A stretch of DNA of 64,000 bases from Azolla caroliniana (lineage: Eukaryota > Plantae > Polypodiophyta). Of this stretch, positions 1 to 64,000 are shown one piece after another. Each line of letters opens with the position of its first letter. Position 1 is the first letter of the stretch. The stretch is from NCBI GenBank assembly GCA_043228905.1, contig JBHGNT010000003.1:17732001-17796000 (forward strand). The letters run 5' to 3'. Under the pieces are notes generated by a model. The model was not told where the DNA came from, did not search any database, and saw only the letters and a list, made by a program, of their open reading frames with translations. Both the position numbers and the translations under genes were made by a program.

Positions 1-1029
1 GTTAGGACATGGATATTGGAGTTATGTTGAAGGAGCAAATGACGCAACACCGGATTCAACACACAAAGATTTTTCGTCTTGGGAACAGTTGACAAGTACA
101 GTTCTCTAATGCTTCACATCGAGTGTCAGTGATAAACTATTGAGCTACATCTAGGATGCCAAGATGCCAAAGGAGGCTTGGGGAAATCTGAAGAAGATAT
201 TTGGCTCAAGCACCACATCTAGAAAGCTACAACTCAGATAACATCTTAGCAACGTCCAGCAAAGAGATATCTCGGTGGCTGATTACACTTCCCAAATCAA
301 AGACATCTATGATTCACTTGCCTCCATCTAGATGACCATCTAGGAGGACGAAATGGTGCATGTCTGTCTTGGAGGATTGGCACAGATAATTCCGGACAAC
401 AGTCTACACGAGAGAAAATACAACGTCATTCTTCGAGTTGCAATTGATGCTTCTCGTAGAAGAGAACCACATGGGTATGTCGACGAGTACACACGCCGAC
501 AACAAGATGTTGTACACAGAGGAAGATATGCCCCGGAATCGTGGTCCATGAGGCGGGTCGACATGCAATTGACGGGGCCAGCAAGAGCAAAACCGAAGGC
601 ATAATCGAAATGTTGATAGCAATTTTGGACCCTCCAGAAATAGGGGGATCAAGGTAGTGCCAGAAATCGGTAAGGAAAGGCCAATATGGAATGCTGGTGC
701 TGTGGCAAGAAAGGACATCGGGAGAGCGAGTGTTGGAAGAAGCGCGCCGGCTTGGACAAATCCATATCCGGCAAAGCCGGACAAGGGAGTCGACAAAGCT
801 CCCACTATGCCGAAGGTTCAGAAGGATCCGGAACCGGAAAGATTGGAAATGGATCGGGCCCAACCTTTGTGATGATGCACACGGCTAATTCGATGAAGAC
901 AAGCACCTCGAAGTCGAACCAGGTGTGGTATGTTGATTCCGGAGCATCGAACCATATGACGAGCAAACCGGAACAATCGGGAGTCGTCGAAACCGGTGAT
1001 GACACCCCACATACCATCGAACACGTCGA
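1..1029 (+). pseudogene. gag: copia A gag and aspartic protease remnant
   Basis: LGHGYWSYVEG gag motif at the window start; CCHC knuckle and VDSGAS protease motif in ORF 686-1039; homologous to F (11912-16400) and K (56170-57200). Confidence 0.9.
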
Positions 1030-1690
1030 TGTCATGTGATTTTTCACACACGATAAGAAAAGTAATGAAATAATTATTTAGGTTAGCGTAAATGTCTTAG
1101 TATGAAAGATGGACGTCTTCAAGAGCTTCCAAACACATTTTACTACATATGAAACGGATAACTAAGTATCAAGTTATATGACTATAAAGTTTGAGAAGAT
1201 GAGTAAAACAAAACTGTGAGATATCCCACATAGATAGGACAATATCTGTTCTAGCAGTATATAAGCAGAGGCAAAACTCATTAGTTCATATCTATGTGTT
1301 TGGAGCATAGAATGATCAAGGTGATTTGGGTTGAATAGAATGCAATTGAACATTAAGGGCCATCATCAACAAAGAACTCCTTATATATTCCACTTGTTTT
1401 TTCTCCATCTTTGGGGGGGGCTTCTTCTTTTGATTCTTTGGGAAAACAATCTCTCATATTTCAGATCGAACCACTCCTTATATGATTGCCGAATCCTTTC
1501 TTTCAAAATTATCTCTCATTTTTATATCCAATCCGTTGTAACACAATTCTTATATTATAAAAGAATCTATTATTTTGATATAAACGAATGTTTTCTTTCA
1601 CCTATGTGTCTTATGTGTAAAACTTGCTTGTGTTGTACGAGTGAGCTCTAAATCCTTCCAATCCATAACCCCGGCGGTTCCGCCTCACGA
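1030..1690 (+). mobile_element. solo LTR (gypsy, TGTCRTG-starting lineage) inserted in copia A
   Basis: Starts TGTCATGTGATTTTTCACAC, resembling the 6034 LTR start. It interrupts the copia frame between EHVD and PLNHDRHKGKLMNV. It ends ...CCTCACGA, apparently missing the terminal CA and the right TSD. An alternative end is CATGACA at 1707. Confidence 0.65.
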
Positions 1691-2474
1691 TCCCCTAAAC
1701 CATGACAGACACAAGGGGAAGTTGATGAATGTCCTACATGTCTTGACAATCACAAAGAATCTAGTGTTGGTTGGACAAATTGTCAATCAAGGAATGCAGG
1801 TCCGATTCACTCATCTTGGGTATTTCATCGAAGAAGAAGGCAAAGTCATTCCACAAGGGTGCCGAGAAGGGAGGATGTTCATCCTTGAAACAAATGAAGT
1901 CAAAACCACAATGTTTGCAAAAGGGCAAAAGGTTGAGTTGAACATCAACCTATGGAACAAGCGGTTCCGCCATATCAACTTCCCATGACTTCGGGAGTTG
2001 CAGGCAAAGAACACTATTTTCGGACTATTGAAATTCAGAGGCCAAAATGGCCAGGTCTGTGAAGCCTGCGAGTTAGGGAAGCAACACCTACTTCTATTCC
2101 CTAATGAGCAAAATCGGAGTCGGAATAAGCTCGATTGAATCCATTCAGATGTTTGGGGACTAACATAGAATGTGAGCATCAGAGGGAGCCATTACTTTGT
2201 AACCTTCATCGATGATTACACTCAGCACACTTGGGCGTGCTTGATCGCAAAGAAGAGCGAAGTCTTCACTTGCTTCCTGAAGGTGAAGAGCCTCGCCAAA
2301 TGGGAAAGCGGCAGAAAAATTAAGTGCTTGAGGTTCGATGATGGAAAAGAGTACTTTTCCGACCAGTTCTTGAGTTATCTGCAAAACGAAGGAATTCGAC
2401 GAGAATTCTCTTGCAGATACACACTAGAGTAGAATAGTGTAGCTGAGCGGACGAATCAGACCATAGAGGAGGAG
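1691..2474 (+). pseudogene. pol: copia A GAG-pre-integrase and integrase core remnant
   Basis: NLWNKRFRHINF, CEACE.GKQH, HSDVWG, YFVTFIDDY and KIKCLRFDDGKEY motifs. Confidence 0.9.
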
Positions 2475-4433
2475 GTCGAAGTCAAGGGGGAGGACTACTT
2501 ACTTTTATTATGGGAACTGTCGGCATTTCTAAAAAGAGAAAGGGGTCAATACCACAGATCCGAAGAAGAGTTTGGATCAAAACGGTTCGGACTGGAGAGG
2601 TCTGGATCGAAAAGGAACGTTGGTGATCGCGACAAGTGAAGAAGAACTGTTGCTCATCACTGAGGAGAATGAGTTAAACCTTGTTGGCAACGAGACAATG
2701 TGGGTTGTCGATTCTGGAGCATCGTTCCACCTGACACTGGACCAAAGATGCTTTTCATGCTACACAACTAGACATCATGACTGTGTCCGGATGGGGAATG
2801 AAGGTACATGCTGAATTGTCGGCATAGGAGATGTGTTGTTGATGATATCAACCGGATGCAAGTTGTTGTTGAAGGATGTCCGACACATCCCGGAGGTTCG
2901 GTTGAACCTGATAACAGCCAGTCGACTAGATGATGAAGGCTACACGGGCAACATCTGGAACAGAGTAATGAAATTCAGCAAAGGAAGTCTGACAGTGGCC
3001 AGAGCCCGGAAGATCAACACATTGTATCTGATGCATCTAACACTACCGGTGAGGTGTGGCACAAGAGACAGTGTCATATGAGCCAAAAGGGGATGAGAAG
3101 ACTTGCCGAAGATAACTTCATTCCGGAGGTAAAAGACATGCATCCTGAGAAGTGTACTGATTGCTTGGACAACAAACAAAAACTAACCTCCTTTCGGTCA
3201 AGACCACCGATGAGACGGAATGCACCATTGGAGTTGGTGCATACCAATATGTGTCAAGTGGACACGAAGTCACATGCCGGATCGCAGTACTTTGATACGT
3301 TCATAGATGACCACATCCGGAAGCTGTGGGTCTCACCGTTGAAGACAAAGGATCAGGTGATGTCCGTCTTCAAGGAGCTCCATGCGAGAGTGGAAAGGGA
3401 AACCGGCCAGAAGCTAAAGGTGGTTCAAGCAGATAACCGAGGCGAATACTGGGGACAGTTCGAGGAGTACTGCCGGTCAAAGGGAATCCGGCTCGAATTC
3501 ACCGTGCCAAAGACGTCGGAACTGAATGGGCTGGCTGAACGAATGAACCAAACCATAATGGAGAGAGTCCAAAGCATGCTAGCACATGCCAGATTACCCA
3601 AGACATTTTGGGTTGAGGCGCTGATGATGATGACCTATGTGATAAACAGATCACCCTCAGCACCCTTGGAAGGAGACTCACCGTAGAAAGTATGGACCGG
3701 TAAAGATGTATCTTACCGGCATCTGAAAGTGTTTGGTTGTCTCTCCTACATGCATGTCATGAAGGACAAGAGAGAAAAGTTGGATCCGAAGTCCAGGCCA
3801 TGCATATTCCTTGGATAAGACGATGATGAATTCGTTTATCGAGTGTGGAACCTAGTTGACAGAAAGGTTTTTTGGAGTCAAGACATAGTTTTCATAGAAG
3901 TTAAGACCATGGCCGACTGGGAATCGGAGAAGAAGATGATGGACTCCAGATTGATCGACAAAAACTGGCTTGAGGATATAAGGACTTACTCGGTAACCGG
4001 ATGGCACTCGACAAACCGGCCTATTTCGAACAAGAAGAAGAATCAGACACCGGAACCGGTCAAGACCCCGAATCAGATTTAGATTCAGAACAAACGAAGG
4101 AACCAGTAGTGGAATACCAAGGACAGAGATACCCTCTCAGAGAGAGAAGAGGCCCATGGAGATTTTCGGGTGCAAAGCACGTATTGCTGACCGATGACGG
4201 GGAGCCGGAAAGCTTCGAAGAAGTAAAGAAAGACACCCATAGCCGCAAGTGGTTGAATGCCATGTAGGATGAGATGGATTCCCTACATGAGAACCACACA
4301 TAGGAACTGATGGAGTTGCCAAAAGGAAAGAGGGCACTCCGGAACATGTGGGTGTACAAGCTAAAACCGGGAGACGCCGGAAATCCACCAAGGTATAAGG
4401 CCCAAATCGTGGTGAAGGGCTTCCAGTAGAAGA

Positions 4434-4788
4434 AAGGAGTGGACTTCGATGAGATCTTTGCCTCGGTATTAAAGATGTCATCCATCTGGATAGTGTTGAG
4501 CATAGCAGCAAGCATGGACCTTGAGGTTGAACAACTCGATGTTAAGATGACATTCCTCCACGGGGACATCGAGGAGGAGATCTACATGCAACAACCAGAA
4601 GGATTTGATAAGGAGTGGACTTCGATGAGATCTTTGCGCCGGTATTAAAGATGTCATCCATCTGGACGGTGTTGAGCATAGTAGCAAGCATGGACATGAG
4701 GTTGAACAACTCAATGTTAAGATGACATTCCTCCACGGGGACCTCGAGGAGGAGATCTACATGCAACAACCAGAAGGATTTGATAAGA
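4434..4788 (+). repeat. ~176-bp tandem duplication within copia B RT
   Basis: AAGGAGTGGACTTCGATGAGATCTTTGC...CCAGAAGGATTTGATAAG occurs at 4434 and again at 4610. Confidence 0.92.
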
Positions 4789-6273
4789 AAGGGAAGGAGC
4801 ACCTGGTGTGCCGCTTGAAGAAGATCTTATACAGACTGAAGCAAGCTCCTTGGCAATGGTACCGAACGTTCAACTCCTTCATGACCGACCAAGGGCACCA
4901 GAAGACGCAAGCTGACCATTGCGTGTCTGTGAAGAAATTTGATGGAGACGACTTCCTGATACTCGTACTATATGTGGACGACATGGTGATCGTCGGACAA
5001 GACCAATTCAAGATCTGAATGGTGAAGAAGGCTCTGAATCAGACCTTCTCAATGAAAGATTTGGGTTTGACAAGACAGATTTTGGGGATGCACATCATCC
5101 GGGATCGGTCGAAGAAGCTGTTGTGGCCGTCACAGGAGAAGTATGTGACAAAGGTGCTTCAAAGGTTCAACATGTCGGAGGTGAAACCGGTCGGATCGAC
5201 ATTTCCGGTAAATTGCAAGTTGTTGGGAAAGCAGAGCCTGAAGACCAAGGCAGAGAAGTCGGATATGACGAAGATACCATATGCCTCTACCGTCGGAAGC
5301 TTAATATACGAAATGGTGTGCACCGGACTGGATATTGCATATGCTGTTGGAGTAGTCAACCAGTTCATGAGCAATCCGGGAATAGAGCACTGGAACGCGG
5401 TCAAGTGGATACTCCGGTATCTGAAAGGCATCTCGAGTATGTGTCTCCAGTTTGGCTTCGATAAACCCCAACTTGACAGATTCACGGATTCGGATATGTC
5501 GACTGATGCGGATACCGGCCGGTCTACATCTGGATATGTCATGACCTATGCAGGGGAAGCTGTATCGTGGCAGTCAAGACTGTAGAAGTCCATTGCACTG
5601 TCGACAATGGAAGCGGAGTACATAGCAGTTGTGGAAGCTAGCAACGAAGTAATTAGGATGAAGGACTTCATAGGAGAGCTAGAAATTCGGCAGGAGGAAT
5701 TGTGGCGCTATTGTGATAGTCAAAGTGCCATCTACCTTGCGAAGAAAGCGGCCTACCATTCCCGCACGAAGCACATCCAGCGGAGGCATCGTTGGATCCG
5801 GGAGACAGTAGAAGATCAAGACTTTGTGTTGATGAAGATCCACAAGGAGTACGGGTCGGATGTGTTGGATGCGTGCCGAAGACGGATCAGATTAACGAGA
5901 AATCTCATGCTGGAGAGAAGGGGGAGTTTGTTGGGAATTTGGTCCCTCTGGATGGGATCCAGAGGAGCCGGATCGGATGAGCTGGATGAAGGAATCCGAT
6001 CCGGAAGGGTTCCGGAGGAGACCCGGATACCGGTGTCGTGTGAATCTTCTCACACTATGTAAAAAAATAAATAATAAAATAAATACTTTATATTAGCTTA
6101 ATGACATGTTATAGAAGATGGATGTTTGAGAAGATAGAGAAAATAGAACTATTATTTATCTCACATAGATAGGAAACTTAAGGCCCTGGCTATATAAGCA
6201 CCTTTCATTTTCATTTGTGCTAAGAGCACTTTGGCCACTTTGTCTTGATGGATGATGGTGGCCAAGTTCCCAA

Positions 6274-6600
6274 AAACCGGAAACCGGCCGGTAAGCAAAA
6301 CCAGAAACCGGTCGGGAAGCAAATCGGAACTGGCTGGTAAGCAATCCAAAACCGGGCTGGTAAGCAAAACCAGAAACCGACCGGGAAGCAAACCGTAACT
6401 GGCCAGGAAGCAAACCGGATTTGGCTGGTAAGTAATTCGAAACTGGCCGGTAAGTAATCCGGAACCGTCCGGTAAGCAAACCGGAACCGGGCCGGTAAGC
6501 AAAACCGAAAATCGACTGGTAAACAAATCGGAACCGGCGGCGGCAATCGGTGATTGAACGGAACTGGCAACCGGACGAGGCTGGATACAAACCGAACGGA
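6274..6600. repeat. degenerate tandem array (ACCGG...GGTAAGCAAA units) inside the solo LTR
   Basis: Repeated AAACCGG/GGTAAGCAAA motifs; the overlapping minus-strand ORFs are repeat artefacts. Confidence 0.85.
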
Positions 6601-7033
6601 TAAAAGGATCATGTGGCTAATTAAAGTAAAGTAAAGGGAACTAAAGTAAAGGTCATGTGGACGGTCACATGCAACTAAAAGAAAAAGCTATGCAACTAAA
6701 AGTAGAGGCCAGGCCACAAAAAGTGGACATGCTATGATCAATGGAGAACTCCATATATATTCCATTTTTTTCCCTATACTCATCCTCTCTCTAGATTATT
6801 ATTTTTCTTTTCCTTCTCAACTCCCTTATCTTAGGGAAGCCATAACTCTCATAAACTCTAAATTCCCTACGGAAGCCATAACACTCAAAAACCCTAATTT
6901 CCTTACGGAAGCCATAAACACTAAATTTCCCTACGGAAGCCATATCTCTCAAAATCTAAAATCTCTTATCAAAGCCAAAAACCTTAAATTTCTATTGAAT
7001 CCATATTTAGTTTCTTCTAATCTATTATTCTAG

Positions 7034-7285
7034 TAATCTCCATAAGCTAAACTTTTGTAATCCCAATCTTGGGATTGATTGTAATCTTTCTTTTTAATTG
7101 TTAATGAAAATTGTCAATCTTTCTTATTTCGGCTAATTCTTAATCTATTTGATATTCTCAAACCCCTAATTTTTCTTTTATATTAATCTCCATAAGCTAA
7201 ACTTTTATAATTTCGATCTTGGGATTAATTGTAATCTTTCTTTTCTATTTATTAATGAAATTTGTCAATCTTTCTCATTTTCCAT
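7034..7285. repeat. direct duplication (~100 bp, period ~150) inside the solo LTR
   Basis: TAATCTCCATAAGCTAAACTTTT...TTGTCAATCTTTCT at 7034 and 7184. Confidence 0.8.
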
Positions 7286-8759
7286 TAATTGTTTAATATA
7301 ATCATACGAATCTGATATCTTCCGGTTGGAGGCCTCGAGGTCCTGCCTCAAGTTCACGTGTCCTCGTCGTATTTCCGTGACACCGGATCGAGTGAATCTA
7401 GATGGATTCGGTGCAAACCGGATCCAAGGACATATGTGTAAATCTGTTTCATGGTGAGCCTATTCAGGCTATATTTGTAAATAGCCCAAAAGTCATATAA
7501 GTGTAAATATGATTTAGGGCAATCACTTTAGTACATGGTGTAGTAGTTGTTGCTAGTTGTATCATCATTGTACACCTAGAGTGCGAGAGAGAGAGAGATA
7601 CAAAACTAGTTTTTTGTTGTAACTGCCGGTTGGCAAAGACATAGAGCTCAAGGTCATTGCCTCTGAGTCTCTCATTGTATTCTTCTGTCTCCTATAGTAA
7701 TAGTTGGATCTTGTGGGCTCCCATGGTTTTTCCCGTTTGGGTTTTCCACGTAAACATCCAGTGCCATCCGGTTTCAGTTTTTTCTCTTCCATTCGTTGTT
7801 TAAGACTTGGTTGTGGCCGAGCGGTATTTCCTCATAGTTATGTGTATGTTCATAGATGATCAAATCACGTTCTAGGAGTTTTTAGAAAGTTCTAGAACTA
7901 GATGATTTTAGAGTCTAGAATATTCTCCAAAATATTCTCAAGAATATTCTAATGCATGTACTTCAACTCATAGTATAAATCCTTGTAACCTCCTTGGTCC
8001 CTTTGAAGGGATTCAACACCAGTCATTGACACATTTGTCTAGTATTCTCGTTTTGCCTCATCTTTGTCTCCTTAATCTTTATTTCTATCTTCATGCCCTT
8101 ATGTCGCTCACAGCATCTAGAGTTCCTAGCCTTGTCACATCTAGCTCCAAGTTCATCTGTCGCTCATAGCCCCATCGTCTGTGCTCCATCCTAGTTCACG
8201 CTTGGTGTGTCAGTGACAAATTGAATCATTTCCAACTGGAAATACCACCCATCTTCATCGTTGCCTTTTCTTTTAGAGTTACCATCATCACCGTCCTTGC
8301 TTCCAGAGTTACCATCATTAACATCCTTGTCTTCGACGTCATCATTTTGAGCACCTCTTCGCCCAACCATCGTCGTCATCAATACTACTTGTCATCATTT
8401 TTAGGTATCATTTTGCATCACGATTTCGGTGAGGAGTGCTTTCGATCCCTCACCTTCCCAGTTCCGGTGAGGGTCACAACCGCTCACTTTCCTAGTGTGG
8501 ATCAGATCATTGCTCGCTTTCATTGGATTTTTGTTATAGTTTAGTCTCGCGCCATTTTCTATTAGTGAGGATTGTTTTCGATCGCTCACCTTCTATTTTT
8601 GGTGGGGGTCACAACCACTCCCTTTCCTGGTGGGGATCGTGTGGGTTTCTCGCTAGCGCTACTGTTTGTGATGTGTCTTGGGTGAATCTCGACTATTTAC
8701 CCTCTCATAATAGAAGAAGTCGAGTTGACCACTTCACTTGCACTCCTTCGCCTGTTGTT

Positions 8760-9670
8760 GATCCAGTTCTCGGTGAGGGACGCATGGTCACTCACGTCCG
8801 TTCGTGTTTAGTTCTCGGTGAGGACCACATGGTCGCTCATGTTCGTTTGTGTTCCAGTTCTCGGTGAGGGCAGCATGGTCACTCACGTTCGTTCGTGTTC
8901 AGTTCCCGATGAGTATCGCAAATGGTCGCTTACGTATGTCTGTGTTCTAGTCTTCGGTGAGGGCTACACATGGTCGCTCACACCCTTCGGGTTCTAATAC
9001 CCGATGAGGACTGTACATGGTCGCTCACACCCGTCGGTGTTTCAATCTCTGGTGAGGACCGCACATGGTCGCTCATGTCCATTGGTGTTCTAGTCTCCGG
9101 TGAGGACAACATATGGTTCCTTACGCCCATCAGTGCTCCAATTTGCGTCCACCCATACACCACGCATTTTTACGGGCATGAGCGACCATGCGGCCCTCAT
9201 CAGGAGCAGGAACACGAACGATGGTCACTCACATGACCGTTTGCCATTGTTCGTGTTCCAGTTCCCGGTGAGGGCCACATGGTCGCTCATGCCTATTCGT
9301 GTTCAATTCTCGGTGAGGGCTGCATGGTGTCTCACGCCTTGTGTTTTCGATGACTACCGCACATGGTCGCTCACGTTCCAGTTCCCGATGAGGGCCACAC
9401 ATGGTCACTCACTCGTGTTCGTGTTCTAGTCTCTGATGAGGCCCGCATATGGTCGCTCACTCCAGCTATTGTTCGTGGTCTAGATCCCGGCGAGGACCGA
9501 CATGGTCGCTCATGCCCGTTGCTCTTCATGTTCCACTTCCCGGTGAGGACCACACATGGTCGCTCACGTCCGCTGGTGTTTTTGTGCCAACTCTCGGTGA
9601 GGACTGACATGGTCTCTCATGCCCGTTGGTGTTCGTGTTTCCAGTGAGGACAATACATGCTTTCTCACAC
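8760..9670 (+). repeat. tandem minisatellite, ~40-46 bp unit (GTTCCCGGTGAGGRCCACATGGTCGCTCAC...), roughly 20 copies
   Basis: GGTGAGG...CATGGTCGCTCA recurs throughout; one unit is inverted at ~9178-9225. Confidence 0.92.
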
Positions 9671-9754
9671 CCACCACTTCCCGTTCACCCCTACACCGTG
9701 CTTTCGAAAAGGCGGTCGTAAAGAGGAGGATAATGTCACAGACATGACAACATT

Positions 9755-9828
9755 TATGTCAAGATTTGAACTCTTGACCTCTTGTATTATAGTCAAGTAT
9801 TATATTGTAACCAACACATCCAATGTAC
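9755..9828 (-). promoter_or_regulatory. degenerate tRNA-like Pol III A/B-box module in D LTR (antisense)
   Basis: Minus strand TGGATGTGTTGG...GAGGTCAAGAGTTCAAATCTTG, ending ~20 bp from the LTR 5' terminus. Confidence 0.45.
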
Positions 9829-10206
9829 TTGTGTTATGCATATCTTCATAGGTTATCTATTCCCATTCTAGGAGTTTTTAGAAAGTTCTAGAACTAGAAG
9901 GTTCTAGAATATTCTCCAAATATTCTCAAGAATATTCTAATGCATGTACTTCAACTCACAATATAAATACTTGTAACCTCCTTGGTCCCTTTCAAGGGAT
10001 TCAATACCAGACATTGACACATCAATCTAGTATTCTCGTTTCGCTGCATCTTTGTCTCCTTGATCATTCTTTCTTTCTTCATGCCCTCATATCACTCACA
10101 ACATCTAGAGTTCCTAACCTTGTCACATCTAGCTCCAAGTTCATCCATCGCTCATAGCCTCATCATCTCTGCTCCATCCTAGTCCGCAGTTGGTGTGTTC
10201 ATGACA

Positions 10207-11212
10207 AGTATACAAGGTAAAATACAATGCTAACGGTTCGATCAACCGGTACAAGGCCTAACTTGTGGTGAAAGGATATGTACACACCCGCATAATTGAC
10301 TACGACAAGACCTTCGATCTAGTAGCAAGATGATGACGGTTTGTGTGGTGTTGGCAGTCGCAGTGGCGAGGGGTTGGCATCTTCACCAAATGGACATTAA
10401 GGAGATCTTGAAGAACGGGTATATATGATCCAACCTCCCAGTTTTCAGTTAGAGATAAACAAGTCACCAGTGTGCCGACTCGAGAAGTCGCTCTATGGCT
10501 TGAAGCAAGCCCCCCGAGCCTAGAATTTGAAGATCATGCACCAGTTGCGTAAGATGGGGTTTGCGGCCTCAAAGTCTGACTCTTTGTTGTTCATCCGGAA
10601 GGGTCCGACCGGCCGGTATGCATTGTGCTATATGTTGATGACTTGGTTGTCACTGGGCTTGACCTCATTGAAATCGACCAAGTGAAGTCCCAACTATCGG
10701 AAGCATTTAGAATGAAGAACCTGGGGGACCTTCATTACTTCCTCAGGATCGAAGTGCTCCACACCACCGACGACATATTATTGTCACAAAAACACTATGT
10801 ACTGAATATGCTATACAAGTTTGGCATGACGGATTGCCGACCGGTCTCAACACCCTTGGACTGGAATTTGAAGTTACGTCTCGAATCCGGACTAGCATGC
10901 AACGAGAAACGGTTTCGACAAATTGTCGGAAGCCTTGTATATTTGACAATCACCCGACCCAACATGAGCTATCCGGTCGGAGTGATCAGTTAATTTATGC
11001 AAAAGCCGACTATCTAACACTTTCAATGCACACACCGACTATTGAGATATGTAAGCGGCACTAAGGATTGGGGACTCTTATACCAAAATGGTATAATTGA
11101 AAAACTAGTCGGTTATACAGATGCCTATTAGGCCGGAGATGCGTTGGATCGCCGATCAACATCCAATTTCATGTTTTCTCTAGGGAGCATAGTTGTTGCG
11201 TGGATCAGCAAG
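10207..11212 (+). pseudogene. pol: copia A reverse transcriptase / RNase H start remnant
   Basis: ORF 10625-10993 LYVDDLVVTG...LGDLHYFL; GYTDA; continues as WSSK|KQ across the G insertion. Confidence 0.9.
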
Positions 11213-11786
11213 TGTCATGAACATCGACTTGAATGTGAACCTTAGGCCCTTGCATATATATATATCTCCCCTAGATAAACTTTAGACTTCAAACCTTTGT
11301 ATAAAGAGTGGTATGTAAGACTCAGTATGTAATACTCAGTATGTAAGACTTGGCATGCAAGAATTAGTATGCTTGAGGGGGCGTGTTGAGAATCAAGCTC
11401 AACTTGGTCTAGTGTGTGAACTCACGTTGAGAGTGAATAGACACTCCAACGGTCAAGAGTCACCATTATGTCACCACTTTGTATTCTAGCATTTAGTATG
11501 AGTCATAGAATCATATTCTATGACACATAGCTTATGAGCTTTCACATTCCCCATGCTCCATGAGTCTTGTAGTTAATGAAGAGAGAGGGTGACTATATAA
11601 AGTACCCTCCTCCCACCTTGTATAATGTTGAATCTTTCTCCTTTGTTAATATACTTTACCTTATGTATTCTCTGTGTCTTACTCCTTGTCTCTCTCACTC
11701 ACTCTCACTCACTCTCCCTCTCTCTCTCATACACACACAGTTCATATCTATTCCGCTGCATAGAATCAATCTCTTGATTCTTTACA

Positions 11787-11798
11787 TGGTATCAGAGC
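11787..11798 (+). promoter_or_regulatory. primer binding site (tRNA-iMet) of copia F
   Basis: TGGTATCAGAGC directly abutting the LTR terminal CA. Confidence 0.92.
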
Positions 11799-12486
11799 GA
11801 CTTGGTAGCTCGATCTAGCCCGATGACCAAGAACCGGCTCATCATTATCGTAGCTTCGCTACATAGCTCACATTCGAAGAGAGAACAAGAACAAGAACAA
11901 GAATCGACATAATGAATACTCAAATGGGAAGCGCTCTCCCTACCGAGAAGTTGGATCGAAACAACTTCGCATCTTGGGAGTACAAGATGTACCAATACCT
12001 TGTTGAACAAGGCTATTGGAGCTACATCAAAGGAGCGCACGAAGACCGACCCGTCGAAACGGCTCCCGGATATGTGACATGGGAGCAAGCCACAAACCAT
12101 GTGATGTATTGCTTGGCGATTGTTAGGAATAGTACTAAAACATAGAGAGAATTAGTACTAGAGAAGGGAAGTACTATTAGTACTAAGAGTACCGGGCTGC
12201 GTAAGACTCCTGAGAGGGAGGAAAGAGAAGAGAAGAGAGAGAGAGAGAGAGAGAGAGTTTGTAAGGACTAGAGAGAGAGATGATACATTATAGGAAGAGT
12301 AAGTACAAGATGGCTATGAGGCTTAAGACTGGCATTGAACCAATTTGGTTCAACATAATGCCTAGTGCCTTCTTTTATAGTGTTCTCAGGAGTAATCCTA
12401 AAGCTTCTAGAATGTGCCAGAGAGATCTGGAATATACATTAATTTCCTATAATAAAACTTAAATGAAAATAATATTCTATGTATTA

Positions 12487-12558
12487 CAATAGATGGTATA
12501 ATGGTCAAGAGCTCGACCCATATAACATAAGGTCGTGGGTTCGAGTCCTGCCATATCA
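12487..12558 (+). promoter_or_regulatory. tRNA-like Pol III internal promoter (A box + B box) in E 3' LTR, antisense to E
   Basis: A box TGGTATAATGG at 12494-12504; perfect B box GGTTCGAGTCC at 12538-12548; tRNA-like 44-nt spacing; T-arm can pair, acceptor stem cannot. Confidence 0.75.
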
Positions 12559-15009
12559 TATGACTATCTCCCCCTTAAGATGATGAGTGGAACGAGTCGG
12601 CACTGATTGCGGATCGGGTTTGTCCGAATACTTTTGGTGGAACTCAACAAGAAGATCTTGACCATTGGCGACATGCTCGACAAGTTCCCAAGTACGTTTG
12701 CTCGGAATATAGCCGAACCAATCATGCTCGGCGGGTTCCCAAGTATGTTCGCTCGGAATATAGCCAAGCCAATCAACCAAATAATAAAGTTTGTTGCGAA
12801 CAAGTTTGGAATCGAGGATAGTAGCAACTTCATACTCCGGGCTGGCTTCCAACTCAAGCGGGGGCGGCGGTGGTGTAACACGATCGGAAATAGTGTTTGC
12901 TTTATAAGGTTCAAGAAGAGAGCTATGGAAAACCGGATATATCTGAAGATGTGGAGGGAGATCAAGGCGGAACGTGACATCATTAATCTTACTAGTAATA
13001 CGGAAAGGACCGAGTCGTCGATAATCCAACTGGTCGCACGGTCGTGCAGTCTTGATGTGACGACATAAGAGGAGGGAAGCCGATGACAATCCGCATATGT
13101 CTTTTGTGTGTGTTGAACATGACGAAGATGAGTAGAGAGATCCATCTGTATATTGCGTAGCGTAGCCTCTCCAAATGATCCTCGGCATGAGGATTGGCAG
13201 GTAGCTCCGGGGTGTCGATCACCGACCAACGAGGATGAGAACCGGTGTAAGCGTAAAATGGGGAGACCCGAGCACTAAGGATTCCTCCTTAATAGTGTTG
13301 GAAGAATGTACTGATATTGAAAATAGGAACATTGCCTCCTTGTGTCCTTCTTCGCGTAATTGACGTAGTGAAATGGTCGAAACTCGGTGAGTAGATTCTT
13401 GGGGTTGTCGATGTCAGACTTTTCTTGTTCTCCAATCTATGGCTGGATTATGTAACTCAAACCAAGGTAATCCTAGGACAATGGGATGCTTTGGACTACT
13501 AATTATATTAAATGCTACGACACACAAAACTACCTAGGACAACTTGAATGGGTTCTGACTCTTCTACAATATTACCGGAAGCTGAGATGCCCATCAATGA
13601 CTACTATAGATGTGGGGCAAGGAAATTTTCTTAAGGATATCTGAGCAGCTTGGGCAAACTTTCGATCCATGAAACAAGAATTAGCTCCGGAATCTAGAAG
13701 TGCTAGGATGTGTACTGGGGGAGTACTTTTAGTACTAACCATGACTTGGGCTAGGAACACATTGCTAACTTGCTTGGAGGGAATGGAACCACTAATGGGC
13801 TGTACAGATCTAGGGCTGTCCAACCAAACGACTCCTATTTTGGCTGGACTCAATCGTTTTACTCTTCATCTAATTGACTAAGGATTTCAAATTTCTTTGG
13901 GATACTTGGGCTATTAGTACTATTAATACTATCAGACACTCCTAAGGGAAGAATTGACTCGAGTTTAGTACAAGCTACGATTTGATTTACCTGTCTTCTT
14001 GGCCTATGGGGAGAATTGATTGCGATATGCCATGGTTCACCGCAATAAGGACATAATCGATTTGCACGTCGTCGTTGCTTTTCTTCTTCCGATAACGGGC
14101 CATGTCTACGCATGGTGTCCATCTCCATCGGTGTCGGAGTATTTTCTTGAGGTATGTCTCATGCAAATGGTTTAGCCACAACTGAGGCGTAAGTGGGATC
14201 CAGCCTAGAGCGTGGTATTTGTAATTGACGTTTCGAACGTCGTTCGAAAAGGTGGTTGTCGCATCGGACCGCTTGACTGATTGCCTCCATAAGAGGCTTT
14301 GGTTCTTCGAGGAAGGTTAGAAATAGATCTTTGATATCGTTCCGCAGGCCGTAGCAAAACTGCTCCATTAGTGCTTCATCATCCCAAGGGATATCTGAAG
14401 CGAGTAGGCAGAGGTTGGACGATCGCCTTGACGCAATCGTCAGATTTTGTTGATCGCCGTCCGGATGCTATCTATATCTCCAAAGCAAGCTTTAAACTCA
14501 CTAATAAAGTCTTCAAAGTTATTAAGTAAGGGCGATTGTTTTTCCAAAAGCGGAGTAAACCATGCCAAGGCTGAGCCACTTAGCAATGTGCCTATTAGGC
14601 CGACTCGGGATGCATCAGTGGGGTATCAAGAAGGATGCATTTGAATGACTAAGCATACCTGATTGAAGAATTCCCTCAATTGCGATCGTGTTCCATCAAA
14701 TTTCATAGGAAGTCCAATCTTGGGCTCTTTATGAAATCTGTGGGGACTTGATCCTTGTTGTTGCAATGCTGCTTCGAGTTGTTGCACACGTAACACTAAC
14801 TCCCCATGTTGTTGTTGCGTTTGCTATTTTTTTGGGCCAATTTGTTGAAGATCCCCTAACAACCTTTGATTTTCTTGTTCCAAGGCAACAAATTTTTCTT
14901 TTAGACACTATAGCTCGGAGAAAACAGATTGGTATTCTTGGGCGCTAACAAAAGCCATTCTATAGGAAAAAGATAAGAGGATGACGGAAAAAGAAAGACT
15001 AGAGACGAG

Positions 15010-15021
15010 AAATTGGTTCAA
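15010..15021 (-). promoter_or_regulatory. self-priming PBS of E
   Basis: Minus strand TTGAACCAATTT, 2 nt after the 5' LTR, is 12/12 complementary to AAATTGGTTCAA in the LTR (15228-15217). Confidence 0.78.
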
Positions 15022-15368
15022 ACTGTTAGGAATAGTACTAAAACAGAGAGAGAATTAGTACTAGAGAAGGGAAGTACTATTAGTACTAAGAGGACAGGAC
15101 TACGTAAGACTCCCAAGAGGGAGGAAAGAGAAGAGAAGAGAGAGAGAGATGATGATAATAGATGATATATTATAGGAAGAGTAAGAACAAGATGGCTATG
15201 AGGCTTAAGACTGGCGTTGAACCAATTTGGTTCAACATAATGCCTAGTGCCTTCTTTTAAAGTGTTCTCAGGGGTACTCCTAAAGCTTCTAGAATGTTCC
15301 AGAGAAATCTGGAATATACATTAATTTCCTATAATAAAACTTAAATGAAAATAATATCCTATGTATTA

Positions 15369-15440
15369 CAATAGAAGGTATAATGGTCAAGAGCTTGACC
15401 CATATAACATAAGGTCATGGGTTCGAGTCTTGCCATATCA
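15369..15440 (+). promoter_or_regulatory. tRNA-like A/B-box module in E 5' LTR
   Basis: AGGTATAATGG at 15376-15386; GGTTCGAGTCT at 15420-15430. Confidence 0.7.
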
Positions 15441-16083
15441 TGATAGCGACATGTGTTCACGACCACATGCTCGGCTACATTCACGAAGCCAAGACGCCGA
15501 AGGAGGCATGGAAATCTACGAAAGATTTCTGCGGCGAACACAACTGCAAGAAGGCTTCAACTCTGCCAAGAGTTGAACAACATTCAACAAAGGGACATGT
15601 CCATCACGATATACACCTTGAAGATCAACGAGCTTTGCGACTCGCTCGGCTCGATAAGCGTAAATATCAATGATGATGAGATGTTCCAAATATGCCTCGG
15701 CGACCTCGCACCACGGTTCGGTGCGATGCGAACCGCCGTTCTAGGAAGGGAGAAATCTCCCTCCTTCGAGCTCCAATAAATGCTATTGGTCGAAGAAAAC
15801 CACGTGCATACAAAGAGCAATGAGTCGGAAGGCCACATGCTCTACACGCACTCGAACGGAGGAAGAGGACGCGGACGAGCGAGAGGCCGATTCGGCGAAG
15901 GACAAGGCGGACGAGGTCCGACCTACGAGAACAACTCCCAATTTCGGCCGCAAAACGGAAGCCAACGAGGAACCTTCGCAAGAAGGGGGAGCTTCCACTC
16001 CGGCATGAGCCATCAAAACACAACCGAATGCGGATATTGTAGAAAGCTCGGCCACCACGAAGAAGAGTGCCGAAAGAAGATGC

Positions 16084-17184
16084 GTGAATCGGCTTCCACA
16101 AGCCGACAACTCCGACTACGAAGAGTATAGGGGAATGTATGGGCACAACTCTGACTACGAAGACTATAGCGGAATGTACGGGCACAACTTCGACTCTGAA
16201 GATCGTGGCGGAATGTATGCACACAACTCCGACCGTGGCGGAATGTTCATGATGAAACATAGAGCAAACTCTATGTCGGCCTCTACCTCAACTAGTGCCC
16301 TCAATCCGGAGGACGTATGGTTTGTAGACTCCGGAGCCTCAAACCATATGACATCTCATAAAGAATGGTTTCTCGAACTTCGAGAGCCGGAGCGACCCAG
16401 TTATGTCGAAACCGGAGATGACACTACGCACCCGATTCGGCACATCGGCAATGTTCCATTCGGCGAAAGAGGTAAGCAAACATACATTAAAAATGTCTTG
16501 CATGTTCCCACCATCACGAAGAACTTGGTCTCGGTCGGACAAATGGTTGAGCAAGGGATGCAAGTACGATTCGACCAAGAAGGGTGCTTCATCGAAAAAG
16601 AGGGCCGAATCATCGTGCGTAGAAGAAGAGAGGGCCGGATGTTCATTCTCAATTCACACGAGGTGAAATCCGCCATGTTCGCAAAAAGCACGAAAGCCGA
16701 CTCCGATATAGAGCTATGGCACAAGCGAATCAGCCACATCAATCTCAACAAACTCAAAGCAATGAAATCGAAAAGAGTCATCATCGGACTCCTGACATTC
16801 AAAGAGAAGGAGATTGAAGGTGTATGCAAAGCGTGCCAGTTCAGCAAGCAACACTGGCACCCATTCCCGAAAAAGCGGAATGTGAGCAAAGGTCTACTTG
16901 ACGTAGTCCATTCCGACGTATGGGGACCGGTGCAGATGGCCACATTCGGCAGATGTCGATATTACGTACTCTTCATCGACAACTTCTCCAGGCACACGTC
17001 GCTCTATCCGATGTGGCAAAAGAGCGATGTGTTCGGATACTTCCAAAAGTTTAAAAACGAAATCGAAAAAGCCACTGGTCGTCATGTACGCTGCCTTCGA
17101 TCAGATGGTGGCAAGGAGTACTTCTCGGACGATTTCATGGCGTATCTTCGAAAGGAAGGAATTCGGCGAGAATTCACTTGCTAA
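16084..17184 (+). pseudogene. pol: copia F protease - GAG-pre-integrase - integrase segment
   Basis: 366-aa open stretch: WFVDSGASNHMT, LWHKRISHIN, CKACQFSKQH, HSDVWGP, LRSDGGKEY. Confidence 0.93.
16107..16250 (+). repeat. in-frame ~39-bp coding repeat (NSDYEEYRGMYGH-like, ~4 copies)
   Basis: ACAACTCCGACTACGAAGA...GGAATGTA repeated in the gag-protease linker. Confidence 0.85.
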
Positions 17185-19535
17185 CACACTCCGTAAAAAA
17201 CTGGAGTAGCCGAGCACAAAAATCGGCACATCCTTGAAGTACTACGAGTCATGATGATTGAAAAGCATATGCCCAAGTCATATTGGGCCGAAGCTGCAAA
17301 TACGGCCGTCTACCTAATGAACCGGTGCACAACATCCGGAGTAAACAAGCTCACTCCGCACGAAAAATACTTCGGAAAGAAGCCGGACTTATCGCACACC
17401 CGGATATTCGGCGCAATAGCATACGTGCACATACCCGACGAAAAGCGGCAAAAGCTAGATCCAAAGTCGGAGAAATGTATCCTCGTAGGATACTCACTGG
17501 AGCAAAAGGGGTACAAGTGCTACAACCCCTCAACTCGAAAATCTCGAGTAAGTTGAGACATCGTTTTTGACGAGTCCGCATCTAGGTACTCACCAGAGAC
17601 AACTTCAACTCCGACTCCGCTCGACCCAGAATCCGCCGAACAAGAGATAGAGGATGAAGATCGCCTTACGCGCATGTTCGAAGAAAGTCTAATCACGACC
17701 CGACTGAGTGGACCACAAGAGCCTTTGAGCGATCAAAGCACATCATGACCTAGCCTGAAGATGGACAAAGGCAAGGAGAAAATGACGGAATACGAAGACG
17801 ATTGCTTCAACGACGATGAGTCAACTCACTCACTTGACAGTGAGTTCGGCGTCTTCGATGTACCAATCGGAGCTAAGAAAGCCCTCATCTCTGCAAATGA
17901 AATGCTCCATTGCCCTCTGAAAAGAATCCCGTCAGCCGATTCGGCTACAACGACTACATGGCATATCACTATGCCTTTATGATGAAGGTGGCGACAATAC
18001 GCGAGCCGGAAACATTTTCCGAAGCAACCAAGGATCCACGATGGATCAAAGCCATGAACGAGGAGATGCAGGCACCTACGCAAGAACGAGACATGGGATC
18101 TCATTCCCACCTCACCACACAAAAAGGTGATCGGATGTAGATGGATTTACAAAGTGAAGTACAACGCTGACAGTTCCGTGAACCGCTACAAAGCGCGACT
18201 CGTAACGAAAGGCTATGCCCAAACTGATGGAGTTGACTACGAGGAGACCTTTGCCTTGGTGGCAAAGATGACGACGGTACGGACCGTAATTGCACTTGCC
18301 GTAGCGAAATGGTGGCACCTCCATCAAATGGACGTCAAGAACGCCTTTCTCCAAGGAGAATTAGAAGAGGAGGTGTACATGATACAACCACCTGGCTTCA
18401 ACTCGAGCACCCATCCGAAAGATGTATGCCGACTCAAGAAGCCACTCTACGGCCTCAAGTAAGCACCGCGTGCTTGGCATTCGAAGATAACGCAATATCT
18501 TCATCAAACCGGCTTCCGTATGTCAAAATCGGACAACTCCCTCTACATATGAAGCAATTCCGCAAGTCCGATCGTCATCATCTTATATGTGGATGACCTA
18601 GTCATTGGAGGTGAGCATCTCGTTGAAATCAATAAGGTCAAATCCCTCCTTTCCGCCAACTTCGAGATGACGGACATGAAGGAGCTCCACTACTTCCTCG
18701 GCATCAAGGTAATTTGGACTCCGGCCGGAATCATGATCTCTCAACGGCACTACATCCTCAACTTGTTATACAAGTTCGGGATGACTAAGTGCAAATCTGC
18801 GGCAACCCCGCTCGATCGCAATCTCAAACTAGATGCGAACTCCGGCACCAAAGCGTGTGAGCCAACTCAGTATCGGCAACTCATCGGGAGTCTCATCTAC
18901 CTCATGATCACTCAACTTGATCTCAGTTATCCGGTTGGTCTCCTTAGTCAATTCATGCAACCACCGCGTGATACTCACTTGGATTGCGCTAAGCGAGTTC
19001 TCCGATACGTGACCGGCATAATGGATTGCGGCATCCTCTACAAGACTGTGATTCCAATACGACTCGAGGGGTAAACAGACGCCGATTGGGCCGTATTAGA
19101 GACATGTACTAAAGTAAACATTAGATAAGGATAGAAAATAGATAAATAGATAGAAAGGAGAGAGAGAAAGAAGGGTGCCGATCCACCTAACCACCCCCGA
19201 GCAAAGGGATCGAGACGGACTTGGGCCTCGATCGGCGTCCCATACCACTGTCGTGGCGTCGAGTCGTACCTGGTGCTAGCGTGCTCGCTACAAGAGTTGA
19301 CCCACCAGAAGACAGAGTCTCGACGTAGTCAACCAGATAATGAAATGAGGGTAGCTAGGCCTCTATTTATAGCGATACCTAAGGCCCCAGCCATGTTCAC
19401 ACTTGGCCTAATGGGTTGTCTCAATCCCGAGGATTTAAAAGTAATCCTCCCCTTCTTTACACTCTCGTTTAACCCTCACACTTATCCACATGTATAGAAT
19501 ACTACGGTAAATTCTCACCACGAGATATTATATGG

Positions 19536-22500
19536 TCATGCCCATAACATACTCCCTCTCTTTAAAACATTGCACTCTTGCAATGGAAAGTTAGGGAAGT
19601 TTGTTCTTAGAGTATTCTCGTGTTCCCATGTGGCATCTTTTATTGATTTATCCATCCATTTTATTTTAAATTCTTGGATTTCTTTAGTACGTAATTTTTT
19701 TGTTTTAACATCGAGAATTCTTTCTGGTACATTTGGTTTAGAAGATAATTCTTCAAAAGTAACTAGAGTTTCAGTTGTAACTATATTGTCTCCAGAACCT
19801 AGAAGTTCTTTTAGACGACTCACATGAAAGACTGGATGAATTCCAACACCGTCGGGAAGAGCGAGACGATAGGCTGATGACCCAATGCGTTTGAGGACTG
19901 TAAAAGGTCCACAAAATCGTGGGGCTAACTTAGCGCACTTACCCGTAGACAATGTCTTAGAATTGTGAGGTACACGCAAAAATACCTTCTGTCCAGGGTT
20001 GAATACACGAGGTTGCCTATGATGATCGGCATAAAAACGCGCTCTATCTTGAGCTGTTTTTATATTATCTTGTGCAATATGCAACATATCTTGCATATCC
20101 CAAAGAAAGTTTTGCGTACTTCGCAACTCATCATGATGTATATTAACATCAATAGGGGCTCATGGCTGAAAACCATACATCAACATAAAAGGACTATATC
20201 CCATCGACGTATGCTTGGAGCTGTTATAAGCAAACTCCAAGATTGGGAGATAACGTTCCCATTTTGTTGCTTTTGCACCAACATATGCTCGAAGCATGTC
20301 CTCAACAATTTTATTTACTCGTTCTGTTTGTCCATCGGATTGAGGATGATCCGTGGAGCTCATTTTCAACGTAGTTTATAACTTCTTAAAGACTTGCGTC
20401 CAGAAGTCACTAGTAAATTTTGGATCTCGATCACTCACGATATCCATCGGTAACCTATAAAAACAAAATAATTCGTCAATGAATTGGTAAGCCAATTCAG
20501 GAGCTGTTACCATGGTTTTAGTAGCAATAAATCTAGCCATTTTAGTTAGTCGATCAACCAGAACCCAGATGGCATCATGGCCTTTTTGGGTGCGTGGAAG
20601 GCTAAGAATAAAATCCATGGATATACTTTCCCACTTATTATTGGGAATGTCCAAGGGATGTAAAAGTCCTGCGGCTTTAAGTTGCTCGGCTTCTTAAAAT
20701 TGGTAACATTTAGTCACATAGCTATGTATGTCAAGACGCATCTTAGGCCAATAAAATTGAGTGGAGATGAGAACGAGTGTACGATGTATTCCAGGGTGCC
20801 CTGCTGAGGGTGCATCATGGCATTAAAAGAAAATCCTCTTTTTGACCTCAGGTAAATCTAGAACACAAACCTTCCCATTACGGTAGAGCAGACCATTCGT
20901 AATGTGGAAGTATTCCTGCGAGGATGTGGTGGTGTCTGTTCCAGACTCAACTCTTGCCCAGTATTTTGCGAAATAACTGTCATCAAGATACTTTCCTCGA
21001 AGGTGATCATAAAGATCTGATGTTATTTCAATGAAGCTAAGCATGTTAACTTCACAGATGCGACTTAGTGCATCAGCAACAGTGTTCATGGAACCTTTAC
21101 GATATCGTATGGAAAAATCAAAGTCCTGGATGAGATTAGCCCATCGTGCCTTATGACCTTTTAGGTCTTGTTGGTCACAAAAATATTTCAAGGACTCGTG
21201 GTCCATAGTTACCACAAAGCGATTTCCATAAAGATAATGGCGCCATGTTTTGAGCGCATGTATAACTACAAATAATTCCTTTTCTTGAACGATATACCGA
21301 CATTGAACAGAATCAAGTTTCTTACTCTCGAATGCTATTGGTTTACCATCTTGATATAAGACAACACCTATAGCATAATCACTTGCATCGGTTTCAACCT
21401 CAAAAGGTTTTGAAGGATCGGGTAAAAGAAGTGAAGGAGCCTTGCATACCAGGTCCTTGAGTTCCTTAAAGGCGAGGTCTAGTGTAGCAATCTAGACAAT
21501 AGGTTTTGTAGACTTATGCGTTTGACCTTTTAGAAGATCAGTAAATGACGTCGTCAATTGGGAGTAATTACGAAGGGATTTTCGCAAAAACCTGACAAAA
21601 CCAAGGAATGATCAAACTTCTCGAATATTCCGAAGAGTAGGCCAAAGCTTGGTTTTCTCGATGTGAGAAGGATCAATTTCAACTCCTTGTTCGGTTATGA
21701 GATGTCCAAGATAAGTAATTGATTTCTTGAAGAACTCACACTTTGAGATCTTCGCATAAAACTATTTGTCACGCAATGTTTGTAAAACAAAGCAGACATG
21801 TTTAGCATGTTCATGTAATGTACGGCTATAAACTAAAATATCATCCAAGAAAATAATGATAAAATTTCCAAGTTGTTCTCGGAAAATGTCATTCATTTCT
21901 TGTTGAAATGTAGCTAGAGCATTGGTCAAACCAAAAGGCATAACCAAAAACTCATAATGGCTATAGCGCGTACGAAATGTTGTTTTAGGAACATCGTCCT
22001 CACCTATACGAATTTGATGGTAGCCAGTATGGAGATCAAGTTTTGTAAAATACCGGGCTCGCTGGAGACAGTCAATTAGATCGTCAGCCCGGGGCAATGG
22101 ATACGAATTCTTGATGGTCACTTTATTCAAGTGTCGGTAATTAATACACATACGCCATGTGCCCTCTTTCTTTTTAACCAAGAGAACTTGTACATCCCAT
22201 GGAGATTTACTATAACGTATATAACCCATTCGTAAATAGTCCTTGAGTTGCTTAGATACCTCATCCTCTTCAGATCGACTTAAGCGATAAGGAGGTATAC
22301 TCATTGGTGCAACGCCCGGTACAGTATCTATACGATGGTCTATATTACGTTTAGGAGGTAACCCATCTAGTAGTTCACTCGGAAAAACATCACGAAAATC
22401 ATTTAAGATTTCATCAAGTTGTTGTTGTTCAAAATATGTTAATTGAACCGAGACATTATCGATATTGTAAACGTGAATGTCCGGATCAAGTACATAATAA

Positions 22501-22802
22501 AATAGAGTAGAACAAGACAACTCGGATATTGATGGACACGAGGAAACAATTGAGAGGGATTGTTTTTTTACACATTGAATAAAATGAGTACAATCATTCA
22601 GTACAAAAGTAATTGAATGATGAACCCAATCAATAGATAAAGAAGAGTTTTTATTATAAAACCAAGGATAACCTAGTATTACATCAGTGGTACAAAGATT
22701 CATTACATGGAAGACTACTTCCTCTATATAAGTATCAATAGAAATTCCTAATGAATGAATCGCCCCATTGATGTATTGTACTATTCCATCAGCCAGGTGC
22801 AC
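19536..22802 (-). pseudogene. pol: H pol (protease end, RT, RNase H, integrase, chromodomain)
   Basis: Minus-strand ORFs with [52 protein letters not shown] and PERILDVK...ATWE motifs. Confidence 0.93.
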
Positions 22803-24484
22803 CGTATAGGTGTGATCACTTACGGTGGGTTGGATTCCCCATATCTAAACCAAACGATCATTGACAAAGTTGTGTGAGCTTCCTGGATCAAATAAAAATT
22901 GTACGGGAGATCCATTGATATACCCGTTTGCACGTTGTAAATCATTGGGACCCAATACATAGTGAGGGAAAGAACATTGACAATTACTTAAATGATGTGT
23001 ATAGACCTGAAGGACATTAGGAATCTGACCTTTATGGTCTGCAGGTTTAGCTTTGTTGTCGTGCTCTTTCCATTGGAGCTTTCGACATTGCTCTTTTGTA
23101 TGACCCTTCTTTTTGCAGAATACGCAAAAAGGATGTTGTCGCTTACAATCGCGATGCGATCTATGAATTCGTTGGGTGTCTTACATTTCCCTGCGAATTG
23201 CGACTGCTTAGTCCCAAGCGCTTCGTTGGGTTTATTGTGGTCCTTCTTCGAAGTGCGTTGATAGCGAAGAACTATTTCAACGGCCTCTTCATGCAATGTC
23301 CAGTGCACAATCCAGTGATAGTTCGAATTGGGGATGCCATTGACAAAACAAGCTATTGACCAATTGTCCCCATCTAGACCCAATTTTTGGATTTGGGTTC
23401 TAGCATGGTGAACATAGTCTTCTAATGAGGAAAACTTCCTACTAGAGAGGTTCATTAAAGCTTGTGCTGCCTCGGTTCGAGAGGGAGGTTGCAGAAATTG
23501 GCCCTTGAAAACTGTGACAAAATTTGTCTAGGTATCGGGCAATTTCCCCGTTGTACGGAGCCCACGCCACCAGGCGGCGGCCTTACCCACTAGTTCTCGG
23601 CCGACATATGCAATCTTCGTACTATCTGGGGTGGGATAGAGCTCAAAATGAGACTCCCATTGGCCCAGCCACGTGCAGATTGCTTCTTCGGTTCTTTCCT
23701 TTTTGTCTCCCGTAAATGGCTTAACGACAAACGATGGTTCACCTTGTCACTCATCATTTCTATTAGTCTCACGTTGTAGACTAATGACACGTTGTCGTGA
23801 AGAAAACCGTCCCCAGGCGCAAACCGTGTATAGTGTGTGTGAACCGGCCCTTTCACGTGGGCATGTCCCTTGTTGTACGGTGGATGGGTAGGCACAAAAG
23901 TTAAATCCTAGGTAGCAATATTCTGTAAGGGAAATCGAGGAGTATCTCTGTCCGAAAGGACAGAGAGTTAATGTGATGTAAACGGTTGAGACGACCTCCC
24001 TCCTTGAGCTATAAAAGAGAGGGAGACGGGGAGGGAAGGGGATCGCACGCTAGAGGGGACGAAGTGCTGCCGGATTGGGACCGAGCTCTTCTCCTCTGTC
24101 GTTCTCCATAGCTTTCTTGGTGTAGGTTCTCGAGAGGCTGATTCTGCTCCATGGAACGCCCGTGTGCTTCTGGCAGAATCTCCATCTTGCTCTCCGGTGT
24201 GCGTGGGCGATCGGGCGTCGGCATCTGCCTCGCCGACCTGGTCGGTTGTAACTGTTCGAGTTGTCTGCATACACGCAAGTACACACAGATTGTTACATAC
24301 ATACTCTAGTGTTCTCAACTCGTGTCTCCTATGTTGTTGTGCGAGCGCCCCGTGGGCTTCTTTGTCTATACATGAGTGAGTGTCTCTCTCTTTCTCTCCT
24401 ATCGCTTCCTCACCTATTCCTCGGTCCAAGACCCCAGTGGTCCCGCCTTGTTCTCCACGCACGCGCGTAGCAACACGACATATT

Positions 24485-24502
24485 TGGTGAACTGGACGTG
24501 AA
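24485..24502 (+). promoter_or_regulatory. primer binding site of I, probably tRNA-Trp
   Basis: TGGTGAACTGGACGTGAA matches 16/18 of the complement of the plant tRNA-Trp 3' end as I recall it (TGGTGAACCCGACGTGAA). Confidence 0.65.
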
Positions 24503-24523
24503 CAGGTGGCAGAGGAGTAGAAG

Positions 24524-25996
24524 ATGAGGGGGTCGGACCTTGCAAAAGCCATGGCTTCGGCCGTAGACCGTATAGTGAGTGCGCGCGAAGGCACCGACGC
24601 CCTTGATAGGGCTATTGAGACGGTTTTCGGTACGATCGGCCGGTTTAGTGGAAAGGATGCCACGAGCTGCTTGGCGTCCTACCGGGCTGAGATGGTAATG
24701 AGGGACATTCCGGAAGAGAGGTGTCTAGCCGGATTCCCTCGAGTGGTGATGCCGGGTATCCATACGGAGGTGCTCGAGGTATGGGCCGAGAGCCGGACCT
24801 GGGAGGAGTTCGAAGGTCCGCTCCTCGAAAAATACGGGCTTGAAGATGCGCTTCGACTTTCGAAGCGGGACTTCATGGAGTGGGTGGAGACCCCCGACAA
24901 AGGAAGGAATGCGCCAGTGCTCCTTCGGGAGTTTGAGGAATGCTTCGCGCGCCTCTCAGTGCTTGACCGGACTGTTCTGGACACAAGCCGTGTCTTATTG
25001 TTTGTTAAGTCGGTTGACGAGCGGGATCGGGAGCAGGTAGGCCTCCTATTGGAGACTGATGACGGGCTGACGGCTGACTGGGCCGTAGTGAAAAGGGTCT
25101 GTGGCCGTTTCGACAAACGGCGGGAATGGGCTGACAAAGGATCGACAGGGGCAGGCTCTGTCGCAGCAAGGAAGCTCGAGCCAACACCACCAACGCGAAG
25201 GGAAGAGACCCGAGATTGGCTCGAGACCGGGTCGGCTTCAACTAGCATGGTCAAGGGCTCGTCCGGGGGAGCAGCTCTAAAGGAGCTGACGCGGATGGTA
25301 AGGGATCTCCAGATCGCCCAGGCACGGAGGAGTGGTGACGAACAGGCCCGTGACCGACGACCTCTAGCTGAAAACAGGTGCATGTGGTGTGACGCGGTTG
25401 GGCACATCCGAAAGGACTGCGGGGACTTCGCCGAGGCGATGAGAAGCAACGTGGTGTACCTGTGGAATGGTCGGGTGCACGCCAGCGAAACCCGAAGGGC
25501 CCTGAACCTGAACGTCAGGCGAGGGGGTATGAAAAGGCTGATGGAGGAGGCGGCGGCTCGTCACGCGGAGACCGTCCACTACTTGGCGTCAGTTGGTATT
25601 CGGGTCGGAGGTGGCGAGGTTCCGAAGACGAACAAAGCCGGGTTCTGGCCGACGATGCTGGAAGGCCTCGACGGTGCGCGACTGAGGAAAGGAGAGGTGA
25701 ACCGCGCGGAAAAACGGGTCCGAGAGGTAATCGGGTGGAGTGACCCGGTGGAAGAAAAGACGGGCTTCTTCGAAGCCACTGGTCAAAACTACGAGGCTCT
25801 AGTAGAGGACAAGCCGGTAGGGAAAATCGGAGGGAAACTCGATTCGGGAAAAGGCGGAATGAGGCCGGTGTACTCGGCGCCCAGGATAATCCCAAGAAGG
25901 GCGGGTACCGGTTGGGCACAGAAATCGAAAGATCCACCGACTTGCGAAAGGTCCTGGAAGAACGAATCCTCGACAGCAAGGTGGAACTGTCGCTGA
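24524..25996 (+). CDS. gag: Gag of element I (CCHC zinc knuckle; C-terminal part frameshifted)
   Basis: 490-aa ORF, the longest in the window, starting just after the PBS; GRFSGKD, TWEEFE and CMWCDAVGHIRKDC motifs. Confidence 0.85.
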   Translation: MRGSDLAKAMASAVDRIVSAREGTDALDRAIETVFGTIGRFSGKDATSCLASYRAEMVMRDIPEERCLAGFPRVVMPGIHTEVLEVWAESRTWEEFEGPLLEKYGLEDALRLSKRDFMEWVETPDKGRNAPVLLREFEECFARLSVLDRTVLDTSRVLLFVKSVDERDREQVGLLLETDDGLTADWAVVKRVCGRFDKRREWADKGSTGAGSVAARKLEPTPPTRREETRDWLETGSASTSMVKGSSGGAALKELTRMVRDLQIAQARRSGDEQARDRRPLAENRCMWCDAVGHIRKDCGDFAEAMRSNVVYLWNGRVHASETRRALNLNVRRGGMKRLMEEAAARHAETVHYLASVGIRVGGGEVPKTNKAGFWPTMLEGLDGARLRKGEVNRAEKRVREVIGWSDPVEEKTGFFEATGQNYEALVEDKPVGKIGGKLDSGKGGMRPVYSAPRIIPRRAGTGWAQKSKDPPTCERSWKNESSTARWNCR

Positions 25997-28900
25997 GGGA
26001 AGTGCTTGGGATCGCAAAGAAGGAGTTCCACGACTCCATCGTAGACTTGGTGAAGAGGAAGAGGCTGTTGACGGAAACAGAACCGGAGAGGCCGGTGGAG
26101 GTGCGGATGACGCACATAAAGGACATGGTGCTGGAAGACGAGTTGGCGGAGAGCCACTATTCGAGGCCGCACTGGGCCAGAGCGACCACGGAGACCCCCG
26201 TGAAGATCGGAGATGTTCATGAACTAGCGGTAGCGTTGGTGGACCACGGTTCAGAAATCAATTTGATGTCCATGGACTTCTATAAGAAGGGAAAATGGCC
26301 AATCAACACCAAGCACGGGTGGAGCCTGCCCGAACGTACGAGTAAAGATTGGCGATGTCGAGATTGACCAGCTCTTCTTCGTGCAGGAGACATCCTCACA
26401 TCCGGTTATACTCAGAGAACCGTACATCACGGCAGCACGAATGGAGACCAAGGTGCTGGACAACGGCTCGGCCTATGCGAGGGTCAAGAGCCAGGATGGG
26501 CGCCACTCGGTCGAGTTCCTGACGGTGAGGCCAAACCATGAGCGGAACTGTGAGACCCTCGGGGGCGAAAGCCGAGAGGATTTTTAGAGAGGGCTATCAA
26601 GGCGTGGGGCCGCGATAGTCCGGACACTCCGGGAAAACCCCACAAATGTACGATAGCGGAGAATGCCTGTACTATAAGTAGGAAGTTTTGGTTCTCCGAC
26701 AACGGAGGGTGTACGATAGTCGACGTTGTTGGATGAAAGAAGAAGAGGGCAGAGGAGCGAATTCGGGCATGTGGTATCCTCGGCCTTGGAGAGGAAATCG
26801 ACGGAGCCGTGGAGGCGGTCTCTTTCGACGATACCTTAGGGGAGCTGCGGGAGGTATTTGGAGGAGTCCTTAAAGAGGACCGGACGATTCCGGTATGTTC
26901 GGAAAGGATGTACGAAGTCATCGCGGACTTCAGTAGAGGGCTCGAGTCGGATTGGACGGCCTCGGTGGACACGAGGTACAAGACTGTGGACCGGAAGGTG
27001 AGGCCAGTCGCGGCTCCCTTGCCGGAGGACAGTGAGTTGCGAATAAAAGGGGTTGCGTCGGACCCGAGTTTACGAAATCCAGCCCGCATAGGACACACGT
27101 TCACCGACATAACGCTACGGGAGCTCAAGGTTGGTGGGGGCGGCTTCCTACTACCGGCGGAGGAGGACCGGTTTCGGAGAATGCTCGGAAGGCACGGGAA
27201 GGCTTTCGCATTCTCACCGGAGGAGATCGGGTGCATAGACCCGATAGTCGTGGAACCGATGGTGATATTCACGGTACTGCATGTGCCGTGGAGTCTCAAA
27301 CCGATTCCAGTACCCAGAGCTCACATCCCGAAGCTGATGGAGCTATTAAAGCAGAAGGTCGAGATGGGAATCCTCGAACCGTCCAGTGCCCCATACTCGA
27401 ATCGGTGGTTTACCGTGCCGAAGAAGGATGGCACGCTGCGCTTTATTCAAGACCTGCAGCCGGTCAACAAGGTGACCATTCGATATGCGGGAATCGGACC
27501 GACAATAGACGAGTTCGCGGAGGCCTTCGCCGGAAGGTCAATTTTCTCGGTTGGTGATCTCTACTCGGGGTACGATCAGTTCCAGCTTGCCGTAGAGAGC
27601 AGAGACATCACGACAATGTGAACTCCTCTCGGCCTAGTACTGATGTGTACCCTGCCGCAAGGAGGGACGAACTCGGTGGCTCACATGGTGAACGCAATGA
27701 ACAAGGTGCTGAGGGATTGTATCCCAGAAATCACCATGCCGTTTTTGGACGACGTCCCGATCAAGGGATACCCGGTGGAGGAAAAGGACGAGATGATCGG
27801 ACCGGATGGGTGCAGGAAATTCGTGGCGACGCACACCGATGACTGCGAGAAGGTGCTATAGAGGTTGGAGGGTGCGAGGCTCACCTTCTCCGGGGGAAAA
27901 TCGGCCTTCGGGCAAGCAGAGATCATGGTCGTCAAACACCTATGTGGGTCGTACGGCAGGAAACCGTCTCCGGCTAAGGTAGAAGCCATCTCCCCGATGA
28001 AGAACGACTATAGCTCGGTCACGGAGGTTCGGAGGTTCTTAGGAGCGTGCGCGTTCTACCACATATGGATCCCGCATTACGCTCACGTCGCAGAGCCATT
28101 ATATGGGTTGTTGAAAAAGGGGCGAAGATTCGAGTGGAAAGACGAGCATACGGAGTTTGTCCGGAAGATGAAGGAAGCACTTGCCGCGGCTCCGGCGCTC
28201 CGAAAGGCTGTCTACGGAAAGAGCACTCCAATTGACGTAACAGTAGACGCGAGTCCGACCGGGATTGGATGGGTCGTCAACCAGGAGGACGAGGACGGCA
28301 TGCATTTCCCGATCCGGTTCGGCACGAAGGTCCTCAGCGAGCGACAACGAGGATACGCCCAGGTTAAACGCGAGCTCTGGGGTATTGTTTCGGCGGTAAA
28401 GGCCGATAAAGACTACCTGATCGGCGGTAATTATCGAGATGGACTGCCTGCCGATTCTTGGCATGGTTTCCGGATGCGCGACGCCAGACCTGGCAATGCT
28501 CAGGTGGATAGCATACATCAAGTCCCTGAATCTGGAAATACGACACATTTCCGGGAAAGACAACGCCATGGCCGACATGCTTTCAAGGGCGAGGTTCGAA
28601 AACGACGGCGGCATGGTTTTAGAGGACGAGGAAGTCGGCGTGGACTTCTTCGAGGTGGCTTACGTGACAACCAACGGGGAATGCTCTCCGACACTTAACG
28701 ACTTCGACGAGAGCAAGTACGATGGGGAGTGGCTGCAGATCGGCGGGTTCCTGAAAACAATGACATCGGATGTGGTATGGACAACGGACGAGGCCAACCG
28801 GGTTCGGAAGAAAGCCTACCGATTCTTTCTCTGGGACGGATACATTTGGAAGCACCCGAAGAAGAGGAACGACATCCCGCTCCAAGTGGTGGCGAAGAAG

Positions 28901-30066
28901 GAGGAACAGGAGGATTTGATGGCGGCGTACCACGATAGCCCGTGGGCTGGACACCGTGGAACGTGGGCCACATTCTAAAAGCTAAAGGGGAAGTACTGGT
29001 GGCCGGGACTATACCGGGACGTGCATCGGTTCGTGACGACTTGCGAAAGCTGCCATGTGCACTCCATGATCCGACATCGGGACGAGCTTCACCCGACCTA
29101 CCCTCTGACCATCCACTTCAAGTGGATGGTGGATTTGGTGACGGCGCCGATGGGGGTAGGACAAATGCGGTATCTGGTGCTGGCTCGGGAAGATCTAACG
29201 AACCAGGTTGAAGGCCGAGCCCTGTAGAACAAGACGACGGCAGCCATGTGCCGGTTTTTGATTGAGGACGTAGTATGCCGATACGGGTGCGTAGGGAAGA
29301 TCGTGGCTGACCGTGGTGAGCTGGACCAGAAGAGGCCGAAGAGCTGTTCGACCGGCTAGGAGTCAAACTTTCGCTCACCACAGCGTACAATCCGGAGGCG
29401 AATGGGAAGGTGGAGCGCGGACACGGGCCAATTGTCAAAGCACTAGTACGGGCGTGCGGAGGCCGAGTTGGGGACTGGCCACGGCTGCTACCTTATGCCT
29501 TGTGGGCGGACTGGACTACGCACAGTTCGATAACCGGGTTCATGCCGGCCGAGCTGATGTTCGGACAGAAGCCGATCATGCCAACAGAGCGAACGATCTC
29601 CTCGTGGGCCACGGTGGACTAGAGGGATGAGATGAGCCGGGAGGACTTGTTGGCAGCGCAGATTCGACAGCTCGAGCGGAGGCCAGAAGACGTAGAGCGG
29701 GCCGCGGAGAAACTTCGGGTAGCGAGGAAAAGGAGCAAAGCCCGGTTCGACCGAACACACCGGCTCCGGCCAAGGAAGATCAAGGAAGGCGACTGGGTGC
29801 TAGTCTATGATAGCAGCCTCGACAACCAGCACAAGGCCACGCGGAAGTTTGCGAGGAGGTGGTTCGGGCCTTACGTAGTAACATGCGCCAACAACAATGG
29901 GACGTACCATCTCGCGGAGCTCGACGGTACGAGAATGGCGATACCGGTAGCGGGAAAAAGGATCAAAACGTTCAAGAAGCGACACGACGGTGAGCCGGAG
30001 CAAGGGGGCATGGACAACGACGATGAGCAGCCCGAGGCGGAGGATGAACCGGTAGACGGGGAATAA
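25912..30066 (+). pseudogene. pol: element I protease, RT, RNase H, integrase (few stops/frameshifts)
   Basis: LVDHGSEINL protease; PYSNRWFTVPKKDGTLRFIQD and FLDDVP RT; TVDASPTG RNase H; H....GH.G and CESC integrase zinc finger; WFGPY motif. Confidence 0.92.
26578..26643 (+). promoter_or_regulatory. putative -1 ribosomal frameshift signal (G_GAT_TTT + pseudoknot) between PR and RT of I
   Basis: In-phase heptamer just before the TAG at 26585; 6-nt spacer; stem 26591-26598/26614-26621; loop GTGGGG pairs with CCCCAC at 26638-26643; RT ORF is in the -1 frame. Confidence 0.65.
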
Positions 30067-32159
30067 AAGCAAGGATCGGTTTTCTCCCATAGGAACCCAA
30101 CTTTGGTGCATACCGGTGGATGCGCGGTTAGGTGGGGGCGGATGTCGTGAAGAAAACCGTCCCCAGGCGCAAACCGTGTATAGTGTGTGTGAACCGACCC
30201 TTTCACGTGGGCACATCCCTTTTTGTACGGTGGATGGGTAGGCAAAAAAGTTAAATCCTAGGTAGCAATATTCTGTAAGGGAAATCGAGGAGTATCTCTG
30301 TCCGAAAGGACAGAGAGTTAATGTGATGTAAACGGGTGAGACGGCCTCCCTCCTTGAGCTATAAAAGAGAGGGAGACGGGGAGGGAAGGGGATCGCGCGC
30401 TAGAGGGAACGAAGTGCTGCCGGACTGGGACCGAGCTCTTCTCCTCTGTCGTTCTCCATAGCTTTCTTGGCGTAGGTTCTCGAGAGGCTGATTCTGCTCC
30501 GTGGAACGCCCGTGTGCTTCCGGCAGAATCTCCATCTTGCTCTCCTGTGTGCGTGGGTGATCGGGCGTCGGCATCTGCCTTGCCGACCTGGTCGGTTGTA
30601 ACCGTTCGAGTCGTCTGCATACACGCAAGTACATGCATATTGTTACATACATACTCTAGTGTTCTCAACTCGTGTCTCCTGTGTTGTTGTGCGAGCGCCC
30701 CGTGCGCTTCTTTGTCTATATGTGAGTGAGTGTCTCTCTCTTTCTCTCCTTTTTCTTCCTCACCTATTCCTCGGTCCAAGACCCCAGTGGTCCCGCCTTA
30801 TTCTCCACGCACGAGCGTAGCAACGTGACAACGTGCCTCGAGAGCACTTTGAGATTGCCGAAGTTCGGTCATCTGTTGAGTGGTGAAACTAAGGTATTGG
30901 GTTATTTGCAAAAAATACATCTCAATGGACATTTGTCCAAGAGGATTCCCCTGATTTCCTTCAACTGGAGCGGAGGACATCGGGTCGTTATTTTGAGCCA
31001 TTAAATGATTATTTTTGGAAAAGAAATAGGATAAGCTCAAAGAGATAGTCATAACATCATGTCGTGATGTAAACCTATCATGGGTAAACATTAATCGATA
31101 TCATTACCGCACGTCAATACCCCTCTAGACGTCTGAGATGAGGTTCAAGATCAGGTTACTATGGTAAGACAAAGGTGTTTTAAAAACCATGGGGGTGACA
31201 AATAAATGTCTTTCCCTGATCTCTATATCGATTTTATATGGCGGCTCCCCGAGGCTCAACCATGTATGTTCACGTCATGAATAGTTTATACACGAAAAAA
31301 ATGTTAACAATAAACTATGTTTTGGTGCCCACATATGCGGTTTCGGCTCTTTAAGTCCTATTACGAGGACCCCGAAGTGCACTTAGACCTCAAGTCTAAA
31401 CATGTGTTATAGTCATATGTATCAACGATGTTGTATGGTCTTGATCATATTTGAACTCGAGACCCCGAGAACAAATGCATTAAACATTTGAGCCAACCAA
31501 GTAAGTTGCTCTTCTTGAATGTTTAATGTTTCATGCGTATAAGAGATATGTGAGGCATTTGCCCATATATTTTTTTTAAAAGAAACATATATGTCAAGAG
31601 TCCTTATTTCGCCCTCATTTACTACAACTATGTTGGTACATTACCTAACCTCATGTCTTGTAAGTACGATGGCATACACCAAAGTGCAACCTAATGGTCA
31701 AACCAAATGAGCCCTCTTTTCGTAGTAGGCCCACGTGGCCCATCACATGGTCACACCATTATGAATGCCGCTCGTAAGAATGATCTCATGGTGGCATCGT
31801 ATCCTTGTAATGATGGAGGGATGTTGGATACGTGTGTCATAAGAGCGGCCTCACATGAAGTGGGTCAAACCCTACGTACTCAACATCATTATGGCTATTG
31901 GTGTTTCTTTACGTAACGAAATATTGGATTTCAACAATAAAAAAAATTGTTGAAAAAAGGGATGGTGACAACATGATTCTCACAAAAATGTGAGGATGGC
32001 CACCAAGATCCTTTCCCCGAAAAGGAAAACATTCGATTTAAAATCACGTAATAACTTATATACACATATCTATATTATCACATATATACCATCAACTACG
32101 TATACACGTGACCACATATGCCTATATTAAAGAAATTGTTATATTTAATAGCCAAAAAT

Positions 32160-32435
32160 GACGTAATCGAGACACGTAATCGAGGCATATACCTCTACGC
32201 ACACGAGACATTCAAAAATAAGGGTTAATTGTAATACGCAATTGAGGTATTGACCTCTTACGCATATGAGACCAAACGCATATCATTTACAACGAATCGA
32301 GGTATTGACCTCATACGCAAACATAACATATGTTCGTGAACATAATACGTAATTGAGGTATTAACCTCGTACGCATACGACACTCATCACATATTATTTA
32401 TATGTCAAATGAGGTATTGACCTCGTGCACATATG
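32160..32435. repeat. tandem repeats (~55-60 bp) with GAGGTATTGACCTC hairpin core in H 5' leader
   Basis: GAGGTATTGACCTC or close variants at ~32181, 32244, 32299, 32356 and 32411. Confidence 0.75.
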
Positions 32436-34173
32436 TAAGCGTTTTAGATAACCAATTAAATACCACTACAACATCATTTAATGAATGAAAGTAATCTACA
32501 TATTAACCATACACATGATTAGATGGGAGAAGAAAAATAGACAAAAAATAACAAGAAAGATTACCGAAGTTCCTTGTTGATCCTTGTCTACATGAAGGCC
32601 AACTGCACAACGATCGATCGCCATCCATCGAGAAGATAAGACCAACAAAAGAAACATTAGTACATAGGCTCGAATACGAAATATTAGAGACATGTACTAA
32701 AGTAAGCATTAGATAAGGATAGAAAATAGATAAATAGATAGAAAGGAGAGAGGGAAAGAAGGGTGTTGATCCACCCGACCACCCCCGAGCGAAGGGATCG
32801 AGACGGACTCGAGCCTCGATCGGCGTCCCATACCACCGCCGTGGCGTCGAGTCGTACCTGGTGCTAGCGCGCTCGCTACAACAGTTGAGCCACCAGAAGA
32901 CAGAGTCTTGACGTAGTCAACCAGATAATGAAATGAGGGTAGCTAGGCCTCTATTTATAGCGATACCCAAGGCCCCCAACCATGTTCACACTTAGCCTAA
33001 TGGGTTGTCTCAATCCCGAGGATTTAAAAGTAATCCTCCCCTTCTTACACTCTCGTTTAACCCTCACACTTATCCACGTGTATAGAATACTATGGTAAAT
33101 TCTCACCACGGGATATTATATGGTCATGCCCGTAACAGGCCGGCTACAAAGCCGATAGAAGATCAACCTCCGGATCGGAGCAATATCCTGGAGCATTAAG
33201 AAGCAACTAACCGTCGCTCTTTCGAGCACAGAGGCGGAATACAGGGGCGCGGCAGTGGTCGCATGTGAAGCCGTATGGCTCAAAAGGATACTCAAGGATT
33301 TGGGTGTACCCATCAAGGATCCGACTTCCCTTTACTGCGACAACATGAGCAATATCTATCTGGCTTGGAACCCGGTTTTCCACGTGCGGACAAAGCACAT
33401 CGAACTGCACTATCACTTCATCCAAGAGCGCGTTCCAACTGGCGATGTCGACCTACAACACATCAGCACAAATCTTCAAACGGCTGACATCTTCACTAAA
33501 ACCTTAGGAGCCGACAAGCTATGGCAATTCATGACCGATCTCGGATTGACGATCCTTGACCTGCCAAGCTTGAGGGGGAGTACTGAAGACACTACGCAAT
33601 AACGTGTAGATTCCGCAACCGCGCACTACGCAATAACGCGTGGATTCCACAACCGCGCGCCACGAAGCCGCGAAGAGCCGATCTATCGTGCAAAGCCGCG
33701 AAGAAAGACGCAAGCCGCAGCACAGACTTCGCAACTACGCACAACGCAACCTGGAGTACGGATTCCATAACTCCGCATAAATGCGAGCGAGTCAACGCGG
33801 ACTCCGGAACGCGAGTCAAAGCGGATTCGGGATACCGTCTGAAACCGACCCGACTTGAGCTTGAGGGGGCGTGTTGAGAATCAAGCTCAACTTGGTCTAG
33901 TGTGTGAACTAAGCTTGAGAGTGAATAGACACTCCAACGGTCAAGAGTCACCATTATGTCACCACTTTGTATTCTAGCATTTAGTATGAGTCATAGAATC
34001 ATATTTTATGACACATAACTTATGAGCTTTCAGATTCCCCATGCTCCATGAGTCTTGTAGTTAATGAAGAGAGAGGGTGACTATATAAAGCACCCTCCTC
34101 CCACCTTGTACATGTTGAGTCTTTCTCCTTTGTTAATATACTTTACCTTGTGTATTCTCTGTGTCTTACACCT

Positions 34174-34175
<2 letters not shown>

Positions 34176-34233
<58 letters not shown>
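34176..34233. repeat. (TC)n microsatellite in F 3' LTR
   Basis: Pure TC run; the equivalent in the 5' LTR (11688-11728) is shorter and interrupted. Confidence 0.95.
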
Positions 34234-34236
<3 letters not shown>

Positions 34237-34492
34237 CAGACATACAGTTCATATCTATTCCGCTGCACAGAATCCGTCTCTTGATTCTTTACATATAGTA
34301 TGTAAGACTTGGCATGAACATGCTTATCATGCATCACTACATGTATAAAAAGGGTTGATCTCCCTTGTTAACATCAAGGAGATCAACACCAGTCATGGAA
34401 AATATATTTTTAGTCATTGTCATCAACTTCTCGATCTCCCTATCTCATCAACTTCTCCATCTCTTTATCTCCAATTGTTCATCTGTGACAAA

Positions 34493-34503
34493 TTGATCTC
34501 CTT
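34493..34503 (+). promoter_or_regulatory. self-priming PBS of G
   Basis: TTGATCTCCTT, 2 nt after the 5' LTR, is 11/11 complementary to AAGGAGATCAA (34376-34386), which starts 32 nt after TATAAAA (34344). Confidence 0.8.
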
Positions 34504-34545
34504 CCTTCTTTCCTTCCTTCTTTTCTTCTTTCTCAATACACTATC

Positions 34546-35960
34546 ATGTCAGAATCATCTAGTAATCTTGAGCAAATTTTGGCGGTCGTGCAACAACTCC
34601 ACACATGAGAATGCGAACTTGCGAAACTCTGTTCAAGAACTTGAGGCAGCCACAATGGTTATACCTCATCGGATTGTGGACCCTTATGCTGTAGAACCCA
34701 ATGTCAGCTTGCCAGAAAAATTCGATGGAACAAGGTCACAGGTAAGAGGTTTCATCAACCAAATCCGTCTTATTATTCGTCGTCAACCCTGACGCTATTC
34801 TGATGACTTTCGACAAGTTGGTCTCATCGGCATGTTGCTGACAGGACAAGCACAAGCTTGGTTTGCCCCTCTAGTGGAGACCTCTTCGCCTCTCTTGAAT
34901 AACTTCCAAGAATTTCTTACTGAATTTTGAGGCAACTTTTGGGGAGACCGACAAATGACGAGCCGCACTCAACAAACTATATGCGTTACAACAAAGAGAT
35001 CGTGCTCCCTCAATCTATGCATACGAAATTTGCCAGCTCACGTGCGATGTCAAGTGGAACGGACAAGCTCTCCTTGATCAATTCTGCAGAGGATTACGAG
35101 GTGAGATAAAAAAACTTTTACTTAACTTTCTTGAGCCCACATCTTTGAATGAGGCTATTTACCAACCTGTGCACTACAATAACCGTCTCTTTGAGTTCCG
35201 GCAAGAGGAACGTCCTCACCGTATCCATCCACCTTGGCTAGCCGCTACGCGAAGTCACCTACCATGGTTGATGAACCCTCCTCCCATGTCATCCTCCACT
35301 TCATCTTCAACTCTTGCCACAAATTCTAGCTCGCCAATGGAGATCGATCGAACTAGCTACCGACCATTGACTAACGCGCAACGACAACATCGACGGGCCA
35401 ACAATTTATGTCTCTATTGTGGCGGCCCTTACCATTTGATCCGCTCTTGCCCAAAAAAGGGACCGTATCAAACACCACATCGTGTGGATGGGGTTGACAT
35501 TTTCTACCAACGGGAAAACTCCAATGTCCAGTTGCAGTAGGGGTTGTGCATCTAGACCACAAGAGTCGACAATTATGTCAAGGGCCCAATCAACCAACTT
35601 CCTCAACAACAAGCTTCACGCTTCCAATCACTCTTAAGTTTGGCTATACCACTCTGAAGACAAAAGCTTTGTTGGATTCCGGGCCTATGTCGTGCTTTAT
35701 TGACATCATGTTTGCACGGAAACACAACATTTCAAGCAAAAAAATAACCATCCCGATTCCAGTTGAAGTGATAGACGGTCAAATGCTCTCTTCAAGTGCC
35801 GTCACAGATACAACAATTCCCTTGGGTCTCCACATAGGAACCCACCAGGAAGAAATCACTTTTAACCTCATCACATCACCTCGACATCCTATCACTTGGG
35901 GTTACATGGCTCGAAACTCATAATCCAGTCGTGGATTGGCGATCTCGCTCCATCAACTTC
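34546..35960 (+). pseudogene. gag: G gag and protease remnant
   Basis: LPEKFDGTRSQVRGFINQ, PMEID, RRANNLCLYCGG..H, KALLDSG and EVIDG motifs. Confidence 0.88.
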
Positions 35961-36190
35961 ACCTCGAATTTTCACTTAGAAGGGATTACGTCAACCCTTC
36001 TTCGAGCCAATGCTCCACCATTTGTTTGGTCGCCTACTCTGGTGGTTGCTCCCACTCATGTTTCGGGGACAACTCCCATTTCTGCTCCAATGAGAACCAC
36101 ATCAATGGTTCTCCGATTCCAGTTTCTGCTTCAGTGAGGACCACGTTAATGGTCGTTCCCACTCATGTTTCCGCTCCGGTGAGTACCAGG

Positions 36191-39100
36191 TGTTGTCCGC
36201 CGGAATTGTAACCGCCGGACATAACACATGAAAAATAGAGTATTATATTAGGAGAGTTAATGCAAATAGGCTTTAGGTGTTCTCTTACATTTATATTTAC
36301 AACATGCTAACATTACGCTAGCTCTTTACAATGGTCTCTCACCCCTTATAGACACAGGGCTTCTAATCGGTTACACTCCCTGTGTAAAACTATTACACAC
36401 GTTGTCGTGAATATTTTCGGCAACGGTGTGAAAATCGCGTGGAATTGAGAAGGTGTAATGTGCACACGAATGAAAGGGGTGATGTTTACACTCATAGAGT
36501 TTATCTTCTCTAATATTGGTATTCTGTCTATTGGTCTATTGGTCTCCTATTTCCATTTCTCGTTCTTTGTACAAGACTGTGTTGCAGTAACAAGGTAAGT
36601 ACGTGTTGGGTGCTACGCCCCTATGGAGGTTAGGTTGTAGCCGTCTTCCCCTTACGCCTTACAAATCACGCACTATGCATCCCTATTCCCTTGGACCACG
36701 ATCACCTTGTAAGCTACCCCGAACGACTGAGGGTGGACTGTGTAAGCTGATTCCAATGGACAGGGCCGTACTAGATAACTAGGGTGGAAAATGAGACCTT
36801 TCAGTTAGGTACCCTCGCCGGAGAAGTATTACGCCAAAAAGTGAATGGATTCCGATTGAAGCCTTACCTAGGATCTACGCCCCCAAACCCGTTTCACGTC
36901 ATAACAGACATGGTGGATAAATCCCACACTAAACAGTAGCCGGGACCCATGAGTAACAAATGTAACAGTAATATTGTACTAGTAGTCGTTGGAAAAAGAA
37001 AAGGAAAAAAGGAAAAAAGAAAAGAGAAGATATTCACAACTATTAAAAGGACTTTATGCATGCACAAATACCAAAAACAAGAACACGCATCGCCACGATG
37101 TCACACAGACCTATGAACCCTAAGGCACAAAACGAAGGAAACAAAAGGTTTTCTATACATTACAGAAAACAGCCTCCAACGTTCTATTCTCCTCGCTCTC
37201 CTCGCGCTCCTCGTTCTCCTCGCTCTCCTGCATACCACAAGCACAACGCACAACGCAACTTACGTGCTTCACCTGTTGAGTACTCTCCGAACAAACCTTG
37301 TCCACCCACGATGTTGATCACCATCTCGGTAGCTTTACACAGGTGGCTCTTGGAAAAGGGGTTTGAGGGGTACATCCGGGTAGCAGAAGCACCACCGCAC
37401 CTCGATGCCCAAGACATTGCCAAGAAGCTCAACATCAACATAGTGACGAATGCTAGTATCTGGAAGAAGTTGTCTATCTACAATGGCCGAGAAGCACTTC
37501 GAAATTCGTCCATCCAACGAATTGGAGAAGTATTTTGGACAATATTCGACATCTGCCAAGGCATACAGAACAATGAAAATCCCGAATCCATTTTTTTGGG
37601 AGATTGCAAAGTTCCCGCTGGAAGTCGGATGCGTACATGTTAAGGCCTACGGAATGCCAAAACAAAAGGCAGGCATTATCATCGACACATTCGAAGGTCA
37701 CACAGTACATTGGGGAGTAATTACGGGAACAGTGATGCAAGAGGAACTTCACACATACCAAGCCGGGAAAAACCTAAGGCTGATCATTCAACAGTACCTT
37801 ACGATACTGTTTCCACCGCACGGAGTCCCCACCCCGCCGACTAACAAACCTACGCCCCCGCCACGATCTGCGAAGCGGCGGCTTGCAGAATTGGCAACCA
37901 TAGAATGGGAAGAAGAACCACAGCCTCCCCAGTTCATCGTGGAACCAACGCAGCCAGGACAACCAACAGAGACCGTCGAAGCACCAACAACAATGGGTGA
38001 GCAGGAACCGGAACGCAACCGCGGACGCCCAAAGCCTAAACGTCGTAGGGTAGATTAGAAGGATGGGCGTGGACTGGTAAAAGATAAAACCGGAACAGTC
38101 GAAACTTCCACCCCCACGGAACCCGCAACCACATTCGAGATAATCTGTGAGCCACAACCAATCATTACGGCTCAGTCTCAACGTGGCAAAGGAGTGTTCA
38201 CAACAGAAAGCAAAGTCCTGAAATATCCGGACATTCCGGATACGGCCCATGAGTTCAGTGCACTATTGCAGTTTGCAACGACATACGAACTAATGGAATT
38301 CTTGGCGACATAGCAGATCAAGGTGCCCTAGAGAATGGCTGAGGAGCACGCTAAACACCAAATGATTGAGCGTGCACTGACAAGTACAATGGAAAGCAAA
38401 GATGAGGGCCTCTTGCCAAGGTGGGCAAGGAGCGTAACGTGGGAATTCGTCGTATGGGAATCGAATTACCTCCATTAATGGACAATGTACGCGTCCTCCT
38501 TCAAACAAATCGTGAGCAGTTTACAACGCAATTAAAAGTAGCATTGGACAAAGGATGGGCGGCGTGGACTACGCAAGCAGCGGAATTGCACACCTACCGG
38601 GCCGACTGGGAGAACCACCACAAAGAGGGCAGAGGCTTCTACAAGCTAAATGAGGACAACATTGCAGCGGTACGAGAGGAGCTCACCCAGGATTATCAAA
38701 CGCTAGCTGACTAGCACTCCAAAGAACTCACGCAACTGCTAGAAGATTTTGGGGAAAGTCAGGAAGATTTTGGGGAAAGTCAGGAAACTCACGCAACTGC
38801 TAATGGAGCTCGGCAGCAAGAGCCAGAGGGCGGAAGCAATAACAGTACCAGACAACGACTCGGTCGGGCAAAACGAGCCCCAGCCTAACCCAAATGACGC
38901 GCCTGAGGTAACAACTACATCAATCAACCATACGGACGATACGAGTAGAGAAGAGCAGCGCTTGGACGCCTGCCCATGCCAAGAAGAGCCATAGCCAGAG
39001 CCATAAGGAAATGCCCTGGATAGCGTACCAACCAAGCCCACCACGACGACACTGCGTAAAGAAGTCAATGCGGAGACCGATGCGCCAGCCAAGCAGGACA

Positions 39101-39788
39101 ACAAAGCACCTACGGACATCACGCCGTCTCCGGTGCATGGCGCACGAATGGAGCTGTGTGACGAGGACAACATGGAAACCGATGCACCAACCGAGCATAC
39201 CAACAAAGCACCTACGGACATCACGCCGCCTCCGGTGCATGGCCAACGAATGGAGCCAAACATCCTCGAAATTTTGGGCGACAAATAAGAAGCGGATGGG
39301 TTCGACTTGCCATGGAACTGTCCCACAGGCATGCCATGTGTTGTCTGCCGAAATTGTAACCACCAAACATAACGCATGAAAAATAGAGTATTATATTAGG
39401 AGCGTTAATGTAACGCCTGTAACAGTTTTACGCATGGAATATAACCGATCAGAAGACCTATGTATATAAGGGGCGAGAGACCATTGTAAAGAGACATCGT
39501 ATTATGAGAGCGTCATTTTAATAGAGTTTATCTTCTCTGATCTTGGTATTCTTTCTATTGGTCTATTGGTGTCTTGTTTCCATTTCTCGTTCTCTGTACA
39601 AGACTGTGTTGCAATAAACACAAGGTAAGTACGCATTGGGTGCTACGCCCCTATGGAGGTTAGGTTGTAGCCGTCTTCCCCTTACACCTTAGAAATCACG
39701 TACTATGCATCCCTATTCCCTTGCACCACGATCACCTTGTAAGCTACCCCGAAGGACTGAGGGTGGATTGTGTTCCTAACTGGTAACA
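36191..39788 (+). mobile_element. internally deleted gypsy non-chromovirus J (Athila/Tat-like integrase tail + extra ORF)
   Basis: Perfect TSD CCAGG; LTR copies 36191-~36742 (3' end lost) and 39339-39788 (TGTTGTC...GTAACA); integrase C-terminus WTGPY...VNGFRLKPY at ~36754-36873. Confidence 0.85.
37056..39300 (+). pseudogene. extra (non gag-pol) ORF of J, unknown function, frameshifted
   Basis: Overlapping ORFs 37056-37643, 37450-38058, 38421-38714 and 38749-38994, located between the integrase end and the 3' LTR. Confidence 0.65.
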
Positions 39789-39989
39789 CCAGGTTATTGG
39801 TCGTTCCCATTTCCTCTTCAACGAGAACCATGTCAACGGTTGCTCCAATAGAAACAACATCGATAGTTAGTTCCGTGTCGGCCTTGGAAACAGTTCCGAC
39901 TGTTGCTTGGGTAAGTGATACAATGTTGATTGCATCCATTTCTAATTCTAAGGACATGCGGTCATGTCCACTCTAGATACTACTCTATG

Positions 39990-42700
39990 TACTAGTTCTT
40001 TTCCATCAAAATACAACGATTTCTCTGATGTATTTGAGAAGAAAAATCTTGATCGCCTGCCTGAAACATTGCCCATACGATTTTCCAATTGACTTGAAAG
40101 ATGGTGCTTGTCGTCCATTTGGCCCTATCTATTGGTTATCTAAACTTGAACTCAAGACCCTCAAAATATACATTGAAGAGAATCTAGCAAAGGGATTCAT
40201 TCGCCACTCAAAATCTCTAGTTGGCTCTCCTATTTTATTTGTCAACAAGAAAGTTGGAACGTTACACCTATGTATCGACTATCGCGGGCTCAATCGAGTC
40301 ACCGCTCGAAACTACTATCCACTACCTCTAATCCTCGAACTCCTCGACCGACTTCAGGTTGGGCGTATATTCTCCAAACTCGATCTCAGAGGCGCCTACA
40401 ACTTGGTGCGTATCAAGGCTCGAGATGAGTGGAAAACAACATTTCAAACCAAGTATGGCCATTTTGAATACATGGTAATGCCATTTGGTCTCACAATTGC
40501 TCCTGCCGTTTTCCAACATATGATGTATGACATCTTCTGAGAATATCTAGAACAATTTGTGGTCATCTATCTCGATGACATACTTATCTTCTCATAGGAC
40601 TACATAGAGCACACCAAGGACGCTCGACTTATCTTGTCCAAACTTTGGGAACATGGACTTTATGCGAAACTCGAGAAGTGTGAGTTTGATAGAACCTCAG
40701 TTGAATTCCTCGGGTATGTCATTTCATCAAATGGTCTCACTATTGATGAGAACAAAGTCGAAACGGTTCAAGAGTGGGAAGTCCCCACCAGTGTCAAGGA
40801 TGTGCAATCATTTTTGGGTTTTGCCAACTTTTATCGTCGATTCATTCAAGGATTCTCTACATTGGCTCAACCATTTATAACACTCACTTGGAAGGATTCC
40901 CCTTTTTGTTGGACTCCTACAACCCAACAAGCATTCGATACACTAAAGAAAGCTTTTACCGCAGCTCCGATACTTCTACACCCAGATCTGACCAAACCAT
41001 TTACGATCGAAACTGATGCCGCTAACTTGGCCATTGGTACCATTCTCTCTCAATCAGATAAAAATGGGATTCTTCATCCTGTTGTCTTTTATTCTCAGAA
41101 GTTCACACGTCCCGAGATCAACTACCCAGTTTATGACAAAGAACTCCCTGCCATTATTGCAGCCTTTGAAGAATGGCTTCCTTACTTAGAAGGTGCCCAA
41201 CACCATGTCTAGGTGGTGACCGATCACAAGAACCTCGTCTACTTCACCACTACTCACATTTTGAACCGGAGGCAAGCGTGATGGTTGAGCTTCCTAGCTG
41301 ACTACGACTTTGAAATTGTTTTTCATCTCGATGCCCAACATGGTAAAGCCGATGCCCTATCTTGACGTTCAGAATTCAAAATCCGACTAGGAGATGAGAC
41401 CTCCAATCAACAATCACGTTGTTTCCTACAACCACATTAGATTTACTCTTTGCAGCTTATATGGGTGCGGATGAATCATTACTCAATGCAATAGCCATAG
41501 ATACTGCCACCGACAAATTTGCAAAAGAAATTAAGGAGAATCGAGTCAACAAATCAACCGTAAAGGAGGTACAGAATGGTCAAGACCAATTTATGTTTCG
41601 AGATGGTTTTCTTTTTCGGAACAACTTAATGCATGACCCAGATGGTCTGTGTCATATATGTATCATGAAGGAATGCCATGATGACGCCCTAGCTGGACAT
41701 TTTGGCAATGCAAAAACTTTGGAGTTAATCTCTAGAAGTTATTGGGGGCCACAACCTTGGAAACTTGTTAAACAATTTGTAAAAACATGTGATACATGTG
41801 CCCGTGCCAAAGCAGTACATCATCATCCCTACAATCTACTTCAACCTTTGCCAATTCCTAGTAGGCCATGGGCCTCCATCTTGACGGATTTTATCACCGA
41901 CCTTCCCAACATTGAGGGATTCAATTCAGTATTGGTGGTGGTGGATAGATTCACAAAGATGGCAAATTTTATTCCATGTTCTAAAGCAATTTCAAGGATG
42001 GAAACAACAGATCTATTGTTAACAAATATTGTGCGCCTTCATGGTTTCCCGGATGACATTATCTCTGATCCTAGTCCCCAATTTATGTCTCATTTTTGGA
42101 AGCACCTCTTCTAGATTCTTAGAACTTCCACAAAATTTTTGATAGCCTTCCATCCTAAGATAGACGGCCAAACGGAACGAGTAAATCAGATCCTAGAGCA
42201 ATATCTCCAATGTATGATAAGTTATCAACAAGATGATTGGATCAAATTTCTTCCAATGGCTGAGTTCACCTACAAAAATACACTCCACGCATCAACTAGT
42301 GTAACATCCTTCTTCGCAAATTATTCCGACAACTTGCCCATGCAACAAACTTGATTACAAAAAGTTGGGTCCATTCCACATCATTAATAAAGTCAACCTT
42401 GTGGCTTTCGGTCTTGCTCTTCCATCACATTACCGAATTCACAATGTCTTCCATGCATCACTTCTTGAGCTCTATCATCCATCCTCAATTCCAAGAAGAA
42501 GCATTGAGCCACCTCCCCCTGTGGCTTTGGTGATCGGGGATGAGTATGAACTCGAGACCATTCTGGACTCGTGGAAGAGCTGACGTAAGCTCCAGTATCT
42601 TGTATTATAGAAAGGACCCCATTAGAAATTTACTAAATGCCCCGGAAGTGGTTCATGATTTTGATCTCCAATGTCCTTAAAAACCCGCACCTTCTTGAAG
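39990..42700 (+). pseudogene. pol: G pol (RT, RNase H, integrase, chromodomain remnant)
   Basis: [57 protein letters not shown] and GPF motifs. Confidence 0.93.
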
Positions 42701-42818
42701 TCGGCACTTAAGGGGAGGAAAATGTCATGAACATCGACTCGAATGTGAACCTTAGGCCCTTGTATATATATATTTCTCCGAGACTTACTTTAGACTTCAA
42801 ACCTTTGTATAAGGAGTG

Positions 42819-42930
42819 GTATGTAAGACTCAATATGTAAGACCTAGTATGTAAGACTTAGTATGTAGGACTCAGTATGTAAGACTTGGCATGCAAGAAT
42901 TAGTATGCTTGATATTATTATGTAAGACTT
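42819..42930. repeat. 14-15 bp tandem repeats (AGTATGTAAGACT) in G LTR U3
   Basis: 5-6 copies here and fewer at 11310-11352. Confidence 0.85.
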
Positions 42931-43634
42931 GGCATGAGCATGCTTATCATGCATCACTACATGTATAAAAAGGGCTAATTTCCCTTGTTAATATCAAGGA
43001 GATCAACATCAGTCATGGAATATATATTTTTACTCACTGTCATCAACTTCTCGATCTCCCTATCTCATCAACTTCCCCATCTCTTTATCTCCAATTGTTC
43101 ATCTGTGACAACAAGAAGCATCAGACAGTGGCTCTTTCAAGCCTTGAGGCTGAGTGTCGGGGTGCTACCATCGTTACCTTTGAAGGACAAACCCGACCGA
43201 AACAAGAATGCCAAGACCCAGAGTTGGTTTGATGTGGTGAAGGGCCTATCGATTCAAGATGAATCGGAGACAACCAATTCGGACAAGAGCTAAAATGAAT
43301 AAGATGCAACTGATTTAGAAGAAGAGTTTGATTCAAGGAGCCAAATAAACTAAAGGCCAAACGGACAAGAAGACAGCAAAAGTCGATGCTGACACGAAGG
43401 AACCGATTGGTCGAGAAGCACCGAAGTTGCAGCAGTGAAGGAGTTGAGATTGGCCTTTTGATCAAACGAGCCGATCGAGAAGGTCGAGGTGTGTAGAACT
43501 GGACGGGTCGTGGAAAGCGGGATTGGACAGGTGAAGGAGCGCGAGCGAGGCATAAAGATGTCAGGAGGAGCCGGAGGAAAGAACTAGTAGACACTGACAC
43601 CATGATCCGACCTCAAGTTGACCTTGAGGGGGAG

Positions 43635-44013
43635 TGTTGAGTGGACAAGGTCAACATGATCCGGATTGGATGAATAAGCCAAGAGCCGTATCGGTGTCCG
43701 AAATTGAGTGTAATGAGTAGGCCATTAGAGGCCTATGATCCTAGCCTAATACGTAGGCATATTTCTAAGAGATAGTGTCAATAGCTTGGTACGAGCATTG
43801 AGGCACATGTCAGTACTTCTGTCAATCCTTTTAAGGACTTGTATAAAAGTGTTCACTGAGCACATGGTATGTACAAAGAGTTTATTATTTTGAAATAGAG
43901 GTTTTGTTGTTTGTTCTCTCGGTCTCTTTCTTACACCTACTCTATGTATTCTATTCTCTGTGTTTTCTATTGCTATCCGACAGAGCCGGTTTAGGTCTAT
44001 TTAACTTCCGCAT
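43635..44013 (+). repeat. 3' LTR of copia A (terminal ~13 bp lost)
   Basis: TGTTGAGTGGACAAG start after the PPT; aligns with K LTRs up to CTTCCGCAT. Confidence 0.85.
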
Positions 44014-44083
44014 GTTCATCTTTTTAAAGAGCAACAAGGGAGGGCAGAGATATAAGGAAAATACTTCATCACAATGATGTCTA

Positions 44084-44751
44084 TGTCATGAACAGGATGA
44101 TGCTAGGAAGAGACAACACGGTGTCGTGCCTTTCGGCTCCGGATCATTGTGTGAATCGGGTGGGAACCACTGAGGTTTTGGACTAGGACAAAGAAGAATA
44201 TGAGATAAGGCTAGGAATGAATAGGTAGAAAGAGAAGTAAGTAATAAAACTTGTGAATCCCACGTGTTTAGTGTATTCAATCAATATTTAGATTGTAAGA
44301 AAGAGAATTTTGATGATAAACTCGTGAATCCCACGAATATATTAGATTGATCAGTTCTTGTAAAATAATCAACAACACCATACATCTTTCTCTCCTCCTT
44401 ATATAAGGATGGAAGAGGCTAAGCATAGCTTCATGGTTTTTCTAAAGTGTTCATGCACACTAAATGTGCATGACTTGCTTTTTACACTATGCTTTTATTT
44501 CCTAAATATAGTGCTCATGCTCGCTAGATGTGCACGAGTGATTTTTTATTGGTGTACATTTTTCTTATAAAAAAAGTATTCACGCATTCTAAAAATGCAT
44601 GACTTACCTTTTAATAAAGGTAGGCGTAAATAAAGGTCTTATACATATTAAATCTATATTAACAATACTTAGGATAAGTTAGTACAATGGTAAGGTTGGG
44701 GTTTATCTACGTGGAGGTATAGGGTTTGAATCTTGCCCTATGCATGTGACA
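44084..44751 (-). mobile_element. solo LTR (gypsy) carrying a tRNA-like module
   Basis: TGTCATG...TGTGACA inverted termini; TATATAA near 44400; A box TAGTACAATGG at 44680-44690 and B-box-like GGTTTGAATCT at 44723-44733; TSD weak (GTCTA/ATCTT). Confidence 0.65.
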
Positions 44752-44790
44752 ATCTTTTCTTCTATTTATAAATTTGTCTCTTCATCCGGT

Positions 44791-45690
44791 GAAAGAAAGA
44801 AAGATATATTAACATCTTCTAAGGCCAAATTTGGCCCATGAGACAATTGGGTTACAACAAAAATGAGTGTTTATCCAATCATCAAAACTAAAATAAAAGA
44901 AAATAGCTTAAGCTAAGAAAGTTCTAATAGTGTACAAAACTTTGCACTAAGCCTAATCTCATTTCCACCCAAGTCTCTCAAAAAGAAGTGGGAGGTCAAA
45001 AGTTTTTGGTGTGGGTGTGACCCATGGTCCCAATGCATAGAGTGCCCTAGCCATGGCTTCTAGGCAGTGTAGTTCACGTTCCCTTATTTTCTTTATTGCT
45101 TCTCCATCTCGTCGAGTTGCTTTGAAACCCGTCATCTAAGGGCGTTTGGTTCTTCTTTGATTTTCTGCTTTATCAAGGAAAAGCCCGAGTGGTGCAGGTG
45201 TGTCGACATTCATTGTCTCCCCCTGTTCCTGAAAAACTTCATTTGTTACATGTTGGTAAACATTAGCAACATTATTATCAACATTTTGTAACTTATTCTC
45301 TTTGTGTTGTTTCAATTCTAAGATGTATCTACCTAATTTCTTTATATCTAGTGTATCTAATAGTTTAGGGAGGGTGGGAGAGGAACCAAGTATGTCCTGG
45401 TATTTTGCCCTTATCTCGGCATAGGTGGGGCATTTGCATGTAAAATGGTACTCATCCTCTATCTCTATTTGGCATAACCTACATATCCTTTCCTCCGTAG
45501 GGACTCCATTAGTACGTCCATTCTCAATCTCAAGTTGGTGAGATGATATTCTAAGTTGACCAATGGCAACCCTTAGTGCATGTGGTAAGAATACATCTAG
45601 ATATTTTGGGCGCGTGATAAAACCTAACTCAGAGAAGTGCATAAAGTGTTCCTTATAGTACAACATTTTAGATGGGAGTGGCTCTCCCAT
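44791..45690 (-). mobile_element. 5'-truncated non-LTR retrotransposon (RTEX/CR1-group-like) 3' end
   Basis: ORF 45136-45690 LRISSHQLEIENGR...RICRLC..EIEDEYHF..KCPTY, the C-terminal cysteine motif of such LINE ORF2 proteins; putative (CTTT)n tail at 44791-44803. Confidence 0.75.
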
Positions 45691-45799
45691 CGGCCTGCTT
45701 AATCCGGTTCTTACCGGGTCTCCTTACCGGGTCCTCCTTACCGGTTCCTCGTCCCATCCGGAGGAACCAAAATGCAATTTTCACGTAGTGTGCAAATTA

Positions 45800-46950
45800 C
45801 ACTACGACAACCGTCGGGTTGTGTAAAGCTATAGGGATGGTCTTTGGAATATCCATTCGGCTTAATCCAAAATTTTGTGCCATGCTCCTTACAAGCTTTT
45901 AAAGTCGAGTTGCGTATAAGAAACCTGAGTATGGGATTACCTAGCTTCGCATGTTTGAGAATGCTAAATCTCCATGCAAAGATAATTCAAATGCAATCAA
46001 AGTGCCACAATTGGAAGGAGTTTGAGAGAGGTTTGTGCATAGAGTACGACTCTTGAAGATGACAAAGAAAGACCTAATGGATCGGCAGAAGTTCCCCAGA
46101 AAAGGGAGTAGTACCCAAAGTACATCAAAAGTTCAAGAAGTAGTTTGGGCATCTCTCAAAACTTGATATGAGCAGATTCCTATTAATCCTCAAGGTAGTG
46201 GATACTCAAGATAGGGAGAAAGTTGCCCTCCTACAGGAAAATTAAATAAATATGGGTTCATAATGGATTGGCCCACGGTAAAACAATTATGTTTAGTCTC
46301 TTCAAATTTTGGTGGTAGTGGTATGATGGAGCTTCATTAAGTAGCCAAGCTTCGATAGAAAAAGGATCTTATTACAGAGAGCACATTGGAACAATGGAAA
46401 GGTAGGATCAAGCAAACACAAGGTTGGGGCAAACAATGATTTTGGTGGAAGGAGAGGCTAGAGGTTCAACAAAAGATGAACTCATAAAAATGGTGAGAGA
46501 CATGTCTAAATACAGTTGAAGCTCGAGTCTGTGGAAACTGGCCAACATGTCTTCATGCAAAAGATATCCTCTCACTTCATCATATTGGGAGAGCCATATA
46601 TTACGATGGCTCATATAGAGACAAATGTGAACTAGACAACGGGTTAGCATACCTTAGGCTAAAGAGCCAAGATGGAAAGAGTGTGGTCCAATTCCTAACA
46701 ATCAAGCCAAATCACAAGAGTGATAGTGACTCCCTCAAAGGCGATTGACATGAGGATTTTTTATGGATGTTATAAATTGTGGGATTGTAATAGCTAATAG
46801 CATGTTAAATACCCAAAATCTTGTAATAGAATTAGTACCCCTAAAATAGCGAAAAAAGAAATGTTGGTTCTCCAAAAATGGGGCTTGTAAGTGCTCTCAA
46901 GTAGGATATGAATGTAAGATTGGGGTAAAGAGTTTTGAAAGGTATCAATG
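45800..46950 (+). pseudogene. ancient fossil of an I-like gypsy gag
   Basis: AIGMVFG, AFKVELRIRNL and HNWKEFERGLCIEY align with I Gag AIETVFG, SYRAEMVMRDI and RTWEEFEGPLLEKY. Confidence 0.6.
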
Positions 46951-46958
46951 TAGGCATG

Positions 46959-47259
46959 CCATTAGGACCTATATTCCGCGTAGGAATAGTTTAGGTGTCA
47001 ATGTAAGTGGGTCATTTATAAGCATTGAAGTACTTGACAGTACTTCTGTCAGTCCTTTTGATGACTTGTATAAATTGTGCTCACTAAGCACATTGTATGT
47101 AATGAGAGTCCTTTTGATAATAGAAGTTTTTTGCTGTCTGCACTCTCTCTCTCTCATACTGTGTGTCTCCATTCTCTGCGTATACCTAACTGTTATATTC
47201 CAGATAACCGATCGTGTGCTCTGTGCTTGCATAACGCTTCCCCATGTAATTCTTTTACA
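46959..47259 (+). repeat. 5'-truncated LTR of the copia A/K family
   Basis: GCCATTAG...AGCATTGAAGTACTTG.CAGTACTTCT...TGCTCACT.AGCACATTGTATGT...TTTTACA matches 60872-61122. Confidence 0.8.
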
Positions 47260-47328
47260 CAACCGATCCTAGCTTAAGGGACCCAAGAGGAATAGGGCAC
47301 CAAGTCACTTACAAAACGTGAGGGAAGT

Positions 47329-50300
47329 TGAAGAGAATCAACTGGCCACAACCAGTTAACACGTATACAAATATGGGTGCAAAGACCGTGAATGACAGTA
47401 CACAGACAACCGAGAATAGAAATATAGAGACACAAGTGTTTTTTGCGTGGAAACCCCAAAACGGAAAAAACCATGGCGGTTCAGATTTACCCCAAAAACA
47501 AATGACTATATACAGAGAGAAATACAATGAGACTCGCAGGCACCGACCTCAAGCTCGTCATCGTCTAACAAACGGTGGCAGACTTACAACTCTCACTCAA
47601 TTACAGTGGCAACAACCAACTATCACTTTTCCACAATGATCATTCATTTCACTAACTACTTGCCCTAACTATATTTATACTCATCTACACTATATGAACT
47701 ATTTATAAATATAGCCCATTAAGGACACAATGATGCTATTTACAATTATAGCCAAAATCAATTATTATCTGATTTTTGATTAGTTGATTTTTTCGACTAA
47801 TTCACCTTGTGCTCTTTCCATCCAAAGTGACTAGTTTTCCCAACAAACTCCCCCTTCACTCTAGCATGGGGTGCTTCGTTAGTGTGACCTTTTATCGGTA
47901 TGCATTAAGCTTTTTTGCAGACAACGCATATCCGATCCATTGTTGTTCGTGTGGATCTTCACTAGAGCAAACTCCTTTTCTTCTACTCACTCTCAGAGCC
48001 AATGGTATCTCTTGTAGATGTGCTTGGTCCTCGAGTGGTAGGCAGTATTCTTCGCAAGGTGGATAACACTTTAGTTGTCACAGTAGAGTCACAATTTCTC
48101 CTCCCAAATTCCTAACTCTCTGATGAACTCCTTCATCTAGATTATTTCCTTGCCGACTTCTACAATAGCCATGTACTCTTCTTCCGTGGTTGACAATGCC
48201 ACGACCTTCTGCAACCTCAAATGCCACAAGAAGGCTCCCCATGCATAATGTTAGGTAACAGGTGGGAAGAGGAGCACGAGTCGAAGAAAAGGGAGCACCG
48301 AATCAGTTAACAACAACTCGGCCAAGGCCGATAAATCATTTACCGATTGTTCGATTCGGTCGTGGTTTAATAATAGAATCTGAATCGATTCGGCTAATAG
48401 CCGAATTGGTCGAAGCCGAATCGCCACTATATTTGTACATAGTGTTAATGTGCCCTTGTGGGCTATATTTGTAAATAGCTCACATAGTGTATATGAGTAT
48501 AAATATAGTTAGGGCAAGCATGTTGAATCACTAGAGCACCTTCGTCACGTATTTTTCTTGTGACAACCATAGAAACTTCTTTCTCCGATCCCAAACAATG
48601 TGCACACCCAAAATCTATTTTGCCAGACCCATATCCTTCACCACAAACAACTTGCTTAGGGACTTCTTCAAACTTCCAATTTTCTTTGGGTGTTGTCCGA
48701 CAATTAGCATGTCATCAACATACAACAAGAGGATGAGAAATTCTACTCCATCATATTTCGTAACAAAGACACAATGATCGGCTTGTCTCTTGTTGAAGCC
48801 ATGATACACCATGAAGGATTCAAATTTCTGATACCATTATCGGGGAGCAAACTTCAGTCCGTAAAGGCTCTTCCTCAACCGGCACACCAGGTTCTCCTTT
48901 CTCTTTTCTACAAATCCTTCTGGTTGATGAATGTATATCTCCTCCTCAAGATCACCATGCAAAAACGCCGTCTTGACATCCAATTGTTTGACTTCGAGAT
49001 CCATGCTAGCCATTATGCTCAACAACGTTCGGATGGATGTCATCTTCACTACTAGGGCAAATATTTCATCAAAATCCACATCCTTCTTCCGCTGAAAGCC
49101 TTTCACCACGATTCGGGCCTTGTATCTAGGTGGATTCCCACCATCTCTTGGTTTCAACTTATATATACCCAGTTATTTCAAAGTGCCTTCTTTCCTTTCA
49201 ACAACTCCATCAGCTCATATCTGTGGTTCTCATGCAAGGAATCCATCTTGTCTTGCATGGCACTGAACCACTTTCGGCTATGGGTATCGTTCTTAGCTTC
49301 CTCGAATCTTTCCGGTTCCCCCTCATCGGTTAACAACACATATTCTCTGTCCGAAAATCTCCAAGGGGGGGGGGGGGGGGGCTTCTCTCTCGTAGAGGGT
49401 ATCTCCTTCCTCAATTTGCAATAGTCGGCTCCGGATCGACCCCTTCTATCGGTGCTTCATCCGATTCGGATTCGGATCCTTGTCCGGCCGACTGCCTTCT
49501 TTTGACCGGTTCCCCTTATTCTTCAATCGACTCTCAACTTTGCCGATTGTCCACTAGACCGAGTGCTTCCTATCCGACTTCGATCAGATCAACTTGGCTC
49601 AAATCGATAGCTAGAGGCCTATTCTCGATTGACTGGGAGGCCGATCCTATCTTCTCCCTTTCCTAGTTAGCGATTGTCTTTTCTTCCATAAAGACAATGT
49701 CTTGGCTCCGATCACTTTCTTCTCGGCTAAGTCCCATAGCCAATAGCTGAATTCGTCGTCTTTGTATCCAAGAAGTATGCATGGTTGAGTTTTTGGATCC
49801 AAAATTCCCCTATGGTCCTTAGCAACATGCACGTAGGCAAGGTAGCCGAACACCCTTAGGTGTCAGTACAAGACGTCTTTGCCGGTCCACACCCTTTGTG
49901 GAATATTTCTATCCAATGGTGTTGTGCGTGATCTATTTATTAAGTACACTATCGTCATCAGTGTCTTGGATAACTTGGCATGTGCCAACATACTTCAGAC
50001 CCTCTCCATAATGGTCCGTTTCATCCTCTCAGCTAGCCCATTGAGCTCTGGCGTCTTCGGCACGATATAATTCAGTTAGATTCCCTTCACTCAACAGTAT
50101 TCTTCGAACGGTCCTCGGTATTCTCATCCGGTATGTGCTTGGATTGCTTTCAATTTCTGGCCAGTCTCCCTCTCGGCTCTCACTTGGAACTGCTTGAAGA
50201 CGGATAACACTTGGTTCGTGGTCTTCAAGATGGAAGCCCACACCTTCCGACTACAATCGTCACTGAAGGTCACAAAATATTGTGAGTTGGCATTTGACTT

Positions 50301-52230
50301 AGTATCTACATAGCATACGTCTGTATGCACGAGTTCCGATGACATTCTCTTCCTTGTCAGGGGCCTACTTCGGAAGGCGATTTTGTTCCGCTTGTTAGTC
50401 AAGCAATCGGTGCACCAGAAACCTCTTGTGCCATAGCTCACTGATAGTGTTGGATGCCATATTCGATTCTTCCCAACATATTTGGCCATGCATCAGGCTG
50501 ATAGCGTGCTAGTTTTCCTGGCCTGAGCCACAATCAAGCTCCCATTGTAGAACTTCATGACGCCATTCTAGATGCTACTTGTGTAGCCTTCGTCATTGAA
50601 CCGACCGACTGATATTAGATTAAGTTGAACTTTCGGAACGTGTCGGACATCCTTCAGCACTAGTCGGCACCTGATCAATGTCACCAGACACACATCTCCT
50701 ATGCCAACAATTCAGCATGCCCTTTCATTTCCTATCTTTACGAAACTGTGCTCTCAGGACTTTCGGTTGGGGGTCAGATGAAAAGATGCACCTGAATCGA
50801 TCACCCATGTCGATTTGTCATCGACAAGATTCACTTCGTTTTGCTCACGGATGAGCAATAGTTCCTCTTCACTTTCCGCGATTGCCGAAGTGTTCTCTTC
50901 TCTGAAATCTTCTTCAACTAAACACCGTCGCCCCCCTTATCCTTTGGGAAGCATCGGCAATTTTTCGGGAAGTGTCTCGGCTTCCCAAAATAGAAGCATG
51001 GGGGCCTTCCCCTTGACTTCGACCTAGTCTCTGACTTCTCCCGGCTCTGGGGACTTCTGTTTTGTTCTCTTACCCGATTCGTGTTAGCTTCTATGACTAA
51101 GACCTTTGGGTCGGAAATTGCCTCACTATCCTTCCGGTGAGCTTCTTCATTCAATAAGCTCGACTTCACCTTCTCCAGGGATAACTGTTTCCCTTCTAGT
51201 TCAACATTTCCCAATTTGACGATCAGTGTCTCCCAACTATCTTGAAGGGATCCCAATAATAATACTGCTAGTACCTGTTCAGTCAGAGGTACTTCTAGAG
51301 AGGTGGTCTGATTGATAAATCCCTAGACGGCATTTAGGTGCTCTGTCGTGCTGGAGCCATCTTGATATCATTGTTTGACGATCTTCCTGAACATTGAGAC
51401 TCTATTGACAACATTTTTGTTCTCGAACATAATGCTGAACTTCTCCCATCTGAGGACATTTTACTTGTTCTCTTTATTAAAGTTGTTGTATAAACTCATA
51501 TCTATAAAACACCTTATATATGCCACTGCCTTCATGTGCATCACTTCCCAAGTCGATGCATTGATCTTGTTGGGCTTGGTCTTCCCATATTGCACCGACA
51601 ACCAGAGATCCTTGCAGACGAGCATATCCCGCATCTTCAACTTCCACACTGAGTAGTTGGAGCTGGTTAGTTTGAACATGCCGCTAAATGAGTCTTCCAT
51701 CACTTTGATACCAGTTTGAAGAGAATCGACCGGCCACAACCGGTTAGCATGTATATGAATATGGGTGTAAAGATTGTGAATGACAGTACATACACAACTG
51801 AGAATAGAAATATAGAGACACAAGTGTTTTTTGCATGTAAACCGGAAAGGGAAAGAACCACAGGGTCCACAAACCCCATAAACAAATCACTATATAGAGA
51901 GAGGAATACAAGGATACTCTCAGGCACCGACCTCGAGCTCCTCTTCGTCTAACAAACAGTGGTAGAGTTACAACTCTCACTCACTCAGTTACAGTGGCAA
52001 CAACCAACTATCACTTTTCCACAATGATCATTCATTTCACTAAGTACTTGCCCTAACTATATTTATACTCATATACACTATAGGAGTTATTTAAAAATAT
52101 AGCCCACTAAGGGCACAATTATGCTATTTACCATTTTAGCAAAAATAGATTATTATCTGATTTTCGGTTAGTCAAGGTCAACTAATTCAACTTGTGATCT
52201 TCCCATCCGGAGTGACTAGTTTTCCCAACA
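47329..52230 (-). mobile_element. Ty1/copia element C (Tnt1/Tork-like), near full length, decayed
   Basis: LTRs 47329-47845 and 51717-52230; TSD GAAGT/AAAGT; PBS TGGTATCAAAG (minus, 51713-51703); PPT GAAGGGGGAG; gag (NYSVWKLKMRDML), protease, integrase, RT (LYVDDML), RNase H fragments. Confidence 0.92.
48249..48518 (+). repeat. truncated LTR of a C-related family, inserted antisense in C RT/RNase H
   Basis: Starts TGTTAGG; 48460-48518 is the reverse complement of C LTR sequence (CTTGCCCTAACTATATTTATACTCAT); adjacent RT sequence is deleted. Confidence 0.7.
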
Positions 52231-52385
52231 AAAGTTTCAAACTAGTGGGGGTGCATTCCTATTGCTCGAAGAGGAGTCAAAGCTCAGGAGGATGTTGGAA
52301 AGCCATTGAAGAGCCATCAAGTGGATTGTATTCCAACCAATGGTTCACCATGCCAAAGAAGAATGGGAGTACGCACTTCATCTAA
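52231..52385 (+). pseudogene. RT fragment of the fossil I-like gypsy (continuation of 47270-47328)
   Basis: EPSSGLYSNQWFTMPKKNGSTHFI vs element I EPSSAPYSNRWFTVPKKDGTLRFI. Confidence 0.75.
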
Positions 52386-52621
52386 GTAATATAATATTAT
52401 TATGTGCATAACCATAACTTATCATGAGATAGGTGTTCCATAGTTTTCCCTAATCTTATGATGAGTATGGGGGGTTAAGTTTGAAAGGAATGAGGGTATG
52501 AAGCGTGATATTCAATTTTATAGTGTGAGATAACTATTAGGTGTGTTATATCACTTGACCACTTCACATGATGTACTCAAAGTGTGAACGATTAGCACTT
52601 ATCAAGTGAAGAACACCCATT

Positions 52622-54662
52622 TGATGTAGGTAAGATGAACAAAGAAGAAGAACAGATTGTATAACAAAGACAACTCCACCATATACAAGATCAAAGATAG
52701 AGTGAGACAAAGAGAGAGAAACAAACAGAAAGGCACAAAACATAGTGTGACTGTATTATTGTCCAAAGTTACAATATGGCACAACAACAACAATGAACAA
52801 CCTGAACAACTAGAAGTAGGTTACAAAGCCAGTTATATACCAATTGGGCAAGGGCAAGTACCCTTTAACATATTTACATAATTTTCCTAAAACCTAGTGT
52901 GTCCAATAGAATAGTGTGAATACGTCCATTATACACCTATATTCGACACTCCCCCATAATGGACGTATACAACAAAAATCTGTAATAAAAAGGAGAATGA
53001 ACAAAAATATAGATTTATACAAGGTTTTTGGCAAGTCGTCTTTTTGTTCAAATCGGCAATATCTAGAAACGATAAGCTCGATCCATTGAAGCTGAAAGGG
53101 CAAAAGTCAAATCAGCTAGTTCAAAAGTGAGTTCCATTTAGAGGGTCTGAAGTTGAGTCGGCTATGCTGATTGCCAAATCTCAAAATGTCATTGTCGATT
53201 GTCTGAAACCATCCTGATTGTCCGACTCAATCAGATTGATTTCATTGAACGCCCATATGGTGCCAAAGAGACCGAAAACGGTCTGTTGGAAGACAATTTG
53301 GTCATCCCATCTGCGACCTTATCGGCTATGGATATTTTCTCAAGGCCAATTTTCTCGGAAATGACGCAATCCTGAACGAAGTGATACCTCAAGTCTATAT
53401 GCTTTGAGGTGTTGTGATGAACACAATTTCTTGAAAAAGGATAATACCTTTGATTGTCACTATAGACAATTGGAGCTAAATTGGAGTCAGCTTGTCGAAA
53501 CATGCGCGCTAATCGACCGAGCCATAAGGCCTCTTTCATCGTGTCAAACGCGACTACATATTCAGCCTCAGTTGTTGAAGTGGTTGTGCACTTTTGTAGT
53601 TTCGACTTCCACGAGATTGCTCTATGGCCAAATTTGAAGCAGTATCTGGTTGTCGACTTTGGGTTGTCTAGGCAGCCAGCAAAGTCCGAGTCAGTGTATC
53701 AAACTACGCCTGAAGTCTTGTTCGGGCCGAATTGGATGTCATAGTCTTTTATGCCCACTAGATATATGAACACGTGCTTTATTGAATTCCAATGCAATGG
53801 GCCAGGATTTTGCATAAATGTGCTGACGATGGTTATGGCTTGAGCTAAGTCCGGTCGTGTGGTGACCGTCGCATACATTAAGGAGCCGACAGCCGGTGCG
53901 TATGGCACCAACTTCATAATTTCCCCCTCTAGACCAGATGTCAGGCTACCCTTCTAAGATAGCCGAAGGCTAATTGGGAGTGGCGTCAAAGCAGATTTTG
54001 CCGATTGCATGTTGAAGCATTCTAAGACAAATCTAATGTAGTCAGCTTGCGACAGAAGTAGTTGTCGCTGATTCCGAAACTGACTAATCCTCGTCCCTAG
54101 AATGTGTCTTGCCAGACCGAGGTCCTTCATGGCAAACTTCAACTGCAGTTTCCGAACAAGTTCGGTGAGCTCTCCAGCATGCCGTCCAGACTATAACATG
54201 TCGTCCACCTAGATGATCAGGAAGATGGGAAACACATCTTGAGTTGTTTTGGTGAAGACGTAGTGGTCCTCATAACTCTTTCAGAAGCCAAACAATTGGA
54301 TGAAGTCTTTGAGCTTCTTATACCATTGTCAGGGTGCCTACTTCAGGCGATATAGACTCTTCCTGAGCCGGTAAACTAGATGTTCCTGTCTGGATACCAT
54401 AAAGCGTTTCGACTACTCCATATAAATGTCCCCTCTAGGTCACCATGGAGGAATGCCGTTTTGACATCTACCTAGATTAACTCTAAGTCCTCAGCTGCCA
54501 CAACGCCGAGTATGGAGTGAAGGGTGTTCATTTTCACCACCGATGAGAAGATTTCATCGAAATCGATGTCGTATTCTTGTTGAAACCCTTTTGTTACTAA
54601 TCTGGCCTTGAATTTTGGGTTGGTTGAATTAGATCTCTCATTTAGTTCATAGACCCACTTGC
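52622..54662 (-). mobile_element. 5'-truncated Ty1/copia element L (RT, RNase H, 3' LTR)
   Basis: Minus strand KWVY, MKDLG, VPYAPAVGSLMYA, YTDSDFAG and SKHID motifs; G-rich PPT, then LTR TGTCGA at 52948; far LTR end (~52622) uncertain. Confidence 0.8.
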
Positions 54663-54805
54663 TATTGAATATAAATATGATGCGGAAGGATATCTGAGGA
54701 TTTGTAAGAAGATGTGCACACCAAACAACACAGACAGAGTATAGATATGCAAGAATGTAAAAGTTAAGGTAGACACGATTTACCTCTAATGGTAAACTCT
54801 TTTAT

Positions 54806-54860
<55 letters not shown>

Positions 54861-55695
54861 TAAGATTCTCTACCCAATGTTATGGTTGGGTTTATATATG
54901 TTAAAGCTCTAACTCGAAGATGTTTTCATACTAAGGATACAAATTGGAAGGGGTCGGCCTTTTATGCCCACAAACTCCCCCCTAAAAGGGCTACTCTTCC
55001 TATGGATACAAATAATTGGGGCTATCTTCCCCGTGAACCTAGATTATAGTTTTGATCTAAAGTTACCACAGTTATAGACTCGGCCAAATGTCGGTTTCGG
55101 CCGAGTCTATAGTGGTAAAGTCGGAATCTAGCCTAATTTGGCTAGTCATCCGGATCGTATGTCATCCGGGTCTCCTTGTCTGAGTTGATTGGATTGACTT
55201 CTTCGGATCATGTTTCGTCCGAATTGGCTCATTCGTTTGGATCATTTCTTGCCCGATCTTGATTGTCGGCCTCTAGTCAATTGTTTACTTCCCGCTCGCG
55301 CTTGCTCCTATGCTCCTCGTTGGATCCTCGATTTGTCTTTAGATTCATGCATTGCTCAATCGTCTCCTCTCTAGTTGATATCCTCTCTTAGCGATGCGTT
55401 TTCAACCTCTCGGTATTGGATAAAAGCATGTGAATGGAAACACTATTATAGCTAATTAGCTACTAATTTGGCCATAGCTATTGAGCTATTTGTTTGGCTA
55501 TTTTTTCGTGCGGAAATCATAAGGATCATTTATGAATTTTGTTTGCTTTATTACTCAAAAGTTTGCTTTATTACATGTCATTTATTATGGTGAATAGGTA
55601 ATTTAGGGGAATACTAAAATATTTGAACTTAGGTTTCTAATGTAGTGGAACCTAGGTAATAGTGCTCTCATCTAAACTTGACTTGAATGTCAACA
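54663..55695 (-). mobile_element. probable solo LTR truncating element L
   Basis: TATTGA...TCAACA ends; CTTCCGCAT motif near the minus-strand 3' end; TATATAAA and (GA)n; no TSD found. Confidence 0.45.
54808..54856. repeat. (CT)n microsatellite
   Basis: Pure CT run. Confidence 0.95.
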
Positions 55696-55883
55696 AAGTC
55701 ATGCTAATCCTGAGTTTGAGTTCAAAATCCAAATAGATGGAGTACTTTGAGCACGAAGCAAACGAAGCTCCCGCAGCAGCACAAACACTTTGATATCAAC
55801 ATTGCACCTTGAAAGCACCAACACACCACCATTTATATCCTCGTCCAAGTATGTATCAGTTACACATTACATGCATTAAAAAA

Positions 55884-58800
55884 TGTTGAGTGGACAAGCT
55901 CAACCAGATCTGGATCAAAGTCCGAAATGAAGAACCAGATCGGTGTTTGGATGGTATCCGGAACCATGAGCCAGACAAAAGAGTTGGATCAGATTGTAAC
56001 TAGTTCCATTAAATATGTGTTTATTCTCTATGGCTGTCTGGTGTAACCGGTTTTGTCAAAACTTCCGCATATTAACTTTTACATGGTATCCTCTACTACC
56101 GACGAGTGACACTCATAGACAAACCCTAACGCCCGGTCAAAGTTCGAACGGAGCAACTATACATCTTGGTTGTATAAAATGCACCAATACCTGCTAGGGC
56201 ATGGATACTGGAGATACGTGGAAGGAACGAATGAAGTAGCACCGGATTTGGCACACAAGGACTTCCCGATATGGGAGCTAGGAGCGAGGAGAGTGTTGTA
56301 CTGCCTCGCATCCTGTATGCACGACCAGATGCTTGGCTACATCAGAGATGCAAAATCACTAACGGAGTACCACGGCTTGGAAGTTGCAGCTCCCCCAAGA
56401 GCTCAACAGTATCCATCAACGGGACATGTTGGTCACCGACTACACCACTAAGATCAAGGAGATCTGAAAGGATGAGATGGTCCAGATCTACCACGATGGT
56501 CTCGCACACCGGTACGGGCCAATCCAGACGACAATTTGCACCCGAGAGAAGCCATCATCCTTCTTCAATCTGGAATCGATGCTCATGGTCCAAGAAAACC
56601 ATGCGCGTGGGTCGGACTACTGAATTGGATAGCCGGATGTTGTACACAGAGGCGGATCGGCCCCTAGGTGTGGGGAACGAGGTGGGTCGACACACAATGG
56701 AGGCGGTTGGCAAGAGCAGAATCGAAGGCATAGAGATAGTGTCGATAACAGTTCTGGACCCTCCACGAGCAAGGGGAGTCAAAGCGATGCCGAAAACCGG
56801 CAAGGGAAGGCCGACAGTGGCAAGAAAGGCCACCGTGAGAACAACTGTTGGAAGAAGCATGCCAATTCGGATAAATCTGGATCTGGCAAGGCTGCACAAG
56901 GGAACCGACAAAGCTCGCACTAAGTAGAAGGATCAAAAAGATCTGGAACCGAAAGGACCGGAAAAGGGCTAGCCTTCGTGATGAAGCACAAGGCGAACTC
57001 GATGAAGAAGACCATTTCCAGATCGGAGGAAGTGTGGTATGTTGACTCCAGAGTGTCTAACCACATGACGAACCGCAAAGAGTGGTTCTCATTTCTGGAA
57101 AAGCCCGAGCAACCGGGAGTTGTCAAGACCGGAGACGACACTCCTCACCTGATAGTGCATGTCGGAGAGGTTCCCCTGAGTCATGTTGGACATTTAAAGG
57201 GGAAGCTTATGAACGTGCTTCACGTCCCGACAATCACAAAGAACCTGGTGTCAGTCGGTTAGATCATTGACCAGAGGATGCAGGTGCGGTTTACAGATCT
57301 CGGGTGCCTCATTGAGGAAGAAGGCCGGATAATTGCGCAAGGCCACCGAGACGGGAGGATGTTTATCCTCGACACCAACAACATCGTTACTGCTATGTTT
57401 GCCAAAGGACAAAAGATTGAATCCGACATTGATCTTTGGCTCAAGCGGATCGGCCAGTCAACTAATGGAGGCTTCAGGACCTGCAATTGAAACACGTTGT
57501 TTTTGGATTGCCAAAATTCGGTGGCCGCAAGACCCAAATATGTGAAGCCTACCAACTTGCTAAGTAACACCGGCTTCCATTCCTCACCGAAAGAAACCGG
57601 AGCCGTAAAAAGCTTGTTCAAATACATTCAGACGTATGGGGACTGGCATAGAAAGTTAGTCTTGGCAGGAGCCCATATTTCGTCTCCTTCATCACAGCCG
57701 ACACATGTGGATCTACCTCATCGAGAAGAAAAGTGACGTTTTTTATTGTTTCCAGGAGCTGGAAAGTCTTGTTGAACGGGAAACAGAGAGGAAGATCGAA
57801 GTGCCTACGGTCGGATGGTAGAAAATAATACTTTTCTGGCCAATTCAACAATTATCTGCAACAGATAGGAATTCTGAGAGAATTTAGTTGCAGATACACA
57901 CCGTAACAAAATGGTGCTGATGAAAGAAAGACTTGGTCGATTGTTGACAGCGCACAGGCAATACTGGAGGAGAAGAGCATTCCCAAGTTCTACTGGGCTG
58001 AAGCGGTCTAGACGGCCATCTACATTCAAAACCGTATCGAGATAAGGTGTCAGCAGACGAGCCATATTTCGGTGAAAGCTGAATCTAAGGCACCTTAGGA
58101 TATTTCATAGCATTGCAGATGTGCATGTGCCGGATGAGAAGCGGAGAAATCTGAACCCAAAGTCAGAGAAGTGCATCCTAGTCTGCCACTCACATGAGAA
58201 AAAGGGTTACAAGTGCTATAACCCCCAGACAAAGATAGTCCAAGTAAGCTGAGATGTCGAGTTTGAGGAATCGCATCATGGTACTGCCTACTGACTCCAA
58301 CCCGATTCCAGAAGATGAGGCCATTGAGCCTGAAACAATCCGGGCAGAAGATAACGAACGATTCAGTAGTTTGGACGAGAGTCCGATCTCATTCCGGTTA
58401 ATTGGGCTGAATGAGCAACTAAGTCGAAATGACTAGTTTGATGAAGAGTTGGCGAGTAGTGGAGACTCAACTATGCTTTCACCGCACAAGGAACCGAGGA
58501 GACAGTTCATGCGCAAAGAAAAAGGGAAGAAGAAGATGTCGAAAGACGACACCGGCAGAGACAAGTCGGATAGAAGCGAATCTGACTCTGGAAACAACGA
58601 AGACAGACCTTCGGGAACGAAGTCGGAGTCAGCCAAGAGGTCCTTGCAATCGACGAACGCGAAGTTACACTGATCGACCCGCCGGAAGAACCCCTTCAAA
58701 TGGTATGGGTATAACAAGTACATGGCACATCACTATGTATACATGACGAAGGTGGTGGAAGTGTGTGAGCCGGGGAGGTACGCAGAAGCAGCAAAAGACA

Positions 58801-61122
58801 CATAATGGCATGCCGCTATGGAGGAAGAGATATGGGCACTCGATGCTAATGACACATGGGACCTGGTTGACCCTACCCGACCTTGCAAACCAATTGGTTG
58901 CAAGTGGGTGTACAAGGCAAAGTATAATGTTGACGATTCGGTCAACTGATACAAGGCCCAGTTAGTGGGCAAAGGATATGCACAAACCCACGGAATCGAC
59001 TACGACGAGACCTTTGCTTCGGTTGCGAAGATGACGATGGTTCGTGTAGTGCTGGCGGTTGCTACGACAACCCAATAGATGTGAACAATGTGTTTCTTCA
59101 AGGTAAACTTGAAGAACAGGTCTACATGATCCAACCCCCCTATTTTCAGTCGGAGATGAACAAGTCGACAGTTTGTTGACTCAAAAAGTCCCTTTACAGC
59201 TTGAAGTAAGCCCTCGTGCTTGGAATTCGAACATCATGCTTCGGTCGCGTAAGATGGGGTTTTCGGACTTGCCAATGTTCATCTAGAACCGTCCAGAAGG
59301 TCTGGTATGTATTCTGATATATGTGGATGATTTGGTCATCATTGGACCCAGACTTGCTGAAATCGGCCGAGTGAAATCCTAATTGTCGGATGCATTCGAA
59401 ATGAAGGACCTGGGGGACCTTCATTATTTCCTCTGATGGCATATTCGTCTCAAAATGACATTATGTACTGAATATGTTGTACAAGTTCAGCATGACGGAT
59501 TGCCTTATCTATTCAACGATCATCCAACCCAACATTAGCTATTTGATCGGAGCGATCAACCAATTCATGCAGAAGCCAACCGTGGAGCACCGTTAGTGCG
59601 TGCACGGAATACTGAGGTACGTTAGCGGCACTAAGGACCAGGTATTGTTATACCGACATGGTATAATCGAAAAGCTAGTCGGATATACGGATGCCGACTG
59701 GGCCGGAGATGCATCAGATCGGCGGTCCACTTCCGGATTCATGTTCTCTATTGGTAGCATGGCTGTTGCGTGGAGTAGCAAGAGGCAACCGATAGGGGCT
59801 CTATCGAGCACTGAGGCTGAGTACCGTGGAGCTACCGTTGCCACCTATGAAGCCATCTGGCTTTTGTGCCTGCTGCAAGACCTCCAGATTGAATTATCGA
59901 CTCCGATCCCAATCTACTATGACAACATGAGCAACATGCAGCTGGCCAAGAACCCTGTGTTCCATGCTCGGATGAAGCACATAGAAGTGCATTATCACTT
60001 TGTGCATGAGCAGGTCCTCACCGGTGAAGTAGAACTCTAGTATGTTCGGACGAATCGACAAGTTGCCAACATCTTCACGAAGGCCCTTGGAATTGACAAG
60101 TTGCAACATTTTTCGGTGATGCTTGGTCTTCAACATCTCGACATGCCACACTTAAGGGGGAGAACTGGAACTGGAACGGAAACCGGGAAAACAGGAAATG
60201 GCACCGGACAAGCAGCTGGAGAGAAGGAAACAAATGAAGCAGGGGGAGTCGACTGAAGAATTCGGCGCATCCGAACAAGTCGGAACAAGCGGTGATGGCA
60301 GCAAAGTCAAGAAGGACAACGTCGACCGGAAGAAGAAGGCCAAGACCCGGACATGATCTGATGTGGCAAAGGGCCTGAAGACTGATGAAGAATTGGAGAT
60401 AGCCAATTCGAACAAGAGCTGGAATGAATTGGATGCACCCGATTCGGAAGAGGTGGTTGATTCAGATCAGCCGGATCAACTCAAGGCCAAACGGTTGAGG
60501 AGGTAGCGGAAATCGACACCGACACGAAGGAACCGACGGGTAGAGAAGGGCCTTATGAGCAGACAAGCCCACAGAGAAGGTCGAGGAGCACAGAGCCAAA
60601 CAGGTCAAGGAAAGCAGGACTGGACTGGACGAGGACTCCGTGCCAGGCGGGAGGACGCTAGGAGGAGCCGGAGAAGAGGACCAGCTACCACAAACACTAA
60701 CACTGCGATCTGACCTCAAGTTGAGCTTGAGGGGGAATGTTGAGAGGACAAGCTCAACCGGATCCGGATCGACTGAACAAGCCAGAATTGGATCAGAGTT
60801 TGGAGCGAAGAATGGGATCAGTATCTAGATGGTATCTAGAACTATGAGTTGGATCGGATTGTAACTGGTAAGCCATTAGAGGCCTACGAATCTAACCTAG
60901 TACATATGCATATTTTTAGGTTTCAGTGTTGGTGGCACGTATGAGCATTGAAGTACTTGTCAGTACTTCTATCAGTCCTTTTGAAGGACTTGTATAAAAC
61001 TGCTCACTGAGCACATTGTATGTACAGAGTGTTATTCTAAGCTTTCATTAAAACTATGTTTATTCTTTGTTGCTATCCAGTGTAACCGGTTTTGTCAAAG
61101 CTTCCACATATTAACTTTTACA
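55884..61122 (+). mobile_element. Ty1/copia element K (A/F family), near full length, decayed
   Basis: 5' LTR 55884-56083 (internally deleted); PBS remnant TGGTATC at 56084; gag, PR (WYVDS), INT, RT, RNase H ORF 59600-60040; PPT TTGAGGGGGAA; 3' LTR 60738-61122; TSD weak (AAAAA/AAAGC). Confidence 0.9.
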
Positions 61123-61527
61123 AAAGCTCTTATTGTTTTTCCTTTCTAATAACAACAACTGTCTTGCATGTTCATCTTTTATAAAAAAAGATTAGGGAGA
61201 AGTCATTGGAATCCTAGACAAGGATGTCTCAAAGATTGAGTTGTGGTAGTAGGTGTGTTTCTGATTGACAAGAATTTGGATTAGGGTTGATTTCATACAT
61301 ATTTCAGATTAGGGTTTTTGATTAAGGTTTTTGATTAGGGTTTTTTATTTCTTGAAGCGGTTGATTTCTAATTATGGTTGAAAATTTCAGATTTAAGGTT
61401 GTAATTTTGTACCAATTCATATTTCTAATTCCAATGGTTGTGTATGCAAACTTCCCCCAAACTTGATTTAGGATTTTGATGCATGTGCCTGATTTTTTAT
61501 TTTTTATTCTTCCTTACCAATTTTGAT

Positions 61528-61944
61528 TGTTACCGTACGAGGTGTACGGGTGATTGATAAGTGTGATAAGTGAGGGTAAAAGATGTAATGTATGTGTAAT
61601 TGTTGTCCATAGGCCAGAAATATAAATTAATTAAATGTAATAGGTCGGTAGGTAAGGCGAGTAGGTAAGGTAGAGTTAGGTAAACGCCGAGTTTCGAGCC
61701 TCACAGTCAAGCAACCGCTCGGCTTTGTATGAAGAAAAAGAAAAAGTATATAAACCGAGGTCTGCATACCTCGGCAGGGGGGAGATATCTAGAGCCTAGG
61801 TGAGGTCGTTTCATAGTTATAAGAGCTTTGTAAGGTCACTGGCTGTGGGCCGTGTTTTTGTAATCATCGCTAACTGTTTGCAGTAATACATATCTATTAG
61901 CTCTTGTTGTTTTCATCTGTGGGCTGTCATTTCTAAGGTCAACA
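61528..61944 (+). mobile_element. possible solo LTR
   Basis: TGTTACC...GTCAACA ends; internal TATATAAA; GC shift against the AT-rich flanks; no matching TSD. Confidence 0.35.
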
Positions 61945-62709
61945 CCTTTGCATTCACAAGTGGAAGGATTGCGCATTCCACTTATAGATTCCTTTTATAA
62001 TCTTGCGATTTTAGACAATTTCCAAAAACTTGATACACTAGTATCACATGTTTTAAATAGCATGTAAATTTTGCTAATATTTTGAGATTTAACAAATTTC
62101 AAAATGATAATTTCAAAAATTGAATAGTTTAGGGATAATGTTTAAATGTTGATGGTTTGCAGATATGAAATGTAGTTAACTTAAAGAAAATCACAATTAT
62201 TGTCAACTCAAGGCACAAGTTAAGATTAATGGTTTCACCGTCTTGAGAAGATTAAGGTTACATCTATTGTTAGACTTGAAAATGTTTTAAGTATAAAAGG
62301 TAATATTGCAATCCTTAATGTCATCATCTATAAATTAGTGCTCATTAACATCCATAAATTCACAACTCAAGAAATGTAGACAATATTTATAAACAATTTT
62401 GATAAATCCACAACTCCTAAAATGTAGACGATATTCATAAATTGTCAAACTTTAGATATGAACATTAATATATCAATTTGAACATAACACATAGTTATCA
62501 AGGTATCTACAATGTTATAATCTCCTTCCTTATAAGAATTCCCCTTCAAAAATTGTGAAGTAAATGGCATTTGCAAAGTTCAATTACCATCAACACAATT
62601 ATTAATGGTTTTCTTCTAATAAATGAAGCACATATTTACCATAAGGTATCTTGTTGTGCAACATACATCTTTAAAAAACCTCTTTTATTTGAAAAACAAC
62701 AAGAGTTTT

Positions 62710-64000
62710 AAACATGAACACGATATGTTGTATTGAATTGACGTAAAAAATAGAGTTTTCATCATAACTCTATACAATATATTGAATTCATGTTCAAAGT
62801 TTTTTTACCGGATTTAAAAAATAATAATAATAATAAATTAAGCTTGAGTTCATAGAAAAACCAAATTTTTCATCACAATTCAATACAATGTATCGAGTTC
62901 ATGTTTAAAGTAATTTTTTCTAATTTTAAAAAAAAAATCAATTTGTTTCAAATTTTTTATTTTTTTTCAATTTTTTTTTGTTTTTTTCAATTTATTTTAT
63001 TTTTTTATTTTTTATGGAAAAAATAATAATTTTAAACATGAACTCGATACATTGTATCGACTTGTGATAAAAACTCTGGTTTTTTCATCACTTATTAAAG
63101 CTCCAAAACAAAATTCTAAGACAGAGACAAAATTAGTACTAAGAGAGAAATATTAGTACTAAGAAGAATTTAAGGTGTAGAACACTTGAGAAAAGAAGAG
63201 AGAGAGTGAGTGAGTGAGAGAGAGAGGGATTGAGAGGGAATGATGATGACATGAGTTAATCTACGGCGTATCGAGTTCATGTTGAAAAGCTAACTTTTGT
63301 ACATGAACTCCATACGCCTTTTCAACATGAACTCGATATGGCATATCGAGTTCATGTTTAAAGTTTTATTTCGGATTTTTTTATAAAAATAATTACATTT
63401 TTTCCTATTTTATTTTGGTATTTTCTTTTTTTTTCTAAAAACTTTAAGCTTTAAAAAGGGATGAAAATAATATTTTATATATTACAATGTATGGTCTAAT
63501 GGTCAAGAGATTGACCCATGTAGCATAAGGTCATGGGTTCAAGTCCTACCATATCATGACATGAACTAAGCTAGCTTTTTTACATGAACTCGATACGCCG
63601 TATCGAGTTCATGTTGAAAAGCTAACTTTTTTACATGAACTCGATACGGCGTATCGAGTTCATGTTTAAAGTTTTATTTCTGATTTTTTTTTAAAAATAA
63701 TTACATTTTTTCCTATTTTATTTTGGTATTTTCTTTTTTTTTCTAAAAAACTTTGACCTTTAATAAGTGATGAAAATAATGTTTTATGTATTACAATGTA
63801 TGGTCTAATGGTGAAGAGCTTGACCCATGTAGCACAAGGTCATGGGTTCTAGTTCTACCATATCATGACATGAACTAAGCTAGCTTTTTTACGTGAACTT
63901 GATACGCCTTTTGAACATGAACTCGATACGCCGTATCGAGTTCATGTTCAAAAGCTAACTTTTTTACATGAACTCGATACTTCTAATTTTTTTTAAAAAA
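62710..64000. repeat. array of CATGAACTCGATAC-N3-GTATCGAGTTCATG palindromes (foldback/MULE-TIR-like) with a ~309-bp tandem duplication
   Basis: More than 10 full or half palindromes; CATGAACTAAGCTAGC at 63560 and 63869. Confidence 0.8.
63460..63561 (+). promoter_or_regulatory. E-family LTR tip with tRNA-like A/B boxes (second copy at 63770-63870)
   Basis: TGGTCTAATGG at 63492-63502; GGTTCAAGTCC at 63536-63546; ends CCATATCATGACA; homologous to 12463-12564. Confidence 0.75.

Follow-up and report, generated by a model that had tools for sequence, protein, structure and literature searches.

Antisense A-box/B-box modules conserved at the U3 tips of LTRs in a clade of self-priming chromoviruses, a candidate chromatin barrier

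A tRNA-type module, consisting of an A box, an AGGTC motif and a B box, occupies the U3 tip of the LTRs in a clade of chromoviruses that is represented in the window (the whole stretch of DNA analyzed here, 64 kb in length). The module is real, clade-wide, and under selection. The selected feature is neither a tRNA fold nor a defined RNA, and the module is very probably a DNA-level site for Pol III factors, judging from the sequence comparisons described below. More specifically, we propose that TFIIIC and TFIIIB may occupy it and that it would then serve as a chromatin barrier at the outer edge of the element, a reading to which we assign a probability of roughly 0.45. Insulation from silencing, one of the functions raised in the initial annotation, appears to be the best reading of the module.

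The window consists of nested LTR retrotransposons, and element E sits among them (Table 1). Sequencing runs that contain E bear six organism labels, in addition to plant and leaf metagenomes, and the source is probably a non-seed land plant. E encodes gag, protease, and the integrase C-terminal SH3 domain and chromodomain; it is deleted for RT, RNase H, and the integrase core. It is 83 to 84% identical to the intact element L001, of which positions 2057-4371 are absent from E. L001 contains intact gag (431-aa frame) and pol (1203-aa frame; RT, RNase H, integrase, chromodomain), and the comparison indicates that E is a deletion derivative of L001, an intact self-priming chromovirus that appears to be of the Tf1/Sushi (Tcn1-like) type. 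The two elements display the hallmarks of chromoviruses: the order gag-PR-RT-RH-INT-chromodomain and LTRs in L001, and the PPT and 5-bp target duplication in E. By alignment, the chromodomain of E belongs to group I and has the aromatic-cage residues. Summed contig depth on the E LTR, which is taken over contigs of four organisms and is not a copy number, is mostly near or above 100,000, which implies that the E family is very abundant.

Table 1. Positions of element E, its parts, and the module sites in the window
Feature	Position	Strand	Remark
Element E	12121..15445	-	Non-autonomous chromovirus, sits within a copia gag
Target duplication of E, 5 bp	12116-12120 / 15446-15450		One mismatch
E 3' LTR	12121..12565	-	U3 tip is 12565
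Pol II TATA box, E 3' LTR	12372..12379	-	Arranged back to back with the module; A box ~115 nt away
AT-rich zone upstream of the A box	12434..12493	+	Predicted TFIIIB landing region
A box, E 3' LTR	12494..12504	+ (antisense to E)	0 mismatches against the a-priori model
AGGTC, tRNA variable-loop motif, E 3' LTR	12530..12534	+
B box, E 3' LTR	12538..12547	+	33 nt after the A box
Integrase SH3 and chromodomain of E	12565..13060	-	Pfam PF24626, PF00385; alignment
Polypurine tract (PPT) of E	12566..12578	-
TTTT proposed as Pol III terminator	12632..12635	+	Minority variant of the E family
Primer-binding site (PBS) of E	15010..15021	-	12-nt complement of the predicted RNA 5' end
Predicted self-primer, E 5' LTR	15217..15228	-	33 nt after the TATA position; copy at 12335-12346
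Module, E 5' LTR	15376..15429	+	A box 15376, AGGTC 15412, B box 15420
Degenerate module, tip of the D 3' LTR (9734-10206, +)	9763..9822	-	B box 9772; A box eroded, near 9822
Module, U3 tip of an unrelated LTR (44084-44751, -)	44680..44732	+	A box 44680, B box 44723, spacing 32; B box C56>T
E-family tip inside a 309-bp tandem unit	63492..63545	+
Second E-family tip	63801..63854	+	B box damaged

The six A/B-box sites listed in the initial annotation are all real and correctly placed. A profile trained solely on 43 metagenome tips and run over the window returned exactly these six as its top matches (44.5, 42.9, 41.5, 40.2, 13.6, and 8.6 bits). One further match, at 5.5 bits, fell elsewhere in the window, and the reversed window gave no match of at least 5 bits. 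The antisense polarity and the tip position, claimed to be about 15 to 30 bp from the LTR end, also held: at the window sites the B box lies 16 to 29 nt from the LTR end, and the module opposes gag, PR, the chromodomain, and the TATA box in polarity. In the E 5' LTR, read-out from the module would enter flanking DNA. The two 63-kb tips are 85 to 88% identical to E over 97 nt and are not independent; because they are E-family copies, the window holds three independent cases, namely E, D, and the 44-kb LTR. The latter had been described as an unrelated solo LTR. It is indeed unrelated, with no blastn match to any of the loci, but its solo status was not borne out, as the flanking duplication is imperfect (3/5). 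The B-box pattern alone is not above chance in the 64-kb window (17 matches versus 12.1 ± 3.4), so the evidence lies in the combination of boxes and in the related loci.

Two of the module-bearing regions have unusual surroundings. Element D (7834-10206) is non-coding, with an interior made of a ~47-nt tandem repeat that includes a block in inverted orientation (9175-9293). A copia-like LTR interrupts the D 5' LTR ~13 nt upstream of the predicted module start, and the missing tip is absent from the window. At 62683-64000, E-family LTR pieces (a U5-like part and the two tips) lie among palindromic repeats of ~25 nt and 309-bp tandem units; the tips have no preceding PPT, and the region is possibly an LTR-derived satellite or the result of capture by another element.

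We examined the distribution of the module in 77 loci that were fetched by similarity of the integrase C-terminus and chromodomain alone (best 80 of 208 confirmed). A usable LTR tip was present in 62 of the 77 loci. The other 15 were excluded, their tips being truncated, interrupted, or not recognized by the pattern; among these, L053 and L071 visibly have the module and L055 lacks it. Seven distant loci (41 to 45% identity) formed an outgroup, and the three of them with an RT fall outside the clade. The first 130 nt of each tip were scored with an a-priori model that requires an A box and a B box 30 to 45 nt apart. Antisense A and B boxes were detected in 47 of 55 in-clade tips and in all five window tips, or 52 of 60 overall. 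In the controls, 2/60 tips passed on the sense strand, and the next 130 nt gave 0/53 and 1/53. None of the 10 members of the out-of-clade set (the seven loci plus F, G, and C from the window) passed the box model. Passing tips outscored 40 of 40 dinucleotide shuffles, except that L063 outscored 39 of 40. Four of the eight failing tips (L017, L044, L050, and L058) seem interrupted or deleted, and the other four retain a damaged module. Module matches off the queried LTR, at L076:611-666, L004:2946-2970, and L051:168-196, are probably tips of neighboring elements of other families.

In an RT-RNase H tree of 29 rows, the carriers form part of a single clade of 23 rows (support 95/93), and their RT-RNase H proteins share 67 to 100% identity. 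Element H is sister to the carrier clade, and F, G, and the outgroups fall outside it; long branches make the placement of H, F, and G unsure. The window chromoviruses H and F have no recognizable module, so the module is not needed by all chromoviruses. The H tip is module-like in alignment, but it scored 7 in the box model (9/40 shuffles as good) and gave no profile match, and it was not counted. Among viral contigs, a search with the chromodomain alignment found no relative, and an RT search found 10 distant elements (42 to 51%) with no profile match of at least 5 bits, the clade-trained profile being a weak probe at that distance; the terminal repeats of these 10 are assembly overlaps, which deprives a tip test on them of any weight. 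H itself (11213-11370 plus 34295-34491, and 42723-43111) has a 5' LTR that is split by a 23-kb nest, in which copia C holds E, F, and G; its tip may hold an eroded module, although it fails the box-model and profile tests. F (19094-33137, minus strand) has ~44% RT identity to L001, no module, and no visible Tf1-type self-priming match, and its leader hosts a non-chromovirus gypsy element at 23793-30830.

For analyses of conservation, we collapsed redundant loci to 14 families. Among these families, mean pairwise identity reaches 0.61 (A box), 0.82 (AGGTC), and 0.76 (B box), compared to 0.33 in the anticodon arm and 0.33 to 0.38 in the flanks; the gapped upstream identity of 0.46 is close to the shuffle level of 0.43. 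The module recurs in LTRs that can no longer be aligned, as the initial annotation had observed, and the boxes are far more conserved than the surrounding U3, the opposite of what the annotation had named as refuting its reading. B-box columns were part of the search model, which inflates B-box conservation, and the families were defined by flank divergence. The model included neither AGGTC, which is the best-conserved block among the families, nor the fixed spacer: the A-to-B spacer is 32 to 33 nt in 14/14 families and, with D excluded, in 48 of the 51 passing tips, where the model would have accepted 30 to 45 nt. The distance from the B box to the LTR end ranges from 18 to 63 nt across the 14 families. 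Conserved boxes and AGGTC with fixed spacing, set against randomized flanks, indicate that a promoter-type motif is under selection and argue against accidental SINE insertions.

The substitutions are of the kind expected if a protein reads the module as DNA. C56 is retained in 43/47 tips, and position 57 is free (G in 28, A in 18). Changes that RNA pairing could tolerate as wobble are rare (G46>A in 2/47, T47>C in 0/47), and changes are commoner at positions 51 (G51>A in 8/47) and 49 (A in 24/47). Within the E family, contigs from four runs show no variant at 6% over 12501-12510 and 12528-12534; positions 12476-12482 and 12522-12527 are variable, the 5' half of the A box varies, and C56>T reaches ~10% in one run. 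AT content upstream of the A box is 0.74 to 0.83 in the first 60 nt versus 0.55 to 0.65 deeper (13 to 14 families). In plant tRNA-type promoters, a TATA motif is found upstream, near -35, and CAA between -7 and -3 (PMC3082873); among the 14 families these two upstream motifs occur at chance level (4/14 each; P = 0.48 and 0.31).

A tRNA gene was considered as the identity of the module and rejected, as cloverleaf pairing is lost. ARAGORN found no tRNA in the window and none at the tips of 45 loci, and six T-stem registers and the D, anticodon, and acceptor stems show no covariation across the 14 families. Rfam gave no tRNA match on the whole window; on the tip alone, the tRNA model scored 13.7 bits (E-value 2.1), below the cut-off of 29. 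Blastn of the tip against phage records returned only 19-nt matches at chance level.

The module-bearing elements appear to prime reverse transcription from their own RNA. We scanned 37 sequences for a self-priming match, and eight loci (four families, three different sequences) have a 12-nt match at the LTR end to a segment 31 to 33 nt after the TATA box, with both sides covarying. Five other sequences have short off-site matches and 24 have none; among these are many 3' LTRs, which are followed by host DNA. The scan missed the E 5' LTR, whose TATA box is mutated. The match is 7 to 8 nt in D and 11 nt in H. Self-priming is the normal state in the Tcn1/Tf1/Sushi group, which is also marked by an aromatic-cage chromodomain (PMC6317226). 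Both marks are found here, the self-priming PBS in the eight loci of four families and in E, and so the priming mode was inherited rather than being a recent loss. The annotation's statement that D and E no longer use a tRNA primer is therefore right as to self-priming, with 12 nt in E and a weak match in D, and wrong in implying a loss, the state being ancestral to the group. H self-primes without a recognizable module, so self-priming does not require one. Protein comparisons gave only PEG10/Tf2-like and vertebrate or fungal neighbors, and the nearest named proteins are amphibian, fungal, and algal (40 to 65%). The predicted start of E (12323-12346 and 15217-15240) lies inside a near-perfect palindrome. 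A 7-mer resembling a B box occurs within the self-primer in three of the four self-priming families, possibly by chance.

Under the barrier reading, the A box, AGGTC, and B box would likely bind host TFIIIC, which would load TFIIIB onto the AT-rich zone inside the LTR. The bound factors would form a portable barrier, facing outward, that could keep the Pol II promoter, 110 to 190 nt away, open once the chromodomain brings the element to heterochromatin. Backward polarity would keep the TFIIIB zone within the LTR at any insertion site and would aim any Pol III away from the element's Pol II promoter. If the tip unit were in sense orientation, its upstream zone would fall in host DNA that cannot be predicted, and transcription would run into the element promoter. 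Any Pol III RNA would be a by-product. The module is present in intact autonomous elements. In yeast, tDNAs and B boxes act as barriers, and C56 is essential for TFIIIC (PMC3395662); group I chromodomains can target heterochromatin (PMC3350952). Our literature search returned no plant demonstration of tDNA or B-box barrier activity, which has been shown in yeast. Several observations speak against a barrier: AGGTC is not a classical TFIIIC box and is unexplained by a two-box model, A-box G10 is G in just 18 of 47 tips, C61 is lost in 5 of 14 families, and a barrier at the tip guards one side only. As to origin, we infer that an ancestor gained a tRNA gene or a tRNA-derived SINE head once. An insertion immediately upstream of a tRNA gene, with the element pointing away from the gene, would have the same geometry and would offer an origin by capture, with a SINE head as the alternative. 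Tentatively, an autonomous, heterochromatin-seeking lineage may have domesticated a tRNA-gene promoter as a self-carried outward barrier, and an abundant family may thereby scatter Pol III factor sites and outward promoters.

If selection acted on an RNA instead, the module would be a working Pol III promoter that makes, from the 3' LTR, an unterminated RNA antisense to the PPT and the integrase end, with a role in self-limiting copy control or as an siRNA feed; 5' and solo LTRs would give read-out RNA into the flanks. We consider this unlikely. It would explain why the elements retain every part that a full type-2 promoter requires, namely the A box, the spacing, and the AT-rich upstream zone, and foamy viruses indicate that active Pol III units are possible in retroviral LTRs (PMC3993851). 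T4 runs are also scarcer in the 400 nt that precede the LTR than elsewhere in pol (0.79 versus 2.01 per 400 nt; 14 loci). However, this scarcity follows from base composition, with 11 runs observed versus 13.2 ± 3.3 after shuffling, and occurs in two of three outgroups as well, so selection against terminators was not found. The first T4 lies anywhere from 1 to 297 nt away and is missing within ~400 nt in 20 of 45 tips, and the tips have no shared RNA fold. In the initial annotation, TTTT at ~12632 was to end an antisense RNA of ~145 nt. The run is present, but position 12635 is C in most contig depth in all four runs (TTTC), so that most family copies would lack the terminator. Shuffled sequences fold as well as the proposed 154-nt stretch (z = -0.09), and these results do not support a defined RNA.

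Selection could also act on the genomic RNA, in which the segment 3' of the PPT complements the D, variable, and T loops of a tRNA and might anneal a host tRNA for packaging, dimerization, or strand transfer. Such a role accounts for AGGTC, the adjacency to the PPT, and the polarity, and it has a counterpart in HIV-1, where a tRNA-complementary sequence in U3-R promotes reverse transcription (PMC6468702). We nevertheless find it improbable: the elements self-prime, which gives strong-stop DNA without an attached tRNA, and the complementarity is broken, with positions 49-51 at 0.45 and the anticodon arm at background. The rarity of wobble-compatible changes at conserved positions points the same way, and the fixed spacing better suits a protein footprint or tRNA ancestry. 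About as improbable, in our estimate, is an integration handle modeled on Tj1 and Ty3 targeting of tRNA genes, with TFIIIC bound to the U3 end of the cDNA or to resident LTRs, serving in nuclear tethering or offering Pol III starts for relatives to target. Here the module lies 11 to 63 nt from the cDNA end, the self-priming Tj1 inserts 1 to 10 bp upstream of tRNA start sites (PMC4600332), and the LTR that interrupts the D 5' LTR does so ~13 nt upstream of the predicted start. Yet that LTR is copia-like, the missing D tip is absent from the window, and the case is single; moreover, the copia gag site of E has no nearby box, and 159 nt separate the copia within the H 5' LTR from the tip. A neutral relic left by a single old SINE or tRNA insertion, or a series of independent SINE insertions, is very improbable and largely refuted. 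Many Repbase LTRs contain partial tRNA-like sequence, although only TRIMs were analyzed in that study (Kojima; PMC10886601), and 8 of 60 tips fail the box test. These failing tips seem interrupted or deleted or retain a damaged module, however, and in the remaining tips the boxes survive with fixed spacing while the sequence between them is randomized. Insertion of a tRNA-derived SINE was rejected, and with it the independent insertions that the initial annotation had named as its counter-explanation: the carriers belong to one RT clade and have the module at one position, with no tail or duplication around it in the tips inspected.

The view that no tRNA-type equivalent had been described proved incorrect. 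Helenus, or TRIMp3 (Kojima 2024), carries tRNA-derived A and B boxes in its LTRs and includes one plant family (Selaginella) (PMC10886601). As in the elements studied here, both LTRs contain the boxes without a functional tRNA. Helenus elements, however, are non-coding and 311 to 1263 bp long, whereas E is 3.3 kb with gag, PR, and chromodomain and L001 has intact gag and pol. Helenus is tRNA-primed, and the PBS here matches the element's own predicted 5' end. In the supplement entries, the Helenus unit is sense and mid-LTR and is proposed to make genomic RNA, in contrast to the antisense unit at the U3 tip. The 5.5-kb autonomous self-priming elements, with a TATA box of their own, likewise have no parallel in Helenus, and PMC10886601 argues that any autonomous partner has to rely on Pol II and that extended LTR similarity between such a partner and TRIMp3 is unlikely. 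The module-bearing elements are a new variant of Pol III-promoter-bearing LTR elements and are not Helenus members.

Other known systems share single features with these elements. Cassandra and Ajax TRIMs have a Pol III internal promoter in their LTRs, but it is 5S-type (A, IE, C), the elements are non-autonomous, and the Cassandra unit transcribes the element itself (PMC10886601). Chromoviruses of the Tcn1 clade and Tf1-Sushi group have the same Gypsy domain order, group I chromodomain, and self-priming PBS (PMC6317226, PMC2864245); the excerpt of PMC6317226 has no Pol III or tRNA-like LTR feature, and "polymerase III" does not occur in that of PMC2864245. Foamy-virus miRNA cassettes are A/B-box units in the LTR of an autonomous retroelement, but have terminators, hairpins, and miRNAs (PMC3993851), and neither a terminator nor a hairpin is conserved here. 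Yeast tDNA and ETC barriers are TFIIIC sites that stop heterochromatin spread, the mode proposed for the module; ETC sites are host chromosomal with an extended B box (PMC3395662), whereas the module is mobile and retains, in addition, an A box at a set spacing. Among titles and abstract openings in the literature, we found no antisense tRNA-type promoter at the U3 tip of autonomous LTR retrotransposons, though Repbase annotation may exist. The excerpts of PMC6088434 and PMC13578239 contain nothing on the module, and no retrovirus of fish whose LTR includes a tRNA gene turned up in the literature searched.

Known Pol III promoters in LTRs belong to small non-coding TRIMs, where they make element RNA, or to foamy-virus miRNA cassettes. 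The promoter-type module here is backward, sits in intact coding elements, and is visibly under selection across a clade whose RT-RNase H identity goes down to 67%. If the module is a barrier, it would suggest, in a form open to testing, how elements with a chromodomain stay expressed after entering heterochromatin. It would also be a candidate plant insulator of 55 nt, with variants available in nature, and these genomes would contain a large mobile pool of TFIIIC sites.

Two of the related sequences have additional content. One protein, P0154, a relative at 75% identity, has PF00692, a dUTPase-type family, within pol. In locus L026, ARAGORN predicts two tRNA genes, tail to tail, at 552-627 (+; Asn-GTT) and 831-906 (-; Thr-AGT). 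The pair lies directly upstream of the integrase C-terminus, the PPT, and a module-bearing LTR, on a contig with a coverage of 26, and L026 is possibly a non-autonomous derivative that carries whole tRNA genes.
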